Source of the DNA: Methanobacteriota archaeon
GTDB taxonomy: Archaea; Thermoplasmatota; Poseidoniia; Poseidoniales; Thalassarchaeaceae
Direction of reading: 5' to 3'
DNA: 64,000 nt
NCBI GenBank assembly: GCA_002722595.1
Contig: PBMO01000035.1
Span: 49-64,048 of the forward strand
The notes under the pieces are model-generated. The model was not told the origin of the DNA, did not search any database, and saw nothing but the letters and a program-made list of their open reading frames with translations. Of this stretch, positions 1 through 64,000 are shown piece by piece (positions within the stretch are counted from its first letter, which is position 1; the number at the start of each line of letters is the position of its first letter). Position numbers and translations under genes: made by a program.

Positions 1-2058
1 ATCCAGAAATTCAAGTTCATCGGTTCAGATAATTATTCTCAACTTGCAACAGGCTCTTGGTTTGGCGAGTGTCCAAAGTCAGAGGACATAGTTTCATCAA
101 TCAGATTTCCAAAATACGGGGGATGGAGATTAGGTTCACCGGTTATCGATGGGCCAAGTATTCGTCTGGACCAACCACTGTTAGCCTTGGATATGGACAG
201 GATTTCAAGAGAGACTCTCTTAGATTCCGCAACCCACGAGGCAGTTACCCTTGCTCCTCTTCGAAAGCGAAAAATATCTGCACGTAAGATGCCATTAGAA
301 TTACTACCATACTGGGTTGAAAAAGCCCATCCTCGCCTCGGGAGTTCTGAAAGAGCAGCTAGACTTAAGTCACTCAGAGATTCATTGTCCACACCAGAGT
401 CAATGCGTTTGAGGAGAAAAATAGATGATTCAACATGGAGACGTTTCACTGAACATTGGGGTAGTGTAGAGTGGTCCAATGAGCCAATCAAAGTTGGGGA
501 TTGGATAGATACAAGAAATATTTCAGAGAAAGCAGAGGCAGTATTAATTCGCTGGTTTTTGGATAATTGCCAATCAGAACTGGTAATTGAATCAAGGCAA
601 CATACTCATTCGCTATTCTCTAAATCATCAAGGTTACAGGAAAATATACGTCTTTTAATCAGCTCTAAATGGAAGGATCCACCAATATCGAATTTACTTC
701 AACCACACCACATATTGCCATCTCTATGGGTGGTTCTTGATCTCCATCAAGGTCCACGTTTTCCAGTTAATATATCACCTAAGATTTCTGCAAATCGACC
801 TCATGAGAATCTCATTTGGACACGACCTACAAGCGCTAGAGAAGTGCTAACTTCTAAGAACCAAATGGGGGGTAAAGAATCATTTGTTCTTACTACTCTT
901 CCATCTCCAGAATCAGACGAGGACCAATTAGTGAGAGCCGCAGTTCTCTGTTATCCTGGTGGTGACGCTGATTGGGCGAATAAGGTGGAGATGAATAGTC
1001 CAATTGCTGCTTGGATAGCTTCACCGCCCGCAGAAAGATGGTCTAGATGGGAACGGTTGGGTGAACAATTAGGTGATGATTGGATTTCGTTGATGCTACC
1101 AGAACACATACCACGTACAGCCTTCGCTACCGCTGCTAGTACTGCACCAACTGATTGGGTTAATGAGTTGGTATTTTCCATCCGTTCTAGATTGAGATAT
1201 GAACCAGATTTAGCGAATGATCTGAGGAAGCATGCAGAAATATCTCCTCCAAAAGAGGCATCTTGGTTGGCACACGTGCTGTTATCAGAAATCCCTTGGT
1301 ATACCGAAGAGTTACAACGGGATTTGGGCACATGGGGTTTAGATCGTTTCCTTGAATATCCACCTTCGAGATGTTCAGAATCAATCCATGGTTTACATTG
1401 GCTGTCAGATAGGTTTCCACTTCATCTTCAATCCGAATCTGATGACTGGAAAACAATTGCTCGCTCAATAGGATATTCAATGCCTCAAGACCACGATTTG
1501 CACTTATGGGCAGTATTGAGTCAGTGGTATGAGGAAGATCATCGTCCACACCATTCGTTAATGAATTTGATAGTAAAACGTCTTCCGGAAGAGTGGTGGG
1601 CACCAGTTGCAGAAACCATCTTAACAGTATTATCTGATGAACCAGACGGTATTCTCTTACTGTCTCAAAGTAATATTGCGTGGCCATCGTTGATTATTCG
1701 TCCTATTGGTGAGGTCCACCAAATGCCTGGAGGTTTCTCAACAATTCACAAAGGAGTAAGGAGAACACTGTTGACCAGATTGGAAAGGATGTTTGATAAT
1801 CCTCAATGGGAAGAGGGGTTGTCTGGATCAATAATGATAAGTGATCTAGCCGAAACTTTACGTTCGGCTCGAACACTTTCTGCACCACCTAGGGGAAAAT
1901 CGCATCCAATGGTCGGCTGGTTGGCTTTTCCAGAACATCTTTGGCCATCAATAGAATCAATTCAGTCCGAAAGCGGGGATGCGCGCATTTCTTCTCGATT
2001 AATGCAGAGATTATCAGGTTGGCATCCGGAACTATCTCGCAATACTATGACAATTTGA
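1..2058 (+). CDS. hypothetical Trp-rich protein; 5' end probably lies outside the window
   Basis: Frame 1 is open from base 1 (IQKFKFIGSDNYSQLATGSWFGE...) through the ATG at 187 to the stop at 2056-2058. The track ORF is 623 aa. I recognise no motif and see no TM segments. The antisense ORF 39..491 is judged a shadow. Confidence 0.55.
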   Translation: MQKFKFIGSDNYSQLATGSWFGECPKSEDIVSSIRFPKYGGWRLGSPVIDGPSIRLDQPLLALDMDRISRETLLDSATHEAVTLAPLRKRKISARKMPLELLPYWVEKAHPRLGSSERAARLKSLRDSLSTPESMRLRRKIDDSTWRRFTEHWGSVEWSNEPIKVGDWIDTRNISEKAEAVLIRWFLDNCQSELVIESRQHTHSLFSKSSRLQENIRLLISSKWKDPPISNLLQPHHILPSLWVVLDLHQGPRFPVNISPKISANRPHENLIWTRPTSAREVLTSKNQMGGKESFVLTTLPSPESDEDQLVRAAVLCYPGGDADWANKVEMNSPIAAWIASPPAERWSRWERLGEQLGDDWISLMLPEHIPRTAFATAASTAPTDWVNELVFSIRSRLRYEPDLANDLRKHAEISPPKEASWLAHVLLSEIPWYTEELQRDLGTWGLDRFLEYPPSRCSESIHGLHWLSDRFPLHLQSESDDWKTIARSIGYSMPQDHDLHLWAVLSQWYEEDHRPHHSLMNLIVKRLPEEWWAPVAETILTVLSDEPDGILLLSQSNIAWPSLIIRPIGEVHQMPGGFSTIHKGVRRTLLTRLERMFDNPQWEEGLSGSIMISDLAETLRSARTLSAPPRGKSHPMVGWLAFPEHLWPSIESIQSESGDARISSRLMQRLSGWHPELSRNTMTI

Positions 2059-2097
2059 ATCAACGCATTGAAAACATATGCATTTGTTCGCTGATTT

Positions 2098-2368
2098 GCC
2101 CGGAAGCAACACCGCTGTGAGCCTTCCCTCGCCGGGTCGAGCGATGATCTGCGGTACTAAACCGGGCCTACCCACCCCATCGAAGACCGGCCGGACCCCT
2201 CGGGGAATGAACGTCGGTGCAAGCGGGTGGGCTACGAACCGGGTTATGGGTCCCCAGATGACGAAAGGATGAATCATGGGACAACCCCCCGGTCCGACAG
2301 ACGCCCTGGGACAGGGTCAGGATCACGAGCTACGGCGATGAAACGGTCCGTTACGTCCCGGGGCACAC
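2098..2368 (+). ncRNA. GC-rich structured RNA of about 270 nt, identity unresolved (candidates: RNase P RNA, SRP RNA, or an L7Ae-binding K-turn RNA)
   Basis: This is an ORF-poor gap between two + strand CDS. By hand count G+C is 62% over 2101-2160 and 72% over 2161-2220, against visibly AT-richer flanks. A terminal helix pairs GCCCGG (2098-2103) with CCGGGGC (2358-2364), followed by ACA, C and a T6 run (2369-2374). A long irregular hairpin spans 2160-2245 (CCCACCC/GGGUGGG core). Four GAUGA motifs occur on the + strand only (about 2143, 2256, 2268, 2336), and one forms a K-loop-like hairpin at 2250-2282. An AT-rich TATA-like segment (aacatatg, 2072-2079) sits about 20-25 nt upstream. The strand call rests on the T-run and the GAUGA bias. 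Confidence 0.55.
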
Positions 2369-2393
2369 TTTTTTATCCGCGGATTGAAGGACT

Positions 2394-3422
2394 GTGACTT
2401 GTTCGAAACACATGATGAGCACCACATTGTGCCTTGTAGGAGGGACCTTCGACTGTTTCCACGCGGGCCATGAAGCACTGCTTGAATCAGCATTAAAGTT
2501 CGATTATGTCGAAGTATGGATTAGTTCTGATACCATTGCAAGAGAGAAAGACCCTCGTATCGCATCCCTTAGTTTCCGAAAGTCAGCAATATTGGATTGG
2601 GCATCTGGGCGGAATTTATCCTGTCACGAATTAGTCGACTCTTGGGGGCCAGCACCCTTTAGGGAAGATGCAACCCACATAGTATGCACACCTGAAACCT
2701 ATTCGAATTGTTCTATTATCAATAAAATGCGTGTGGAAAATGGCCTTGTACCGCTGAATATTGTTGAGGTCCAACATGTTAGCGCATCAGATGGTTCTCC
2801 TATTTCTTCAACTAGAATTCGCCAAGGGAGTATCGACAGAGAGGGTAAGCCATGGATTAGAAGCACCGACTTAGATTATGTTGTTAGAATGCCATCAAAA
2901 CTTGATGATGAGTTGAAGAAACCCATGGGTGAATTATTTCAGGGGCCAGAAGAAGAGCCAACTGTAGCTATGCGCGCTGCTCTTCAATCAATACCGAAAG
3001 AGACTCCCTGCATTGTCGCAGTTGGTGATGTTACTGTTGCGGCACTACTTGAGTGTGGATGGGTTCCAGATGTAGGCGTGATTGATGGAATGACAAAACG
3101 ACAAAAGTGGGACGGTGAATTGGACCCATCATCATTTGTCGGGCACTTGAATTGTGAGAGCCCACCTGGACAATTGACTCCAGATTTGTTAGAATCCATC
3201 GATCTAGCCCTAGAATTTGCATTCTCAGAAGACGGAGGGCCTGTACTTCTGGAAGTAGATGGTGAAGAAGACTTGAGTCCAATTTACATTCATCTTCTTG
3301 CACCAATTGGAACAGCAGTATTGTATGGCCAACCATCACAAGGGGTAGTTCTCAGAATTACGGATACAGCAACCAAAGTACGAAGCCGGTTGATTTTGGA
3401 TTCATTTGTGTATGGGGAATAA
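2394..3422 (+). CDS. fusion of phosphopantetheine adenylyltransferase (archaeal type) and DUF359-type GTP-dependent dephospho-CoA kinase
   Basis: The N-terminal half has GGTFDCFHAGHEALL (nucleotidyltransferase HxGH) and SPISSTRIRQG (ISSTxIR). The C-terminal half has CIVAVGDVTVAALLECGWVPDVGVIDGMTKR, which resembles DUF359/COG1909. The start is uncertain: GTG at 2394, or ATG at 2412/2415. Confidence 0.7.
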   Translation: MTCSKHMMSTTLCLVGGTFDCFHAGHEALLESALKFDYVEVWISSDTIAREKDPRIASLSFRKSAILDWASGRNLSCHELVDSWGPAPFREDATHIVCTPETYSNCSIINKMRVENGLVPLNIVEVQHVSASDGSPISSTRIRQGSIDREGKPWIRSTDLDYVVRMPSKLDDELKKPMGELFQGPEEEPTVAMRAALQSIPKETPCIVAVGDVTVAALLECGWVPDVGVIDGMTKRQKWDGELDPSSFVGHLNCESPPGQLTPDLLESIDLALEFAFSEDGGPVLLEVDGEEDLSPIYIHLLAPIGTAVLYGQPSQGVVLRITDTATKVRSRLILDSFVYGE

Positions 3423-3425
3423 GTC

Positions 3426-4445
3426 ATGGATCATCCATTAATCAGTATAACAGTTTGTATGAGGGACGCGGAAGAATGGATCGATGATTGCATCGAATCG
3501 TTAGTGCTGCAAACATACCGCCCCCTAGAAATCATTGCCGTGGATGACGGTTCTGCGGATTCCGGCCTCTCTATTTTGGAAAGATGGTCTGGAGAGCACA
3601 ATGGGATTCCTGTAAGAGTATTCTCACAGAACCCTATGGGACTTTCTGCTGGTCGAAATTTAGCAGTTGAGAAGTCGAAAGGTGAATGGGTTGCGATTAC
3701 AGACATCGATTGTCGTCCAGACCCATATTGGATATCTGAAATGTTTTCAGTCAGTGATGGATTAGGTGACGAAGAGGTATGGGCTGTAACTGGACGCACG
3801 ATATTCGAGAAAGGAGAAACAAAAATCAGTAAGTTACGCTCGGATTCAATTGCGAGAAAGTACTCGGGAAGGCCTAGGTTGGCAAGTCTTGCCAATGGCC
3901 CCTGTTCAATGTTTAAGCGAGCAGCTTTGGATCAAGTCGGCGGTTTTAATCCAGAATGGTACCATGCGGAAGATATGGAAGTTAGTTTACAGATTATACA
4001 GGCAGGGGGGGTAATAATTCACACACCTGATGCGATTGTAAACCATATAGCCGAGTCCTCAAAATCAGTTTTTCTGCGAAAACGTAGTCGTGATGCAAGA
4101 GCTCACGTTAGAATCCGTCGGAAATTTGGTAAGCACGGTGTGAGAAAACCGAATGGAGTAATCCATTTACATGATTTCGTGAGTGACGCAGAACGTGTGG
4201 TTTGGTTATTTCCAATTGCGCTATTAGGACTATCTTTCAGTATGTTCAGTCTCTTGACATTCCAATCTCCCATTCGAAATGGGGTCATCCTTGTATCAAT
4301 AATTTGGGTATTTCTCATAGTAAAAAGAGGAAACGAATTTCTCTGGAGCATCGCTCTTTGGCATGGTGCTATTTTGGGCCTATCAGATATTATACTCGGC
4401 CGGAATGGCCATAGAAAGTTGGTTAAGAGAGAAGATCAATCTTGA
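3426..4445 (+). CDS. family 2 glycosyltransferase with C-terminal TM segments
   Basis: ISITVCMRDAEEWIDDCIESLVLQTY...IIAVDDGSADS indicates a GT-A fold. An ITDIDC (DxD-like) motif and hydrophobic C-terminal helices are present. The ATG lies 3 nt after the upstream stop. Confidence 0.8.
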   Translation: MDHPLISITVCMRDAEEWIDDCIESLVLQTYRPLEIIAVDDGSADSGLSILERWSGEHNGIPVRVFSQNPMGLSAGRNLAVEKSKGEWVAITDIDCRPDPYWISEMFSVSDGLGDEEVWAVTGRTIFEKGETKISKLRSDSIARKYSGRPRLASLANGPCSMFKRAALDQVGGFNPEWYHAEDMEVSLQIIQAGGVIIHTPDAIVNHIAESSKSVFLRKRSRDARAHVRIRRKFGKHGVRKPNGVIHLHDFVSDAERVVWLFPIALLGLSFSMFSLLTFQSPIRNGVILVSIIWVFLIVKRGNEFLWSIALWHGAILGLSDIILGRNGHRKLVKREDQS

Positions 4446-4996
4446 TTTTCAGATGTTGCTGCAAACCACAAAGCTGCACCAAAACCAAGTAAAGAGGCAG
4501 TTACTGAATAAACACCAACGTCAACCCAATTCCAGTGAGTTATACTTTGGTAGATGTAGAATCCTAGTCCAAGTACAATACACCACATTGCTGCAGTCAT
4601 TTGCCCTCCTGCTTCTTTGGTAGACATCAGACTAAGCCAACAATCGCACGAAACAATTCCTTTCGCCCATGATGAAATACCACCTTCGGTGGTTTCGTGT
4701 AGACATTTTGCACCCCACCCCATCAATCCAAGATTAAGGAGCATGAATACTGAATCGCTCCAAGGTCGGAAGACCATGTCAGATGTATACAGGTCAGGAT
4801 ACAACTGACCCATGCTGAGATATGCAGCCCAAACCACCTTCATTTTATGCTCTGGAGAACCGCCAATACCTGAAACGATATTCAGAATGCCCAAAATGGC
4901 ACCCCAAAGGCCTAGGCCAAATGCAAGTGAAGCAAGTGTCCTCCCACTCCCGTCATGATTAGTGCTCATTGTTCCGGCGACCAATGTTCTCGTCAT
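4436..4996 (-). CDS. hypothetical integral membrane protein (about 4-5 TM)
   Basis: A 186-aa ORF with repeated hydrophobic helices (LASLAFGLGLWGAILGILNIV, AAMWCIVLGLGFYIY, VTASLLGFGAALWFA). I recognise no family motif. It is convergent with the GT2 gene and overlaps it by 10 nt. Confidence 0.5.
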   Translation of the reverse strand: MTRTLVAGTMSTNHDGSGRTLASLAFGLGLWGAILGILNIVSGIGGSPEHKMKVVWAAYLSMGQLYPDLYTSDMVFRPWSDSVFMLLNLGLMGWGAKCLHETTEGGISSWAKGIVSCDCWLSLMSTKEAGGQMTAAMWCIVLGLGFYIYQSITHWNWVDVGVYSVTASLLGFGAALWFAATSENQD

Positions 4997-5033
4997 AACC
5001 GTTGCCCGCGCGAGAGGCCCTAAAAATAACGAA

Positions 5034-6308
5034 TCATAATCGGTTTTGTAACCGATAACGCGTGTTTATTACTGGCTCCATCAGTGGTTCAGAAGAGCGC
5101 ATGATTTCCAGAACATCAAATCCTGGAGGTAATGATGTATTGATTCTCTTAGACATTCCATGACGTCCGCGGCTCGTTGTTTTAGCTGAAACAATTCCAA
5201 TCATATCTAGTTCACGAATCAATGAGGACACCCTCCGACTCGTTAGCGCCCTTTCTCCGGCATTTAAGCAAGCCATTTCATAGGTACCATAGACTTCACC
5301 AGTCGAGATATTACGTAATCCGTTTTTCTCATTTATGATGACTGAAAACAGGACCAATTTCTGTTGTAGAGGCAGGTTTCTGATGGTTGGAGTAATTTGG
5401 TCAAATTCTAATTGACTTTGGGCCTGTCTAACATGTCCGATATTCACAATTCCTCCTGAATCCTGTTCAGCCTTTTGAACTGAAATTCTGAGCAAATCTA
5501 AAGCTCTCCGAGCATCCCCATCTTCTTTCGCTGCTAGAGCCGCACAAAGTGGGATGACTGCACAGTCCAATCCGTTTTCTACAACTCCTCTTTCAGCCCT
5601 TGGGTTTAGCACATCTTCTAACTGATTTGCATTATATGGTGAGAACACAACATCAATAGGGGAAAGTCTCGATGTTACTCTTGGATCTAAATCCTCAGTG
5701 AATCCCAGGTCATTGCTTATACCAATCACACAGCAGAATGAATCCTTAAGCAGACCGATGTTGAGGCTAGTTAAACAGTATAACAAATCATCACCCTCTC
5801 TACCCTTTCTAACAAGGTAGTCAATTTCATCTAGTATTATTATGTAAACTCCCGGGTCTCTTTCCATACGCGTGCGCACGTGTTCGAATACCCGATCAGC
5901 AGGCCAACCTGTAAAGGGGATAACTGCATCACCTTCACGCGAAAGATGGTTACCAATTTGTGCAAGAACCCGGTATTTTGTATCGATATTTCTGCAATTT
6001 ATTTCAATTGTCTTTACGTTAGAACCCTCTGCCGCACCCTTTGCCTCAAGGTCCCTACAAACGAATCGAGTAACCGCTGTTTTTCCCGAACCGGGTCTAC
6101 CATAAAGTGTCATATTAGATGGCGAATGGCCTCGCAGTGCCTCTACTAAATTATTGACCAAGACGGAGATTTCTAATTCACGGTGAGGTAGTGACTCTGG
6201 AGTGAATGCATGGCCTAGTGCACGACGGTCTAGGAACAGACTTTTTGCGTTCAATAGTTCATCGAAAAGATTTCGACTCATTTTTGAACACTTTCCCCCC
6301 CTCTGCAT
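5034..6308 (-). CDS. cdc6: Orc1/Cdc6 replication initiator (AAA+ plus winged helix)
   Basis: Walker A YGRPGSGKTAVTRFV, Walker B IIILDEIDYL, and a C-terminal winged-helix-like region (IRELDMIGIVSAKTTSRGRHG). An alternative start is the ATG at 6281 (MSRNLFDELL). Confidence 0.9.
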   Translation of the reverse strand: MQRGGKCSKMSRNLFDELLNAKSLFLDRRALGHAFTPESLPHRELEISVLVNNLVEALRGHSPSNMTLYGRPGSGKTAVTRFVCRDLEAKGAAEGSNVKTIEINCRNIDTKYRVLAQIGNHLSREGDAVIPFTGWPADRVFEHVRTRMERDPGVYIIILDEIDYLVRKGREGDDLLYCLTSLNIGLLKDSFCCVIGISNDLGFTEDLDPRVTSRLSPIDVVFSPYNANQLEDVLNPRAERGVVENGLDCAVIPLCAALAAKEDGDARRALDLLRISVQKAEQDSGGIVNIGHVRQAQSQLEFDQITPTIRNLPLQQKLVLFSVIINEKNGLRNISTGEVYGTYEMACLNAGERALTSRRVSSLIRELDMIGIVSAKTTSRGRHGMSKRINTSLPPGFDVLEIMRSSEPLMEPVINTRYRLQNRL

Positions 6309-6718
6309 ATGGACGACTGCACCCCCCAGTCATGTCCGATGTAGTTCACAGGGATTCCATGCGACTTTGTGTTGAGTAATTAAGAGTAGCCACAAGTCAA
6401 ACAGAGAATAGTCGATTCAATGATTATATGTACAAAATAATCGAAACGATCAATTCATTTAAAAAATAACAAAAAGGCCCTCAGTAATTGCTTTTTTCCA
6501 GAGTCATATATACGATATCTCTTCTATAAGAATAATCATCAATGTATTTAGAAAACATCTTTTGAGAATCACCTTGGTGGCTATGGCCGCGGGCCCTATT
6601 ACTCTATTCTTCAAAACCATCAAGAGTATTCTTTCTCAATTGGAAATGGTTGATAATGTGATTTTTACCATATTTTTTATCTCATTTTGAAGTTACTTAA
6701 AAAGGCATAAAAATAACA
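6309..6718. other. putative replication origin region (AT-rich intergenic spacer upstream of orc1/cdc6)
   Basis: A 410-bp non-coding, very AT-rich stretch lies immediately upstream of cdc6. TTCCA-containing elements occur in both orientations (gattccatgc near 6352, ttttccagag near 6494, and ttggaaatgg near 6641, which reads ccatttccaa on the other strand). An imperfect direct repeat AGAATA(G/A)TC..TCAATG occurs at 6405-6427 and 6529-6550. An isolated GC island, ggccgcgggccc, is at 6584-6595. I could not confirm a clean match to the canonical ORB consensus by eye. Confidence 0.45.
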
Positions 6719-7441
6719 TTAGAATGAAAAACATTCTCCATCCACAACTTCAAAAACATTTTCTGGCAATTCGAATGTAGTGCCGGCGGGTGAAAAATTG
6801 TGAGTTGCTAAAAACTTCGTATCAGGATTACGAAGCGCGAGATCAAGTAGTGTTGATGGCGAATAATGATAGGGGCTATCGACATAGTCAGGAATCCCCA
6901 TCTCCACAATCATCACATCAGCTTCCTTAGCTAGTCGTTCGATATTATCACAAGGTCCTGAATCGCCACAGTGCACCAATACAAAACCATCTTTTTCAAA
7001 TCGATATCCATGAGGTTCAGTAATTGGTTGGTGACACACTTCAAATCGCTCAAATGACCATCCATTAGCAACACTTGGCTGATAATTAAAATTCAACCAA
7101 TCGAGGTCTTTGAGCGACTCAGGATAAGCAAGGTTGCAAAGGTCATTCAGGTGTTTACTACCAACAGAATGGCAGTGTACATTTAATTGGTGTTCACCAC
7201 CTCTATCTGAAATCCATTTACGTTCTAAGAGCAAAAATGGAAATCCGAATGTATGGTCGCCATGCCAGTGTGTGATAAATAGGTCTGAGATATCTGCAGG
7301 GGAAATACCTGCCTTACGTAATTGGGGGACGACTGTGGGAGGGGCATCTACGAGTAGAGTACCATCAATCATCACTAGTGAATGCATTCTACCCTCAGGG
7401 CAAAATGCATTTCCAGTACCCAGAAACTGAATATCTACCAT
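6719..7441 (-). CDS. metallo-beta-lactamase fold hydrolase (RNase Z/MBL-like)
   Basis: MVDIQFLGTGNAF N-terminus and an HxHxDH motif (ITHWHGDHTFG). The ATG at 7441 is preferred over the TTG at 7480. Confidence 0.8.
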   Translation of the reverse strand: MVDIQFLGTGNAFCPEGRMHSLVMIDGTLLVDAPPTVVPQLRKAGISPADISDLFITHWHGDHTFGFPFLLLERKWISDRGGEHQLNVHCHSVGSKHLNDLCNLAYPESLKDLDWLNFNYQPSVANGWSFERFEVCHQPITEPHGYRFEKDGFVLVHCGDSGPCDNIERLAKEADVMIVEMGIPDYVDSPYHYSPSTLLDLALRNPDTKFLATHNFSPAGTTFELPENVFEVVDGECFSF

Positions 7442-7591
7442 GCTCTGACCCAACCAACCGAGTGAAGGTACACGCCTCAAGTTTGCGCTCTAACATCTAC
7501 ATCTTGGTTGACGAATATATCATGAGGCTTTGAGGCCAATATGCATTTGTTCATAAGCGGGTCTATTCTCGGGTTGTTCCAGAGGGATGAC

Positions 7592-8875
7592 ATGGCATCT
7601 GAATGGAGTGCTAAGAATCCTTATTCCTCAACCGTCACAGTCAATTATGTTCTAAATGGCGAAGGTTCTAGAAAAGAAACTCGACATGTTGTGTTTGATC
7701 TTGGCGACTCTGGACTGACGTATAAGGCAGGAGATGCCCTTGGTGTAGTTCCTGTCACATCTTCTGAATTAGTTGATGATGTCATCGGAGCGTTGGGTGC
7801 AAATCCTGACACATTGGTAGAAACACATGCTGGAGAGGTTAGTCTAAGGGATGCTCTTTCAATTCATTATGAAATTCACCAGGCCAACAAGAAATTTGTC
7901 ATGAGTATTGGTGAAAAAATCCAATCATCGGGAGGTTCATCTGAATTTAGAATAATCAAGAGGGAGCGCAAATCCGTTGCATCAGGTTCTCAAAAATTTC
8001 AGTGGTCTTGGTCTGGTGAAGATTCCGATTTTCCCGAAGGATTTGCTCCTATAAATGTTATAATCGATCCAGCCATCAGTTTGTGGGAAAGTCTCTCTTC
8101 TGATCCAAAGGCACTTGAGGATTATTTGTGGGGCCGGGACTATATTGATGTCCTTGGAGACTTCGGGCATTTGGGTATCACGGCCCAAGATTTTGTTGAT
8201 CAACTGGATAAATTGAAACCACGTTTATACTCAATTGCATCATCTCCTGATTTTGAGCCAGGGACAGTTCACCTTACAGTGGGTATAGTTCGATATGAGG
8301 GGCAAGGAAGAGCCAAGACAGGGTTGACTACTGGATACCTTGCAGATAGGGTCCCTGAAGGAACTGACAATGTACGTGTATTCATGTCGCCAACTCGCTC
8401 ATTTGTCTTGCCCGAAGATTTGTCCAAGGATATCATAATGGTCGGTCCAGGTACAGGAATCGCCCCATTTAGAGCATTCCTTCAACAAAGAAAAGCCGAC
8501 AACGCCAGTGGTCGCAATTGGCTATTTTTTGGAGATTGGACAGAGGCAGGAGAGTTCCTATATCGTGATGAAGTTCAGGCTTATGTTGAAGATGGTACAC
8601 TTGACAAATTGGATTTAGCATGGTCTAGAGAAGGTTCTGAAAAAGTGTATGTCCAACACCTAATGGCAAAGCATGGTTCGGAAATATGGGAATGGATTGA
8701 TAATGGTGGTTATTTCTATGTTTGCGGTGATAAAAGTCGAATGGCCAAGGACGTCCATTCCACACTGATAAACATCTGTGTCGAACATGGCGGAATGGCT
8801 GAAGAGGATGCCAAAGATTTTGTTGAACAAACAATGATGAAGGATGAGAAACGCTACCTCCGGGACGTTTACTGA
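7592..8875 (+). CDS. CysJ/CPR-like FAD/NADPH oxidoreductase (FNR-like module, no flavodoxin domain)
   Basis: RLYSIASSP (FAD RxYS), GPGTGIAPFRAF (NADPH), YVCGD, and the C-terminal RYLRDVY typical of sulfite reductase flavoprotein / P450 reductase. The ATG at 7592 follows GAGGG. The track ORF starts at 7541. Confidence 0.8.
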   Translation: MASEWSAKNPYSSTVTVNYVLNGEGSRKETRHVVFDLGDSGLTYKAGDALGVVPVTSSELVDDVIGALGANPDTLVETHAGEVSLRDALSIHYEIHQANKKFVMSIGEKIQSSGGSSEFRIIKRERKSVASGSQKFQWSWSGEDSDFPEGFAPINVIIDPAISLWESLSSDPKALEDYLWGRDYIDVLGDFGHLGITAQDFVDQLDKLKPRLYSIASSPDFEPGTVHLTVGIVRYEGQGRAKTGLTTGYLADRVPEGTDNVRVFMSPTRSFVLPEDLSKDIIMVGPGTGIAPFRAFLQQRKADNASGRNWLFFGDWTEAGEFLYRDEVQAYVEDGTLDKLDLAWSREGSEKVYVQHLMAKHGSEIWEWIDNGGYFYVCGDKSRMAKDVHSTLINICVEHGGMAEEDAKDFVEQTMMKDEKRYLRDVY

Positions 8876-8936
8876 TTTGGATTATCCTAAGTTTGATTGC
8901 GTCACGCCTTTGAACCGCATGCGTATGCCATGAACC

Positions 8937-10274
8937 ATGTTCAAGCGGGTTCTGATTGCAAACCGCGGCGAAATCGCGCTTCGAATAAGTCGTTCCCTGC
9001 GTGAATTGGGTGTTGAAGTATGCATTATTCATGGCCGCGAAGATCGACTTTCTCTTCCAGTACGCCTCTCTGACTATGCGATTCCAATTTACCGGAGCAA
9101 TCCGTTGGATTCCTACCTCGATTATGAAGCAGTAATTGATGCAGCCAAGCAGGTTGGCGCTGAGGCCATCCATCCAGGATATGGCTTCCTTGCAGAAAAT
9201 GCGGCCTTCGTTAGAAGATGTCAAGAGGAAGACATCATATTCATCGGCCCTGATGCCGATGTGATTTCTCTATTAGGGGACAAAATTGAGGCGAGAAAAG
9301 CAATGGAAGCTGCTGGACTTCCAGTGGCTAAAGGAAGTGATGAAGCCATACAGAATCCTGAAGTTGCTAGGGATTTAGCGGAGGACATTGGTTATCCAGT
9401 TATCATCAAGGCGGCAGCTGGAGGTGGTGGGATTGGGATGCAAGTTGTGCATTCACCAGAGGAATTTGAGTCTGCTCTGAATCTTTGCCAGTCAAGAGCA
9501 CAGTCTGCATTTGGAGATAGCAGAGTGTTTGTAGAGAAATTTATCGAAGGTGCTCAGCACGTCGAGTTTCAAGTATTAGCTGATGGAGAAAATGCAATAC
9601 ATTTTGGCGAAAGATTTTGTTCGATACAAAGGCGTCACCAGAAACTCCTCGAAGAAGGTCCTTGGCTCTCTGATGAAGTGCGTGCAGAGATTGGAGATAG
9701 AGTCTGCGAGGGTGCTAAGTCGGTGGGCTACAGAGGCCTTGCAACATTTGAATTTTTGAGGGATAAGAATGGGGAATTTTACTTCCTTGAAGTAAATCCA
9801 AGAGTGCAAGTTGAGCACACAATAACAGAGATGATTACTGGTGTAGATCTTGTTAAAATGGGTATTGAAATTGCTTCGGGACAGACTCTACCAATTGATC
9901 AAAACGAGATTCAGTTTTCTGGACATGCAATACAGTGTAGATTGAATGCTGAAGATCCTATCCGTTTCATCCCATCTCCTGGGAAACTGTGGGATTGCCA
10001 TTTTCCTGGTGGAAGAGGGGTCCGGGTTGACACACATGCCCACGTCGGTTATGAGATGCCAGGATGTTTTGATTCACTACTGGCAAAACTGATTGTATGG
10101 GGTAAAGACAGAGATGAGGCAATTGCCAAAATGAAGTCAGCACTTTCGGAGACAATATTGGTCGGTGTTGAAACCGTGATTCCATTACACAAGGCAATAC
10201 TCGAGGAGCCAGATTTTATTGCGAGAGATATTACAATACAGTATCTTGAGGAGCATTCAAATTTATTGGGGTGA
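8937..10274 (+). CDS. accC: biotin carboxylase (ATP-grasp) subunit of an acyl-CoA carboxylase
   Basis: MFKRVLIANRGEIALRI N-terminus, HPGYGFLAEN, IIKAAAGGGGIGM and EVNPRVQVEHTITE. At 445 aa it has no fused BCCP domain. Confidence 0.9.
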   Translation: MFKRVLIANRGEIALRISRSLRELGVEVCIIHGREDRLSLPVRLSDYAIPIYRSNPLDSYLDYEAVIDAAKQVGAEAIHPGYGFLAENAAFVRRCQEEDIIFIGPDADVISLLGDKIEARKAMEAAGLPVAKGSDEAIQNPEVARDLAEDIGYPVIIKAAAGGGGIGMQVVHSPEEFESALNLCQSRAQSAFGDSRVFVEKFIEGAQHVEFQVLADGENAIHFGERFCSIQRRHQKLLEEGPWLSDEVRAEIGDRVCEGAKSVGYRGLATFEFLRDKNGEFYFLEVNPRVQVEHTITEMITGVDLVKMGIEIASGQTLPIDQNEIQFSGHAIQCRLNAEDPIRFIPSPGKLWDCHFPGGRGVRVDTHAHVGYEMPGCFDSLLAKLIVWGKDRDEAIAKMKSALSETILVGVETVIPLHKAILEEPDFIARDITIQYLEEHSNLLG

Positions 10275-11254
10275 TTAGTTTGGAAATAGTCATTGTTGGG
10301 AGTTTGGCTTATGACGATCTGGAAACTGAAGCAGGTTCTATCTCTAACTCATTGGGAGGTTCAGGAACATTTGCGGGTCTTGCAGCAGCGTTTCATGCAA
10401 GTCGGAAAGCCGATAGTGAAGGCGTATTGCCAGTTGGCCTAGTTTGTGCCATTGGTGAAGATTTTCAAGAAGAAGATTTGCAATTATTGAAGGAAGCGGG
10501 TCTCAATTTGGACGGCATTGAGCCAATCGAAGGTGGCTTGACATTCCGATGGCGAGGGCGGTACGAAGGCGATATGTCACAGGCGATTACGATTGAGACA
10601 CAACAAAATGTTCTTGCAGAGTATAAGCCCAGTGTACCGGCGTCTTGGTGGTCGCCGAAGATTCTGTTCTTAGCCAACAATCACCCTGCAATCCAGTCCC
10701 ATGTTCTTGATCAATGCGAAGGGGCAAGATTTTGTGCATTAGATTCGATGAATTTGTGGATTGAAACAGCTTTTGACGATTTGTCCAGTGTGCTAAGGCG
10801 AGTCGACCTTGTGATATTGAATGACATGGAAGTCAGGATGATTTCTAAAGATGCAAATTTAATTCGTGCGGGAGAGGCAATTCGCGATGGAAGTGCCCTG
10901 ACAGGCGGCGTCTCGAATGGTCCAGGCCCGTCTATATTAGTAATCAAAAAAGGCGAACATGGATGCATTGCATTGACAGATTCTGGGATGTTGACTCTAC
11001 CGGCCTTCCCCACAATGAATCTGAAGGATCCAACAGGTTGTGGCGACTCATTCGCAGGCAGTTTACTGACAATAATTGCAGATTCAAAAGATACCATGCC
11101 CACACTTGATGAATTGCATAATGCACTTGTACATGCCACTGTAACAGCGTCTTTCACAATATCGGAGTTTGGTACAGAATCATTGATTTCTCTTGAACGC
11201 GGTGAGTATCATGCACGTTTAGATGCCTACAGACGGATGGCTGGTTTGATTTAA
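10271..11254 (+). CDS. PfkB-family carbohydrate/nucleoside kinase
   Basis: GGSGTFAGLAAA near the N-terminus and DPTGCGDSFAGS (PfkB signature 2). The GTG start overlaps the accC stop as GTGA. Confidence 0.8.
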   Translation: MISLEIVIVGSLAYDDLETEAGSISNSLGGSGTFAGLAAAFHASRKADSEGVLPVGLVCAIGEDFQEEDLQLLKEAGLNLDGIEPIEGGLTFRWRGRYEGDMSQAITIETQQNVLAEYKPSVPASWWSPKILFLANNHPAIQSHVLDQCEGARFCALDSMNLWIETAFDDLSSVLRRVDLVILNDMEVRMISKDANLIRAGEAIRDGSALTGGVSNGPGPSILVIKKGEHGCIALTDSGMLTLPAFPTMNLKDPTGCGDSFAGSLLTIIADSKDTMPTLDELHNALVHATVTASFTISEFGTESLISLERGEYHARLDAYRRMAGLI

Positions 11255-13126
11255 TCAACCAAGTCGTGAAATGCCGTGATGTCCGGGTTTTTCCTTTGGA
11301 GGTGATGTGCTAGCCAATTGTCCGAATGCCAACTTCTTGTTTTCGGCAGCACGAAGGAGATTTGCAATAGGCTCCATATCTCCACTAGCAGATAAACGCT
11401 CAATCAGAGCATTGGCTTCATCATCTTCAATTACCCCTCCTGAAGATTTTGATAGTTCTCTAATCCTCTCTCCAACTTCTGCTTGGTGATCTTGGTCAGC
11501 CCTCAGACGCAGTATTTGCCCAGAACGCAGAGGTACTTCGCGAAATTGTCCATCGGCAAATCCATCATCATCACCATAAGTTGAAGCATAGTCATCACCC
11601 TCTACTTTGACCGGTCGACTTACTTTTTTTATCGGACGAGAATTACTATTGCGAATAAGTGCACCAATTCCCTTTTTGGCCATACTCATTAATCGGCTTT
11701 CTTGCTTCGGTTTGGCGAGGAATCTTCTGGTTCCAGTAGACTTCCCCAACATTGCCTCCAAAGCGGGGTAATCATCCATGCCATTAGACATACTTGGCTG
11801 ATTTTTCTCAGTATTATTGTCAATAGGTGTTTCACGTCTTGCAGCGGCGACCACTCCTGGCGTACATTCTGTTCTCAACGCGTGTACAGTTGGTTCAGGT
11901 AGAGTCGTAGTTAGGGCATTAGTTGTTGGCTGATTCATTGCATTATGGATGGCCTGACCAGACCATGGTTGCTGATTCGCTTGGACAATTGGTTCAGACT
12001 CCTTCTGGAATGAATTCGGCGAGTCAAATATATTCCCAAATATTCCTGTGTCTGTAGTTTGCGTAGGATTCTCGTCAAACATAGATCCTGAAAAGAACAT
12101 ATCACCTTCTGATTTAGCCTCAGATACAGCTGATTGTATGCGTGTTCCACCATTCTGCTTCTCACAATACCAGTTGGGTTCGTCGCGACCCCACGCACGT
12201 GAATAAGCGGAGGTTTCACCGCCAAATGCATTGGATTCCTGTCCGAAAATATTTGCATTTGTTTCTCCACCTTTTTCCCATGGCTGGGACCAACTTTCCA
12301 AGTTTTCTTTGGGCTTCAAATCAATTTTTTCTTCTTTGGTTTCATGCAAGGAGTTCCTTGCTCTTTCAAGTAAACCTCGACCAGCATTGTCTGCATGACT
12401 ATCTGAAACAAATGCTTCTGTAGCGACATCAGCCTCTATTGTCGTTTGTCTATTGGGAATGGGATCAGGTATGTTTCCTGAATTCCCATGATACATTGCC
12501 TTCAGAGCCTGTTCTAGATCTGCCTCATCGAATTTTTCCTCTTCGGGCAGTATTGCTATGGCATCAGTATGATTCTCTTGAATCGCATTTGATTCTATTT
12601 TCAATGCTTCTAAAGGAGAAATTGTTGGATAATTTGAGTATTGTTGAATTTCTTCCAAACCTTCCCTTGCTTCATCCAAGGTTTTCCCTTCACATAATCT
12701 GTTGACCATCATTTGAGTTCTCAACAACAAGCTATCTGGGCCATGTAGAATGTGCCTATCACCTTCCTTTGTATCGATACAAAGTGTTGGTTTGCGACCT
12801 AAAAGCCATCCAAAAATTATCGCAGCACCAATCCCTAACGCGTATAATTGAGCAGTTCCGGTTAGAACTCTTGCACCCAATATTAGTGTGATGAAACCAA
12901 TCCATGTAAGGCCAGGTGGTGTAACTGGAACATGGTGATGCCTGACTCGATGTATTGATTCAATATCCACTCTGAGTCCACGACCATCGCGCCTTTCCAA
13001 TAGGAACGATTTTTCATTCAATACGCCCTTTATGCCTCCGCCTACTCCGGCCAGCCTGAACGATGCGAGGAGTTCTTCTCCACGCTGTTCAGGCTGAACC
13101 CCAAAGGGTCCTTCCTGTTTATGCAT
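11255..13126 (-). CDS. hypothetical membrane-anchored protein with a long low-complexity region
   Basis: A 623-aa ORF. The N-terminal roughly 150 aa carry two hydrophobic helices (LTWIGFITLILGARVL, LYALGIGAAIIFGWLLG) in a bPH-like arrangement. A polar/acidic, apparently disordered middle follows, then a charged C-terminal region. I recognise no family motif. Confidence 0.55.
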   Translation of the reverse strand: MHKQEGPFGVQPEQRGEELLASFRLAGVGGGIKGVLNEKSFLLERRDGRGLRVDIESIHRVRHHHVPVTPPGLTWIGFITLILGARVLTGTAQLYALGIGAAIIFGWLLGRKPTLCIDTKEGDRHILHGPDSLLLRTQMMVNRLCEGKTLDEAREGLEEIQQYSNYPTISPLEALKIESNAIQENHTDAIAILPEEEKFDEADLEQALKAMYHGNSGNIPDPIPNRQTTIEADVATEAFVSDSHADNAGRGLLERARNSLHETKEEKIDLKPKENLESWSQPWEKGGETNANIFGQESNAFGGETSAYSRAWGRDEPNWYCEKQNGGTRIQSAVSEAKSEGDMFFSGSMFDENPTQTTDTGIFGNIFDSPNSFQKESEPIVQANQQPWSGQAIHNAMNQPTTNALTTTLPEPTVHALRTECTPGVVAAARRETPIDNNTEKNQPSMSNGMDDYPALEAMLGKSTGTRRFLAKPKQESRLMSMAKKGIGALIRNSNSRPIKKVSRPVKVEGDDYASTYGDDDGFADGQFREVPLRSGQILRLRADQDHQAEVGERIRELSKSSGGVIEDDEANALIERLSASGDMEPIANLLRAAENKKLAFGQLASTSPPKEKPGHHGISRLG

Positions 13127-13219
13127 CCCGGAGCGCGAGCGATGCTTGGCCCTTATACAGTTTACCGGAGTTTAGGATGTGTTCAAATAGAATTGTGCAG
13201 TTTTTTCTAGACTCCGAAA

Positions 13220-14209
13220 TCAGTTCACGACCTTTTCAATATGCTGTACTGAGCCCATAATTCTCATATTACCAGCATCTAGTTGAGCAATTATTACTGG
13301 ACACTCTCCTTTTGTTCGTATCCAAAGCGGTTGTTCCCATTCTACAGTCAATTTTGGACCATCAATTGAAACAATTCTACCTACAATAAATTGTAAATCA
13401 ACAGCAGCATGAATTACACTTCCAATTGCCAAATCTCGTTTCTGAAATGGTGCCTTTTCAATTGAAATTAATGATTTATCATGTCTAATCATTGCTTCAC
13501 TGTCGACATGAGTCAGTATGCATCCGCGATGCAGTGCTTCTTCTCGAAGGTTTCGAAGTGCAACTCCAACACGGTCCCCCTGAACACTCTCTCCGACATC
13601 ATCATCCATGACTTGCAAACTTCGTGCAATTCCCTTTTCATTCGCAGGAAGTATGTTAACTTCATCGTGTTTGAGAATTTTTCCAGACTGTACATAACCA
13701 ATCGCCACTAAGCCAACGCCCTTTACATTGAAGTGCTGATCAATGGGAATTACAAGTGCCTCATTTTCACCACTAGAATCAATTTCTGAGAGTAACGATT
13801 CCCTCAAAGAATGCTCATCTGGCATAGTCTCGTGCAATTGCCATTTTTCCAAACCTGCTTGTGATAAAATCATCTTCACTTGATTTGGATCAACCCAATT
13901 ACCATCTGTTGGGTTTATGATTGCGTGGCCTACAGTGATTCGAGCTGCACCAAAAGCAACCAAGACTTCTCCTAATGCAGCATCAACAGTAGTGATTTCA
14001 ACCATCCCTATTTTTGCGACATTAAGTACACTAAGTAGAGGACGGATTCTTTCAGGGTGCCTCAATGGGCGCAGTAAGGAAAGAATGCGGACACCATTGC
14101 TTCCAGTTTCCTTGTAGACATAGGATTCAATATCTCGGACATCGCCCTTTTTTGCAATTTTCTTTGCAAATTCCTCACTTCCAACGAAGGCAACATTGAG
14201 TACCGGCAT
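13220..14209 (-). CDS. EF-Tu/SelB/aIF2-gamma-like protein with degenerate GTPase motifs
   Basis: An EF-Tu domain 2-like segment is present (VKGVGLVAIGYVQSGKILKHDEVNILP...GDRVGVALRNL). The N-terminal G-domain-like region has VAFVGSEEFAKKIAKKG where GxxxxGK(S/T) is expected, and I see no DxxG or NKxD. The ATG at 14209 lies 5 nt after the upstream stop. Confidence 0.65.
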   Translation of the reverse strand: MPVLNVAFVGSEEFAKKIAKKGDVRDIESYVYKETGSNGVRILSLLRPLRHPERIRPLLSVLNVAKIGMVEITTVDAALGEVLVAFGAARITVGHAIINPTDGNWVDPNQVKMILSQAGLEKWQLHETMPDEHSLRESLLSEIDSSGENEALVIPIDQHFNVKGVGLVAIGYVQSGKILKHDEVNILPANEKGIARSLQVMDDDVGESVQGDRVGVALRNLREEALHRGCILTHVDSEAMIRHDKSLISIEKAPFQKRDLAIGSVIHAAVDLQFIVGRIVSIDGPKLTVEWEQPLWIRTKGECPVIIAQLDAGNMRIMGSVQHIEKVVN

Positions 14210-14214
14210 GGCAA

Positions 14215-14676
14215 TCACTGGTCTGCATTTTTCATTGCATCTCTTGCGGCCTGCGCTTTGTTCCACATTTGCTCTTCTTCCGTTGTCTTAGGCGTGAATT
14301 GTGGAATTGGGATTGGCCTCATTTGAGAATCGATTGCAACCATGAAAAAGAATCCCGAGCAGATTTCTTCGGTCACCCATTCACTTCTGTTCAACCTTTG
14401 AGCAATGACATGCACTCCGGCGGTATGTGTGCTTGTATGCACAACTCTTGCAGTAGTTTCAATCAAATCTCCTTGGTACGCAGGCCTCCGAAATTTTAGT
14501 GCATCTACAGAAACCGTAACAAATTCGCGATGCGCAAATTTACTTGCCACCATGCCTGCAGCAGTATCCATTATACTCATCAATCGACCTCCAAAGAGTG
14601 TATTATATGCATTCGTATCTTGGGGAAAAACTTCATCGATTTTGGTGACTGGTTCAACTGAATAAGGTTCATTCAT
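14215..14676 (-). CDS. acyl-CoA thioesterase (hotdog fold, COG1607-like)
   Basis: NTLFGGRLMSIMDTAAGMVASKFA followed by FVTVSVDALKFRRPAYQGD is typical of acyl-CoA hydrolases. The ATG at 14676 is preferred; the track starts at the GTG at 14724. Confidence 0.8.
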   Translation of the reverse strand: MNEPYSVEPVTKIDEVFPQDTNAYNTLFGGRLMSIMDTAAGMVASKFAHREFVTVSVDALKFRRPAYQGDLIETTARVVHTSTHTAGVHVIAQRLNRSEWVTEEICSGFFFMVAIDSQMRPIPIPQFTPKTTEEEQMWNKAQAARDAMKNADQ

Positions 14677-14778
14677 GTGTATCCCTGTATCTCCCGTGGG
14701 GGCGACCCTTCTTGAGGGTGTCACTTGCCTTTGCCTCTACCCTACGGATTATCAGGGTGAGTGCCCCCCGTCATTTCC

Positions 14779-15438
14779 ATGGGCGAGAACCAATTGTGCA
14801 TCGCTTTAGTATCTGGAGGTATTGATTCTCCCGTTGCAGTTGCAAGAATGGTGCGCGCAGGATGGCAAATAGTTCCTGTGCATTGTTCCCAAGAACCAAT
14901 TACAGGTTCGGAAGCAGAGGACAAAACCGCTTCTAGTATGAGGCATCTTCAATCGACATTGGATAATGGTGAATTGATTGATAGTAAGTTGAGAGTTGTT
15001 ACAGTAGGCCATATATTGGCAAAATTAACTGAGAAAGACACCCACAGAGATTACTTTGTTCACATGAAGAGATTATTCAATGGAATTGCCAATTACTTTG
15101 CAGATGAAATGGGGGCAAAAGCAATACTGACAGGTGAGAACATGGGCCAAGTAAGTAGCCAGACGCTAGGAAATCTTGGCGCAATCGAGGAAGCTAGTAG
15201 GTATCGAATGTTGAGACCTCTACTTGGTCTAGATAAACAAGAAATAATCGATGAAGCAAGAAAGATTGGCACATTTGACATTTCTTCAGGGCCGGAAATG
15301 TGTGATGCATTGGGTCCAGATAAACCCAGTACTGTGGCTAATCTGACTCGCCTTCGAGATCATGAATCACGACTCGGTGGGTTGGAAAATTTAGTCGCAG
15401 AGAGCCTCTCCTCGCTACGATTCCGTAACCTGGAATAG
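14779..15438 (+). CDS. ThiI-like PP-loop ATPase domain protein (tRNA 4-thiouridine / thiamine sulfur transfer family)
   Basis: PP-loop LVSGGIDSPVA, GENMGQVSSQTLGNL and RPLLGLDKQEIIDEARKIGTF. At about 220 aa there is no THUMP or rhodanese domain. The start is ATG 14779 or GTG 14761. Confidence 0.7.
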   Translation: MGENQLCIALVSGGIDSPVAVARMVRAGWQIVPVHCSQEPITGSEAEDKTASSMRHLQSTLDNGELIDSKLRVVTVGHILAKLTEKDTHRDYFVHMKRLFNGIANYFADEMGAKAILTGENMGQVSSQTLGNLGAIEEASRYRMLRPLLGLDKQEIIDEARKIGTFDISSGPEMCDALGPDKPSTVANLTRLRDHESRLGGLENLVAESLSSLRFRNLE

Positions 15439-15509
15439 CAACAGAACAGATTTTCCAAGACAACCAAGGTAGCATCGGTGTTATATGCGGTTTCCGTTTG
15501 GCATGAGTA

Positions 15510-15526
15510 GAACCACTACGTGGTTC
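15510..15526. promoter_or_regulatory. perfect 7-3-7 palindrome GAACCAC-TAC-GTGGTTC upstream of the giant surface protein gene
   Basis: Read directly from the sequence. It lies 19 nt upstream of the ATG at 15545 and about 25 nt downstream of a TATA-like ttatat (15481-15486). It could be an operator or a 5' UTR hairpin. Confidence 0.25.
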
Positions 15527-15544
15527 ATATTGGATGTGATTTGA

Positions 15545-18500
15545 ATGGCTACTCGAACTCGAATGTTATCATTGTCAATGATTGGTCTGATGTTGTTCTC
15601 AACAACACTTGTACATGCAGCAACAATTAGCACGTTTGCAAATGGAAACAATGACGTTGATGTTGAACTTAGAAACCAAGGAACTTGGGGTGATGACCTG
15701 ACTGCAGGGATTAGCCTTCCAACTGGTGAGACGGTTGATTCTGCAGGCCTAATTATTGGCACGAGTTACGCAACTCACAACAATGTCCAAACGATTGATT
15801 CGTCAATAGTCCCTGGTGGAGAGATTTGGAATCCAATCTACAATGGAGCAATGACACAATATTCTGCCACTAGTGATTTTACTTACGAGGAGACGTATCT
15901 CAAATTAACCAGTATGGGTTACAATGCTGATTTTGAGGGTACACAAGAGGGATGGACTGCAGGCGCTGATCAGGGAGTCCCTCCTCAAGTAACTAATTGG
16001 CAGCTTGGCTCTGATGAAAACAACCAGTTGCCATATGGCTGCGAAATTGGCGAGTGGTGTTGGGGTACTGATTTTGAAGGAGTAGATTACACAATGGACC
16101 TAAACTCAGGAGAGTATAATCTCGTGCTGACTAGCGCTTCTTTCTTTGTTCACCCCGGCAAGTCAGATATGTCTTTCAGAAGTTTTCACTCTCTAGTTTA
16201 TCGAGCAGTAGGGACTAATCAGTACTATTACGATGATTGCGCATATGTTGCGGTACAAAACTCAACAAACAATGCAGATTGGAATAATGCAAGATTCTCA
16301 CCCTTCGATGTACAGGCAACTACAGGGTTGTCATCAGGAGATGGATTGTATCAACTGGGATCCAGCACAAATCAAGTACCAACTAGTCAGTGTGATTATC
16401 TTGGTTCAAATGGTCCTCAGACTGGAGATTATGTTCTTGGTGGGAATGGAACGACTGCTTCCAATAGCCCTCAGGGTTGGTCCGAAATCAAACTCGACCT
16501 TTCCGCACATGCAGGTCGCTATGTAAAACTCAATTTCATAATGGAAGTTAATGATTTGAATGGCGCCGCACCCTTTGAAATGATGAATGCTGGTTGGTAT
16601 ATTGATGGAGTACGTGTGGGTGACCCGTTGCCTGCACAAGGCTCAGTCACAATGCGTTCATTTGCGCCACAGGCATCTGGTCAGCAAGGATTCCCTGATG
16701 GCTATGGATTGTTGCACTTAGATTTGGAGAAATCTGCTTCAGCAGACTTTGGCGTAGATATTCTAGATGCAAGCAATGGGAACGTTGTAGTGGATCGTAA
16801 TGGAAATTCAATGAGCAATCTTCAAGGAAGTACTATCGAGTTGTGGGACATTGATGCAAGCACATATCCACTGATCGATTTTAAATTTACATATGGTTCT
16901 GGAGCAGCGCGTCTTGCGTCACCGGTTCTCAATGCGTTCCATTTGGGCACTATGATTGGCACCTCATTCAATAGTACCAATGGATTCTTCTTTGAAGGAG
17001 GAATGTATGATGGCAGTAAATGGTATTCAGATATGACTGGTGGTTCACAGGTCTTCATTACACCAGCAAGGATTGACACAAGTTTCCCAGGAGCTCTCCC
17101 TGTTGAGCGCTATGATTTGTCTATGCCAATTGTTGCAGTGAAACCTATGGTGACTGACAATTGCGGCGGCCCAGATATCCTCTTTGGAATGAGTATGAAT
17201 GAAGAAGACTCAATGGTTTCGATGAATAATAATCAGTGGATTGATGTTGAACCAACCTATTCTTTTGCAGTAGGGGCGAATTACACGTCATTCTGTGAGG
17301 TTACCGAATTCTATGCAGAACTGAAGTTTGCCCACCATTCCAGAGGAATAACTCTGGATGTAGCAGGAGATGGTGACATTGAGTGGGGAGTTACAGATGA
17401 AGCATTTGGTCGATTTGGTCGCCAAGACATGTTCCGTTCGGGAGTAGTCAATGGAATCAATGAAGGAGATACACACCGCACTATTGCAGTTGATGTCAAC
17501 CAACATGGAGAGGGTGCACCATTCTTGTTACCAAGAGATGCAAGTGTATCTTACGCACACATCGGTTACGAGAACAACAATCTTGACACCTTTGATTTAT
17601 CAATTATTAGCGGCTCTGAAGAAGTAAGTATTGGTGAAATACAAGAGGGAGTAAACGCACCACCAACTCCGTTCAGTCCTTTGGTTTCTATTCAGGATGA
17701 TCTCCAGACCCTACTTGATAATCCATTAGTCCCAACTGCATGGATTGATGAGTATGGCAATTCTTGGTGCCTCTTCCGATTGAGTGTCGATTCTGCAACA
17801 GCCACTGGTGGCTCAACCATAACTTTCCGTGATTTGGAAATTATTTACACTTGGGAAACAGCACTTGGACCATCACATAACATCGCTCGAGAACTTAATC
17901 AGGGAGTAGCTCTAGGTATGCAAGCAGGACCAGAACTTCAGAGTGTAGTAGTGCCTATGACTATTGTTGGAGGTTCTGGCGGTGCAGTCAACCTTAATTC
18001 ACTATCAATATCCACGACACCTGGTTATGACTCTACTTTAGATGCAAACGGAATTACTGGAATGTATCCAAATGGGGACGTTATTGAAATTATAACTACT
18101 CACGATGTATCGTCTTCTACAGGTGAATCTCTTGGAGGCGCAAGCCTTCTGTTTGAGACCTCAAATGGTAATATGGAATTACGTTGGGATCAAATGAATG
18201 GTAGTTTCTGGGAGGAATATGATGATGATGACAAGATCAATTTCAGGTCTATGCAGTCTATTTCCAGTACTTTGGCAGGTTCGACAACCGTTCAACTAAA
18301 CTGGCGTTTCACGGTTAATGCGGATTGGGATGACACACCCAGTGTCAGGATATATGCAGCAACTCTATCAGCCTCAGGAGTGAATGGATTGCCTGCAGGT
18401 ATTCTAATTCAACCACCAAACGGAGGGAATGCAGTTGAAAACGATGCAGGAATTACAGATTTCCACCTATACAATCAGGGAGGAGTTGAACAAATAGATC

Positions 18501-21445
18501 TCAATAATGCCTATTCTAGCAACACAATCACTCTTGATTTCAACATTCGGTATGAAGATTTGCCGATTGCACCAAATCCAAGTAGTTACCAAGTTTTATT
18601 GCAAAAGAGAAACCAGTCTAATTTACAATTCGAAGAGTGGTTGTTTGTTGATTCTACTGCTGCCACAATCGATGGTGATTATTCTTGGCAGCCTGGATTG
18701 CCTGTAACTGAGGCAGGTAACGAACAATATCGCCTACTCATGGAAAATTACACTGACGGAGATACAATATGCCCGCCAGCAGAATACAATCCAGATAGTG
18801 ATTGTGCGATACGTTTCTCAATTACATTGGATCCTTTTGCTCCACATTTGATGAACATTTCAGTTTACAGTCAGCAGGGCGACTGGAGAGATCTCGACGA
18901 TGACACTTGGGTCCGTGCTAGTAACAATCAGGTGTTCAGAATAGCAGCTCAAGATTTGCCGCTTGCTCCAGAATTTCTGACATTCAATTATTGGGTTGAA
19001 GCAGAAGATGATTGCGGTTTAGATGGTCTGTGTCCTGGTTCCCCTTCATACACTGCTCCCGATGAGGGTGAATTAGATCGTATCCCGCAACTCAATGAAT
19101 ACGAAAGTATTGCACTAGTTAGGGAAACTGCAGCCGATACATCATACTATACAATTGACCATCCATGTGGTTGTATCAGTGATTATGCAAACAGTGGTAT
19201 TGATCCGCCTCAGATGGTCAGCGTATTCGTATCGGGTAGTGATATTGGAGGCAATCCGATTGACGGCGGCTCATTTGGTGTGAATCAAGACTTAGTGACT
19301 TACATTGCAATGGAATCACGAGTTCCTTCAATCGAAGCCTTCCGAATTTCAGATTCTTCTGGAGCCATGCTTAACGAAAATAATCGTTCCGTATATGCTG
19401 GAAACGTTTACCATTTACTTGTTGATGGCAAGGATGACAATGGATGGAGGGACGTAGAGACAATTCGCGTAACTATGAATCCATCAATATCCTCGCCTAG
19501 TTCCAATTTCTATGATCCTGATGGTTCTATTGTAATTCATTATTCCCCGCAAAATGACACTGCTTGGACTGATAGTAATTGGTTGGAAATTATTGATGAC
19601 TACGAGAATGTTGGATTGAAACCAACAATGCTGACTAGGAACGGCGAGACACTATTCTCTCCATTTGAGCAGCGGTTTACATTAGATATTCCAATTCGTA
19701 TGGCATGGTCTATTCCACTGGCATATGTAGGTGGTGTCATCACTCCTGACATTGCTATTAAGGACAAAGATCCGAACAACAACGAAGTATTCATCAGCGC
19801 ATCGAGAAACCCTCAGCGGTGGTCCTATGCAAGTGGTATCGAACTGGACACAATGTCTTTCACAGTTGAGGACACATCTGGTTTCCCAACTGTAGGAGTC
19901 GGTTCACAAGACGGCGGTTTCGTCTATCAAGGTGACATCTTAGTTATCGATGGGCGATATGTTTTCAGTTCAGGAGTTAATGATTTGGTATTTGTCAAAC
20001 CAGAGTTGGAATTAACCTTGCGATTAACTCGTACACCATTGTACCCAGGAGGATTGCCAACCAGTGGATACTCGCCTGCAATAACCACGGTTGAGGAATA
20101 CATTTTCGAGAATGGTTCTTTCAACATTGTAACTCCAGCAGCATACGCAACAAATGAGTATACGTATACTATGGAATTGTTGGGACTTCCCCAAGGGGCT
20201 GTTGATAATACACCCGCATCGGATCGTACTTTCATAGTAAAAGTAGATGCTTCACCACCATCTCTAGTCTTTGGTTCTTGGGAACTTTCCAATTCAATTA
20301 CTGGAGACACCCTCGAGGGTAGCATATCCTCTTCTGAGATGAATTGTTTAGATGCTGAAGTGTTCATCAATGAAAAGCAGGGTATGGATACTGAATCTGT
20401 TAATTTGAATTGGATGTTCTTTGAGGTGAATCCTTCAATGAATAATTATGAATCCAATTGGACAGAATATCTCACTGCTTTTGAGGGATCGGATTGGACT
20501 GGATGGGAAAGTGCACCGATGTACATTCCACCTGGTTCTCAAGGTGATATTCGGGCCACATCAACATGTGTCAATTTGTGGAACAATACTCAACCAATAC
20601 CTTCTGAAATGGAGAATATTATTGTCAAGTTCTGGTTGACTGGTTATGATTCCTCGGGTCAACCCATTAGTGGTGCAGGTGAATTTGGCGATTCAATTTA
20701 CAGCGGAGAAGGGACATATAATCTGGATTATGAGTCCGCAAAGTTCGACATCACTCGTGTTGATTTGTCAGTAGATAAACCGATGGCAGAGAGTGATTTC
20801 GACCTCCTCATTGATTTTGTCAATAACGGAAATAAAGAAGGCGTACTTGAAATACAAATTGTCACCTGGATCGGTGATCAACCTAATTCACCAGTGACTT
20901 ACACGTACCCGGAGGAACCCGTACAACCTGGCGAAGATACACGCTGGAGAATTTCAATGGATCAATTCCCGAACCCTGCGAACAATGTCCGTTATGTCGT
21001 TTTGGACATGGATGGCGAGGAAATTGCCAGTGTCGATCCGTTCAACGTAGCCAAATATTCTGAAGCAGAACAAGGAGGAGACATGGTTCTGATTATAGGA
21101 ATCGCAGCAGTTGTTATTCTATTGGTTATTGCTGTCGTCGTAGTTTTGTTGGTATTGAATAAAGGTGTGGAGGATGAGGAGATTGAATATATTGAGGAAG
21201 AAGATTTCCTCCCAGCAGGTCAGGCTGTAACTCCAATGAGGAGTCAGGGTCCTCCTGCGACTCGTCCAGGTGAACGTAGAGGCCCACCGGGGGCAAAGCG
21301 CGGTCCTCCAGCTGCATCAAAGAGCCCAATGGATATTGCAAAGGAGAAGTTCCCGTTTTGGGATGAAGCAACAATCCAAAGTTACTTCGATCAAGGCTGG
21401 AACGTTGATCAACTCGAAGAATGGCTTGCAAGCCAAGACAATTGA
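15545..21445 (+). CDS. giant secreted cell-surface protein (1966 aa) with signal peptide, C-terminal TM anchor and cytoplasmic tail
   Basis: N-terminal signal peptide MATRTRMLSLSMIGLMLFSTTLVHA/AT. The body is long, Thr/Ser/Asn/Asp/Gly-rich and has many NxS/T sequons. A C-terminal TM helix (MVLIIGIAAVVILLVIAVVVVLLVL) is followed by an acidic then Pro/Arg/Gly-rich tail of about 100 aa. Confidence 0.85.
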   Translation: MATRTRMLSLSMIGLMLFSTTLVHAATISTFANGNNDVDVELRNQGTWGDDLTAGISLPTGETVDSAGLIIGTSYATHNNVQTIDSSIVPGGEIWNPIYNGAMTQYSATSDFTYEETYLKLTSMGYNADFEGTQEGWTAGADQGVPPQVTNWQLGSDENNQLPYGCEIGEWCWGTDFEGVDYTMDLNSGEYNLVLTSASFFVHPGKSDMSFRSFHSLVYRAVGTNQYYYDDCAYVAVQNSTNNADWNNARFSPFDVQATTGLSSGDGLYQLGSSTNQVPTSQCDYLGSNGPQTGDYVLGGNGTTASNSPQGWSEIKLDLSAHAGRYVKLNFIMEVNDLNGAAPFEMMNAGWYIDGVRVGDPLPAQGSVTMRSFAPQASGQQGFPDGYGLLHLDLEKSASADFGVDILDASNGNVVVDRNGNSMSNLQGSTIELWDIDASTYPLIDFKFTYGSGAARLASPVLNAFHLGTMIGTSFNSTNGFFFEGGMYDGSKWYSDMTGGSQVFITPARIDTSFPGALPVERYDLSMPIVAVKPMVTDNCGGPDILFGMSMNEEDSMVSMNNNQWIDVEPTYSFAVGANYTSFCEVTEFYAELKFAHHSRGITLDVAGDGDIEWGVTDEAFGRFGRQDMFRSGVVNGINEGDTHRTIAVDVNQHGEGAPFLLPRDASVSYAHIGYENNNLDTFDLSIISGSEEVSIGEIQEGVNAPPTPFSPLVSIQDDLQTLLDNPLVPTAWIDEYGNSWCLFRLSVDSATATGGSTITFRDLEIIYTWETALGPSHNIARELNQGVALGMQAGPELQSVVVPMTIVGGSGGAVNLNSLSISTTPGYDSTLDANGITGMYPNGDVIEIITTHDVSSSTGESLGGASLLFETSNGNMELRWDQMNGSFWEEYDDDDKINFRSMQSISSTLAGSTTVQLNWRFTVNADWDDTPSVRIYAATLSASGVNGLPAGILIQPPNGGNAVENDAGITDFHLYNQGGVEQIDLNNAYSSNTITLDFNIRYEDLPIAPNPSSYQVLLQKRNQSNLQFEEWLFVDSTAATIDGDYSWQPGLPVTEAGNEQYRLLMENYTDGDTICPPAEYNPDSDCAIRFSITLDPFAPHLMNISVYSQQGDWRDLDDDTWVRASNNQVFRIAAQDLPLAPEFLTFNYWVEAEDDCGLDGLCPGSPSYTAPDEGELDRIPQLNEYESIALVRETAADTSYYTIDHPCGCISDYANSGIDPPQMVSVFVSGSDIGGNPIDGGSFGVNQDLVTYIAMESRVPSIEAFRISDSSGAMLNENNRSVYAGNVYHLLVDGKDDNGWRDVETIRVTMNPSISSPSSNFYDPDGSIVIHYSPQNDTAWTDSNWLEIIDDYENVGLKPTMLTRNGETLFSPFEQRFTLDIPIRMAWSIPLAYVGGVITPDIAIKDKDPNNNEVFISASRNPQRWSYASGIELDTMSFTVEDTSGFPTVGVGSQDGGFVYQGDILVIDGRYVFSSGVNDLVFVKPELELTLRLTRTPLYPGGLPTSGYSPAITTVEEYIFENGSFNIVTPAAYATNEYTYTMELLGLPQGAVDNTPASDRTFIVKVDASPPSLVFGSWELSNSITGDTLEGSISSSEMNCLDAEVFINEKQGMDTESVNLNWMFFEVNPSMNNYESNWTEYLTAFEGSDWTGWESAPMYIPPGSQGDIRATSTCVNLWNNTQPIPSEMENIIVKFWLTGYDSSGQPISGAGEFGDSIYSGEGTYNLDYESAKFDITRVDLSVDKPMAESDFDLLIDFVNNGNKEGVLEIQIVTWIGDQPNSPVTYTYPEEPVQPGEDTRWRISMDQFPNPANNVRYVVLDMDGEEIASVDPFNVAKYSEAEQGGDMVLIIGIAAVVILLVIAVVVVLLVLNKGVEDEEIEYIEEEDFLPAGQAVTPMRSQGPPATRPGERRGPPGAKRGPPAASKSPMDIAKEKFPFWDEATIQSYFDQGWNVDQLEEWLASQDN

Positions 21446-21454
21446 GGACAAAGA

Positions 21455-22276
21455 ATGACTCTAGGATCAGTCCTTGGTTGGACTCCAATTGAATGGGATG
21501 ACCCTTTGGGCGGGACCATCAGATTGTGGCCGTATATTCCGCATGTTGTTCTGACCGATACTCTGCGTAGAACCGCTGGGAAGTGGGATGGAATTGCTTT
21601 TTTGTTACCAGACGATGAACCTGAGATTTGGGAAAGCCAAGTCGAGCAAGAGAGAAAGTCCCCGGGTATCAATCGCGATGCAATTTCGTCTAGTGGTGAC
21701 ACGTATTCAAGAATGATTCAAGGTATGACAACGATTACTTCAATTCAAACAAATCGTTTTCCTGACCCTGAGCCAAGAAGACTGTATCAATATGCCAATT
21801 CGGCTAGTGCTTCAAAACCTTCTTTTTTCATTGAACCCAATGATGAGGAATGGACAAAATGGGTTGAAGATTGTGCTGATGAAATGACTAGTTTACGTAA
21901 TTTAGCATCTTCAATATTTGGTGGCCGTGCATGGAAGAAAGCTCTGAGGGAATCAATGCTCGGAATCACACCACCTGAGATAGAAAGAGATGACGAAAAG
22001 GCTCATGCACTGGCTCTGGCAAGTTCCTTAGCGACAACATGGTGGAACCGTTCAGAATCGATGATTTCAGTTGAGTTACGCAGCCGGAGAGATTTGCGAT
22101 TCGCCGCTAGACTTAGGGGTGCTCTCAGAACACTTACAAGTCGACAAATTGATGACGAATCACCTCCTGTGCTATTTGTCCCAGTCATGCAGGCTTGGTT
22201 GCCCAGCATCCAAAACGCATTGATGGAATCGCCATTACCAGAAGAAATAGAGGTGGAATTAGATGACAGAAGCTAG
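21455..22276 (+). CDS. hypothetical protein
   Basis: A 273-aa ORF. Its ATG lies 9 nt after the giant gene stop and is preceded by GAGGA. I recognise no motif. Confidence 0.55.
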   Translation: MTLGSVLGWTPIEWDDPLGGTIRLWPYIPHVVLTDTLRRTAGKWDGIAFLLPDDEPEIWESQVEQERKSPGINRDAISSSGDTYSRMIQGMTTITSIQTNRFPDPEPRRLYQYANSASASKPSFFIEPNDEEWTKWVEDCADEMTSLRNLASSIFGGRAWKKALRESMLGITPPEIERDDEKAHALALASSLATTWWNRSESMISVELRSRRDLRFAARLRGALRTLTSRQIDDESPPVLFVPVMQAWLPSIQNALMESPLPEEIEVELDDRS

Positions 22277-22778
22277 AGTTGAAAACCAATTGTTCAGATT
22301 TATCCCTTCTACAAATTTAGAACAAAATAGAGTTGTTGAAGAACTAGGGGGGAAGAGGAACGGACGTTATGTCCTTCTTTCCTTGGTTGCTCCACGTTCA
22401 ACGATATTAGTAGATCAAGATGGTCGAATCATAGTACATGGTTGTAAAAAGCACGACATAGCCCACCTTGCAGCAAAAGAAGTCATGCTACGGCTAGGTG
22501 AAAGTGAAGCAGGGATGACATTTGAAATGGGTCCTGCAGTTGCATCTTTTGATTTACAATCCACAGTTTCAATTGAACGTGTGCCAGATCTTTTTCCTGA
22601 GGCAAGCGTTGATTCAGATTTTGACTGTCTTCGAATCAATGACAAGAAACATGAATTGAATATTCTTCTTTTCAGAAATGGTCGTGGTATTGCAACAAAT
22701 GCAAGGCACGAAAAGTTGGTTTCTATGGCTGCTAGAAGATGGAAACAGAGACTTTCTGATGAAAATCTTCTGAGTTGA
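22263..22778 (+). CDS. hypothetical protein, possibly a divergent two-repeat TBP-fold protein
   Basis: 171 aa. Two internal segments resemble the TBP repeat pattern: STILVDQDGRIIVHGCKKHDIAHLAAKEVMLRL and LNILLFRNGRGIATNARHEKLVSMAARRWKQRL. The second is preceded by VASFDLQSTVSIERVPDLFPEA. The canonical TBP signatures are not conserved. The ORF overlaps the upstream ORF by 14 nt. Confidence 0.45.
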   Translation: MTEARVENQLFRFIPSTNLEQNRVVEELGGKRNGRYVLLSLVAPRSTILVDQDGRIIVHGCKKHDIAHLAAKEVMLRLGESEAGMTFEMGPAVASFDLQSTVSIERVPDLFPEASVDSDFDCLRINDKKHELNILLFRNGRGIATNARHEKLVSMAARRWKQRLSDENLLS

Positions 22779-22784
22779 TTCAGT

Positions 22785-23678
22785 ATGGGGATTTCGGGTG
22801 GTCGTTGGACTGGCCCTATTTGGGATACACACATGCACTTGGATTTCAATGCCCGCGGCGTTTCCGCCGCTCAAGATTTCGCAAATGCGGGCGGGACTCA
22901 CATTTGTTTAGTACACAAACCGGGGTTTCCGGACCAGTTGCCAAAATCAATTGGAGATGTAAAAAATGCTTATGAAGGCACTTTGAAAATGGCGAATGCC
23001 GTTAGAAGAGAAGTTGGGATTGAGGTATATCCAATTCTTGGGCCACATCCAGTGGTCTGGGAAAAGCAAATTCATACAATTGGAATGGAAGTATCCAATC
23101 AACTCCACATTGAATCAGTTGAATTAGCTATCTCATACTGCCAAGAAGGTCAAGCCGTAGCAATTGGTGAGGTTGGACGCCCACACTATTCGGTCTCGGA
23201 TGAAGTGTGGGATGCAGCCAATATCCAGTTGTTGGAAGTCATGAAAATGGCTAAATCTGCAGATTTCCCGATTCAATTACACGTTGAAGAAAACGCAGCC
23301 CAAACTAATCTTGAGTTAGGAGAAATATGTGATAAAGCAGGGCTAAGTAGGGAACAAGCTGTTCATCACTATGCCTCAGGTGATGTAAGTAATGATTTCA
23401 CACATGGTTTATCATCATCGGTTAGTATGGGCAAAAGGAGTGTTGAAAATATTCTTCATTCATATCAACAATCAGATTGTAAATGGACAATGGAGACAGA
23501 CTACCTCGACGATATCAACCGGCCAGGAGCAGTTTTGGGGCCAAAGACCGTTCCCAAGAGAACACAAACTCTTACATCATCACTTTTGGAACTTGAAGAT
23601 CCTTCCGAAATAGAGAATTTGTTGATGAATATCCACCATTTCTGGCCAGAATCACTCTATGCGAAATTTGACCCGTAG
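22785..23678 (+). CDS. TatD-family metal-dependent hydrolase
   Basis: An HxH motif near the N-terminus (WDTHMHLDF), GEVGRPHY and IQLHVEE fit an amidohydrolase/TatD-like pattern. Confidence 0.7.
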   Translation: MGISGGRWTGPIWDTHMHLDFNARGVSAAQDFANAGGTHICLVHKPGFPDQLPKSIGDVKNAYEGTLKMANAVRREVGIEVYPILGPHPVVWEKQIHTIGMEVSNQLHIESVELAISYCQEGQAVAIGEVGRPHYSVSDEVWDAANIQLLEVMKMAKSADFPIQLHVEENAAQTNLELGEICDKAGLSREQAVHHYASGDVSNDFTHGLSSSVSMGKRSVENILHSYQQSDCKWTMETDYLDDINRPGAVLGPKTVPKRTQTLTSSLLELEDPSEIENLLMNIHHFWPESLYAKFDP

Positions 23679-23752
23679 GGTCAAGAACAAGGGGCACCCT
23701 CAAAACCCGTCTGCTTCCGAACCCCACAGCCCGTAGGGCTGGGAGTGCTTTC

Positions 23753-24544
23753 ATGTTGCAACTCGAGGGAAAGACCGCACTTGTATTTGGCGTAGCTTCT
23801 GAGGATTCAATTGCATGGGCAATTTGCAACCAACTTGCTGAAGCAGGGTGTCGATTGATATTGGGGTATCAGAAGAGATTCATGAGTCGAGTTTTCCAGT
23901 TGAAGGACAAGTTAGACGCAATTGATTCGTTTTATCCGATAGATGTTGCGAGTGAAGAAACAACAGCAGAATTCTTCCAAGAATGGCAAACTGAATCACC
24001 CGGTGCGAAAGCAGATATCGTCATTCATGCTATTGGGTTCGCTCCAAGAGAATGTTTTGATCGTCATATGCTATTTGTGGAGAATGACCCCATAAATACA
24101 GCAATGACGATTTCTGCACATTCACTTCAGAGAGTTATGCGTCATGCATTGCCCCATTTAGCCATCAATTCTTCAACAATCACACTTACCTATGCTGCGA
24201 GTACCCGATATGTGCCAAACTATGGCATCATGAGTATAGCAAAAGCGGCATTGGAGGCATGGGTTAGGGAATTGGCAATGCGTGTTGGAGAAGACGGGCA
24301 TAGAGTCAACGCCATTTCTTCCGGACCGATTCAAACTCTTGCAGCAAGTGGGATTCCCGGATTTGATGACATTCTCAATCACGTTGAGAGAAATTCCCCT
24401 TTACGAAGAAATGTCGATCAAAATGATGTTGCAGGTTGTGCAGTTTGGCTCTCTAGCGCTTTGAGTTCTGGAGTTACCGGCCAAGTCATCCATGTTGATG
24501 CCGGCTATTCTAGTACAATGGTGCCCGACAGCATTAGTGATTGA
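23753..24544 (+). CDS. fabI: enoyl-[acyl-carrier-protein] reductase, FabI type
   Basis: LEGKTALVFGVASEDSIAWAICNQLAEAG (FabI-type Rossmann), TYAASTRYVPNYGIMSIAKAALEA (Y-x6-Y...K catalytic pattern) and NAISSGPIQTLAASGI. Confidence 0.85.
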   Translation: MLQLEGKTALVFGVASEDSIAWAICNQLAEAGCRLILGYQKRFMSRVFQLKDKLDAIDSFYPIDVASEETTAEFFQEWQTESPGAKADIVIHAIGFAPRECFDRHMLFVENDPINTAMTISAHSLQRVMRHALPHLAINSSTITLTYAASTRYVPNYGIMSIAKAALEAWVRELAMRVGEDGHRVNAISSGPIQTLAASGIPGFDDILNHVERNSPLRRNVDQNDVAGCAVWLSSALSSGVTGQVIHVDAGYSSTMVPDSISD

Positions 24545-24554
24545 GGTGTGATGA

Positions 24555-27500
24555 ATGAAATTACTTGATGAGAATTCTCAAGATCCTTTTGAACCTATAG
24601 CAGTCATTGGAATCGGGGCATTATTTCCAGATGCTGATGATGTGGATGTCTTTTGGGAAAATATTCTCAAAACACATGTTTCGCTTAGAGAAGTTCCATC
24701 AAATCGTTGGGATGTATCGGACTTCTGGGTAAAAGGGGGGCCGAAAAATGTTGATGAAAATAAGACCTACTCAAAAATTGGTGGTTGGGTAGATGGCTTT
24801 GAATTTGATTGGAGGCGATGGAAGATACCACCAGGATCTCTGGGACAAATCGATTTGACTCAACAATGGGCGGTGGCGGTAAGTGCGGCAGCACTGGAAG
24901 ACGCTGGTTATATGGGTGAAAATAGCCGTGATTTACCAAACGAAAAGACTGGCGTAATTTTTGCGAATGCGTTAGGTGGGGAGAACAGGAATTTATCAAA
25001 TCATCGAATATGGGCTGACCAGTTCGCTCGCCATGCCATAGAGGTAGGAGGCATGCCTCCAAGTGGTGCTGAAGCCTTCAAACAGGCAATCACAGAGGGT
25101 TTACCCAAAGTAACTGAGGATACAATGCCAGGGGAGCTTGCCAATGTTGTATCAGGTAGGGTAGCCAACTTGTTAGATCTCCAGGGTCCAAATTATTCAA
25201 CTGATGCCGCCTGCGCATCAACCTTTGCTGCAATTTTAGACGCTTGTCGTTTACTACAAGCACGTCAAGTGGATATGATGGTCGCAGGTGCAAGCGACCG
25301 TACCATGGATCCAGCAACATTTGCTAAATTCAGTGCTATTGGAGCACTTTCTGCCACCCACTCTACACCTTTCGATTCGAATGCAAATGGATTTGTGATG
25401 GGTGAGGGGGCGGGGGCAGTTACTCTGAAACGATTATCCGATGCTATTCGGGACGGGGATCGCGTACAAGCTGTGATTCGTGGAATCGGTGCAAGTAGTG
25501 ATGGAAGAGGCAAGGGAATTACTGCACCGAGTACTAGAGGTCAGATTCAGGCCGTGACAAGAGCATATTCCCAAGCAGGTTACAACCCTTCATCAGTGCA
25601 ACTCATTGAGGCACACGGCACCTCCACAGTCGTAGGTGATGCCACTGAATTAACGAGTCTTTCAGAAGTATTCGGTGACGATATGCCGGGAAACAATGTC
25701 GCCGTTGGCTCAATAAAAAGTCAAATTGGACATCTGAAAGCAGCGGCAGGTATTGCTGGCTTGATAAAAGCCATTCGTGCTGTAGATACTGGCATAATTC
25801 CTCCTAGTGCTGGCTTTTCGAATCCAAATCAAAATATTGATTGGGAATCAAATCCATTCTTTGTTCCAACTGAATCAATTGAATGGAAACCTCTGGTAGA
25901 TTTACCTCGAAGGGCAGGAGTGTCATCATTTGGATTTGGAGGGACTAATTTCCATTGTACGATAGAATCATTCGAACCCAAATTGCATCAAAATATAGCA
26001 GATAATTTTGATTTGAGGAGAGAGGCATGGTTGAATCCTAACAGTTCTCCAACTAAATCTGTTGAAACATATTCGCATGATGAATTGAAGGAAATCGAAG
26101 GCGGGGTTTTGTTAGTAAATGCACCCAACCTCACAGATTTAGAATCTAAATTGTCTATTATCAAAGATGATTTATTCACAGGGTCCAATTTTGATGATGA
26201 CCCATATGGGAAGAGATTGTCGCAAGAGTTGCCTAGGGTGAGCCAGACTTACATTGCTGAAGGAATCCGTTGTGCAATCGTAGCGAGTAGTTGGGCTCAA
26301 CTTGAAACAAAATTTAATCTGTTGGAATCTTCAATAGGCGATAGAAGCAAGTGGGTTTTTCTATCCAAGAAAATGATTATGCTCACAGATGAAAAAATCC
26401 TCTCTAGTGATGCAAAAATTGCACAATTGTATCCTGGCCAAGGTAGCCAATATGTCGGTATGACAAATGATTTATCGAAGCGATATCGATGCATTGGTGA
26501 AACTTGGAGAGAAGCAGACAAGACGATGGTGAAAATCCTTGATGGAGAGACACTTTCTTCATTTGTACTGCGTGACAATCTTTCCGATGAAGAGTTAAAG
26601 GAAGCAGAATACAAATTGAAACAGACCGAATATACACAACCAGCGATGCTGACTGCAGATTTGGCCATTTATCGCTTATTATCACAGCATGGCATAGATC
26701 CAGATATGGTTGCTGGGCACTCATTGGGCGAATATGCAGCACTAATGGTTTCAGGAATTTTGCGTTTTGAAGATGCACTAAAGGCTGCAGCGGCAAGAGG
26801 GACTGAAATGGGTAGTGTAGACGTACCCGATAATGGAATTATGGCTTCTGTAACAGCACCTTTTGAACAGATTGAGAAAGTACTTGCAGCCGAAGATGGT
26901 TACGTGATTGCTGCAAACAAAAACAGTCCAAAGATGACTGTAATTGCTGGGGAAACTGAACCAATGAAGCGAGTGATGTCAGCATTTGAGGAAGCAGGAG
27001 CACCATGTGTGCAACTCCAAACTAGTCATGCATTCCATTCACGAATCGTCGCCCCTGCCAATGAACCCCTACGGCGATTCCTCAATGAGCTTCAAATTGA
27101 TCTACCATCCATACCAATCACCGCCAATTTAGATGGCCAATGGTACCCTAATGAGATTGGAGATAATGCCACTGCGAAAGAAGCTATTCTCTCCAAATTA
27201 GCACCACAGATGGCCTCATCAGTTGAATGGATTAAACAGATTGAAACAATGTATGAAGATGGCGCACGTCTATTCGTTGAGGTTGGACCTAAACGAGCCC
27301 TTGCGCTTTTCGCTGAACAGATTCTACATGACCGTCCACACATAGTCACCAACACAAATCATCCAAAAGTTGGTGGAATTACTTCCTTCCACGCAGCTCT
27401 TGCCGTACACGCTTTAGCAGGTAGGATTCCCAATATCCCCGATTTGGAGAGCGATATTTTGACAGATTCCTTCCGTTTGGGCGTCAAGAAACCATCTTCC

Positions 27501-30500
27501 AAAGAAGTAGTTATCCAGTCAAGAAAATCAGTCGAATCTAATCCGGTTGGCCAATTGGATGCAGAAGAATTGGAATCTGCAATTTGGGACGCGAAAGAGA
27601 GACTTGTGGCCGATATAGTATCCCAAGTCACAGGATTTCCATTAAGAATGATTCATGGTTCGATGGATTTACGAACAATTGGACTAGATGAGAACCGGAT
27701 TTCTGAAGTCAAATCTAGAATTCAATCGGCTTATCGTGTTAAGGGAGATTGTGAAGCCAAGTCTCTGCCTGACTTAGTTGAATGGTTAGATGAAAATCCA
27801 CCAGTTCAGATTATTCCAAGTAGTGAATCTGAAACAACCATATCTCATAGAAGAATCCTAGGAAAAACAGAAAATATTGTATTCAGTGGTGTTAGTCTTG
27901 GTTTGCCTGGATTGAATGAGGTATTCTCAGAGGATGCACTTGATCGAATAATCAGTGGCGAGAACTTCATCACAGAACTTCCAGAGGAAGTGAAACAAAA
28001 GCTATTGGACCGGAATCTCGTTAGAATTGTCAAGAAGGCTGATGGTTCTGCTGACTTTGTTCCATGTGATGACTCCAGCCTTATACCACAACTGGCAGGG
28101 CGCAAGGGTCATTTTGATTTGGTAAAACAGTATGGTGTGGATTCTAAGATAGTTCAAGCAATGGATATTTCAACATCTCTAGCACTTGCATCTGGATTGG
28201 AAGCATTACGTGATGCTGGGCTTCCTTTGGTTGCAATTGAGCAAATCAATAAGGCTGGGAAAAGACATATTCAACGATGGAATCTACCGCTTTCTGAACA
28301 GAGTCGTACAGGTGTAATTTTCGCCTCTTGTTTCCCTGGTTTGGAACAGACAATGACGCATGCGCAGAATAACGGTTCTGACAATGAAGGTAATTTCGAT
28401 AGACGTTTCTTGTTACAAATCCTTACAATGGGCCATTCACAATTTGCACAATGGATTGGTGCCAAGGGGCCTAATGCAGCGATTAACAATGCCTGCGCAT
28501 CTACCCCCTCCGCAATTGCAGTTGCAGAAGATTGGATAACAAATAATCGATGTGATAGAGTAATTGTAGTCAGCGCCGACGATGTCACTAGTGACGAATT
28601 AGTCACTTGGATTGGAGCAGGATTTGCGGCAGCAGGTGCCCATGCAATGGGTAACACAGTCGAGGAAGTTAGTTTGCCATTTGATGCACGGAGAAATGGT
28701 ATGTTATTGGGGATGGGTGCTGCCGCTTTTGTTATTGAAAGAGAGAATTTGAGCAAAGAAAGAGGAGTCACTCCCTATGCGCAATTACTCGGCACACACC
28801 TCGCAAACTCTGCTTACCATCCAACACGTTTGGATGTCGAACATGTCTCAAGTTCTCTAGACTCTTTCATCTCAAGAATGGAAACAAAATGGGACCTTAA
28901 CCGCCATCAAATTGCTGCCAAAACCACATTCATGTCACACGAACCAGGGACCCCCCCTCGCGGTGGTTCTGCTGCGGCGGAAATTGAAGCCCTCAGACAC
29001 ACTTTCGGTGCTAGCGCTTCATCAATACTGATTACCAACACCAAGGGATTTACAGGCCACCCCATGGGAGTTGGTATTGAAGATGCAGTTTCCATTTACG
29101 GGTTAAGTAAGGGAGAGTTCCCCCCTATTGCAAATTTCAAGCAACCAGACCCCGAATTGGGGGATTTACGCCTTTCAAAAGGTGGCCCTGTTGATGTTGA
29201 ATACGTCATTCGGCATGCAGCAGGTTTTGGTTCCCAGATGGCGTTTACGATGACTCGTAAGATAGCCAACTCCCTTGATCGGATTGACCGCTCTGCAGTA
29301 GCTTTGTGGGTTGCAAACAAATGTGGTGGGGACGTTGATTTGAGAATTCTTGAAAGAAAATTAGTGACATACGTTGATGCTGATGAAATGCTAATTGGTG
29401 GTGTAGAAGGTGAGAAGTGGTTTGAGCGCAGAGTGGTTGAAGAGAAATCAGAAATCAAAGAGGACCTAAGTTCGACCATCGAACCGATCGAAGAAATAAT
29501 CGAAGAAGATACTGCTATGAATGAGATTAAGGCATCAGGAGATGTTGAGAATAAAGTAATCGAGGTCGTAGTAAAGCACACAGGCTATCCTGCTGATTTT
29601 GTTGAGCTTGATCAAGATTTGGAAGGTGAATTGGGTATTGACACCGTAAAGCAGGCAGAAATAATGGCGGAATTAAGGGAGTTCTATGGTCTCCCAGTCG
29701 ATGAATCGTTCGTTCTTAGTGAACATCCAACTCTAAATCATATGATTGCATACCTGAGTATTGGAGAAAGAAATTCTGAGAATACAGCAGTAGATGAGCC
29801 AAAATTACCAGTTCTACAACCTGTATCAGTCCAAACCGCGCCGGTAAAAGAGGAAGCAAATATTGTGCCCACAGGCGTTCCTTCGCCGGATGTCAGAGAC
29901 AAGGTCGTCGAAGTGGTAGTTAATCACACAGGTTACCCTGAAGACTTCATAGAATTAGATCAAGACTTGGAAGGCGAGTTGGGAATTGATACCGTAAAGC
30001 AGGCAGAAATTATGGCGGAACTGCGCGAGTTCTATGGTTTGCCAGTAGATGAGTCGTTTGTTTTGAGTGAACATCCTACCTTGAATCACATGATTGCTTA
30101 TCTCGATCAAGATCCACCCTCTACATCGCTTCAAGAGATACCAGTCACCGAATCTGATCAAAACCACAATACGACAGATCCCCAATCGATAGAAAAAAAT
30201 CCAGTCCTTGAATTGGTTCCAGAAACAGGTGGAGTTAGAAGGTGGCAAGTTGAAGCAGAAGAATGTGCACCAGAATCTGGGATTCCATTGGATATTGAAG
30301 GCAAGGTAATTGCTGTAACAGATGACCCTTGGGGGGTAGCAGATACACTTTGCCATATATTGGAAGCAGCAGGTATTGATGCAGTCCGCATCATGCTTGA
30401 CCCAAGCATAGTATCCAAGGTCAAGATTGAGAAGGATGGCCCAGTTGATATCATCCGAGTAAATCCTGGAAACAGGGATCAATTAGCAGAGGTCAGCACT

Positions 30501-32858
30501 CATCTTTCACAAGTCGGAGAAGTTGCAGCCTTACTGCATCTTGCCCCTCTAAGACTTGCTGGAGTTGGATGGGAATCTGAGACGCAAAATGCCCACCTAA
30601 ATACTACGACTCATGGTTTATTTGGACTCCTGAAATCATTGAATAATCACTTCTCTTCTATTAATGATGGGACGGTTATGTCAGTCAGCGCAATGGATGG
30701 AAAACATGGGAATTCAAGTAGTCGCTTCAACTCAATTGCAGCCGGTGCTCATGGAATTATCAAGTCATACTCAAAAGAGATGCCTCATCTAAGATGTCGA
30801 GCAGTAGATGTGGATCCTGAATTATTGACAGATCCAACATCTCTTGCCCACAAGATTTGGGCTGAAGCCTTCGGCCTCACAAGCCCGATAGAAGTGGGAA
30901 TATCTCGTGATGGCACGCGTTGGTCGCTACAAATGTACGAGGAGGATTTGGGCCAAAGCATTCAACCATTGGATGAAGATGACGTCTGGATAGTTTCTGG
31001 AGGAGGTTCCGGTGTCACGTCTAGGTGTATAGTTGGTGTTGCAAACGCAAGTCTCAATGCGGGCGCCACATTTGTTTTATTGGGTAGAACAAAACTGGAT
31101 CCAAGTCTAGAGGATTGGTTGGATGATTCAGAATCAGAATTGCATGAAAGAAAGATGAACCTCAGGGAACAAATGATTTCTGCCAGTGATTCGGGTAAAG
31201 TCACAATGGTTGAATGGGAAAATGAGTGGAATCGGTTGATGCGTAATATGAGTATTCATCGCACACTCAAAGATATCCAACTATCTGGCAATCGGGCTCT
31301 GTATGATGCATGTGATGTGACAAATCAAAAATCGGTTTCAAAGGTAATTAGTGCTGTTAGTGATGAGTTTGGAACAATTACAGGAATAATCCATGGCGCA
31401 GGTATGGAAGATTCGAAACTAGTTGGGGATAAATCTTGGGAGACTTTTTCGAAAGTAGTATCAGTCAAGATTGATGGTTGGAGATCAATAATTGATGCAA
31501 TAGGTGAAGATGTAAGCAAACTAAGAGTAGTCTGTGCGTTTACATCAATCGCAGGTCGATTTGGGAATGGTGGACAAGTTGATTATGCAGCAGCAAATAA
31601 CATTCTAGATGCTGAAATGTGTAGAATTGCCCAGCATGAAGATGCACCCCGAGCAGTTGCAATAGCATGGTCTGGTTGGAGAGATGTTGGCATGGCAACA
31701 CGTGGTTCAATAGAATCTGTATTTGAACAGGCTGGAATCGAAATGATCCCTGTTGATGTGGGCGTCGAAATTTTCGTTGATGAACTACTTGCTGGTGGAA
31801 AGAGGCGGGTTGTTGCAGCTGGTTCGTTGGGTAGCCTAGATACAGAAAATAGTCTCAGAGGCCCCCCTCAGAAATTTCCTAATGACACATCAGGTGCTCT
31901 TTCAGAGCCGGAAAGGTTCCCCTTCATAGATCGCATCATCCAACATGATCCATATGAGAATCTAGTTGCTGAATGCACACTTTCTGAACTTCGACACCCA
32001 TTCTTAACAGACCATGCGATTGATGGAACCCCTTACCACCCGGGTGTAATGGCAATGGAAATGTTTGCTCAAGCATCATTGCTTCTGTATCCGGTTTGCA
32101 CATTGGAAGGGTTCTCTGATGTTGAATTCGGTCTACCGATTAAATTGACGAAAGATGAACAGAAAGTTAGGGTAATTGCAAAATTTGATGGCCAAGATCA
32201 CAATTCATTATTCATCAAGTGCCATCTTGAAAGTGATCTAACGAATTCAAAAGGAGAGATTTTTGGCGAGCCGATAATTCATCATAGTTCTCAGATTCGT
32301 TTACTAAAAGAGGGTGCAGAACGGGATGCATCATTGCCATTCAATACTATACCCAGTATGGGCCAGGCATCATTCCAACCAAATTTCATCTACAAACGAT
32401 TCTTCCATGGGCCAAGATTCCAAGTTCATGGTGGAATTATCAAGGGCATATCTGACGGTGATAGGCTAGGTATTGATGGAATAGCATTGCTTCGCAATCA
32501 ATTGCCGGAAACGGTACTTTTCTCTGAAGAACCTGCATTACTAGAGTCCATGCCCATGCTTGTTGAAGCATGTTTCCAAAATGCTGGATTAGTTGCAATG
32601 GAAGTTGATGGATTATCCAGTTTACCAATTGGTATCGAAGAATGTGAGATTCTGAAAACTCCTCCTGCAAGGGATGATTTGCGAGTCCGCAGTTATCGTA
32701 TAGGTGTTGAAGAGGGAGGGATTACAGTACACGATGCCATTGTGTATGATAAAAATCAGAAACCAGTGGTATCGCTAAAGGGTCTTCGCCTCAAAGGGAT
32801 GGCACCACTTGAAGAAGACGATTTATTCAGTCTAAATAGAAAAGGATTTAGCAATTAA
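24555..32858 (+). CDS. type I FAS/PKS-like megasynthase (PUFA/secondary-lipid synthase-like): KS-AT-ACP*(degenerate)-KS-ACP-ACP-KR-DH
   Basis: KS1: DAACAS (Cys codon 25212-25214), EAHGTST, GHLKAAAG. AT: GHSLGE (Ser codon 26721-26723), SHAFHS. Degenerate carrier-like segment: IGLDENR. KS2: NNACAS (Cys codon 28494-28496), SHEPGTP, GFTGHPMG. Two tandem carrier domains with LGIDTVKQAE. KR: SGGGSGVT Rossmann and DYAAAN. PKS-type DH: LTDHAIDGTPYHP (His codon 32013-32015). I see no ER or TE domain. GAGGTG lies 6-11 nt upstream of the ATG. Confidence 0.9.
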   Translation: MKLLDENSQDPFEPIAVIGIGALFPDADDVDVFWENILKTHVSLREVPSNRWDVSDFWVKGGPKNVDENKTYSKIGGWVDGFEFDWRRWKIPPGSLGQIDLTQQWAVAVSAAALEDAGYMGENSRDLPNEKTGVIFANALGGENRNLSNHRIWADQFARHAIEVGGMPPSGAEAFKQAITEGLPKVTEDTMPGELANVVSGRVANLLDLQGPNYSTDAACASTFAAILDACRLLQARQVDMMVAGASDRTMDPATFAKFSAIGALSATHSTPFDSNANGFVMGEGAGAVTLKRLSDAIRDGDRVQAVIRGIGASSDGRGKGITAPSTRGQIQAVTRAYSQAGYNPSSVQLIEAHGTSTVVGDATELTSLSEVFGDDMPGNNVAVGSIKSQIGHLKAAAGIAGLIKAIRAVDTGIIPPSAGFSNPNQNIDWESNPFFVPTESIEWKPLVDLPRRAGVSSFGFGGTNFHCTIESFEPKLHQNIADNFDLRREAWLNPNSSPTKSVETYSHDELKEIEGGVLLVNAPNLTDLESKLSIIKDDLFTGSNFDDDPYGKRLSQELPRVSQTYIAEGIRCAIVASSWAQLETKFNLLESSIGDRSKWVFLSKKMIMLTDEKILSSDAKIAQLYPGQGSQYVGMTNDLSKRYRCIGETWREADKTMVKILDGETLSSFVLRDNLSDEELKEAEYKLKQTEYTQPAMLTADLAIYRLLSQHGIDPDMVAGHSLGEYAALMVSGILRFEDALKAAAARGTEMGSVDVPDNGIMASVTAPFEQIEKVLAAEDGYVIAANKNSPKMTVIAGETEPMKRVMSAFEEAGAPCVQLQTSHAFHSRIVAPANEPLRRFLNELQIDLPSIPITANLDGQWYPNEIGDNATAKEAILSKLAPQMASSVEWIKQIETMYEDGARLFVEVGPKRALALFAEQILHDRPHIVTNTNHPKVGGITSFHAALAVHALAGRIPNIPDLESDILTDSFRLGVKKPSSKEVVIQSRKSVESNPVGQLDAEELESAIWDAKERLVADIVSQVTGFPLRMIHGSMDLRTIGLDENRISEVKSRIQSAYRVKGDCEAKSLPDLVEWLDENPPVQIIPSSESETTISHRRILGKTENIVFSGVSLGLPGLNEVFSEDALDRIISGENFITELPEEVKQKLLDRNLVRIVKKADGSADFVPCDDSSLIPQLAGRKGHFDLVKQYGVDSKIVQAMDISTSLALASGLEALRDAGLPLVAIEQINKAGKRHIQRWNLPLSEQSRTGVIFASCFPGLEQTMTHAQNNGSDNEGNFDRRFLLQILTMGHSQFAQWIGAKGPNAAINNACASTPSAIAVAEDWITNNRCDRVIVVSADDVTSDELVTWIGAGFAAAGAHAMGNTVEEVSLPFDARRNGMLLGMGAAAFVIERENLSKERGVTPYAQLLGTHLANSAYHPTRLDVEHVSSSLDSFISRMETKWDLNRHQIAAKTTFMSHEPGTPPRGGSAAAEIEALRHTFGASASSILITNTKGFTGHPMGVGIEDAVSIYGLSKGEFPPIANFKQPDPELGDLRLSKGGPVDVEYVIRHAAGFGSQMAFTMTRKIANSLDRIDRSAVALWVANKCGGDVDLRILERKLVTYVDADEMLIGGVEGEKWFERRVVEEKSEIKEDLSSTIEPIEEIIEEDTAMNEIKASGDVENKVIEVVVKHTGYPADFVELDQDLEGELGIDTVKQAEIMAELREFYGLPVDESFVLSEHPTLNHMIAYLSIGERNSENTAVDEPKLPVLQPVSVQTAPVKEEANIVPTGVPSPDVRDKVVEVVVNHTGYPEDFIELDQDLEGELGIDTVKQAEIMAELREFYGLPVDESFVLSEHPTLNHMIAYLDQDPPSTSLQEIPVTESDQNHNTTDPQSIEKNPVLELVPETGGVRRWQVEAEECAPESGIPLDIEGKVIAVTDDPWGVADTLCHILEAAGIDAVRIMLDPSIVSKVKIEKDGPVDIIRVNPGNRDQLAEVSTHLSQVGEVAALLHLAPLRLAGVGWESETQNAHLNTTTHGLFGLLKSLNNHFSSINDGTVMSVSAMDGKHGNSSSRFNSIAAGAHGIIKSYSKEMPHLRCRAVDVDPELLTDPTSLAHKIWAEAFGLTSPIEVGISRDGTRWSLQMYEEDLGQSIQPLDEDDVWIVSGGGSGVTSRCIVGVANASLNAGATFVLLGRTKLDPSLEDWLDDSESELHERKMNLREQMISASDSGKVTMVEWENEWNRLMRNMSIHRTLKDIQLSGNRALYDACDVTNQKSVSKVISAVSDEFGTITGIIHGAGMEDSKLVGDKSWETFSKVVSVKIDGWRSIIDAIGEDVSKLRVVCAFTSIAGRFGNGGQVDYAAANNILDAEMCRIAQHEDAPRAVAIAWSGWRDVGMATRGSIESVFEQAGIEMIPVDVGVEIFVDELLAGGKRRVVAAGSLGSLDTENSLRGPPQKFPNDTSGALSEPERFPFIDRIIQHDPYENLVAECTLSELRHPFLTDHAIDGTPYHPGVMAMEMFAQASLLLYPVCTLEGFSDVEFGLPIKLTKDEQKVRVIAKFDGQDHNSLFIKCHLESDLTNSKGEIFGEPIIHHSSQIRLLKEGAERDASLPFNTIPSMGQASFQPNFIYKRFFHGPRFQVHGGIIKGISDGDRLGIDGIALLRNQLPETVLFSEEPALLESMPMLVEACFQNAGLVAMEVDGLSSLPIGIEECEILKTPPARDDLRVRSYRIGVEEGGITVHDAIVYDKNQKPVVSLKGLRLKGMAPLEEDDLFSLNRKGFSN
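29556..30104 (+). repeat. tandem duplication (348-nt period) encoding two carrier-protein domains inside the megasynthase
   Basis: Copy 1 is about 29556-29756 and copy 2 about 29904-30104. Over a 60-codon aligned core (HTGYP...MIAYL) I count 2 amino-acid differences and 26 codons that differ only synonymously. Confidence 0.9.
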
Positions 32859-32887
32859 AAAATCAATTTTTCAATTGAGGAATTAAA

Positions 32888-33628
32888 ATGTTGATATGGG
32901 AACCTTCAGGTGTTGTTTCCCCTATCTCCATTCCTTGTAATGACAACAATATACACTCGGGATGGATTTCTGTCGGCGACTTCGAGCACAATTCAGAGAT
33001 TCCAGACATCTCAGGAGTACCTCTTGTTGATCCATCTGAGGCAAGCACCTTTGCAACACCAAAACGTGCATATGAACATGCAGCAGCACGGCACGTCTTG
33101 GCAACTCTATTGCATGATATTGGTTTCGAGGCAGATAAAATAGCAGTGTCACGTAATCAATATCGGAAACCAAATCTTGTTTGGAAGGACATAACAAGTA
33201 GTTCGCTTAATCAGAAACTCCCGGAGATTTCATTGTGTCATTCGGGAGGCATCGCAATTGCAACAGTGTCTGTCGATGCTGGGCCTATCGGCCTAGATGC
33301 TGAACCCCTTGAATCAATGCGAAGTCGCAATATCCTGTCTATGATGTCATCTGCTGATGAAATGCAACATCTGAATGATTTATGGGATGTTGATGAAGCG
33401 GTTGCAATTCAAGAAACAAATCGGATTTGGGTAATCAAAGAGTCCGTCCAGAAAGCCTGCGGCTTTGGTATGCACCTCCCTCCACAATCATTTGCAGTCC
33501 ATGAACACGAAGACATCACAGTAAATCACAGTGGGCAAACATATCACATCCAGACAAATCATTGGGTGGAAACCTTGGATGATATCCCCTTCCAGTTGGG
33601 TTTTTCAAAAGTGCTAGGAATTTCCTAA
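32888..33628 (+). CDS. 4'-phosphopantetheinyl transferase, Sfp/PfaE type
   Basis: PIGLDAEP (GxDxE motif) and IWVIKESVQKACG (W/FxxKES motif). At 246 aa the size fits the two-domain Sfp type. GAGG lies 8 nt upstream of the ATG, which is 30 nt after the megasynthase stop. Confidence 0.8.
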   Translation: MLIWEPSGVVSPISIPCNDNNIHSGWISVGDFEHNSEIPDISGVPLVDPSEASTFATPKRAYEHAAARHVLATLLHDIGFEADKIAVSRNQYRKPNLVWKDITSSSLNQKLPEISLCHSGGIAIATVSVDAGPIGLDAEPLESMRSRNILSMMSSADEMQHLNDLWDVDEAVAIQETNRIWVIKESVQKACGFGMHLPPQSFAVHEHEDITVNHSGQTYHIQTNHWVETLDDIPFQLGFSKVLGIS

Positions 33629-33847
33629 TCATTCTTCCTCTATATTATCCATCATTTTATTCCCTGAGAGGGCCAGTATTAATCCAGGTACAAATAGGAA
33701 TGTGATCCCTCGAATAACCGGTTCAACTTCGGCATCAATCATCAATGCCCATAATGGAGCCATCGCTGGCATGAACAAGAAACACATTCCAATCCCCACC
33801 TTTTGTTTCCAGTGCATGACCGGTCGCGAGAGATTCTCCTCTTTCAA
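33629..33847 (-). CDS. small hypothetical membrane protein (72 aa, 2 TM)
   Basis: The ORF has two hydrophobic helices (VGIGMCFLFMPAMAPLWALMI and ITFLFVPGLILALSG) and no recognised motif. Its reality as a coding gene is uncertain. Confidence 0.4.
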   Translation of the reverse strand: MKEENLSRPVMHWKQKVGIGMCFLFMPAMAPLWALMIDAEVEPVIRGITFLFVPGLILALSGNKMMDNIEEE

Positions 33848-33904
33848 TGTCGGGGTGTTCGGACCGAATTGGATAATACTGAGACACTACCCCGACAAAT
33901 TACC

Positions 33905-33976
33905 GCGGATGTAGTGAAGGGGTTATCACCTGAGGTTTCCAACCTCATGTCACGGGTTCAAATCCCGTCGTCCGCA
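33905..33976 (+). tRNA. tRNA-Gly (anticodon UCC)
   Basis: Hand-folded cloverleaf. Acceptor GCGGAUG/CGUCCGC (one G-U pair) plus discriminator A. D arm GUGA-AGGGGUUA-UCAC. Anticodon arm UGAGG-UUUCCAA-CCUCA (anticodon UCC). Variable loop UGUC. T arm ACGGG-UUCAAAU-CCCGU. No encoded CCA and no intron. Confidence 0.9.
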
Positions 33977-34029
33977 CTTCAGATTTTGATACTGAGGTAT
34001 TGAAAAACTACCGACCGGAGGCCTTGTCA

Positions 34030-35901
34030 ATGTCACAGGATAGACGTGGCGCATCAATTGGTAATTCTCCTGAAGAGGACAACCAAAATGAAGCCCAAAT
34101 CCTTGGCCGGAGAATTTGGAGGATTTTCCCATATGTCCGACCCTATCGCAGACGAGCCGTGATTGGAATATTTACCAATGGGTTGGCTAGGGTTTTCGAT
34201 TTGATTCCATTTATCTTCATTGGTTTTGCAGTTGATCACTATAGTGGAATTAAGGAATCAGGTGGTCGTCTGGGTGACTTCCGAGCCTTTCTGGATGAGA
34301 ACTTGTTGTTTTATTTCAGCGAGGATCAAGCACTTTCGTACGGCTTGCTGATATTCCTTGGCTTTGCAGGCCTTGCCATTTTTCAGGGTGTTTCTGATTA
34401 TTGTTGGCAAACACTTGGGTATAAGGTTCAACATGATCTTCGATTAGATGCTACTCAAAGTCTCATACGAATGGAAGCTTCTTACTATGATTTGAGGCAA
34501 ACGGGTGTACTCATGTCGGTGCTATCATCAGATGTCAATCAATTAGAAGATGTAATCTCAGATTCTTCGACTTCAATCATTCGAATCTTTACAACATTCA
34601 TCACTGCCTTTGTAATTCTTATGATGATGTCTTGGAAATTGACGGCCGTTCTCTTTGGTCCTCTTATCCTCATTTTCCCCATGGTATATTTGTTTTCGAC
34701 ACGGGTACAACGCAAGTATCGAAAGCAAAGAGAATCGACCGGTGGGATAAATGCAGTTCTTGAGAACATCATATCTGGAATTGCAGTAGTTCAGGCTTAC
34801 AATGCGCAAGAATGGGAGATATCTCGCGTTACAACTGAGAGTGAAGAATATCGTGACGAGGCAATTGGTGCAAGTCTTGATCGAAATCGTTTCATCCCAG
34901 GTTTGTATGGTGTCGCCGGGATTGTTTACGGCCTCTGTGTATCCGTAGGCGGATGGCTGATGAAAGAAGGCGAAATATCGACTGGAGCCCTAGTTACATT
35001 CCTTCTAATGATGACTCGTCTTTCGATGCCATTGTTCATATTTGGGATGTTAGTTAACCAGCTTCAAAGAGGGGAAGCAGCAGCCCGTCGAGTATTTGCC
35101 ATGGTTGATTTAGAACCAAACATTGTCGACAAAGAAGGTGCAAATGCTTTGGACAGTTCAATTGAAACTATTGAATTCCGAGATGTTCATTTCACATACC
35201 CAGGTACTGAATCACCTGTTTTGAATGGAATTTCATTCAAGGTTGGCCAAGGGGGATTCTTGGGAGTTATGGGACATACTGGTGCAGGTAAATCAACGAT
35301 ATTGAAGTTGATTCTTCGCTATTATGAACCTGATTCTGGAGAAGTTTTAGTCAATGGACATAACATACAAGAAATCACATTGGATAGTGTTCGGGAGCAA
35401 ATGGGTTTTGTTAACCAAGATCCATTTTTGTTCTATGGAAGTATTCGAGATAATGTTGCTTATTCCCGACAAGCAAGTCAAGAAGAAATTGCAATTGCTT
35501 TGGAGTTAGCAGGTGCCAATGATTTTGTAGATGACATGGAAAATGGGTTCGATACATTGGTAGGAGATAGAGGTGTGATGTTGTCAGGTGGTCAGCGTGC
35601 AAGAATTTCTCTTGCACGTGCCTTACTAAAGAAACCGAGTTTGCTAATCCTTGATGAAGCCTCAAGTGCCTTGGACGCTGAAACAGAGAGAAAAATTCAG
35701 TCCAATCTCCTTGGCACAGGTGGTTCAAGGACTACAATTGCAGTAGCCCATAGATTATCGACTATTCGAAATGCAGACGAAATATTGTCGATGGTTGATG
35801 GAGCGGTTGTTGAGCGTGGAACACATGATAAATTGGTTAACAACAAAGGTGTATATTCTAGTCAATGGGATATCCAAACAGGGGCCTTAGGAGGGGAGTA
35901 A
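34030..35901 (+). CDS. ABC exporter, fused permease-ATPase (MsbA/MdlB-like)
   Basis: An N-terminal six-helix ABC membrane domain is followed by Walker A GHTGAGKST, signature LSGGQRARISLARAL and Walker B LLILDEASSALD. The ATG at 34030 is preferred over the TTG at 34000, which sits 24 nt after the tRNA. Confidence 0.85.
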   Translation: MSQDRRGASIGNSPEEDNQNEAQILGRRIWRIFPYVRPYRRRAVIGIFTNGLARVFDLIPFIFIGFAVDHYSGIKESGGRLGDFRAFLDENLLFYFSEDQALSYGLLIFLGFAGLAIFQGVSDYCWQTLGYKVQHDLRLDATQSLIRMEASYYDLRQTGVLMSVLSSDVNQLEDVISDSSTSIIRIFTTFITAFVILMMMSWKLTAVLFGPLILIFPMVYLFSTRVQRKYRKQRESTGGINAVLENIISGIAVVQAYNAQEWEISRVTTESEEYRDEAIGASLDRNRFIPGLYGVAGIVYGLCVSVGGWLMKEGEISTGALVTFLLMMTRLSMPLFIFGMLVNQLQRGEAAARRVFAMVDLEPNIVDKEGANALDSSIETIEFRDVHFTYPGTESPVLNGISFKVGQGGFLGVMGHTGAGKSTILKLILRYYEPDSGEVLVNGHNIQEITLDSVREQMGFVNQDPFLFYGSIRDNVAYSRQASQEEIAIALELAGANDFVDDMENGFDTLVGDRGVMLSGGQRARISLARALLKKPSLLILDEASSALDAETERKIQSNLLGTGGSRTTIAVAHRLSTIRNADEILSMVDGAVVERGTHDKLVNNKGVYSSQWDIQTGALGGE

Positions 35902-35903
35902 AT

Positions 35904-36704
35904 TTGTCAGAAATTGAGTGGATAAAAGTCTCCCCAGGTACTGTGTGGTTGGGTGACAACCGGGGTGGGTTGATGCATGCTGGAAACGGCCCCCGCCATC
36001 AAGTGCAAATCGATTCCGAGTTCGAGATTAGTTCAAAACCTATTACTTTCGCACAATGGAAATCATTGACGGGTCAAGCAGCAGCAGGAGAAAATTCTGA
36101 TTTGCCCCTCAATAGACTGACACCTTTGATGATTGAAGCTGGCCTTATTGGTGTCGAAAATAGTCTTCGGCCGCCATCGGAAGCAGAATGGGCTCTGGCT
36201 GATTCACAAGGAGCCATCATCCGAGGCGAAGTCGAAGTCGAGGTTCTAAGTGATCGTCCTCCTCGTGGTGGCTACTGGGGTGCACCATGTGATGGACGCC
36301 CTTGGGTCCCTCCTGTACGAGCAGGGGGAGTTTCAGATTATACAGCCCATGTCACACGCATTTGGCAGGGTTCTAGTACACTTAGGGGGGCCACACCCAG
36401 AGGTGTCTCTCGGCCAAAAATGGGATTTAGATTAGTTCGTACACTGGATTACAAAGGGGACTTGAAAATGCCCCAAGCACCCCGTAAATCTGAACTTTTG
36501 ATACGTGAATCTCTTTTTGCTATTTTCATCGGAATAATTCCCAGTTTTACATGGGCCCATTTCAATGCAAGTCCAGAATATATTTCTGAAAGTTGGCTGA
36601 ATATCGCGTTTGGAGGAATATTCTTTTCCCTTATGACTGCATTATTGTGGCGACCAAAAACCCCTTCATTTCGTATTATAGAAGGGAAAATGCGCCGCTA
36701 TTAG
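35904..36704 (+). CDS. FGE/SUMF1-like (sulfatase-modifying-factor family) domain protein with C-terminal TM helices
   Basis: PPRGGYWGAP and KMGFRLVR resemble the RGGSW / GFRxV motifs of the FGE-sulfatase family. The C-terminus has two hydrophobic helices. The TTG at 35904 is preceded by AGGAGGGGAG. The track ATG at 35865 overlaps the ABC gene by 37 nt. Confidence 0.55.
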   Translation: MSEIEWIKVSPGTVWLGDNRGGLMHAGNGPRHQVQIDSEFEISSKPITFAQWKSLTGQAAAGENSDLPLNRLTPLMIEAGLIGVENSLRPPSEAEWALADSQGAIIRGEVEVEVLSDRPPRGGYWGAPCDGRPWVPPVRAGGVSDYTAHVTRIWQGSSTLRGATPRGVSRPKMGFRLVRTLDYKGDLKMPQAPRKSELLIRESLFAIFIGIIPSFTWAHFNASPEYISESWLNIAFGGIFFSLMTALLWRPKTPSFRIIEGKMRRY

Positions 36705-37819
36705 ACTCGGTTTTTATCATCAATTTGCAGGCCAGGTTTTTTGCTGACATAAATTCTCCACCAAGCAGTTATTACACCTAAACCATAAGACCAATGCATC
36801 AAGAATGTCATCAATGGCGCCATTAAAACAGTTGATAATTTTCTTGAGGGGGAAGTCCCTAATGCTGCCCCAAGCCAACACAATAGCAGATACAAACCCG
36901 CTAAACTAACTGGGATGTGTACCATTGCACGTTCGGGTCCCATGGGCACTGAACTCAGAGAAATATCCCATACATTAGGCCAGTTTATTCCACCATTCAG
37001 TGCCCCATATGTGAATAGGCTTAGTGCAGCCAAAACTAGAGGTGGAAACAGACCAACAGCAGTATGACTCCATGCTTTCATGCCAGGGTGAATATGACTT
37101 GCTAATATCCTAACCAACCCATAATTACGAATTTGTTTACGAACCCGCTTAGGATTTCTTCTACGATGCCACATTATGGCATCTCGGTCTTGCCACAATT
37201 TATGTCCGGATTTCTCAATACGAAAGTCCATCATTGCATCTTCACAACCAATTGCTCCTTTGTCAAATCCACCAACTTGATCCAGAACAGATTTTCGATA
37301 TGCGGCATTAACTCCCGGTAATTGATTTGCAGGTGTTAGCTGTTTTTCGCCCCTATTCCCATAATTGGTACCAGCTGTAACCCATTTTGAGCAGAATGTG
37401 ACATCAATAACACGTTGCCAAAAAGTCGATCTTGAATCAGGTGGCGCAAAATTTGGTCCTCCAACACCAGCCACATCCTCTTTTTCAAACCACTTTACCA
37501 ATTTCTCGACCCAGTTTTCAGGCACCCAAACGTCATCATCTGTGAACAAAACGATGTCGCAATCGGCGTGGTCTAGTGCTACATTACACGCATCTGCACG
37601 TGTTCGGCTTCCAAGATCATCAATCCATCTCGCGCCCTTGGATACAGCAATAGCTTCTCCAGGATCTCCTGTGGGTCCAACGATGATGATTTCTAATGGA
37701 CCCCCCCAAGTTTGGTTTGACAAACCAGTTAGTGCAATATTCAACTCTTCAGCGTTTCGAAGAGTCGGGATGATTACACATACCCTAGGGGTTGCCATGT
37801 GCTGGGCGGGTTCACGCAT
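36701..37819 (-). CDS. family 2 glycosyltransferase with C-terminal TM domain
   Basis: VCVIIPTLRNAEELNIALTGLSNQTW (GT-A), FTDDDVW (DxD), and a hydrophobic C-terminal third. The ATG at 37819 overlaps the PCNA stop by 8 nt. Alternative starts are ATG 37798 and the track start at 37906. Confidence 0.75.
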   Translation of the reverse strand: MREPAQHMATPRVCVIIPTLRNAEELNIALTGLSNQTWGGPLEIIIVGPTGDPGEAIAVSKGARWIDDLGSRTRADACNVALDHADCDIVLFTDDDVWVPENWVEKLVKWFEKEDVAGVGGPNFAPPDSRSTFWQRVIDVTFCSKWVTAGTNYGNRGEKQLTPANQLPGVNAAYRKSVLDQVGGFDKGAIGCEDAMMDFRIEKSGHKLWQDRDAIMWHRRRNPKRVRKQIRNYGLVRILASHIHPGMKAWSHTAVGLFPPLVLAALSLFTYGALNGGINWPNVWDISLSSVPMGPERAMVHIPVSLAGLYLLLCWLGAALGTSPSRKLSTVLMAPLMTFLMHWSYGLGVITAWWRIYVSKKPGLQIDDKNRV

Positions 37820-38558
37820 CGCCTTCAATTCTTGGTGCGAGGAAGTAGACACAACGCCCGGCTCCATCTGCAAAATCAAACTCCAATCGTAGAGGGTGAT
37901 TTTCATTGAAGAACAAAGTAACAGTGTCTACAATCGCCTCAATCCGTTTCGCCATTGGAAATAGTAATGAGAGGCTGTACTGGCTTTTCACAGGTCCATC
38001 TGGACAAGACAAATCCTGCAATTCTCCTGCATCATATGATACATTCACAGTATCGGTGTCTCCACTTACATTAACTCCAAATGATTGTGCATTTAGAGAA
38101 ATCGTTGCCAAATCCCCTACCTGTTTAGCAGCTCGTAATGCTCTACTGAATTTTAGTGCTGAAAGTTTGACAGAACTATTCAATTTCACATCAGGAACTC
38201 TTGGTTCCAACATAGTGGCCCTATCAAGTGGACGAATCGTTCGATTTATCTCACCGACTTGGATATTCACTCGTCCATCATTCTCATCGTAATTCATTTC
38301 AATGAGGTCGCCGGCTTCAGCCAAGCCAATTAGATCACGTAGTTTTACGAGTTCAAAACCAATGGTTGATGGTTCGCATTCCCACGCTTCAAATGCTGCT
38401 GAATCAATTTCCATCCGAACCATTGCGACATGCATAGCATCAACCGCACGGACTTCGATATGCCCTTCTTCGAACTTGAATTTTGCATCTTCTACGAGCA
38501 CGGTTAGTATTTCGACAATAGTCCGCATCGTATCTTGTTTCGCTGTAATGTTCAGCAT
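37812..38558 (-). CDS. pcn: DNA polymerase sliding clamp (PCNA)
   Basis: 248 aa. The N-terminus (MLNITAKQDTMRTIVEILTVLVEDAKFKFEEGHIEVRAVDAMHVAMVRMEI) and the overall two-domain pattern are typical of archaeal PCNA. Confidence 0.88.
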   Translation of the reverse strand: MLNITAKQDTMRTIVEILTVLVEDAKFKFEEGHIEVRAVDAMHVAMVRMEIDSAAFEAWECEPSTIGFELVKLRDLIGLAEAGDLIEMNYDENDGRVNIQVGEINRTIRPLDRATMLEPRVPDVKLNSSVKLSALKFSRALRAAKQVGDLATISLNAQSFGVNVSGDTDTVNVSYDAGELQDLSCPDGPVKSQYSLSLLFPMAKRIEAIVDTVTLFFNENHPLRLEFDFADGAGRCVYFLAPRIEGDA

Positions 38559-38640
38559 GTCATGACCCCAACAACGTTACTGTGGGAGTAGGGGGCTCAA
38601 AAGGGTTGACTTTCTACCACTTACAGTTGTTTGGTGGAAA

Positions 38641-38994
38641 TCAGTACTCTCTCCATCCATGTCCACATTCTGCACAAGTAAGGATTCGAGTTTCAGGTTC
38701 GTCAGATGAACGAGTCTGTTGAAGTTCAGCATAAACCTGATCTGAATCACATTTACCACAGATGTAAGTCTTGGTTGTAAGTACACCTCGTTGCTGGTCG
38801 GCATCATCAATTACTCGCCTATCTCTTGCCTCAGTTTTGATTGAGGAAGACGCTTTAGACACATCAACCTCAGTCCCATCTTGCATTTTCACCTTGTTTT
38901 CAGCAACTCCGCTATATCCACATTCATAATTTGGGCACTTTATGTTTCCAGACGAGTCCGGGAATGAAAGCGCTCCACATTCAGGACAGAACAT
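38641..38994 (-). CDS. tfs: transcription factor S (TFS) / RpoM-like
   Basis: N-terminal zinc ribbon MFCPECGA...CPNYECG. C-terminal TFIIS-type ribbon CGKCDSDQVYAELQQTRSSDEPETRILTCAECGHGW with the QTRS(A/S)DEP acidic hairpin. Confidence 0.88.
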   Translation of the reverse strand: MFCPECGALSFPDSSGNIKCPNYECGYSGVAENKVKMQDGTEVDVSKASSSIKTEARDRRVIDDADQQRGVLTTKTYICGKCDSDQVYAELQQTRSSDEPETRILTCAECGHGWREY

Positions 38995-39094
38995 AGGAAC
39001 AGGGGAGAGTACACCCCTCTTGAATTATTTGCTTGTAATTGTTGCTAAGTTGAGGTTCCGCACGTACTTTAATATCGGCATTTGTACACTTGTT

Positions 39095-40072
39095 GTGCGA
39101 CTAGTTTGGGACTGGAGGTTGGCTCGTATTTATGACAGCCAAGAGCAGGTGTTTGATGAGGTAGTTTGGGATGGGCATCGTACTACAGCAGCAATCATTG
39201 TTCGCTTACATGAAATTCAGACTGGACGGATGACTGCCGAGGCTCGTATTCTTGCAGAAAGATTTCCTGAACATGATTTATCTGAACCCATTAACTTTAG
39301 TAATTGGCCAGAACTAAATATTGAGGAAAAAAAAGCATTGGAAAAAGCAACAATTTGCATTGCCGAGAAATCAATCATAAGGGCATCGTCAGAGCCGGAC
39401 AATCGTTTGGATCACATGATTCGAGCAGTCGATGATTTGCGGATGACTCATAATTCGCTTGAATCTCATGTAGTTGAATGGATATCGCTGATATTACCTT
39501 GGGTTGACATCGATTACAAGCGTTCAGAAATCATGCATTCATTTAGCAAGTCATCGGATTTGAAAGAGCTAGCAAAGATGCTAGGGGTTGAGTCAAGCGA
39601 TGTATCACTCAATCAGCAAGAGTGGATTGCAATGAGATCACTTGCAAAAAACGTGGTGGCTCAGGAACTAGCAGTTGATGACCTCGAAAAGTCGATTCGA
39701 GAGATTGCAAACACACACTTACCATCACTTTCTCTTCTTTTGGGACCGCTTTTAGCTGCTAAACTCTGTTCCGCGGCTCATGGAATCGGTAGACTTGCTC
39801 GTTTGCCAGCAGGTACAATTCAGGTACTCGGTGCTGAGAAGGCATTTTTCATGCATCTGCGGCAAGGAACGGATCCTCCGAAACATGGATATATTTTCCA
39901 GCATCCATGGATAAGCAAAAGCTCCAAAAGGTCTCGTGGACCTATTGCAAGAATGCTAGCATCGAAAGCAGCAATCGCATGTCGATGTGACTATTTTGGT
40001 GGTAAGCCTTGGACAACAAAAGAAATTGCAGAAATTGAGAAGAAAGTGGGAGAGATTCGCTCTCGAAGATAA
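39095..40072 (+). CDS. nop5: Nop5 (Nop56/58) box C/D snoRNP protein
   Basis: Nop domain LGAEKAFFMHLRQGTDPPKHGYIFQHPWI. The track start at 38942 would overlap tfs on the other strand, so I suggest the GTG at 39095 (VRLVWDW...) or a nearby codon. The start is uncertain. Confidence 0.8.
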   Translation: MRLVWDWRLARIYDSQEQVFDEVVWDGHRTTAAIIVRLHEIQTGRMTAEARILAERFPEHDLSEPINFSNWPELNIEEKKALEKATICIAEKSIIRASSEPDNRLDHMIRAVDDLRMTHNSLESHVVEWISLILPWVDIDYKRSEIMHSFSKSSDLKELAKMLGVESSDVSLNQQEWIAMRSLAKNVVAQELAVDDLEKSIREIANTHLPSLSLLLGPLLAAKLCSAAHGIGRLARLPAGTIQVLGAEKAFFMHLRQGTDPPKHGYIFQHPWISKSSKRSRGPIARMLASKAAIACRCDYFGGKPWTTKEIAEIEKKVGEIRSRR

Positions 40073-40083
40073 GGGGTGCAATT

Positions 40084-40752
40084 ATGACGACATTCTCAGA
40101 GCGTGTAAAAGTTCAGGGACGCAGTCTTTGGTCTAGAAATGCAGACAAGGGAGTCAGCCTCCGTGGCGAGCGACTCAGGCGTGAGGGTAAAAATGAGTGG
40201 CGACAATGGAACCCACGCACCTCGAAATTGGCATCAGGATTACTCAAAGCAGAAAAGTCCGGGTTATTGCCAAATTCAGGAACTACGTGTCTTTATCTTG
40301 GAGCAGGGCATGGAACCACAATAAGCCACTTGCATGACCACTTATGTGGTCCAGAAAATAAATTCAATGGACAAATAATTGCAGTTGATTTATCGACAAA
40401 ATGTATCAGGAGTTTAGTATTGCTATCTAAATCAAGACCAGGCATATTGCCCATACTTTCGGATTGTCGTGACCTGATTTCAATATCACCGTTTTTACCA
40501 AAAAGAGTACCGTGGATATTTCAAGATGTTTCTCAAAAAGGCCAAGTACACATTTTCATTAAGACTTGTAAAAAGTACTTGGAAGATGGTGGAACGGGAC
40601 TTCTTTCCCTAAAATCAGCCAGTGAACGTAATACAAAGCAAGCCTTTGAAGAAGCTAGAAAAGCGTTAGTCAACGAAGGTTTCACAATTGTAGAGCAGAT
40701 TGATTTAACCGGATGGGAGGACAAGCATGTTCTTTTTCACGTGGTGTTGTGA
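40084..40752 (+). CDS. flpA: fibrillarin-like rRNA/tRNA 2'-O-methyltransferase
   Basis: EWRQWNPRTSKLASGL, the SAM motif LYLGAGHGTTISHLHD, and 222 aa directly downstream of nop5 (the conserved archaeal gene pair). Confidence 0.9.
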   Translation: MTTFSERVKVQGRSLWSRNADKGVSLRGERLRREGKNEWRQWNPRTSKLASGLLKAEKSGLLPNSGTTCLYLGAGHGTTISHLHDHLCGPENKFNGQIIAVDLSTKCIRSLVLLSKSRPGILPILSDCRDLISISPFLPKRVPWIFQDVSQKGQVHIFIKTCKKYLEDGGTGLLSLKSASERNTKQAFEEARKALVNEGFTIVEQIDLTGWEDKHVLFHVVL

Positions 40753-41561
40753 TGCCTGAATTACCAGAGGTTGAAACTGTACGTAGGGGTTTGCTACCCT
40801 TGGTTGGAAAACGAATACTTTCACTTGAATTAACCCGCCCCAATCTGCGTTTTCCATTCCCCCTAGATATGGATTCGATAAGTGGGCGTAAGATTGAGGG
40901 TATAGATAGGAGGGCGAAATATATCCTAATACGCCTCGAAGGAAATTTGACTTGGCTTTGTCATTTAGGGATGACCGGTAGGTTTGGAAACAAGCCCGAA
41001 GGCAAGCATGATCACGTTTTAGTTGACTTTTTTGATGGCACTCGATTGGTTTACACAGACCCTCGCCGCTTTGGAATAATGGATTTATTTGAAGGTAGAT
41101 ACAATCACAAATTACTCAACAATCTTGGCCCCGAACCCCTCGGCTCCGATTGGAATGGAGGGCATCTGCATGATTCCCTGCGAGGAAGAAACGTGTCAAT
41201 AAAATCTGCATTATTGGATCAGCACATTGTTGTTGGTATCGGCAATATTTATGCTAGTGAAATACTATTTCGTGCGGGTATTTCTCCTAAGAGGAAGGCA
41301 AAGAACATATCTAAACCTATGAGTGAAAGGATATATCAACAAACCCTAGAAGTTCTGAAAACGGCTATAGAAGCTGGTGGTTCAACTTTAAGCGATGGCC
41401 AATTCAAAAATGTGGATGGAGATTTAGGTTATTTTCCACACGAGTTCGCTGTTTACGATCGTGAAAATGAAAATTGTGTCAGTTTCGGATGTGGCGGCCT
41501 AGTAAAACGAATTGTACAATCTGGACGTTCGACATTCTATTGTTCTAAGTGCCAGAAATAG
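40752..41561 (+). CDS. mutM: formamidopyrimidine-DNA glycosylase (Fpg/MutM, bacterial type)
   Basis: MPELPEVETVRRGL N-terminus (catalytic Pro2/Glu3), an H2TH region, and the C-terminal zinc finger GRSTFYCSKCQK. The ATG overlaps the flpA stop as TGATG. Confidence 0.88.
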   Translation: MPELPEVETVRRGLLPLVGKRILSLELTRPNLRFPFPLDMDSISGRKIEGIDRRAKYILIRLEGNLTWLCHLGMTGRFGNKPEGKHDHVLVDFFDGTRLVYTDPRRFGIMDLFEGRYNHKLLNNLGPEPLGSDWNGGHLHDSLRGRNVSIKSALLDQHIVVGIGNIYASEILFRAGISPKRKAKNISKPMSERIYQQTLEVLKTAIEAGGSTLSDGQFKNVDGDLGYFPHEFAVYDRENENCVSFGCGGLVKRIVQSGRSTFYCSKCQK

Positions 41562-41633
41562 CGTTTTTAGGCCTTTTCGCCATTATTCAAACTGTTTCTA
41601 AACATACTTTGAAACAAAACAACACCCCGTCTT

Positions 41634-41641
41634 TTTATATA
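41634..41641 (+). promoter_or_regulatory. TATA-box-like element (TTTATATA) upstream of the MIP-like gene
   Basis: TTTATATA ends 19 nt upstream of the ATG at 41661. This spacing suits an archaeal promoter with a leaderless or very short-leader transcript. Confidence 0.35.
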
Positions 41642-41660
41642 CTCAGAGATAAAGGCACGC

Positions 41661-42299
41661 ATGTTCGATACAATCGAGCAGGATGGGAAAAATATGGAAA
41701 TGAATGAGAAAGGAATGTTGGGTGAGTTGATTGGCAGTATGACCATCACCTTGCTAGTTTTCGGTAATTATGCCGGACTCGAGGAACATGGAACAGCAGC
41801 AGCAGCAGGCGTTGCAGGTGTGACACTTGGGATTATGTGGATGACCTTCAAGGGTTCACAGATTCTACCTGTTATCACCATAGGTCGAATGGCAGCTGGT
41901 GAGGATGATTGGGAAACTGGAGCATTGAATTTTACAATGCAGATTCTCGGTGGCCTTCTTGGCGCTGCAGTTCTATACTGGGGAGTAGATGTAACAGCTC
42001 TAGACATAGGATCTACTGCTGACATCGTAATGGCAGATGTTGCCATAGCACTCTTAGGCGGTTTCTTGCTGATGACTGTTTGGACACGATTGGGTTCAGG
42101 TTGGGAATCAGCAGCATTCGTAGCAGTTCTTGCAATTGCAGATATGCAGTTGGGTACAGCAAGTAACCTTGGAAGTATGATCGTAACTTCTGGCTGGGAA
42201 GATGGAAACATGGTAACAGTCTTTGGAACTATGATTATTGGTGGCGTTGGTGCAGCTGCTGCATTGATGTTCGGCGACCAGATTTTTGAAGAAGAGTGA
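41661..42299 (+). CDS. divergent MIP/aquaporin-like membrane protein lacking both NPA motifs
   Basis: It aligns by eye along its length with the aquaporin at 45852..46523. SQILPVITIGRM corresponds to GAHINPAITIGF, and GTASNLGSMIV corresponds to GAAMNPARWAG. Both proteins end in an EE-rich tail. Confidence 0.6.
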   Translation: MFDTIEQDGKNMEMNEKGMLGELIGSMTITLLVFGNYAGLEEHGTAAAAGVAGVTLGIMWMTFKGSQILPVITIGRMAAGEDDWETGALNFTMQILGGLLGAAVLYWGVDVTALDIGSTADIVMADVAIALLGGFLLMTVWTRLGSGWESAAFVAVLAIADMQLGTASNLGSMIVTSGWEDGNMVTVFGTMIIGGVGAAAALMFGDQIFEEE

Positions 42300-42332
42300 T
42301 TTACTCTACGAAAATATCTAGATAACTTACAA

Positions 42333-42373
42333 GTGAGTCGGGGGCGATTACGCCCCCGATTCACTTTTTTTTT
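42333..42373 (+). terminator. stem-loop plus T9 run (intrinsic-terminator-like)
   Basis: A 14-bp stem, gtgagtcgggggcg (42333-42346) paired with cgcccccgattcac (42351-42364), includes one G-U pair and has loop atta. T9 (42365-42373) follows immediately. The element begins 34 nt after the stop at 42299. Confidence 0.6.
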
Positions 42374-42419
42374 CGTTTCTCTACTATTTTGTTAAGAACT
42401 GGCTCGTCTAGGACTAGAT

Positions 42420-43145
42420 GTGGATTTTCCAGTTGACTTTTGGGGTGTGCCTGCCCACCTGGTTTTTGAGATCATGGGTTATGCTGCAGGTTTCGCACTA
42501 TTAATGCGTGAGAGAAGGATTCATGGAGACACAGTAGACAGTGAAAGCCGTGCTTGGTTAATCCTAGCCGCTTTAATTGGAGCATTGTTGGGTGCGAAAT
42601 TACTGGCTTTTGTAGAACATTCAGATCAGATTGGACAGGTACCAGTTCTGTTTCTAGGGGGAAAGACAGTCGTTGGTGGACTATTGGGAGGGACGCTTGG
42701 TATTGAATTGGGTAAGAAAATATTGGGCATTACTGTTAGAACCGGAGATGTTTACGTCACGCCTCTGATAGTGTCCATGGCTATAGGACGAATCGGTTGT
42801 TTTCTAACGGGATTGGAAGATGCAACTCATGGAGTCCATACTGAACTCCCATGGGGTGTGGATTTTGGTGATGGGCCTCGACATCCCACACAGTTGTACG
42901 GAATTATCGCTCTTGGCACAATTTGGTTGGTCTTGGAAAAATTGGATATGTCAATCAGTGGCCAAAGATTTCAGATGTTCATGATTTTTTACCTGTTTTG
43001 GCGATTATTAGTTGACTCAATCAAGGACACAACTCCTGTTGAATTGATGGGCTTGACACCAATCCAATGGTCCTGTATACTTGGGTTAATTTGGTTCTTC
43101 ACCTACGGCAAGCCGGGTGAACGTTCAAGTGGTTCACTGGTCTAA
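42420..43145 (+). CDS. prolipoprotein diacylglyceryl transferase (Lgt) family protein
   Basis: VVGGLLGGTLG corresponds to the HGGLIG region, AIGRIGCFLTGLEDATHG to GRxGNFxNxE, and LPWGVDFGDGPRHPTQLYGII to the RHPxQLYE motif. About 7 TM helices. The start is a GTG. Confidence 0.8.
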   Translation: MDFPVDFWGVPAHLVFEIMGYAAGFALLMRERRIHGDTVDSESRAWLILAALIGALLGAKLLAFVEHSDQIGQVPVLFLGGKTVVGGLLGGTLGIELGKKILGITVRTGDVYVTPLIVSMAIGRIGCFLTGLEDATHGVHTELPWGVDFGDGPRHPTQLYGIIALGTIWLVLEKLDMSISGQRFQMFMIFYLFWRLLVDSIKDTTPVELMGLTPIQWSCILGLIWFFTYGKPGERSSGSLV

Positions 43146-43152
43146 GGGGGTT

Positions 43153-44655
43153 ATGAGCGGGAAAGTTCGTGATTACCTGTTCTATGATTCTGCCACCAGT
43201 GTTTGTTCAAATTGTTTGCGAAGAACAGATGGCAAAATCATCATCCAAGAAAACAATGTTTACATGGATAAAATCTGTTATTCATGTGGGAAAAGAGAGA
43301 AGGTTTTACTTTCTGATGATGCTGATTACTATCGACGCTGTCGAGAGGTATACGTCAAACCAAGTGAGATGCCTGAACGCTGGAACACCCCAATGAAGTA
43401 TGGGTGTCCCTATGATTGTGGCCTTTGTCCATCACACGAACAACATTCATGTCTAACATTGATTGAGGTCACAGATCATTGCAATCTCAAGTGCCCTATC
43501 TGTTATGCAGATAGTGGTCCTGAACGCAAGGAAGACTATCGAACTCTTGAGCACATAATCGAAATGCTTGACGCTGTTGTGGAGAATGAACTTGAGCCAG
43601 ACGTAATCCAAATTTCTGGTGGCGAGCCAACACTTCACCCGAACTTCTTTGAAATCCTTGATGCAGTTCGGGAACGACCTGTGCAGCATTTGATGGTGAA
43701 CACAAATGGTATCCGAATTGCCAATGAGCCAGATTTTGCAGAAAGGTTAGCAGAGTATAAACCTGGTTTTGAATTATATTTACAGTTCGATAGTCTGCAA
43801 AGGGAACCGCTGATGCGCTTAAGGGGCGCTGACCTAAGAGAAATACGGAGAAAAGCACTAGAGAATTTAGAGAAACACAATGTTTCGACCACACTAGTGG
43901 TCACTCTTCAGAAAGGGTTGAATGAAAATGAAATTGGTGAAATTATTGAACACGCACTTTCGTGGAATTGTGTTCGTGGAGTCACTTTCCAACCCATTCA
44001 ACAGGCAGGACGCCATAACGAATATGATGTTGCTAAAGATAGGCTGACACTTTCTGAAGTGCGGAGGATGATTGGAGAACAGTCTACTACATTTGAGATT
44101 GAGGATATGCTTCCAGTACCCTGTCATCCAGATTCTATCGCGATGGCTTACGCCCTACGAATGGGTGGCACAACAGTTCCGCTAACACGACATATAGATG
44201 ATGAAACATTACTCGCCGGCCCACGTTCGACAATTCAATTTGAACAGGATCAAGAGTTGAAGGCAAAGGTACTCAGTTTACTTTCTACAGCACATAGCCC
44301 AGATTCCGCAGGCCATTCATTGGCGCAGTTATTGTGCTGTCTTCCAGAACTTGAGATGCCAACAGAATTCTCTTACGACAACGTATTCCGAATTATAATC
44401 ATGGATTTCATCGATGCTCATTCATTTGACCTACGTAGCGTGAAGAAAACTTGCGTGCATATAGTAAGTCCCGATTTGCGGCTGATACCTTTCGACACCT
44501 ACAACATGTTCTACAGAGGTAATTTGGAGGAGGAAATTTTGACTCCGATTCGTAGAGAACTCGCACTTGCGGGGATGGCACTTTTAACCAGAAATGAAAA
44601 GCGGGGCTTGCTCAAAGACTTGCCTATGGCAAACGGAGGGGTCGCAGATGAATGA
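43153..44655 (+). CDS. radical SAM enzyme with N-terminal zinc-ribbon/rubredoxin-like Cys pairs (COG1964-like; possible tetraether lipid synthase Tes/GDGT-MAS family member)
   Basis: CSNC...CYSC, then GCPYDCGLCPSHEQHSC, then radical SAM CNLKCPIC (CxxxCxxC). SGGEPTL, MVNTNG and VRGVTFQPIQQAGR follow. The C-terminal IIMDFIDAHSFDLRSVKKTCVHIVSPDLRLIPFDTYN is also present. The ATG at 43153 follows TAAGGGGGTT. The family assignment is from my memory of its motifs and was not searched. Confidence 0.7.
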   Translation: MSGKVRDYLFYDSATSVCSNCLRRTDGKIIIQENNVYMDKICYSCGKREKVLLSDDADYYRRCREVYVKPSEMPERWNTPMKYGCPYDCGLCPSHEQHSCLTLIEVTDHCNLKCPICYADSGPERKEDYRTLEHIIEMLDAVVENELEPDVIQISGGEPTLHPNFFEILDAVRERPVQHLMVNTNGIRIANEPDFAERLAEYKPGFELYLQFDSLQREPLMRLRGADLREIRRKALENLEKHNVSTTLVVTLQKGLNENEIGEIIEHALSWNCVRGVTFQPIQQAGRHNEYDVAKDRLTLSEVRRMIGEQSTTFEIEDMLPVPCHPDSIAMAYALRMGGTTVPLTRHIDDETLLAGPRSTIQFEQDQELKAKVLSLLSTAHSPDSAGHSLAQLLCCLPELEMPTEFSYDNVFRIIIMDFIDAHSFDLRSVKKTCVHIVSPDLRLIPFDTYNMFYRGNLEEEILTPIRRELALAGMALLTRNEKRGLLKDLPMANGGVADE

Positions 44656-45790
44656 TGAAGATTTCAAGCCCGGGTCTATTGTGTTGGGTGCAGATCAAGC
44701 CACCACCTTACAATCAGCACCTGCATTGACCGGCACCACCGCCATACTAACAGGGCAAGAAACAATGCCAGCGGAGTCTCAAGAGAATTACAACTTCATT
44801 ACGGGACCTGATGGTCAAACGTATGCAGTAAAGGATACACCCTTTGTCTGGAAGAAATTCTTCATCGGTTTAGGGGTGCCACTTTTCTTGATGATAGTTC
44901 CAATTATTCTTGCATCTATGGCTACTGTAATGGACGATAACAGGTGGGAAGATCAGTATACTGATTCAAGGGTTGACTTAGAACGAGAAAATAATGGTAC
45001 ACAATATTCGGGATATATTGCAGAAAATTTTGATGAGATTGGTGGTTGCTCATTCTTCAACACTGACTACTGGAGTGACAGCAGGCCAAACTCCAGCTAT
45101 TATGAATGCGACCAGTATGTTAGGGAAGATAGATTTGCTGATGGTGGTGGTTGGACCGCAGATTATCTGATTTACCGACAAACCAATATTCTCGAAACTA
45201 TGACGCGTGGGGAGGGGACCAATTATTCAGCCCAATACGAAATATTTGAGGGCGGAATAGAGAACTGCTATATTTACCCTGATGATGCTAGTAAAAATGA
45301 ATACGTAGAATATTGGTGTGCCCCAATTTACCAAGATACTAATGATGTGATTTATGGACGAAACCAATCCGGACATATGTCCTATGTAGGCCAAATCTGG
45401 AGAAATAACCACACGATCAATTTTGATGATGGAACAGATTATGGCTCAGACATCGAGATTAGAGTTTACATTTATGAGTTGGTAGGTAGTATCGATTACC
45501 AAACTGGACAAGTTCAATACGACGACGGCGAATGGGACGGAGACTCACTTACCTTTTACGTTGAGACACACAATTGGGACTATGATGATGAACAGCAGGA
45601 TAGGATTGAAACATTGTATGGGGCTTCTGTAGTGCTTTGCTTGTTGGCACCACTTGTTGGAATTATATTCATCATTTATGGATTTGCAGCAGGTGGTAAA
45701 GCAATGGGAATCGGTGCTAGTGTTTCACTAGTATTGTATCCCTTTGTAGCATTCTTTGGATGTATCGCTGCACTTTCAGGCGGCTTCTAA
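44648..45790 (+). CDS. hypothetical membrane protein (1 N-proximal TM, Tyr/Asp-rich extracytoplasmic domain, 2 C-terminal TM)
   Basis: The ATG at 44648 overlaps the radical SAM stop by 8 nt. TM1 is FFIGLGVPLFLMIVPIILASMATVM. A roughly 250-aa domain rich in D/Y/E/N/G with 4 Cys follows. I recognise no family motif. Confidence 0.55.
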   Translation: MNDEDFKPGSIVLGADQATTLQSAPALTGTTAILTGQETMPAESQENYNFITGPDGQTYAVKDTPFVWKKFFIGLGVPLFLMIVPIILASMATVMDDNRWEDQYTDSRVDLERENNGTQYSGYIAENFDEIGGCSFFNTDYWSDSRPNSSYYECDQYVREDRFADGGGWTADYLIYRQTNILETMTRGEGTNYSAQYEIFEGGIENCYIYPDDASKNEYVEYWCAPIYQDTNDVIYGRNQSGHMSYVGQIWRNNHTINFDDGTDYGSDIEIRVYIYELVGSIDYQTGQVQYDDGEWDGDSLTFYVETHNWDYDDEQQDRIETLYGASVVLCLLAPLVGIIFIIYGFAAGGKAMGIGASVSLVLYPFVAFFGCIAALSGGF

Positions 45791-45851
45791 TCAGGATTCT
45801 GAGTCAAATCAATCCGGATTATTGATAGATTAATTCCGCTCGCCCCCCAAT

Positions 45852-46523
45852 ATGACAGACAACCCAACTCCCAAACTGTATGCTGAAGCCGTTGGCACAT
45901 TTGCACTGACTTTCGTCGGTGCAGGTGCGATATGGGTTACAGGTGATGATTTACTAGCAGTCGCAACTGCGCATGGACTAATTCTTGCAGTAATGGTTAC
46001 AGCAACAATGAACATTTCCGGTGCACACATCAATCCGGCAATTACAATCGGTTTCATGGCCACAAAAAGGATTGAAACGAAATTAGGTTGGATGTATATT
46101 GGGTCTCAATTGGCTGGTGCATTAATTGCGGGTGCTATCCTCTATTCAATTGGTGCTGGCGGAGTTGGAACACCTGCACCAGGGGAATTCCCTGGACTGA
46201 ATGGCGGACCTGTTGCAACAGAACAAGCAATCCTAATTGAGGCCGTTCTCACATTCCTACTAATGACCGTAATTATGGGTACTGCTGTTGATGATAGAGC
46301 TCCTGCAGGAATTGCTGGGTTTGGCATTGGCTTGGTTGTCATGGCAGACATTTTGATGGGTGGTCCACTCACAGGTGCTGCAATGAATCCAGCGCGCTGG
46401 GCTGGTGTTTGGGTATTTGGTGATATGGCCAACAACATAGATCTGATTATCTATACCGTTGGGCCAGTTATTGGCGCATTACTTGGAGTATTACTCTGGG
46501 ATAAAATGGCCTCTGAAGAATAG
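45852..46523 (+). CDS. aqpM: aquaporin / MIP family channel
   Basis: Both NPA boxes are present: SGAHINPAITIG and GAAMNPARWAG. The protein is 223 aa with six hydrophobic helices. Confidence 0.9.
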   Translation: MTDNPTPKLYAEAVGTFALTFVGAGAIWVTGDDLLAVATAHGLILAVMVTATMNISGAHINPAITIGFMATKRIETKLGWMYIGSQLAGALIAGAILYSIGAGGVGTPAPGEFPGLNGGPVATEQAILIEAVLTFLLMTVIMGTAVDDRAPAGIAGFGIGLVVMADILMGGPLTGAAMNPARWAGVWVFGDMANNIDLIIYTVGPVIGALLGVLLWDKMASEE

Positions 46524-46574
46524 TCGTAATTTTCTTTCAGAACATTTCATATCTCACCCATTGAACCCATTTCC

Positions 46575-47636
46575 ATGACTTGGCCAAGCCGTTCAGATCA
46601 ATTTGTACCAGACCCAATTCAAGATCGGATTTACTTGAGTAAGAAAATAGGTGGATATTCAGGAAAGCGAATTTACGATCCTTCTACCCCTGCTACAAAT
46701 GCATATTACAATTTGCGAGAAGGGGACTTTTCTAAAGACATGAGCCATTCAAGGTTTTCATTATTCCTCAAATCTCCACGATCATTTTGGCTAAGATATA
46801 ATCAAGGTTTCGTGGAAAAATATGACGGACCACAATTTACATTGAATAATAGGGTGGGCACTCTTGCTGAAGCTCACTTTGACTTGCTCAGAGGAAATAG
46901 TCCGTTGTCACCTTCTCCTTTGCTTGCAGGGACTGAATTTGAGAATTGTTTACCCTTCATTCACCCTCATGATCCTGATTTCATTGAAACTTTTTGTGGG
47001 CGTCGGACACATTCTTGGTCATGGGCTCGCACCCATGGATTCCTTTTCCAACGCGCATCGGATCCACACCCCATGCTCAATGTTTACGGGGAACCCGATG
47101 AATTAGTTGAATTTACAGACGAAAAAGGGCAACAATGGATTGTGATTATCGACTTTAAAGCCAAGAGTACTAATCCACATTATGGAGAGAGCAATGAATA
47201 TTCTCCCGAAGAATTGAATAAGAGAGGAATACCCAAGCACTTTGGAGAAAATTTTGGCGTATCACATCGTATTCAATTAGAATTTTATGCATGGTTGCTT
47301 GAGAAAATTATTCAGCGAGATAATTTACCTCACAAAGTTTACCCAGTAGGTCACCATGTAATTTTCAATGTTGGTTGGGAACAAGATGACATATTCAATG
47401 GGACATCATCACTGAATTTAGAAATGTCTAGTTACAATGTTTCAGTACCACTTGATTGGAGTTGGATTGAACCCTCAATTGAACTTGCTCTCGAGTGTAT
47501 ATTAGATCCAAACTTACCTGAAAAACAGGGCCTCCCCACTAGAAATGGCCGAGGTGCAGAGAAATTTTATGATTTTGAAGTGTTTGATGACAGATACGAA
47601 TGGATGCAGAACCAGCACCCGGGTTCTTGGCCCTAG
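46575..47636 (+). CDS. hypothetical protein, possible PD-(D/E)xK (RecB/Cas4-like) nuclease fold
   Basis: GEPDELVEF...WIVIIDFKAKS (hhh-D-x-K) is followed by RIQLEFYAWLL (QxxxY), the motif order of RecB-family nucleases. No Cys cluster is present. The call rests on motifs only. Confidence 0.45.
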   Translation: MTWPSRSDQFVPDPIQDRIYLSKKIGGYSGKRIYDPSTPATNAYYNLREGDFSKDMSHSRFSLFLKSPRSFWLRYNQGFVEKYDGPQFTLNNRVGTLAEAHFDLLRGNSPLSPSPLLAGTEFENCLPFIHPHDPDFIETFCGRRTHSWSWARTHGFLFQRASDPHPMLNVYGEPDELVEFTDEKGQQWIVIIDFKAKSTNPHYGESNEYSPEELNKRGIPKHFGENFGVSHRIQLEFYAWLLEKIIQRDNLPHKVYPVGHHVIFNVGWEQDDIFNGTSSLNLEMSSYNVSVPLDWSWIEPSIELALECILDPNLPEKQGLPTRNGRGAEKFYDFEVFDDRYEWMQNQHPGSWP

Positions 47637-47639
47637 ATT

Positions 47640-50600
47640 TCACATATTGCGGCGGTACTGCCCGCCCACATCGAATAGCGCGTCTGTTATTTGACCGAGA
47701 CTGGCTAATTTGACAGTCTCCATCAATTCAGTAAAGACGTTACCACCCGTCCGAGCAACTTCTTGCAAACGTGCAAGTGCCTCTGGTGCTTCCTTCGAGT
47801 GCGTTTTGTGGAACTGGGCAAGACGTGACAAGCAACCTTGCTTTTCCTCGGGTGTTGCTCTAGCCAGCTCCATGTCGAACTCATCTGCACTAGACTCATC
47901 AAATGCCACAGCATTTGGGTTCTCAAAGAAGTTGACACCTGTGATGGGCAATTCACCCGAATGCTTCTGCTCTTCGTAGTAGAGTGATTCGTCTTGGATC
48001 TTGCCACGCTGATACATAGTTTCCATGGCTCCGAGAACACCTCCACGCTCTGCAATCCGCTCAAACTCGGTCAGGACTGCTTCTTCAACAAGATCGGTCA
48101 ATTCGTCGACGATGAATGAACCTTGGAGTGGATTCTCGGTCTTGGTCCAACCACTCTCTTTGTTGACAATGAGTTGGACGGCCAAGGCCCTGCGAACACT
48201 TTCTTCTGTGGGTGTAGTGATTGCCTCATCGTATGCATTGGTGTGCAAACTGTTGGCTTGGTCTTGGACTGCGAGCAGTGCTTGGAGCGTGGTCCGAATA
48301 TCGTTGAAGTCGATCTCCTGCGCGTGAAGACTGCGTCCACTGGTCTGAATGTGGTACTTCAATTTCTGAGAACGCTCATTGCCGCCATATAAATCTCTCA
48401 TGGCAACCGACCAAATTCGACGTGCAACACGACCAATTACTGTGTATTCAGGATCTAAACCATTGGAGAAGAAGAACGAGAGGTTGGGTGCAAAATCATC
48501 GATATCCATGCCACGGCTTCGATAGTATTCGACATAGGTAAAACCGTTTGCTAATGTGAATGCGAGTTGACTGATTGGGTTCGCACCTGCCTCCGCAATA
48601 TGGTACCCGGATATGCTGACGGAGTAATGGTTTCGAACCCCTTCGTCGATGTAGAATTGCTGCACGTCTCCCATCAACTTGAGACTAAACTCTGTCGAGA
48701 AGATGCAAGTGTTCTGTGCTTGATCTTCCTTGAGAATGTCAGCCTGAACAGTCCCTCGTACTGTCTGCAAAGTATTCTGTGAAATTTCTGCATACTCTTC
48801 TTTGGTTGGTTCCCGTCCATTTTCTTCACTGAACTTGGTTACCTGTTGTCGGATGGCCGCGTTGAAGAACATCGCAAGTATGATTGCAGCCGGCCCGTTG
48901 ATGGTCATCGATACGCTAGTGTTTGGATCACACAAATCAAATCCATCGAAAAGTGTACTCATTTCATCTACAGTGTAGATACTTACACCCGATTCACCGA
49001 CTTTACCGTAAATATCCGGCCTTGTATGTGGGTCCCTTCCATATAGGGTGACACTGTCAAAAGCAGTTGACAATCTAGCATAGTCTTCTCCTTTCGATAG
49101 ATAGTGAAATCGTTTGTTGGTACGTGCTGCAGGTCCTTCGCCAGCAAACATCCGTGTTGGTAACTCATCGGCCCGCTTGAATGGGAATACACCAGATGTG
49201 TAAGGGAAGGTGCCAGGGACATTTTCTCGGCGTAACCATCCAAGAAGTTCACCAGCATCTGCAAAGTTTGGTAATGCCACTCTTGGAATAATAGAGTGTG
49301 CTAGAGATTGGGTAGTAGTATCTACAGAAAAGTCTCTCCCTCTTACTTGATAGGTGTATGTGCCGCTACGATATTGCTTTGCCTTTTCTTCAAAGTCTCC
49401 GATCATCTTCCAGACGATTGGATGTATTGTGTTTCGAATTTCTTCTGCTTGAATGCGTATGTCAGCAACTGCAGTTGCGGCTCCCGTAGAGAGTGTCGTC
49501 CCTGTTCCATCAGCTAGGCTTGCCATATGCCGTGCAGCACCTTCCAATTGCTGCACAAGTCGAACCTTTTCCGACATTTCATCACTTCGTGAATGATAAC
49601 CTCTAATCGTTCGAGAAATATCTGCAAGGTAGTGAATACGCTCTGGAGGGATGATATGCTGGGGTTCAGGCATCCCACTCTCTGGCAATTGTGGTTCGCG
49701 TGCTGCGAGAATCATACCATGTCGTTCTGAAAGGATTGCTGCTAATCTTTCCCACAGTAAATCTACACCTGGATCAGAGAATTGATTAGCAATTGTTGGA
49801 ATTACTGGTAGCGCATGTTCTTCCATTTCGAATAAATTCCGATTTCGCTTGACCTGTTTCCGAATTGCTCGCAATGCATCTTCGGCTCCACGTTTTTCGA
49901 ATTTGTTGAGTATTACTAGGTCGGCTACATCCAGCATCTCAATTTTTTCTAGCTGGGTGTGCGCTCCAAATTCACTGGTCATCACATACAAACTGACATC
50001 GCTGACGTCTGTGATAGCATCACTACCTTGTCCGATACCACTTGTTTCAACAAAAATGAGGTCATATCCCGTTGCCTGACAAACTTCAATGGCTTCTCGT
50101 GTTTTTTCAGACAACTCCTTTCCACTAGAACGGCTGGCTAGACTACGCATGAATAATTGATCACTAGTGAGAGTATTCATCCGAATTCGGTCCCCAAGTA
50201 ACGCACCTCCAGTCCTTTTTCTTGTTGGGTCTGTGCAAAGTAATGCGATATTTAGTTCGGGATTCTGAGTGGTTATTCGACGCATTAATTCATCCAAGAG
50301 ACTTGATTTTCCAGCACCACCTGTCCCAGTAAAACCGATGACTGGGACACGTTCATTCATGGGACGACTTCGACACAACTTCAGTGATTGAGCGAAGGTA
50401 ACAGGGTCGGCATTTTCAGCAACGGAAATGAGCCTTGCAACTTTTTCTCTCTGGTGTGGGGTGACTGGTGAGTTGAGTCCCATATCTTGGCCTAATAGAT
50501 TGCATTCACTTGCCTGTTTAACCAAATCATCAATCATGCCGAGAAGCCCCATCTGTCGACCATCATCGGGTGAATAGATTCGAGTGATTCCTGCAGCGTG

Positions 50601-50972
50601 CAAGTCTCTAATTTCTGGCGGAGTAATTGTTCCACCACCGCCTCCAAATATCCTAATTTCCGGTCGTCCGGCTGCGTTTAGGAGTTCACGAATGTAAGTG
50701 AAATATTCCATGTGGCCACCTTGATATGATGTCAAGGCCACTGCATGTGCATCTTCTTCGATTGCGGCTTTTACCACATCCAGTGCACTTCGATCATGCC
50801 CAAGATGAATGACTTCACAACCGGCTGCCTGAATGAGTCTTCGCATGACGTTGATGGCTGCATCATGTCCGTCGAATAATGAGGCCGCAGTGACCACGCG
50901 TAATGGGGTGCCAGATGCATCGAAAGCACTACTGGCATCATCTGCAGCCGGTGCGGATGCTCCACTCACCAT
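47640..50972 (-). CDS. icmF: fused isobutyryl-CoA mutase (IcmF-like): B12-binding domain - MeaB-like G protein - acyl-CoA mutase catalytic domain
   Basis: B12 domain VVTAASLFDGHDAAINVMRR (DxH). G domain GFTGTGGAGKSSLLDEL and VILNKFE (NKxE). A large C-terminal mutase barrel (FPYTSGVFPFKR, GPAARTNKRFHYL). The ATG at 50972 is preferred. The track start at 51086 overlaps the upstream gene. Confidence 0.85.
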   Translation of the reverse strand: MVSGASAPAADDASSAFDASGTPLRVVTAASLFDGHDAAINVMRRLIQAAGCEVIHLGHDRSALDVVKAAIEEDAHAVALTSYQGGHMEYFTYIRELLNAAGRPEIRIFGGGGGTITPPEIRDLHAAGITRIYSPDDGRQMGLLGMIDDLVKQASECNLLGQDMGLNSPVTPHQREKVARLISVAENADPVTFAQSLKLCRSRPMNERVPVIGFTGTGGAGKSSLLDELMRRITTQNPELNIALLCTDPTRKRTGGALLGDRIRMNTLTSDQLFMRSLASRSSGKELSEKTREAIEVCQATGYDLIFVETSGIGQGSDAITDVSDVSLYVMTSEFGAHTQLEKIEMLDVADLVILNKFEKRGAEDALRAIRKQVKRNRNLFEMEEHALPVIPTIANQFSDPGVDLLWERLAAILSERHGMILAAREPQLPESGMPEPQHIIPPERIHYLADISRTIRGYHSRSDEMSEKVRLVQQLEGAARHMASLADGTGTTLSTGAATAVADIRIQAEEIRNTIHPIVWKMIGDFEEKAKQYRSGTYTYQVRGRDFSVDTTTQSLAHSIIPRVALPNFADAGELLGWLRRENVPGTFPYTSGVFPFKRADELPTRMFAGEGPAARTNKRFHYLSKGEDYARLSTAFDSVTLYGRDPHTRPDIYGKVGESGVSIYTVDEMSTLFDGFDLCDPNTSVSMTINGPAAIILAMFFNAAIRQQVTKFSEENGREPTKEEYAEISQNTLQTVRGTVQADILKEDQAQNTCIFSTEFSLKLMGDVQQFYIDEGVRNHYSVSISGYHIAEAGANPISQLAFTLANGFTYVEYYRSRGMDIDDFAPNLSFFFSNGLDPEYTVIGRVARRIWSVAMRDLYGGNERSQKLKYHIQTSGRSLHAQEIDFNDIRTTLQALLAVQDQANSLHTNAYDEAITTPTEESVRRALAVQLIVNKESGWTKTENPLQGSFIVDELTDLVEEAVLTEFERIAERGGVLGAMETMYQRGKIQDESLYYEEQKHSGELPITGVNFFENPNAVAFDESSADEFDMELARATPEEKQGCLSRLAQFHKTHSKEAPEALARLQEVARTGGNVFTELMETVKLASLGQITDALFDVGGQYRRNM

Positions 50973-51052
50973 GTGTTTGCGAGACCTATCCAGCGCTTGA
51001 GACCATCGGCGGTGGCCGTAGGCCACCGTGCGCATACGCGAGATGATTGGTT

Positions 51053-52873
51053 TCACGCGTACATATCTTCGATTTCCGAGGACCAATTCTCACGAATTTG
51101 TATTCTCCTAATTTTTAGTGTAGGAGTCAATTCCCCATCATCAACGGTAAAGTCTCGCGGCAAGATTGTAAACTTCTTGACTTGTTCAGGTGGCGCAAAT
51201 TGCTTGTTAAGCTCCATGACCTGTTGTTCAATCTCTGCGTGAATATCTTCGCTATCAGTATATTCTGAAAGTTGATGCCCTTTCTCATTGAGGAGTGCAA
51301 TCTGCTTTGCTGGATCTTTTGGTAGATGAGCCCCATCCATGCCAAATTTATCTCGAAGAATCGCCGACACATCTAGTGTAACCAATCCGCTGCAGAATTT
51401 CCGAGCATCTCCTACTAAGAAAAATTGTGAAATCAGTGGAATTGATTTCATGGTTTCTTCAATGACGAGAGGTGCGATGTTCTTTCCTCCAGAACTGACA
51501 TACAATTCCTTCTTTCGTCCAGTGATTGTCACGAATCCATCCGAATCAATCTTGCCAATATCTCCAGATCTTAACCAACCATTATCCATGACCTCAGCAG
51601 TTGCTTCAGGATTCTTGTAATATCCTTTCATCACGTGGCGTCCACGGAACATGATTTCGCCATCAGTATCTGTCTTGAGTTCAGTTCCACCAGGCATTGT
51701 TCTTCCCACCGAACCGATTTTCACGTTTTTCGGATAATTAATTGAAGCACCCGCAGTAGTTTCAGTCATACCATATCCTTCAAACAGTGGCACTCCGATG
51801 AGGTCGAATAAACGGAGGATATCAGGATTGATTGGTGCAGCTCCAGTGATGGCGTATTTACAATTGAGCATACCGATCTTTCGCTTAACTGCCTTCTGTA
51901 AAACCTTCTTCAGAACAGGAATTTTTAGGCCGATGCGAATAACTGCCTTGGAATCCAACGTGCTCTTGAGGTTAGAGTATATTTTCTCATAAATTCGTGG
52001 GACACCAATGAATAGTGCTGGTTGAACCTTCTTAGAATAGTCAACTGCATGAAGGGCATTATCCACGACGTGCATGTGCATAGCATCCCTAACCCAGAGG
52101 TGATTATCAGCGGCTTGTCCAAAGACGTGTGCTAGAGGTAGCCAAGAAACATATCCATCTCCTGGGTCAAATCGCACAATTTTGGCAATACATGCTAATT
52201 CGAAAGCAAAGTTGTCGTGGGTGAGTTCAACTCCTTTCGGATTACCAGTTGTTCCTGAAGTGTAAATTAGTGAGGAGGTGTCATGTGGATCAATTCCTGC
52301 CATTCGTTCGCGAACTAATTTCTCATCCACATCCTTTCCGATATCCAGGAAATCAGACCATGAAATCGACTTTTCACTCCCCATTGTTCCTGAACCATCC
52401 AAAATTATAGCCTTCTCAATCAATGGTAATTTGTCCATAATCTTGTCCATTCTGGTTGTAGGCATCTTTGATGCGTCGCCACCTCCCTGAGGATTCGTAC
52501 CAACGAACACAAACTTTGATTCTGAATTTCCAACAACCCATTCCACCTCTTCAGGTGAGCAAGTATGGTATACACCAACGGCAACACCATTCATCATTTG
52601 AGTTGCAGCATATATCAGATACCACTCGGGCCGATTGTAAGAATAGATGCTGACTTTGTCATCTTTTTCATACCCAAGAGCATGCAAAGACTTTGCAATT
52701 TCCAGAGTTTTTGCAAGCACATCGGACCACGTATAAGTGTCCCATTCCCAAGCAACACCACGTTCTGGTTCACCTTTCCTAGTTGACAAGGCAGGCATGT
52801 TTCCGTATTTTTCAGCATTTCTAAACAGATATTCGGGGGTCGTCATCTCATCTGACATATTACTGCTAGGCAA
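51053..52873 (-). CDS. long-chain acyl-CoA synthetase (AMP-forming, FadD-like)
   Basis: AMP-binding motif IYTSGTTGNPKGVELTH, GYGMTETT, GWLRSGDIG and GRKKELYVSSGGKNIAP. Confidence 0.85.
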   Translation of the reverse strand: MPSSNMSDEMTTPEYLFRNAEKYGNMPALSTRKGEPERGVAWEWDTYTWSDVLAKTLEIAKSLHALGYEKDDKVSIYSYNRPEWYLIYAATQMMNGVAVGVYHTCSPEEVEWVVGNSESKFVFVGTNPQGGGDASKMPTTRMDKIMDKLPLIEKAIILDGSGTMGSEKSISWSDFLDIGKDVDEKLVRERMAGIDPHDTSSLIYTSGTTGNPKGVELTHDNFAFELACIAKIVRFDPGDGYVSWLPLAHVFGQAADNHLWVRDAMHMHVVDNALHAVDYSKKVQPALFIGVPRIYEKIYSNLKSTLDSKAVIRIGLKIPVLKKVLQKAVKRKIGMLNCKYAITGAAPINPDILRLFDLIGVPLFEGYGMTETTAGASINYPKNVKIGSVGRTMPGGTELKTDTDGEIMFRGRHVMKGYYKNPEATAEVMDNGWLRSGDIGKIDSDGFVTITGRKKELYVSSGGKNIAPLVIEETMKSIPLISQFFLVGDARKFCSGLVTLDVSAILRDKFGMDGAHLPKDPAKQIALLNEKGHQLSEYTDSEDIHAEIEQQVMELNKQFAPPEQVKKFTILPRDFTVDDGELTPTLKIRRIQIRENWSSEIEDMYA

Positions 52874-52911
52874 CTAGGCCTCACTTAACGTTCTCCCCGA
52901 ACGATTGACCG

Positions 52912-53631
52912 TTAAATTCGGAGCGCTGAGGCGAAAGATTTCCGCCAATCTAAGCCACCGTTTCGGTTCGCAAAGGGTGACGCGGGGCTCGGATGTGGAA
53001 CCCAATCGACCTCGATTTCATCAAACAATTTTGACGCCTGTTTCTGAGCATATCGACCAACACCAATCACACGCTCGATTTGCATTTCTGCAACCACAGT
53101 TAGTAGATGTTCATCACATATCAGCTTCAATTTGTTTGCAGCCTTTCCTATGAGTTTGTCTGGAGTTATATTTTGCCCTGCATCATTGAACATCCATAGT
53201 GGGCAATGATTCACGATGTATATGTCCTCACTGACCTTCTCTGGTGTGCTATAGTGTTGTGAAAGAAACGACCAAATCCGTCTTCCGCTGACCTCCGGTT
53301 TTGGACAATTTAATCCATACACAGTTCTCTTTGGATGAACTGGATCTGGCTGTTTCACCTCCAAATCTGTTATTCCAAGAAAATCACGGACCTGTTCAGG
53401 GCATCCAAATGGTACACCGGTATTCCCCATGCCATGCCCTGGATTCATACCAACTAGGAGCGTGGTTGCTCCATTCCCAGAAAATCTTCGAATCCATTCT
53501 TCATGAGGTGCCCAAGCATAGTCTAATGGGTTGTAAATCCAATCAATTTGCTTGCAATTTTTCAACAACGATGGCGTGAGTGAGTTCACAGAATCTCGGA
53601 GCCTAGCAGCGGCTTCAATTATGGAATCCAT
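52912..53631 (-). CDS. SMUG1-like uracil-DNA glycosylase (UDG family 3)
   Basis: LLVGMNPGHGMGNTGVPFG corresponds to GMNPGPxGMAQTGVPF, and VPHPSPASPFANRN to HPSPxNPxAN. The ATG shares one base with the upstream stop (TAATG, 53633-53629). Confidence 0.75.
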   Translation of the reverse strand: MDSIIEAAARLRDSVNSLTPSLLKNCKQIDWIYNPLDYAWAPHEEWIRRFSGNGATTLLVGMNPGHGMGNTGVPFGCPEQVRDFLGITDLEVKQPDPVHPKRTVYGLNCPKPEVSGRRIWSFLSQHYSTPEKVSEDIYIVNHCPLWMFNDAGQNITPDKLIGKAANKLKLICDEHLLTVVAEMQIERVIGVGRYAQKQASKLFDEIEVDWVPHPSPASPFANRNGGLDWRKSFASALRI

Positions 53632-55280
53632 TAAACCAACCCTTTCCTTTCCAAATATTTTGAGTAATTTCCAGGATGTACATGAATTGTTCCATTACCC
53701 GGCAATTCCCATATAGTGTCACACACTTGGTCCAAGAACCATCGGTCATGGCTAACCGTAAGTATACTACCATCATAATTTTTCAAAGTCTCTTCCAAAG
53801 CTTCTTTTGCATCAGTGTCAAGATGATTTGTTGGTTCATCTAATAGGAGCATGTTATTGTCTTCCAGTAACAATTTGAGCATAGCAATTCGAGCCCTTTC
53901 TCCACCACTGAGATTTTTTAGCGGTGTCGAGACCATTTCCTTTGTGAATTGGAATTGGCCTAAAGTTGCTCGAATTTTACCATAATCCATACGTGGTTTT
54001 AGTTTCTGAACCTGTTCGACAGGAGTCAGTTCAAAATCGAGAGTTCGGTGATCCTGATGGAAGTAACCAATTTCTACTCCAGGTCTAACATCAATAATCC
54101 CATCGTCCAAATTCACCTCACCATTTATTATCCGAAGAAGTGTGGTTTTACCTGCACCATTTGCCCCTACAATGCCGATTTTCTGACCTCTTCGGACACC
54201 AATTTCGACTTTGTTTAGTATTGGGCGTTGCATATCCTTAAATTTGAGTGTGGCTTGTCTGAAATCTAGGACATCTAAACTTGATTTCTCAGTGGATTGC
54301 AAATCAAATCGAAGCCCTCTTCTTTCCTTTGGTTTCAGTTTCTTCAGCCATTTCAATTCTCTTTGGGCCCTTGAAAGCATGTGATGTTTTTGAGAAATTG
54401 ACTTATCATATTTGTTTGCTCTTTTCATTGATTGTAAAGCCCCGGTGAGCCGTTTAATTTCCTTCTCACATTTACTCATTCTGTCATCTAATGTCTGTAA
54501 AAACAGTTCTTTTTGTTGAAGATAGGAAGTGTAGTTCCCAGTGTATCCACGGAGATGGGCATCATGGATTTCAAGAATATGCGTACATACTCTATCTAGG
54601 AAATATCGGTCATGGCTAACAACTAATTGTGCACCCTGGAAATCTGTAAGGAAGTTTTCCAACCACTGCAAAGTCGGCAAATCCAGATGATTTGTCGGCT
54701 CATCCAAGAAGAACATATCAATTTCATCTAAACCAACCAATTGTCTCGCCAAAGCAACTTTTGCTCTTTCTCCACCAGAGAGTTGCGAGAGCGGTGCATC
54801 GATTGGGTGGTGGCCCAATTCTAGTGCATCTAGGATATTTTTTGCATGGCCTGCAACATCTGTGCCCCCTGAACGGGCTGAAAGTGCTTGCAATTCCGAA
54901 TACCTGTCTAATATTGGTTGCCAATCTCCTTCATAGAACGAGGGATCAGCCATTTCAGATTCTATTTTTGATATTTCATCTTCAAGCTCTTTGAATTGAT
55001 GCCCTCTGCGATTGAGTTCCTCCTCCAAAGTTGCATTTTCATCTATATCTCTAATCTGTGTCAGATAAGCAATTCGCAATCCGGGTGCAAAAGTAATGTC
55101 TCCAACATCTTGCTTTTGTTCTGAGATGGTTCTCAACAGTGTGGTTTTACCAGCACCATTGTGCCCAACTACTCCAATTCTATCTCCTTCATCAATTCGG
55201 AGATTTACACCTTCTAGGACGGTGACAGGGCCGAAGGCACGATGAACATCATCAAGTCGAATTAATTCTCTGGCCAGTAT
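53631..55280 (-). CDS. ABC-F type ATPase (two tandem NBDs, no TM domain); start codon non-canonical or affected by an error
   Basis: NBD1 has Walker A GHNGAGKTTLL (encoded upstream of the first ATG/GTG/TTG), LSGGERAKVALARQL and FFLDEPTNHLD. A charged linker follows. NBD2 has GANGAGKTTLL, LSGGERARIAMLKLL and LLLDEPTNHLD. The track ORF starts at the TTG at 55136. The frame is open up to 55298. I place the start at the in-frame ATA at 55280, which overlaps the upstream TAA. Confidence 0.75.
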   Translation of the reverse strand: MLARELIRLDDVHRAFGPVTVLEGVNLRIDEGDRIGVVGHNGAGKTTLLRTISEQKQDVGDITFAPGLRIAYLTQIRDIDENATLEEELNRRGHQFKELEDEISKIESEMADPSFYEGDWQPILDRYSELQALSARSGGTDVAGHAKNILDALELGHHPIDAPLSQLSGGERAKVALARQLVGLDEIDMFFLDEPTNHLDLPTLQWLENFLTDFQGAQLVVSHDRYFLDRVCTHILEIHDAHLRGYTGNYTSYLQQKELFLQTLDDRMSKCEKEIKRLTGALQSMKRANKYDKSISQKHHMLSRAQRELKWLKKLKPKERRGLRFDLQSTEKSSLDVLDFRQATLKFKDMQRPILNKVEIGVRRGQKIGIVGANGAGKTTLLRIINGEVNLDDGIIDVRPGVEIGYFHQDHRTLDFELTPVEQVQKLKPRMDYGKIRATLGQFQFTKEMVSTPLKNLSGGERARIAMLKLLLEDNNMLLLDEPTNHLDTDAKEALEETLKNYDGSILTVSHDRWFLDQVCDTIWELPGNGTIHVHPGNYSKYLERKGLV

Positions 55281-56992
55281 TATCCCTCCAATACAAGTTT
55301 AGCGATTGAGTTCAATTCTACCCCTGCAGCATCAAACCAAGATTGTATATCTGGAAATCGTCTTTCTTTTCTTGCTTCCTTGACTCGTGTTGAAATTAGA
55401 TTCCATGCAGATTTTTCTCCAATTCCAGGTATGGCAACCAATTGCTTTTGGTTGACCGTATGCATATTCAATCCCACCTCAATACCAGTGATTGAACGTG
55501 CACCATGTCCAGTGACAACGACGTCTCCTTCAGTCTCTAGTGGAATGTGGTAAGGGACACCAATTAGTATAGGATAGGCACCAATTTGTCGGCCAAATGT
55601 GATTCCTGCTTTCCCATGGATAGAGGGGTCTCTATGCTGCTCCTCAAGATGAACTGGCAATCGAATTCTTCCATCATGTGCTTCCCACCTAACATCTTTC
55701 AGAAGTTGTCCGAGAGGAAATAATTCTGCTAATAGTGGGGAATCAATCTTATCTCTAGTCCAGTTCTTGAAATCCGAGAATAATTTAGATGGTATTTCTT
55801 GGAATCCCTTCCCTTCAACCTGTCGAATATTTATTCGTCTTAACCACAACCCTTCATCTCTAATGGATGAAAGCAATTGCTTATTCAATTCATAGGTTCG
55901 CTTTGTTTCTCCGTTTAAACCAGCTATAAAGTTCAGCCCAGGTAGTAATTTGGGCAACCCCCTCTCTCCTTTTTCACGACCATATTGGTTAATGTGGCGA
56001 ATAGCGGTTTTGAGTTGCTCCGAATCACAATTCAACCAATTCTTTTCGTGGACATCTGGATCAGCAGATTCTAATCCAAAGGATAGAACAGATCCATCTG
56101 AAAGGGTTTCAATCATTGTCTTCGTAATTTCGGTGGCAGGTTCGAGATTTTCGGCTATAATCGAGGGATTTCCATTATCAACGTGGAGAGTTTTTAATCG
56201 CTCATCATCCCTTAATCCATGTAATAAATCAGCAAGTGGTTCAGGGTTTGGTATCGGATACTCAAGGTCGACAACACCCTCTGCCATGTAGGTGTAAACG
56301 TCAGTCATCCCCCCTAAACGAACGTGTTTAACACCTTTGTCGATAGCCTGCGTGACCTCTGTAATGATGTCATGAGGAGTTCTCCAAATAGGGACACCCT
56401 TTTTTGGCTCAATACAGAATTTGCAACCACGTTTGTATCTAACACATCCTTGGTATACTTCAACCTCGAATGTGAGTGGCCCATCTAAATCTGGATGTTC
56501 AGTCACCGCTTTTGAAATTGCACCAGCCTGCGCCCATGCAGTCCATTCGACATCGGTTCGTTTTTGGTGTTTCATTTCTCCTGTGGATAGATACCAAGAC
56601 AATGTGGCATCTGTATCTTTCAAGCACATAAACAGATTCTTTCGAAGAGGATTCCAACCTTGTTGTTTCCATCCTCTAATCGCCCATCCGCCTGCGAAAA
56701 AGGGTATTTCTGTAGGCAAGGTTCTTACAAGTTCATCAGTTTCTCTAAGGCTGATGGGTGTCCCTCTGAGATATTTCCCTGGAACTACTGCTCCTGCCAA
56801 GAGGACAATGCCATCCAAATTTTTTACATCAGGTCTTTGACCAAGTCTCCACTGATCGATTGTGATGTATTCATAATCAAGTGAACGAGATTCAAAAACT
56901 CCACAAACATATCGGACATGAAATCCAATATATGGAGGGACCCCGAACGCGGCGGGCTCATCCTCATATCCATCAATGACCAACCAGGCCAA
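55280..56992 (-). CDS. radical SAM domain protein with C-terminal helix-hairpin-helix
   Basis: YQGCVRYKRGCKFC forms the Cys cluster. The N-terminus WLVIDGYEDEPAAFGVPPYIG suggests a conserved archaeal-type family I cannot name. The C-terminal LVAIPGIGEKSAWNLI is HhH-like. The TTG start is preceded by GAGGTGG. Confidence 0.65.
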   Translation of the reverse strand: MAWLVIDGYEDEPAAFGVPPYIGFHVRYVCGVFESRSLDYEYITIDQWRLGQRPDVKNLDGIVLLAGAVVPGKYLRGTPISLRETDELVRTLPTEIPFFAGGWAIRGWKQQGWNPLRKNLFMCLKDTDATLSWYLSTGEMKHQKRTDVEWTAWAQAGAISKAVTEHPDLDGPLTFEVEVYQGCVRYKRGCKFCIEPKKGVPIWRTPHDIITEVTQAIDKGVKHVRLGGMTDVYTYMAEGVVDLEYPIPNPEPLADLLHGLRDDERLKTLHVDNGNPSIIAENLEPATEITKTMIETLSDGSVLSFGLESADPDVHEKNWLNCDSEQLKTAIRHINQYGREKGERGLPKLLPGLNFIAGLNGETKRTYELNKQLLSSIRDEGLWLRRINIRQVEGKGFQEIPSKLFSDFKNWTRDKIDSPLLAELFPLGQLLKDVRWEAHDGRIRLPVHLEEQHRDPSIHGKAGITFGRQIGAYPILIGVPYHIPLETEGDVVVTGHGARSITGIEVGLNMHTVNQKQLVAIPGIGEKSAWNLISTRVKEARKERRFPDIQSWFDAAGVELNSIAKLVLEG

Positions 56993-57001
56993 AAAACCAC
57001 C

Positions 57002-58291
57002 TCAGCGGCGATTGCCTCGGCCACGATTACGATTGTTTTGGCGTTTTCCGCCCCCACGATTGGATTCCTGAATCGTTATCTTCCGCCCATCTATTTCTGT
57101 GCCCTTTAGTGCCACTAGGGCTGCACTGCCTGATTTGTGAGATTTGTAAGTAATGAAGGCAAAACCTTTGCTTTTCCCCGTTTCTTTATCCTTGGCAATA
57201 TGAACCTCTTTCAATTCTCCATGTGCTCCGAATAATTCTGACAATTGTTCTTCAGTAGTAGCATAAGGAATCCCTCCAACAAATATTTTCATTCCCATTG
57301 TTTCCTTTGCATTTTCTCTAGCAGCGTTGAGGTTTGTCCTTTCATTGGCTAATTCTTCTGCACTTGCATTGCCATTATCCACTTTCTCCTTACAATCTGA
57401 GCACCGTGCAGGGGCACCGGGTGTTGGTTTGAATGGTAATTTTGTATCGTCCCCGCACATTGTGCACTTTGCATCATGCATCTCCCGCCTTGGTCGCTGT
57501 CCGCCACCACGCCCACTTTCTTTGTGAACTGAACCTAGGAATCTCTCGGCATCTTTAGGAATAGAATGCACTGAACCACGACGGTGATCTGAGAGTGGAG
57601 ATAAGTATGGCCTTTCACCGTCTTTTGAAATGAATTGCATCGATTCACTCGACCATTTTTCACCATCTCTGTTTAGTTCAGATATATTACTGTCCTCAGG
57701 AATATCGTAACCATGACCAAATCCACTTGAAAGAGCTCTGAATCCAATGTAATCACAGCGGTTGCAAACAACGTTCACATCAGGCACATCTCCTGAAGCA
57801 ACCAAATCTTGTCCACATGCTGGGCAGATAGCGTGAATAATTCCTAAATCATCCCTAGATCTGCATTCTGCTCGAATAATAGGGCTGAGTTGTTCTATTC
57901 TGGCCCGGATAATATCGCGCTTTCGCATGGCATCACCGGGACTCGGCATGAATTTATCAACAATTTTCGCCACGAAAATATCTGCAAATTGATGTGTTGC
58001 TGGCAAGGTTCTGACCGGTTTCCCCTCAACGAATAGGATTTTAATCTCAGCAGTTTTTGCATTGATTCTGTTGACTTCTCCAATCACAGTATCTCCAATT
58101 TCAATTTCGCGGATGGGATCGGTTTTTTGTTTGACAAAAAGAACCCCATCTTCTCGGCTAACAGTTCCTACAACTGTAGAAATCGCTCGCCCATCACTTA
58201 CTGCAACACCTAATCCGGTGTTGTCACCCTCACCAATCTTCAGAGTCGTGCCTGGCACAACAAAGGTTCCCACATCTGCGGGAGAAATCAT
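57002..58291 (-). CDS. csl4: exosome subunit Csl4-like (N-domain, S1, Zn ribbon) fused to a second Zn ribbon, an RRM domain and an RGG tail
   Basis: Csl4 part: VVPGTTLKIGEG, an S1-like segment IGDTVIGEVNRINAKTAEIKIL, and the ribbon CPACGQ...CNRCDY. Then CTMCGDDTKLPFKPTPGAPARCSDC. RRM: RNP2 IFVGGI and RNP1 KGFAFITY. Tail: RGGGKRQNNRNRGRGNRR. The ATG at 58291 is preceded by AAGGAG with a 9-nt spacer. The track start at 58405 overlaps the upstream gene. Confidence 0.75.
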   Translation of the reverse strand: MISPADVGTFVVPGTTLKIGEGDNTGLGVAVSDGRAISTVVGTVSREDGVLFVKQKTDPIREIEIGDTVIGEVNRINAKTAEIKILFVEGKPVRTLPATHQFADIFVAKIVDKFMPSPGDAMRKRDIIRARIEQLSPIIRAECRSRDDLGIIHAICPACGQDLVASGDVPDVNVVCNRCDYIGFRALSSGFGHGYDIPEDSNISELNRDGEKWSSESMQFISKDGERPYLSPLSDHRRGSVHSIPKDAERFLGSVHKESGRGGGQRPRREMHDAKCTMCGDDTKLPFKPTPGAPARCSDCKEKVDNGNASAEELANERTNLNAARENAKETMGMKIFVGGIPYATTEEQLSELFGAHGELKEVHIAKDKETGKSKGFAFITYKSHKSGSAALVALKGTEIDGRKITIQESNRGGGKRQNNRNRGRGNRR

Positions 58292-58377
58292 CTCATAACA
58301 CTCCTTTACCAATTTGGTCCCATAGGGACCATACTCGAACATGTAGGCGACCTGCGTCCTGCATTTGAATGCGCCGC

Positions 58378-58965
58378 CTACTTTGGAGAGCGCACAAATC
58401 GCCAAATGGAGACATCGGTGCCCCCGGAACTTGCATTGTGGTGATCATACAACGCAGGTATTCGGAAATTACCCGAGAGGATAATTTCCCCTTCCCAATC
58501 ATACGATTTCGCAATTCCCTCTATGTGTTTCGCATTTGCAGAATGTAATAGGTATACCACTCCAGCATCTGAACAAAACGCGGCATCAAGGAATGGGCGA
58601 TCCGCTTTGTTAGTCTGTACCCCCCAAGGAGGATTCATGATGACCAAATCAACATCATTCCCTTTCCATTCTGATACATCGCCAATTAACCATTCAACAC
58701 CCTCAAAGGTATGGTGACATCGCTCATCTTTTTCAACAAGCAGAACGGAATTGGCTCCAGCAATGAAACAACCAATTCCCAAAATGCCATTTCCTGCTCC
58801 AAGGTCAACCACACGTGTTTGAGGTTCTAAATCACCAAGCTGGACTATTTCTGCAATCCACCTTGCTGCAAAATCACCTTCAGTTGCGTATTGTTCTAAC
58901 TCTACATCTGTTTGAGGATGGGGTGGTAGAGAGGACAGCGTCATCGCAAGATGTCGGAGTCGCAT
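58378..58965 (-). CDS. class I SAM-dependent methyltransferase, (N/D)PP(W/F) type (METTL5/COG2263-like putative RNA N6-adenine methylase)
   Basis: SAM motif I VVDLGAGNGILGIG and motif IV VIMNPPWGVQ. 195 aa. Confidence 0.75.
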   Translation of the reverse strand: MRLRHLAMTLSSLPPHPQTDVELEQYATEGDFAARWIAEIVQLGDLEPQTRVVDLGAGNGILGIGCFIAGANSVLLVEKDERCHHTFEGVEWLIGDVSEWKGNDVDLVIMNPPWGVQTNKADRPFLDAAFCSDAGVVYLLHSANAKHIEGIAKSYDWEGEIILSGNFRIPALYDHHNASSGGTDVSIWRFVRSPK

Positions 58966-58990
58966 ATTTGCACGAGTAGGCCATAGTCCT

Positions 58991-59239
58991 TCAAGACTGG
59001 TCGTCGAAATTCTGTTGACGAGCCATCTCTATTGCTTTGAGAGTAGCCAAGTTTGCTTGTTGAGTTTGAGTTGACTGACCAGTTTTGTTGGCTTTGATAC
59101 TTGCTGCTTCGTCCCTCAATTGCTGAATTAGAGCAGGGCCGGGCAACCGTTCCCCACAAAACCTGCAGAATTTTTGATTATCTTCCTGCTGTTGGCCACA
59201 GTCTGTACAGAATACCATGCGAACAAACCCCCGTATCAT
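58991..59239 (-). CDS. small zinc-ribbon protein
   Basis: VFCTDCGQQQEDNQKFCRFCGE (CxxC-x10-CxxC) is followed by a Gln-rich helical tail. An alternative ATG is at 59218. Confidence 0.5.
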   Translation of the reverse strand: MIRGFVRMVFCTDCGQQQEDNQKFCRFCGERLPGPALIQQLRDEAASIKANKTGQSTQTQQANLATLKAIEMARQQNFDDQS

Positions 59240-59259
59240 CGGACCTCTATGAAGGTGGC

Positions 59260-60096
59260 CTACCCATCAGATAAGCGAACAAACATTCCCCAGACATCAA
59301 CACCTGCTGCAGATGCCCTTTCACTGACTTCCACAAACTGGGGATGTTCCATAATGTCCCCCATTTCTTGACCCCCTGCTAAGAGCAAGGAGATGACTTG
59401 GCGTAGTTCAGCTTCAAGTGGGGACTCTTCCTTTTGTTCGACTACAGGAGGCACATCTTCTTCACTCAAAGGTATGGGTTCAGTTTCAGGTTCGGCCACA
59501 ATTTCCTCCACCTCTACAGGTTGTTCTGCAACATCCTCTGGTTTTTCGTCTTCAACAGGTGTAATTTCGCTCATCATCGAAGACACAATTGCATCCATGG
59601 CAGATTCTGAAGCATCATCTAGGATTGGTCCAGGGTGTGTGACAAACGCCTTTCGAGTCATTGATGATGGAGATTCGCTGAGTGGTATTTCACTAGGAGG
59701 TATCATGGCAGGGTGATGGAAACACGTCCATTTTTCGGTCTCAAAGGACGCGTTACTGGCAGCAACTATCTCCACTTCACCACGACTCCACCCTTGTCCA
59801 ATCAATGGTTGCATCCACCGGCCCAAGTCTGCCATAGCCACATCCACAAATTGGAATGATGCATTTGCATGATCAATTCCGTGATTTTCCAATTCAGAGC
59901 GCTCTTGGCGTGGACGATAGAATACTGATACAGCGGAATCTTCGATAGCCACTGTGCGCCCATGATTGCGTAGTGCATGACGATCTGCCCTAGCACCGAA
60001 CATCATGATTCGGGTCCGCTTGCCATAACTTTCCCAACCCATGGTCAGAGTGTCTAGTGAACCAGATTCGACAATCTCAACCTCGCCCATACCCAT
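59260..60096 (-). CDS. hypothetical protein with acidic Glu/Pro/Val-rich segment
   Basis: A 278-aa ORF containing VEDEKPEDVAEQPVEVEEIVAEPETEPIPLSEEDVPPVVEQKEE. I recognise no family motif. Confidence 0.5.
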   Translation of the reverse strand: MGMGEVEIVESGSLDTLTMGWESYGKRTRIMMFGARADRHALRNHGRTVAIEDSAVSVFYRPRQERSELENHGIDHANASFQFVDVAMADLGRWMQPLIGQGWSRGEVEIVAASNASFETEKWTCFHHPAMIPPSEIPLSESPSSMTRKAFVTHPGPILDDASESAMDAIVSSMMSEITPVEDEKPEDVAEQPVEVEEIVAEPETEPIPLSEEDVPPVVEQKEESPLEAELRQVISLLLAGGQEMGDIMEHPQFVEVSERASAAGVDVWGMFVRLSDG

Positions 60097-60128
60097 GCCT
60101 CAGTGTGTCGAGCACTTGAGGATGGCCC

Positions 60129-61193
60129 TCATTCGCCCAGCAGTCCCTCGGCGATGGCCAACTCTGCGAGGAGAACGGTTCCCCCGGCAGCACCACGTAT
60201 GGTATTCTCTGACCACGCGTTGAATGTAATTGATGTGCCAGACACAACTACATTACTGACCCTGACTACCATCCCTGCCTTCAGGTCGATAGCAGGGTTG
60301 GGTAGCGATTCAGGAATCAACTGTTCGACGAATACGAAGGGATATTGCGGCGCTGAAGGCAGTTTCAGCGCCTGAGCGCGGGATCGATAATTTTGCATCC
60401 ACTCAATGACTTCCTCTTTCTCCTTCTCAAAGTGTAAGGTTGCTGTAACTTTGACGATATGACCATATTCGCGACTCACCCGCTTGACTGAGATGTCGAC
60501 TGGTAGATTGGCCAACCTAACACCTTCTGATTGGGCGCGACCGAGTAAACTCAGGCATTCTTCCTGCATTTTTTCGGCTTCCCCTGGGATATCTATGGGA
60601 TATTCTCCAGTTTTTTGAAATGTCTTTAGTAGTTCGATTCCACCTCCAGAGAGTGACTGTTCAGTTGAAATTTTGACATCATCTAATCCGATGAAATCCC
60701 ATAACGGTTTGAGTGGTAAGGCTGCGGGTACAATGGTGCAATTTGTGCTACAGGCGACGAAACCGGTTTCGGTTCGGTTACGTAGTGAAAGGAGATGGTG
60801 TGGATTCAAATCTGCTATTACCAACGGGACATCATCATCCATTCTGTGTGTACTTGCATTACTGAAAACATAGCATCCTTGGGCTGCAAGAGGTTTCTCT
60901 AATTCTCGTGCAATCTCAGAGGGTAATGCGCTGAATACAATCTCAAAATCTTTGACATCAGTAAGAATTGAGTCCATACTCTCAACGATAACTGACGGTA
61001 GATTAGGACGTGTTTCTGGTAGGTGCCAAGGCAAGTCGGCGAGTTTTCTTCCAGCAGTACGAGGTGAGCCGTAGACCGCCACGAGTTCAAACCATGGGTG
61101 GTTGCAAAGACGTTGCTGAAAGCGCTGTGCTACAAGCCCGCTGGCTCCGAGAAGGGCCACTTTTCGCACGCGCATATCGTGTCGTGACATCAT
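60129..61193 (-). CDS. asd: aspartate-semialdehyde dehydrogenase family protein (archaeal type)
   Basis: VALLGASGLVAQRF (NAD(P) binding), active-site region VACSTNCTIVPAALPLKPL, and REYGHIVKV (His). GAGGT lies just upstream of the ATG. A role as an Asd paralog (for example an acyl-CoA reductase) cannot be excluded. Confidence 0.75.
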   Translation of the reverse strand: MMSRHDMRVRKVALLGASGLVAQRFQQRLCNHPWFELVAVYGSPRTAGRKLADLPWHLPETRPNLPSVIVESMDSILTDVKDFEIVFSALPSEIARELEKPLAAQGCYVFSNASTHRMDDDVPLVIADLNPHHLLSLRNRTETGFVACSTNCTIVPAALPLKPLWDFIGLDDVKISTEQSLSGGGIELLKTFQKTGEYPIDIPGEAEKMQEECLSLLGRAQSEGVRLANLPVDISVKRVSREYGHIVKVTATLHFEKEKEEVIEWMQNYRSRAQALKLPSAPQYPFVFVEQLIPESLPNPAIDLKAGMVVRVSNVVVSGTSITFNAWSENTIRGAAGGTVLLAELAIAEGLLGE

Positions 61194-61252
61194 CTACCTC
61201 TTCATTGGAACGGAAGTGTAGAGTTCAATAACCACGAGATATAGGCTGAAGC

Positions 61253-62491
61253 ATGGACGCTGTGATAATCGCACTTGTAGCCATCTCATGTATGGGAATT
61301 GGATTGAGTCTTGGTTGGTTGGTTGCCAAGAATAAATTGGGTATCGAATTGGTCGAAATTAGGGCACATGCCGCGGCCAAAGAGCAGGCCTTTGAGGAAA
61401 AATCTGAACTTCTCGAAGAGCGAATGGAGAATGTTGCCACCCGTGTTTCTCAACAAAATTCTGAAACGTTTCTACAATTGGCAGAGGAAAGATTGGGCAA
61501 AGTCCAGACCGAAGCTGCCGCAGATGCCGATGCCCGTAAGAAGGAAGTAGAGGCTTTGGTGGATCCAATTAAGGAACACTTAACCAAACTTGAGAAGGCT
61601 ACAACAGAGATGGAGAAAAACAGAGAGGGCGCATATCAAGGGTTGAAGAGAACCGTAGAAGGGTTGCAGAAACAAACCATCGATTTACGAGATACCAACG
61701 TACAACTCTCAACCGCATTACGTGGCTCCATTAAGGCACGTGGTAATTGGGGTCAAATTTCATTGAAAAATATTGCAGAATCTGCAGGTATGTTGGAACA
61801 TTGCGACTTCGATGTTGAATGGACACTCCAATCTGGAAAGGGTGGCGCAAGAGTAGATATGTTGGTCAAAATCTCGGATAATGGGAGTATCCCTGTTGAT
61901 GCGAAGGTACCGCTTGCCTCATATTGGGACGCCCTTGAAATTGAAGACTCTGATGCCCGTCTTGCTAAGATGAGCAATCACGCGAAAGAAGTCAAGAAAC
62001 ATATTGATGATCTGTACAAACGCGATTATGCGAGTCTTGTAGGTGGTGCAGAATTCACAGTAATGTTCATTCCTGCAGAACCCATTCTATCAGCTGCGTT
62101 TGAGATTGATCCATCACTCCAAGAGTACGCCTTTAGAAAGCACATACTCATCGCAACACCGGTCACACTCATTGGTTTACTTCGCACTGTAGGAATATAT
62201 TGGACACAACAATCACTCGCTGAAAATGCTCGCGAGATTCAAGATTCCGCAAGAGAATTCTATGAAAGAGCGGCCAAGTTCGGTGAAGATTTAGCCAAGG
62301 TCGGCCGTGGTTTGACCTCTGCAGTCAACGCATACAACTCAGCCATAGGTGCTTACGAAGCTCGTGTAATTCCAGCAGGTCGTCGTTTAGAGTCACTCAA
62401 AGTTGCAGACAATTCCCCTAGAAAACTTGAATCGGGAAAATCCATTGAGGGTGGTGTGCGCTTACTCACTACGGCCGTTGAAGAGGAGTAG
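61253..62491 (+). CDS. rmuC: RmuC-family DNA recombination protein
   Basis: An N-terminal TM helix and coiled coil are followed by GNWGQISLKNIAESAGMLEHCDF and FTVMFIPAEPILSAA, as in RmuC. Confidence 0.8.
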   Translation: MDAVIIALVAISCMGIGLSLGWLVAKNKLGIELVEIRAHAAAKEQAFEEKSELLEERMENVATRVSQQNSETFLQLAEERLGKVQTEAAADADARKKEVEALVDPIKEHLTKLEKATTEMEKNREGAYQGLKRTVEGLQKQTIDLRDTNVQLSTALRGSIKARGNWGQISLKNIAESAGMLEHCDFDVEWTLQSGKGGARVDMLVKISDNGSIPVDAKVPLASYWDALEIEDSDARLAKMSNHAKEVKKHIDDLYKRDYASLVGGAEFTVMFIPAEPILSAAFEIDPSLQEYAFRKHILIATPVTLIGLLRTVGIYWTQQSLAENAREIQDSAREFYERAAKFGEDLAKVGRGLTSAVNAYNSAIGAYEARVIPAGRRLESLKVADNSPRKLESGKSIEGGVRLLTTAVEEE

Positions 62492-63211
62492 TTAGATTCG
62501 GTTTACAGGCCTAGGAAACATTTTGCGCACGAGTAACTTGCGCAAAATGCGTACTCCATCACCAATCGAACCCAATTTGGATTCACCAATTCGTGGCGCA
62601 TAGGATATAGGGACTTCACTCATCTTCAATCCTTCACTCGCACACGAGGTAAACATCTCCGCCTCAATCTCAAACGCTGTGGAATTCAATGACATTTTCT
62701 GGATAGCAGACCGCTTGAACACCCAATATCCTGTACAAACATCACTGATAAATACACGATACAAAGCAACTGCACACCAAGTCAAGATATGGTTTCCAAT
62801 CCAGTTGACTCTTGACATAGCACCAGGCTGGATGTTTCCTCGCAAGCGGCTGCCTGTAACCACATCATACTTACCTTGCTCAAGATGTTTCAACAATCGT
62901 AGCATATCCTTTGGGGCATAAGTTCCATCTGCATCTAGCATTACAAGAACATCATCACCATGGCTGAGAAAACGGGCAAACGCTTCTCGCATTCCAAAAC
63001 CCTTTCCAGATGCCGGGCCTTGGACAATTAATTCTAGTTCTAGTTCGGTAACCAATTCTTGTGTCCCATCCTCACTACGTCCATCCACAACAACGATTCT
63101 TGTATCCCAACCGGCGGTTTTGAGTTCATCCAATGGTAAAGCATCAACAACACTCGGCAATGCATTCACTTCATTGTAAGTTGGCAACAATATTGTTAAG
63201 CACTTACTCAT
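62492..63211 (-). CDS. family 2 glycosyltransferase, dolichyl-phosphate mannose/glucose synthase-like
   Basis: LTILLPTYNEVNALPSVV, VVVDGRSEDGT and MLDADGTYAP (DxD). 239 aa, soluble GT-A type. Confidence 0.8.
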   Translation of the reverse strand: MSKCLTILLPTYNEVNALPSVVDALPLDELKTAGWDTRIVVVDGRSEDGTQELVTELELELIVQGPASGKGFGMREAFARFLSHGDDVLVMLDADGTYAPKDMLRLLKHLEQGKYDVVTGSRLRGNIQPGAMSRVNWIGNHILTWCAVALYRVFISDVCTGYWVFKRSAIQKMSLNSTAFEIEAEMFTSCASEGLKMSEVPISYAPRIGESKLGSIGDGVRILRKLLVRKMFPRPVNRI

Positions 63212-64000
63212 AGATTCCTCACCTCAATCCAATGTATCCAAAGACCATTTGTGTCTATGATCCTGTCACTTCTGCCAGAGAGCCCAGAAGGATCCAACCA
63301 ATTATCCTCTTCAGCGCGTGCGGAGAGGTGGATTTCAATCTCTCCCATGAAATCACTGTGGTGTAAAACTGGTAATGAATTCACACCCCGTTCTACATTA
63401 CCTGCGTATGAGCTACAATTAGTGGTGTTTGAATCACAAACCACAATTTCAACATCAATGTCACTTGGTGCAGTCACTTGTAATGAAATCATCAAATCCG
63501 AGTCACGATGCTGGCGGGGCAAATCAACAGATCCAAAATTAAGCCCACCGTCTTTCAGAAAAGCAGTATGGTCTGGCCTGATGCCTAGATGGGCTGAATC
63601 AGCATGCGCCCATTTATCTGGTCGCCATTCGCATGATTCCAAACAATCATTTTCCGATGGAAATATTGTCAAACTTGTTTTTATCGATGCGACGGTTGGT
63701 TCAGCCTCAAATTTCCATAGTCTACTTCCTTTCTCATCTACCAATATAGCCCAATATTCACTTTCAGCAAGTACATGCCCAACCTGTCCACGGGGTGAGG
63801 TCACTGCGTGAGTAATCCCAATTTCACTAATTTCTCCAACATCGTCTGCCAGTATAGCTCGTTCAGCATCCCATTGCACTTGCTTTTCTACAGTTAACAG
63901 TCCTAGACTCGGATAACTCGTTAATCCCAAGTCGGAATCGATGTCGTAAAGAATACCCCAATGAGCAGTTTCAGAATATATCACTGAATCATTTGGTAAA
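63208..64000 (-). CDS. hypothetical protein, possibly truncated by the window end
   Basis: The track ORF starts at the GTG at 63984, but the frame stays open to base 64000. Its stop overlaps the GT2 start by 4 nt. I recognise no motif. Confidence 0.5.
   Translation of the reverse strand, partial: LPNDSVIYSETAHWGILYDIDSDLGLTSYPSLGLLTVEKQVQWDAERAILADDVGEISEIGITHAVTSPRGQVGHVLAESEYWAILVDEKGSRLWKFEAEPTVASIKTSLTIFPSENDCLESCEWRPDKWAHADSAHLGIRPDHTAFLKDGGLNFGSVDLPRQHRDSDLMISLQVTAPSDIDVEIVVCDSNTTNCSSYAGNVERGVNSLPVLHHSDFMGEIEIHLSARAEEDNWLDPSGLSGRSDRIIDTNGLWIHWIEVRNL

What the first reader, a model, noticed from the sequence alone, without database searches (positions are those of the whole stretch)
29556..30104. 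Both tandem carrier domains carry Thr where the phosphopantetheine Ser is expected, and the duplication looks to be under purifying selection
Seen in the sequence: the two carrier repeats (period 348 nt) read ...DLEGELGIDTVKQAEIMAELREFYG..., and the residue after (G)ID is ACC (Thr) in both copies (29643-29645 and 29991-29993), where carrier proteins normally have the DS(L/I) serine. Over a 60-codon core I count 26 synonymous-only codon differences and 2 amino-acid changes. The copies are therefore old, not homogenised by recent conversion, and constrained at the protein level, Thr included. Inference: the Thr may be the attachment site, which would be unusual for Sfp-type PPTases. Alternatively the domains may act without a prosthetic group, or the true acceptor may be elsewhere. 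A dedicated PPTase gene follows the megasynthase.
Basis: partly seen in the sequence, partly recalled or inferred. Interest (0 to 1): 0.7.

Follow-up and report, generated by a model that had tools for sequence, protein, structure and literature searches.

The report
Threonine-type acyl carrier domains in archaea
Two tandem acyl-carrier domains of a marine archaeal fatty-acid/polyketide megasynthase carry threonine where the textbook cofactor-bearing serine sits; this threonine marks a large uncharacterised enzyme family that always travels with its own cofactor-attaching enzyme, so it is probably the cofactor attachment site.

Summary
ORF 24555-32858 encodes KS-AT-(degenerate ACP)-KS-ACP-ACP-KR-DH. 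Both ACPs match PF00550 and have ACC (Thr) at 29643-45 and 29991-93. That position is the Ser column in alignments to solved ACPs and the first residue of helix II in a confident model.

The Thr is not a quirk of this gene. G[IV]D-T-VKQ marks a large uncharacterised family with the KS-AT-KS-ACPn-KR-DH architecture. It occurs across Poseidoniales (marine group II archaea, to which this window belongs), other Thermoplasmatota and many bacterial phyla. In an exhaustive search, 101 of the 150 nearest protein clusters are all-Thr.

An Sfp-type phosphopantetheinyl transferase (PPTase) with intact catalytic motifs is adjacent, as here (32888-33628), or fused. The only substitution in otherwise intact domains is Ser, including a Poseidoniales lineage with Ser in both ACPs; the single Ala is a divergent terminal repeat. 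A vestigial ACP-like domain in the same protein has lost the residue.

The best reading is that Thr carries the phosphopantetheine. This is unproven, and ten literature searches found no precedent. E. coli ACP S36T is reported to be unmodifiable.

The parts
24555..32858 (+). Megasynthase ORF (2767 aa): KS1-AT-psiACP-KS2-ACP-ACP-KR-DH, PfaA-like but below the family cut-off
   Evidence: ORF list and translation. Pfam domains. TIGR02813 PfaA scores 840.6 bits against a cut-off of 1010. By eye in the translation the catalytic motifs are present: KS1 C/H/H, AT GHSLG and HAFH, KS2 ACAS / HEPGT / GHPMG, KR YAAAN, DH HxxxGxxxxP.
24591..25994 (+). KS1 (ketosynthase)
   Evidence: PF00109, PF02801 and PF16197 over aa 13-480.
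26415..27347 (+). AT (malonyl-type acyltransferase)
   Evidence: PF00698 over aa 625-926; TIGR00128 FabD over aa 621-921.
27597..27749 (+). Degenerate ACP-like domain (psiACP) with Glu at the attachment column (GLDENRI)
   Evidence: Weak PP-binding match. Across Poseidoniales the column is D/E/G/N/S/T. In some bacterial relatives an intact Thr-type ACP lies between AT and KS2.
27852..29474 (+). KS2 (second ketosynthase, Cys-His-His present)
   Evidence: Second PF00109 stretch plus weak ACP_syn_III and Thiolase_N hits. Conserved in every Thr-type relative.
29541..29759 (+). ACP1, Thr-type carrier domain
   Evidence: PF00550 at 39.7 bits. AF2 pLDDT 92.5. ACP fold.
29643..29645 (+). ACC = Thr1697, at the canonical phosphopantetheine-Ser position of ACP1
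29889..30107 (+). ACP2, Thr-type carrier domain
   Evidence: PF00550 at 39.8 bits. 92% amino-acid identity to ACP1 over 71 residues.
29991..29993 (+). ACC = Thr1813, at the canonical phosphopantetheine-Ser position of ACP2
30522..31754 (+). KR (ketoreductase) region
   Evidence: PF08659 and PF00106 over aa 2234-2377.
31953..32795 (+). DH (polyketide-synthase-type dehydratase)
   Evidence: PF21089 and PF14765 over aa 2467-2747.
32888..33628 (+). Dedicated Sfp-type 4'-phosphopantetheinyl transferase, 30 nt downstream of the megasynthase
   Evidence: PF01648. Aligns to Sfp 1QR0 with the HSG, GxDxE and WxxKESxxK motifs kept. The family profile hits human AASDHPPT at 2e-12 and Sfp at 2e-10. Adjacent or fused in nearly all related loci.
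23753..24544 (+). FabI-type enoyl reductase, 10 nt upstream; probable trans-acting ER of the synthase
   Evidence: PF13561 at 2.6e-67; FabI NCBIfam models. Conserved position in Poseidoniales loci.

Best explanation
The two domains are working acyl carrier domains in which a Thr hydroxyl replaces the usual Ser hydroxyl as the nucleophile that receives 4'-phosphopantetheine from CoA. The transfer is made by the co-transcribed Sfp-type PPTase (32888-33628). The holo-ACPs then serve an iterative, fatty-acid-synthase-like megasynthase (KS1, AT, KS2, KR, DH in cis) with FabI acting as enoyl reductase in trans.

Shown here:
- Thr occupies the Ser position in sequence alignments and in the predicted structure.
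- Thr is invariant in a large family that has this architecture.
- A catalytically intact-looking PPTase is always linked to it.
- Ser is the only substitution seen in otherwise intact domains.

Inferred, not shown:
- That the modification happens on Thr.
- That the linked PPTase performs it.
- The role of FabI and the identity of the product.
For: 1. Position. Thr aligns with the modified Ser of solved ACPs. It is residue 1 of helix II in a model with pLDDT 92.5, and that model has a canonical ACP fold. The preceding G-x-D of the GxDS motif is kept.

2. Family-wide invariance.
- Invariant columns of 32 diverse domains are G16, Y17, E29, L32, G33, D35, T36, V37, K38, Q39. No Ser is conserved.
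- Among VKQ-type domains there are 608 Thr, 7 Ser and 1 Ala. The remaining 'exceptions' are sequencing-adapter chimeras.
- All four ACN codons are used in 254 of 254 intact domains from 79 species-level loci. Ser is one nucleotide away, so the amino acid itself is under selection.

3. Internal control. The vestigial ACP-like domain in the same proteins has drifted to D/E/G/N/S/T at this column.

4. Hydroxyl requirement.
- P0179, P0023 and P0030 carry DSVKQ in both ACPs. P0179 is about 50% identical to the window megasynthase, falls inside the Poseidoniales group in an NJ tree, and has its own PPTase downstream.
- P0250 has five Ser-type ACPs and a fused PPTase.
- P0089 has one Ser-type and one Thr-type ACP side by side.

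5. PPTase linkage.
- The PPTase is adjacent in every Poseidoniales locus that extends past the synthase.
- It is present in 33 of 40 other loci, and most of the remaining loci are truncated.
- It is fused to the synthase C-terminus in L047, L051, L058 and L068 and in many database proteins.
- Its invariant residues R60, R68, P95, G135, D137, E139, W181, E185, K189 and G194 include those aligned to the Sfp metal ligands (D107/E109) and catalytic base (E151); numbering of the Sfp residues is from my own knowledge.

6. Need for a carrier. All catalytic domains look intact. The ACPs are tandemly multiplied (2-10 copies) as in PUFA synthases. No other ACP or PPTase is encoded in the 64 kb window.

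7. From my own knowledge: archaea generally lack ACP and AcpS (Lombard et al. 2012; Dibrova et al. 2014). If that holds here, this PPTase has few other plausible clients.
Against: - No experiment and no published precedent for Thr-linked phosphopantetheine was found. The ten searches covered open-access text only.
- With a canonical enzyme the conservative swap fails. E. coli ACP(S36T) 'cannot be post-translationally modified by 4'-PP' (PMC3340395).
- I found no residue signature that separates Thr-associated from Ser-associated PPTases, though only two Ser-associated enzymes were available.
- The rest of the archaeal genome could not be searched for other carrier proteins.
- The loci were selected with a DTVKQ pattern, so they over-represent Thr. 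The unbiased figure is the exhaustive search.
Confidence: 0.7

Rival explanations
1. The Thr-type domains are carrier-like scaffolds that receive no prosthetic group. They would act as structural or docking modules, and the intermediates would travel on CoA or on a separate carrier encoded elsewhere.
For: E. coli ACP S36T is not modified. From my own knowledge, archaeal fatty-acid metabolism is thought to be ACP-independent. A clearly non-functional ACP-like domain does exist in the same protein.
Against: A PPTase is adjacent or fused in essentially all family members, and in the fused cases the in-cis ACPs are the obvious substrates. Strict Thr/Ser conservation contrasts with the drifting psiACP. 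Tandem multiplication of 2-10 copies is typical of throughput-limiting true carriers. No other ACP is found in the window.
Confidence: 0.12
2. Phosphopantetheine is attached, but to a different residue of the domain (for example T15 of TGYP, T65 of PTL, or a lineage-specific Ser), and the helix-II Thr has only a structural role.
For: T15 and T65 are conserved in at least 90% of domains.
Against: T36 is the invariant residue. It sits in the G-x-D-(S/T) context at the N-terminus of helix II, where PPTases act on every solved ACP. Ser replaces it in derived lineages. The Ser residues of the window domains (DESF, LSEH) are Asp or Ala in relatives.
Confidence: 0.04
3. Thr is the attachment site, but nothing is specialised. 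Sfp-type PPTases in general tolerate Thr in this sequence context, and Thr is a near-neutral variant fixed early in the family.
For: No Thr-specific PPTase signature was found, and the catalytic motifs are the ordinary W-x-x-K-E-[AS]-x-x-K type. Ser and Thr domains coexist in one protein, P0089.
Against: Thr is kept in 608 of 616 VKQ-type domains although Ser is one mutation away and all four Thr codons are in use. That argues for selection for Thr over Ser. The next residue covaries: T-V 585, S-I 193, T-I 5, S-V 12. This fits a co-adapted pocket, although the signal is largely one split between two families.
Confidence: 0.14

Closest known systems
PfaA-type PUFA synthase tandem ACPs (TIGR02813; LGIDSIKRVEI motif)
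   Same: Nearest curated family. Shares KS-AT...tandem ACPn-KR-DH on one polypeptide, a near-identical motif context (LGID-x-[IV]K), multiplied ACPs and a dedicated Sfp-type PPTase.
   Different: PfaA ACPs have Ser followed by Ile, whereas here Thr is followed by Val. The window protein scores below the PfaA cut-off (840 against 1010 bits). It has an extra KS inserted between AT and the ACPs. FabI, rather than PfaB/C/D partners, lies in the operon.
Enediyne PKSE and other type I PKSs with an integrated C-terminal PPTase (e.g. SACE_2343, SAV_7361, mentioned in PMC6042109)
   Same: Many Thr-type relatives are KS-AT-...-ACP-KR-DH-PPTase fusions that presumably self-activate in cis.
   Different: In the window the PPTase is a separate gene. 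From my own knowledge, PKSE has a single Ser-type ACP and no second KS. Whether SACE_2343 or SAV_7361 belong to the Thr-type family was not tested.
E. coli AcpP and its S36T mutant
   Same: Same fold and the same position of the hydroxyl residue.
   Different: AcpP uses Ser36, and S36T is reported as unmodifiable and non-functional (PMC3340395). Here Thr is the natural, conserved state.
Sfp / human AASDHPPT (group II PPTases)
   Same: The linked PPTase is about 246 aa and two-lobed by profile alignment. It keeps the residues aligned to Sfp's metal ligands and catalytic Glu/Lys.
   Different: Only about 20% identical. Its presumed substrate carries Thr. Activity was not tested.

Membership tests
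Acyl/peptidyl carrier protein domain (Pfam PF00550 PP-binding) | Sequence match above the curated cut-off over the whole domain | tested here: met
   39.7 and 39.8 bits against a cut-off of 20.8; profile positions 1/2-67 of 67.
Acyl/peptidyl carrier protein domain (Pfam PF00550 PP-binding) | Small helical-bundle ACP fold | tested here: met
   AF2 pLDDT 92.5 with main helices at residues 2-15, 36-50 and 66-74. TM-scores of 0.8-0.87 to solved ACPs.
Acyl/peptidyl carrier protein domain (Pfam PF00550 PP-binding) | Conserved Ser at the N-terminus of helix II (GxDS) as the phosphopantetheine acceptor | tested here: not met
   Thr in both domains and in 608 of 616 VKQ-type family domains; the G-x-D context is retained.
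Acyl/peptidyl carrier protein domain (Pfam PF00550 PP-binding) | Actual 4'-phosphopantetheinylation (holo form) | not testable with these tools
   Needs mass spectrometry of the expressed domain with and without the PPTase.
PfaA polyunsaturated fatty acid synthase (NCBIfam TIGR02813) | Score above the curated cut-off | tested here: not met
   840.6 bits against 1010.1. The acidobacterial relative scores 900.8.
PfaA polyunsaturated fatty acid synthase (NCBIfam TIGR02813) | Domain order KS-AT-ACPn-KR-DH with Ser-type tandem ACPs | tested here: not met
   An extra KS2 and a psiACP lie between AT and the ACPs, and the ACPs are Thr-type.
PfaA polyunsaturated fatty acid synthase (NCBIfam TIGR02813) | Partner genes pfaB/pfaC/pfaD in the cluster | tested here: not met
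   The scanned neighbours are FabI, a PPTase, an ABC exporter and archaeal housekeeping genes. No KS-CLF-DH2 protein or PfaD-type ER was seen among them, but not every ORF in the window was scanned.
Sfp-type (group II) 4'-phosphopantetheinyl transferase | About 230-250 aa, two ACPS-like lobes | tested here: met
   246 aa. PF01648 in the C-terminal lobe. The family profile aligns over positions 31-195 to AASDHPPT residues 39-215 and to Sfp residues 45-182.
Sfp-type (group II) 4'-phosphopantetheinyl transferase | Catalytic motifs: (S)HS, GxDxE metal ligands, WxxKE[AS]xxK with the catalytic Glu | tested here: met
   CHSGG, GLDAE and WVIKESVQK in the window. G135, D137, E139, W181, E185 and K189 are invariant in 30 cluster-linked PPTases.
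Sfp-type (group II) 4'-phosphopantetheinyl transferase | Transfers phosphopantetheine to a carrier-protein Ser | not testable with these tools
   The only candidate substrates in the operon carry Thr. Activity is unknown.

The most novel reading that the evidence does not exclude
A whole clade of megasynthases, widespread in marine group II archaea and in several bacterial phyla including soil lineages, uses O-phosphopantetheinyl-threonine as its native carrier linkage. The linkage is installed by co-evolved Sfp-type PPTases that are adjacent or fused. This would be the first natural exception to the 'conserved serine' rule of carrier proteins. It would also supply a ready-made orthogonal carrier/PPTase pair, and it would show ACP-dependent fatty-acid-type synthesis in abundant planktonic archaea.
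Probability: 0.6. Interest if true: 0.8.

Novelty: new variant of a known kind. Interest (0 to 1): 0.7.

Why it matters
Phosphopantetheine attachment to a conserved Ser is a textbook invariant of fatty acid, polyketide and non-ribosomal peptide synthesis. Some annotation rules for carrier domains are written around that Ser. From my own knowledge, the PROSITE phosphopantetheine pattern requires it.

A large natural family with Thr would revise that rule if the Thr is modified. It would also raise a mechanistic question: how does a PPTase accept a secondary alcohol when E. coli ACP(S36T) is not modified? It could yield orthogonal tagging pairs.

The Thr-to-Ser switches seen within the family give natural controls for such experiments.

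The host matters too. Poseidoniales are abundant surface-ocean archaea, and a conserved FabI-megasynthase-PPTase operon bears on the archaeal/bacterial 'lipid divide'.

Tried and rejected
- Tandem Repeats Finder found nothing, because the copies are too divergent in DNA.
- The first GTDB scan, with a single 1000-aa query, found no relatives. An alignment-based scan then worked.
- The cluster look-up for names returned no organism names.
- A second homologue search, with the Amycolatopsis ACP region and aimed at cultured or named members, returned only unnamed multi-ACP proteins. A plasmid-collection tblastn instead found Nonomuraea gerenzanensis.
- I looked for a PPTase residue signature specific to Thr-type clusters and found none. 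The His-to-Thr change in the Ser-lineage PPTase of L080 is not shared by the other Ser-associated PPTase, P0250.
- Ten literature searches found no report of Thr-linked phosphopantetheine, of this family, or of a Poseidoniales PKS/FAS. PMC12551638 concerns Thr at the position after the Ser, not at the attachment site.
- Sequencing error or pseudogene was considered and rejected. The exact PPTase, with the same neighbouring genes, is found on 20 contigs from marine metagenome assemblies (three were inspected), and the operon is syntenic in about 40 Poseidoniales species.
- Apparent non-hydroxyl exceptions (L, R, C) were rejected as adapter-derived chimeric protein ends.
Full report
**What is there**

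The finding lies inside a 2767-aa ORF (24555-32858, + strand). Pfam resolves it as KS, AT, a second KS, two PP-binding domains, KR and a polyketide-synthase-type DH. The nearest curated family is the PUFA synthase subunit PfaA, but the score is below its cut-off (840.6 against 1010.1 bits).

The catalytic motifs of every enzymatic domain are visible in the translation:
- KS1: Cys/His/His.
- AT: GHSLG and HAFH.
- KS2: ACAS / HEPGT / GHPMG.
- KR: YAAAN.
- DH: HxxxGxxxxP.

A FabI-type enoyl reductase ends 10 nt upstream (23753-24544). A 246-aa PPTase starts 30 nt downstream (32888-33628).

The surrounding genes are archaeal housekeeping genes: Cdc6/Orc1, a TBP-like protein, PCNA, Nop5 and fibrillarin. 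The closest relatives are MAGs of Poseidoniales/Thalassarchaeaceae, the marine group II archaea. The nearest species representative is only about 70% identical in DNA. The exact PPTase protein occurs on 20 contigs, and the three inspected come from separate marine metagenome assemblies including a Tara Oceans run.

- Both carrier domains match PF00550 over its whole length, at 39.7 and 39.8 bits against a cut-off of 20.8.
- They are 348 nt apart and both read DLEGELGIDTVKQAEIMAELREFYG, with ACC at 29643-45 and 29991-93.
- In pairwise HMMER alignments to solved carrier proteins, the Thr falls on the Ser of the lgiDS/lgaDS motif.
- An AlphaFold2 model of ACP1, built on 32 diverse family members, has mean pLDDT 92.5. 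Its helix II begins exactly at this Thr.
- The model superposes on AcpP-type ACPs with TM-scores of 0.8-0.87.
- Nei-Gojobori gives pS 0.79 (saturated) and pN 0.046.
- Among identical amino acids, 51% use the same codon, against 43% expected from the gene's own codon usage. Any gene conversion is therefore ancient.

**The Thr is a family trait**

An exhaustive HMMER search of 1.84 billion representative proteins with ACP1 gave 4324 hits at E <= 0.001 and 446 at E <= 1e-30. I re-extracted every ACP domain from the 150 best representatives and the 120 word-index hits.
- 616 of 875 domains have Thr in the motif LG[IV]DTVKQ.
- 239 have Ser. Almost all of those have the PUFA-type LGIDSIKRVEI motif or the LGIDSIKKAQL motif.
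- Among the 150 exhaustive-search representatives, 101 proteins are all-Thr, 46 are all-Ser and 1 is mixed; two more are Thr-type apart from one Ala or gapped domain.

The residue tracks the architecture. Thr-type ACPs sit in KS1-AT-KS2-ACPn-KR-DH proteins, often with a C-terminal PPTase domain. Ser-type ACPs sit in PfaA-like KS-AT-ACPn-KR proteins.

The 79 loci kept include:
- about 40 Poseidoniales species;
- other Thermoplasmatota;
- Acidobacteriota, Myxococcales, Actinomycetota, Gemmatimonadales, Spirochaetota, Elusimicrobia and others.

Cultured carriers include Amycolatopsis sp. NPDC021455 (L043) and Nonomuraea gerenzanensis.

No Pfam or NCBIfam model is specific for this family.

**Why Thr is probably the attachment site**

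1. *Conservation.* In 32 diverse domains the invariant columns are G16, Y17, E29, L32, G33, D35, T36, V37, K38 and Q39. No Ser is conserved. In 79 loci, all 254 intact ACP copies have Thr, and all four ACN codons are used, although Ser is a single substitution away. The loci were selected with a DTVKQ pattern, so one copy per locus is Thr by construction. The other copies are not.

2. *Internal control.* The vestigial ACP-like domain between AT and KS2 of the same proteins has D, E, G, N, S or T at this column. The window has Glu there. Without selection, the residue drifts.

3. *Only hydroxyl residues replace it.* In VKQ-type domains the counts are 608 Thr, 7 Ser and 1 Ala. The Ala is in a divergent terminal repeat. 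The L, R and C cases sit at adapter-derived chimeric ends.
   - P0179, P0023 and P0030 have DSVKQ in both ACPs. P0179 is about 50% identical to the window protein over 1900 residues. It falls inside the Poseidoniales group in an NJ tree of the KR-DH region, which has no bootstrap support values. It has its own PPTase immediately downstream.
   - P0250, a bacterial protein with a fused PPTase, has Ser in all five ACPs.
   - P0089 has one Ser-type and one Thr-type ACP in tandem.

4. *PPTase linkage.* A homologous Sfp-type PPTase follows the synthase in every Poseidoniales locus that extends far enough. It is found in 33 of 40 other loci, and most of the rest are truncated. It is fused to the synthase in L047, L051, L058 and L068 and in many database proteins. 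The enzyme aligns to Sfp and to human AASDHPPT across both lobes. R60, R68, P95, G135, D137, E139, W181, E185, K189 and G194 are invariant. These include the residues aligned to Sfp's metal ligands and catalytic Glu.

5. *No alternative client nearby.* No other ACP or PPTase is encoded in the window. From my own knowledge, archaea normally lack ACP and AcpS.

**What argues against, and what is unknown**

- Nothing here shows the modification.
- The literature tool gave no precedent in ten searches. It did confirm that E. coli ACP(S36T) cannot be phosphopantetheinylated (PMC3340395).
- Any Thr-using system therefore needs either a permissive sequence context or an adapted PPTase.
- I found no PPTase signature that distinguishes Thr-linked from the two available Ser-linked enzymes.
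- The residue after the acceptor covaries strongly: T-V 585, S-I 193, T-I 5, S-V 12. This is compatible with steric compensation in a shared pocket. It is largely one phylogenetic split, so it is weak evidence.
- The product of the synthase is unknown. There is no thioesterase domain.
- Bacterial clusters replace FabI with an acyl-CoA dehydrogenase, ETF and an Fe-S protein, and add a single-chain acetyl-CoA carboxylase. That suggests a self-contained fatty-acid-like pathway.

**History of the duplication**

In Poseidoniales, 70 of 80 ACP copies have their best protein match in another genome, often at the same position in the array (for example L004_3 with L015_3). Tandem copies therefore generally predate species splits. 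In the window the two copies are 92% identical in protein, against about 76% in L002 and similar genomes. This lineage probably re-duplicated or homogenised its copies later, but long enough ago for synonymous sites to saturate.

**Verdict**

This is not an odd gene. It is a member of a large, uncharacterised, Thr-type carrier family with its own PPTase.

- Probability that Thr carries the phosphopantetheine: about 0.7-0.8. This combines the best explanation with the rival in which Thr is the site but nothing is specialised.
- Novelty: a new variant of a known kind, namely a carrier protein with a non-canonical acceptor residue.
- Interest: 0.7.

The decisive test is a simple co-expression and mass-spectrometry experiment, and cultured bacterial hosts are available for it.

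Noticed in passing
window 27597-27749 (aa ~1015-1065 of the megasynthase): A degenerate ACP-like domain lies between AT and KS2, with Glu at the attachment column (GLDENRI). In other Poseidoniales the column is D/E/G/N/S/T. Some bacterial relatives have an intact Thr-type ACP between AT and KS2.
   Followed up: partly
window 15545-21445 (+): A 1966-aa ORF with no Pfam or NCBIfam hit. Its C-terminus is conserved directly upstream of the p273 / TBP-like / TatD / FabI / megasynthase block in many Poseidoniales loci.
   Followed up: no
window 22263-22778 (+): A 171-aa protein with only weak, partial similarity to TATA-box-binding protein. It holds a fixed position in the conserved synteny upstream of FabI.
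   Followed up: no
loci L041, L046, L052-L054, L057, L059, L062, L074, L077, L081 and others: Bacterial Thr-type clusters have a different accessory set: acyl-CoA dehydrogenase upstream (often preceded by an Fe-S/CCG protein and ETF-beta/alpha), and a eukaryote-like single-chain acetyl-CoA carboxylase (~1880 aa) plus a PPTase downstream. There is no FabI.
   Followed up: partly
loci L047, L051, L058, L068; proteins P0150, P0173, P0183, P0200, P0222 and others: The PPTase is fused to the C-terminus of the megasynthase (3700-3870 aa in the four loci) in Bradymonadia and non-Poseidoniales Thermoplasmatota; the listed database proteins also carry a C-terminal PPTase domain. The layout resembles enediyne PKSE and the 'PKS-integrated PPTases' SACE_2343 and SAV_7361 noted in PMC6042109, whose membership of this family was not tested.
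   Followed up: partly
locus L080 5703-6542: The PPTase of the Ser-revertant Poseidoniales lineage has Thr in place of the otherwise conserved His of the S-x-S-H-S motif (FSISTSGN). The other Ser-associated PPTase (P0250) keeps the His.
   Followed up: partly
window 2394-3422 (+): A fusion of a cytidylyltransferase-like (PPAT-type) domain with DUF359. From my own knowledge these are the last two steps of archaeal CoA synthesis, and CoA is the donor of phosphopantetheine.
   Followed up: no
window 5034-6308 (-) and 37812-38558 (-): Cdc6/Orc1 and PCNA genes are present, so the window may lie near a replication origin. The intergenic regions were not examined for origin repeats.
   Followed up: no
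window 57002-58405 (-): A 467-aa protein with a eukaryote-type RRM_1 RNA-recognition motif (E = 1e-20) and a treble-clef zinc finger, which seems unusual for an archaeon.
   Followed up: no
window 47640-51086 (-) and 51053-52873 (-): An IcmF-like fusion (B12-binding, MeaB GTPase and methylmalonyl-CoA-mutase domains; 1148 aa) lies next to an AMP-binding acyl-CoA synthetase. Both are acyl-CoA metabolism genes in the same window.
   Followed up: no
database proteins P0015, P0059, P0066, P0100: Several metagenome-derived proteins begin or end in peptides that look like translated sequencing adapters (MCIRDR, SLIHI, LLYTSDAA, SEERRVGK). These create false 'exceptions' at the attachment column.
   Followed up: yes
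window 29577-30104: The proportion of synonymous differences between the two repeats (0.79) is at or slightly above the saturation value. Whether tandem ACP repeats are selected for nucleotide divergence, to avoid recombination, was not tested. The median over 79 within-genome pairs is 0.74.
   Followed up: partly
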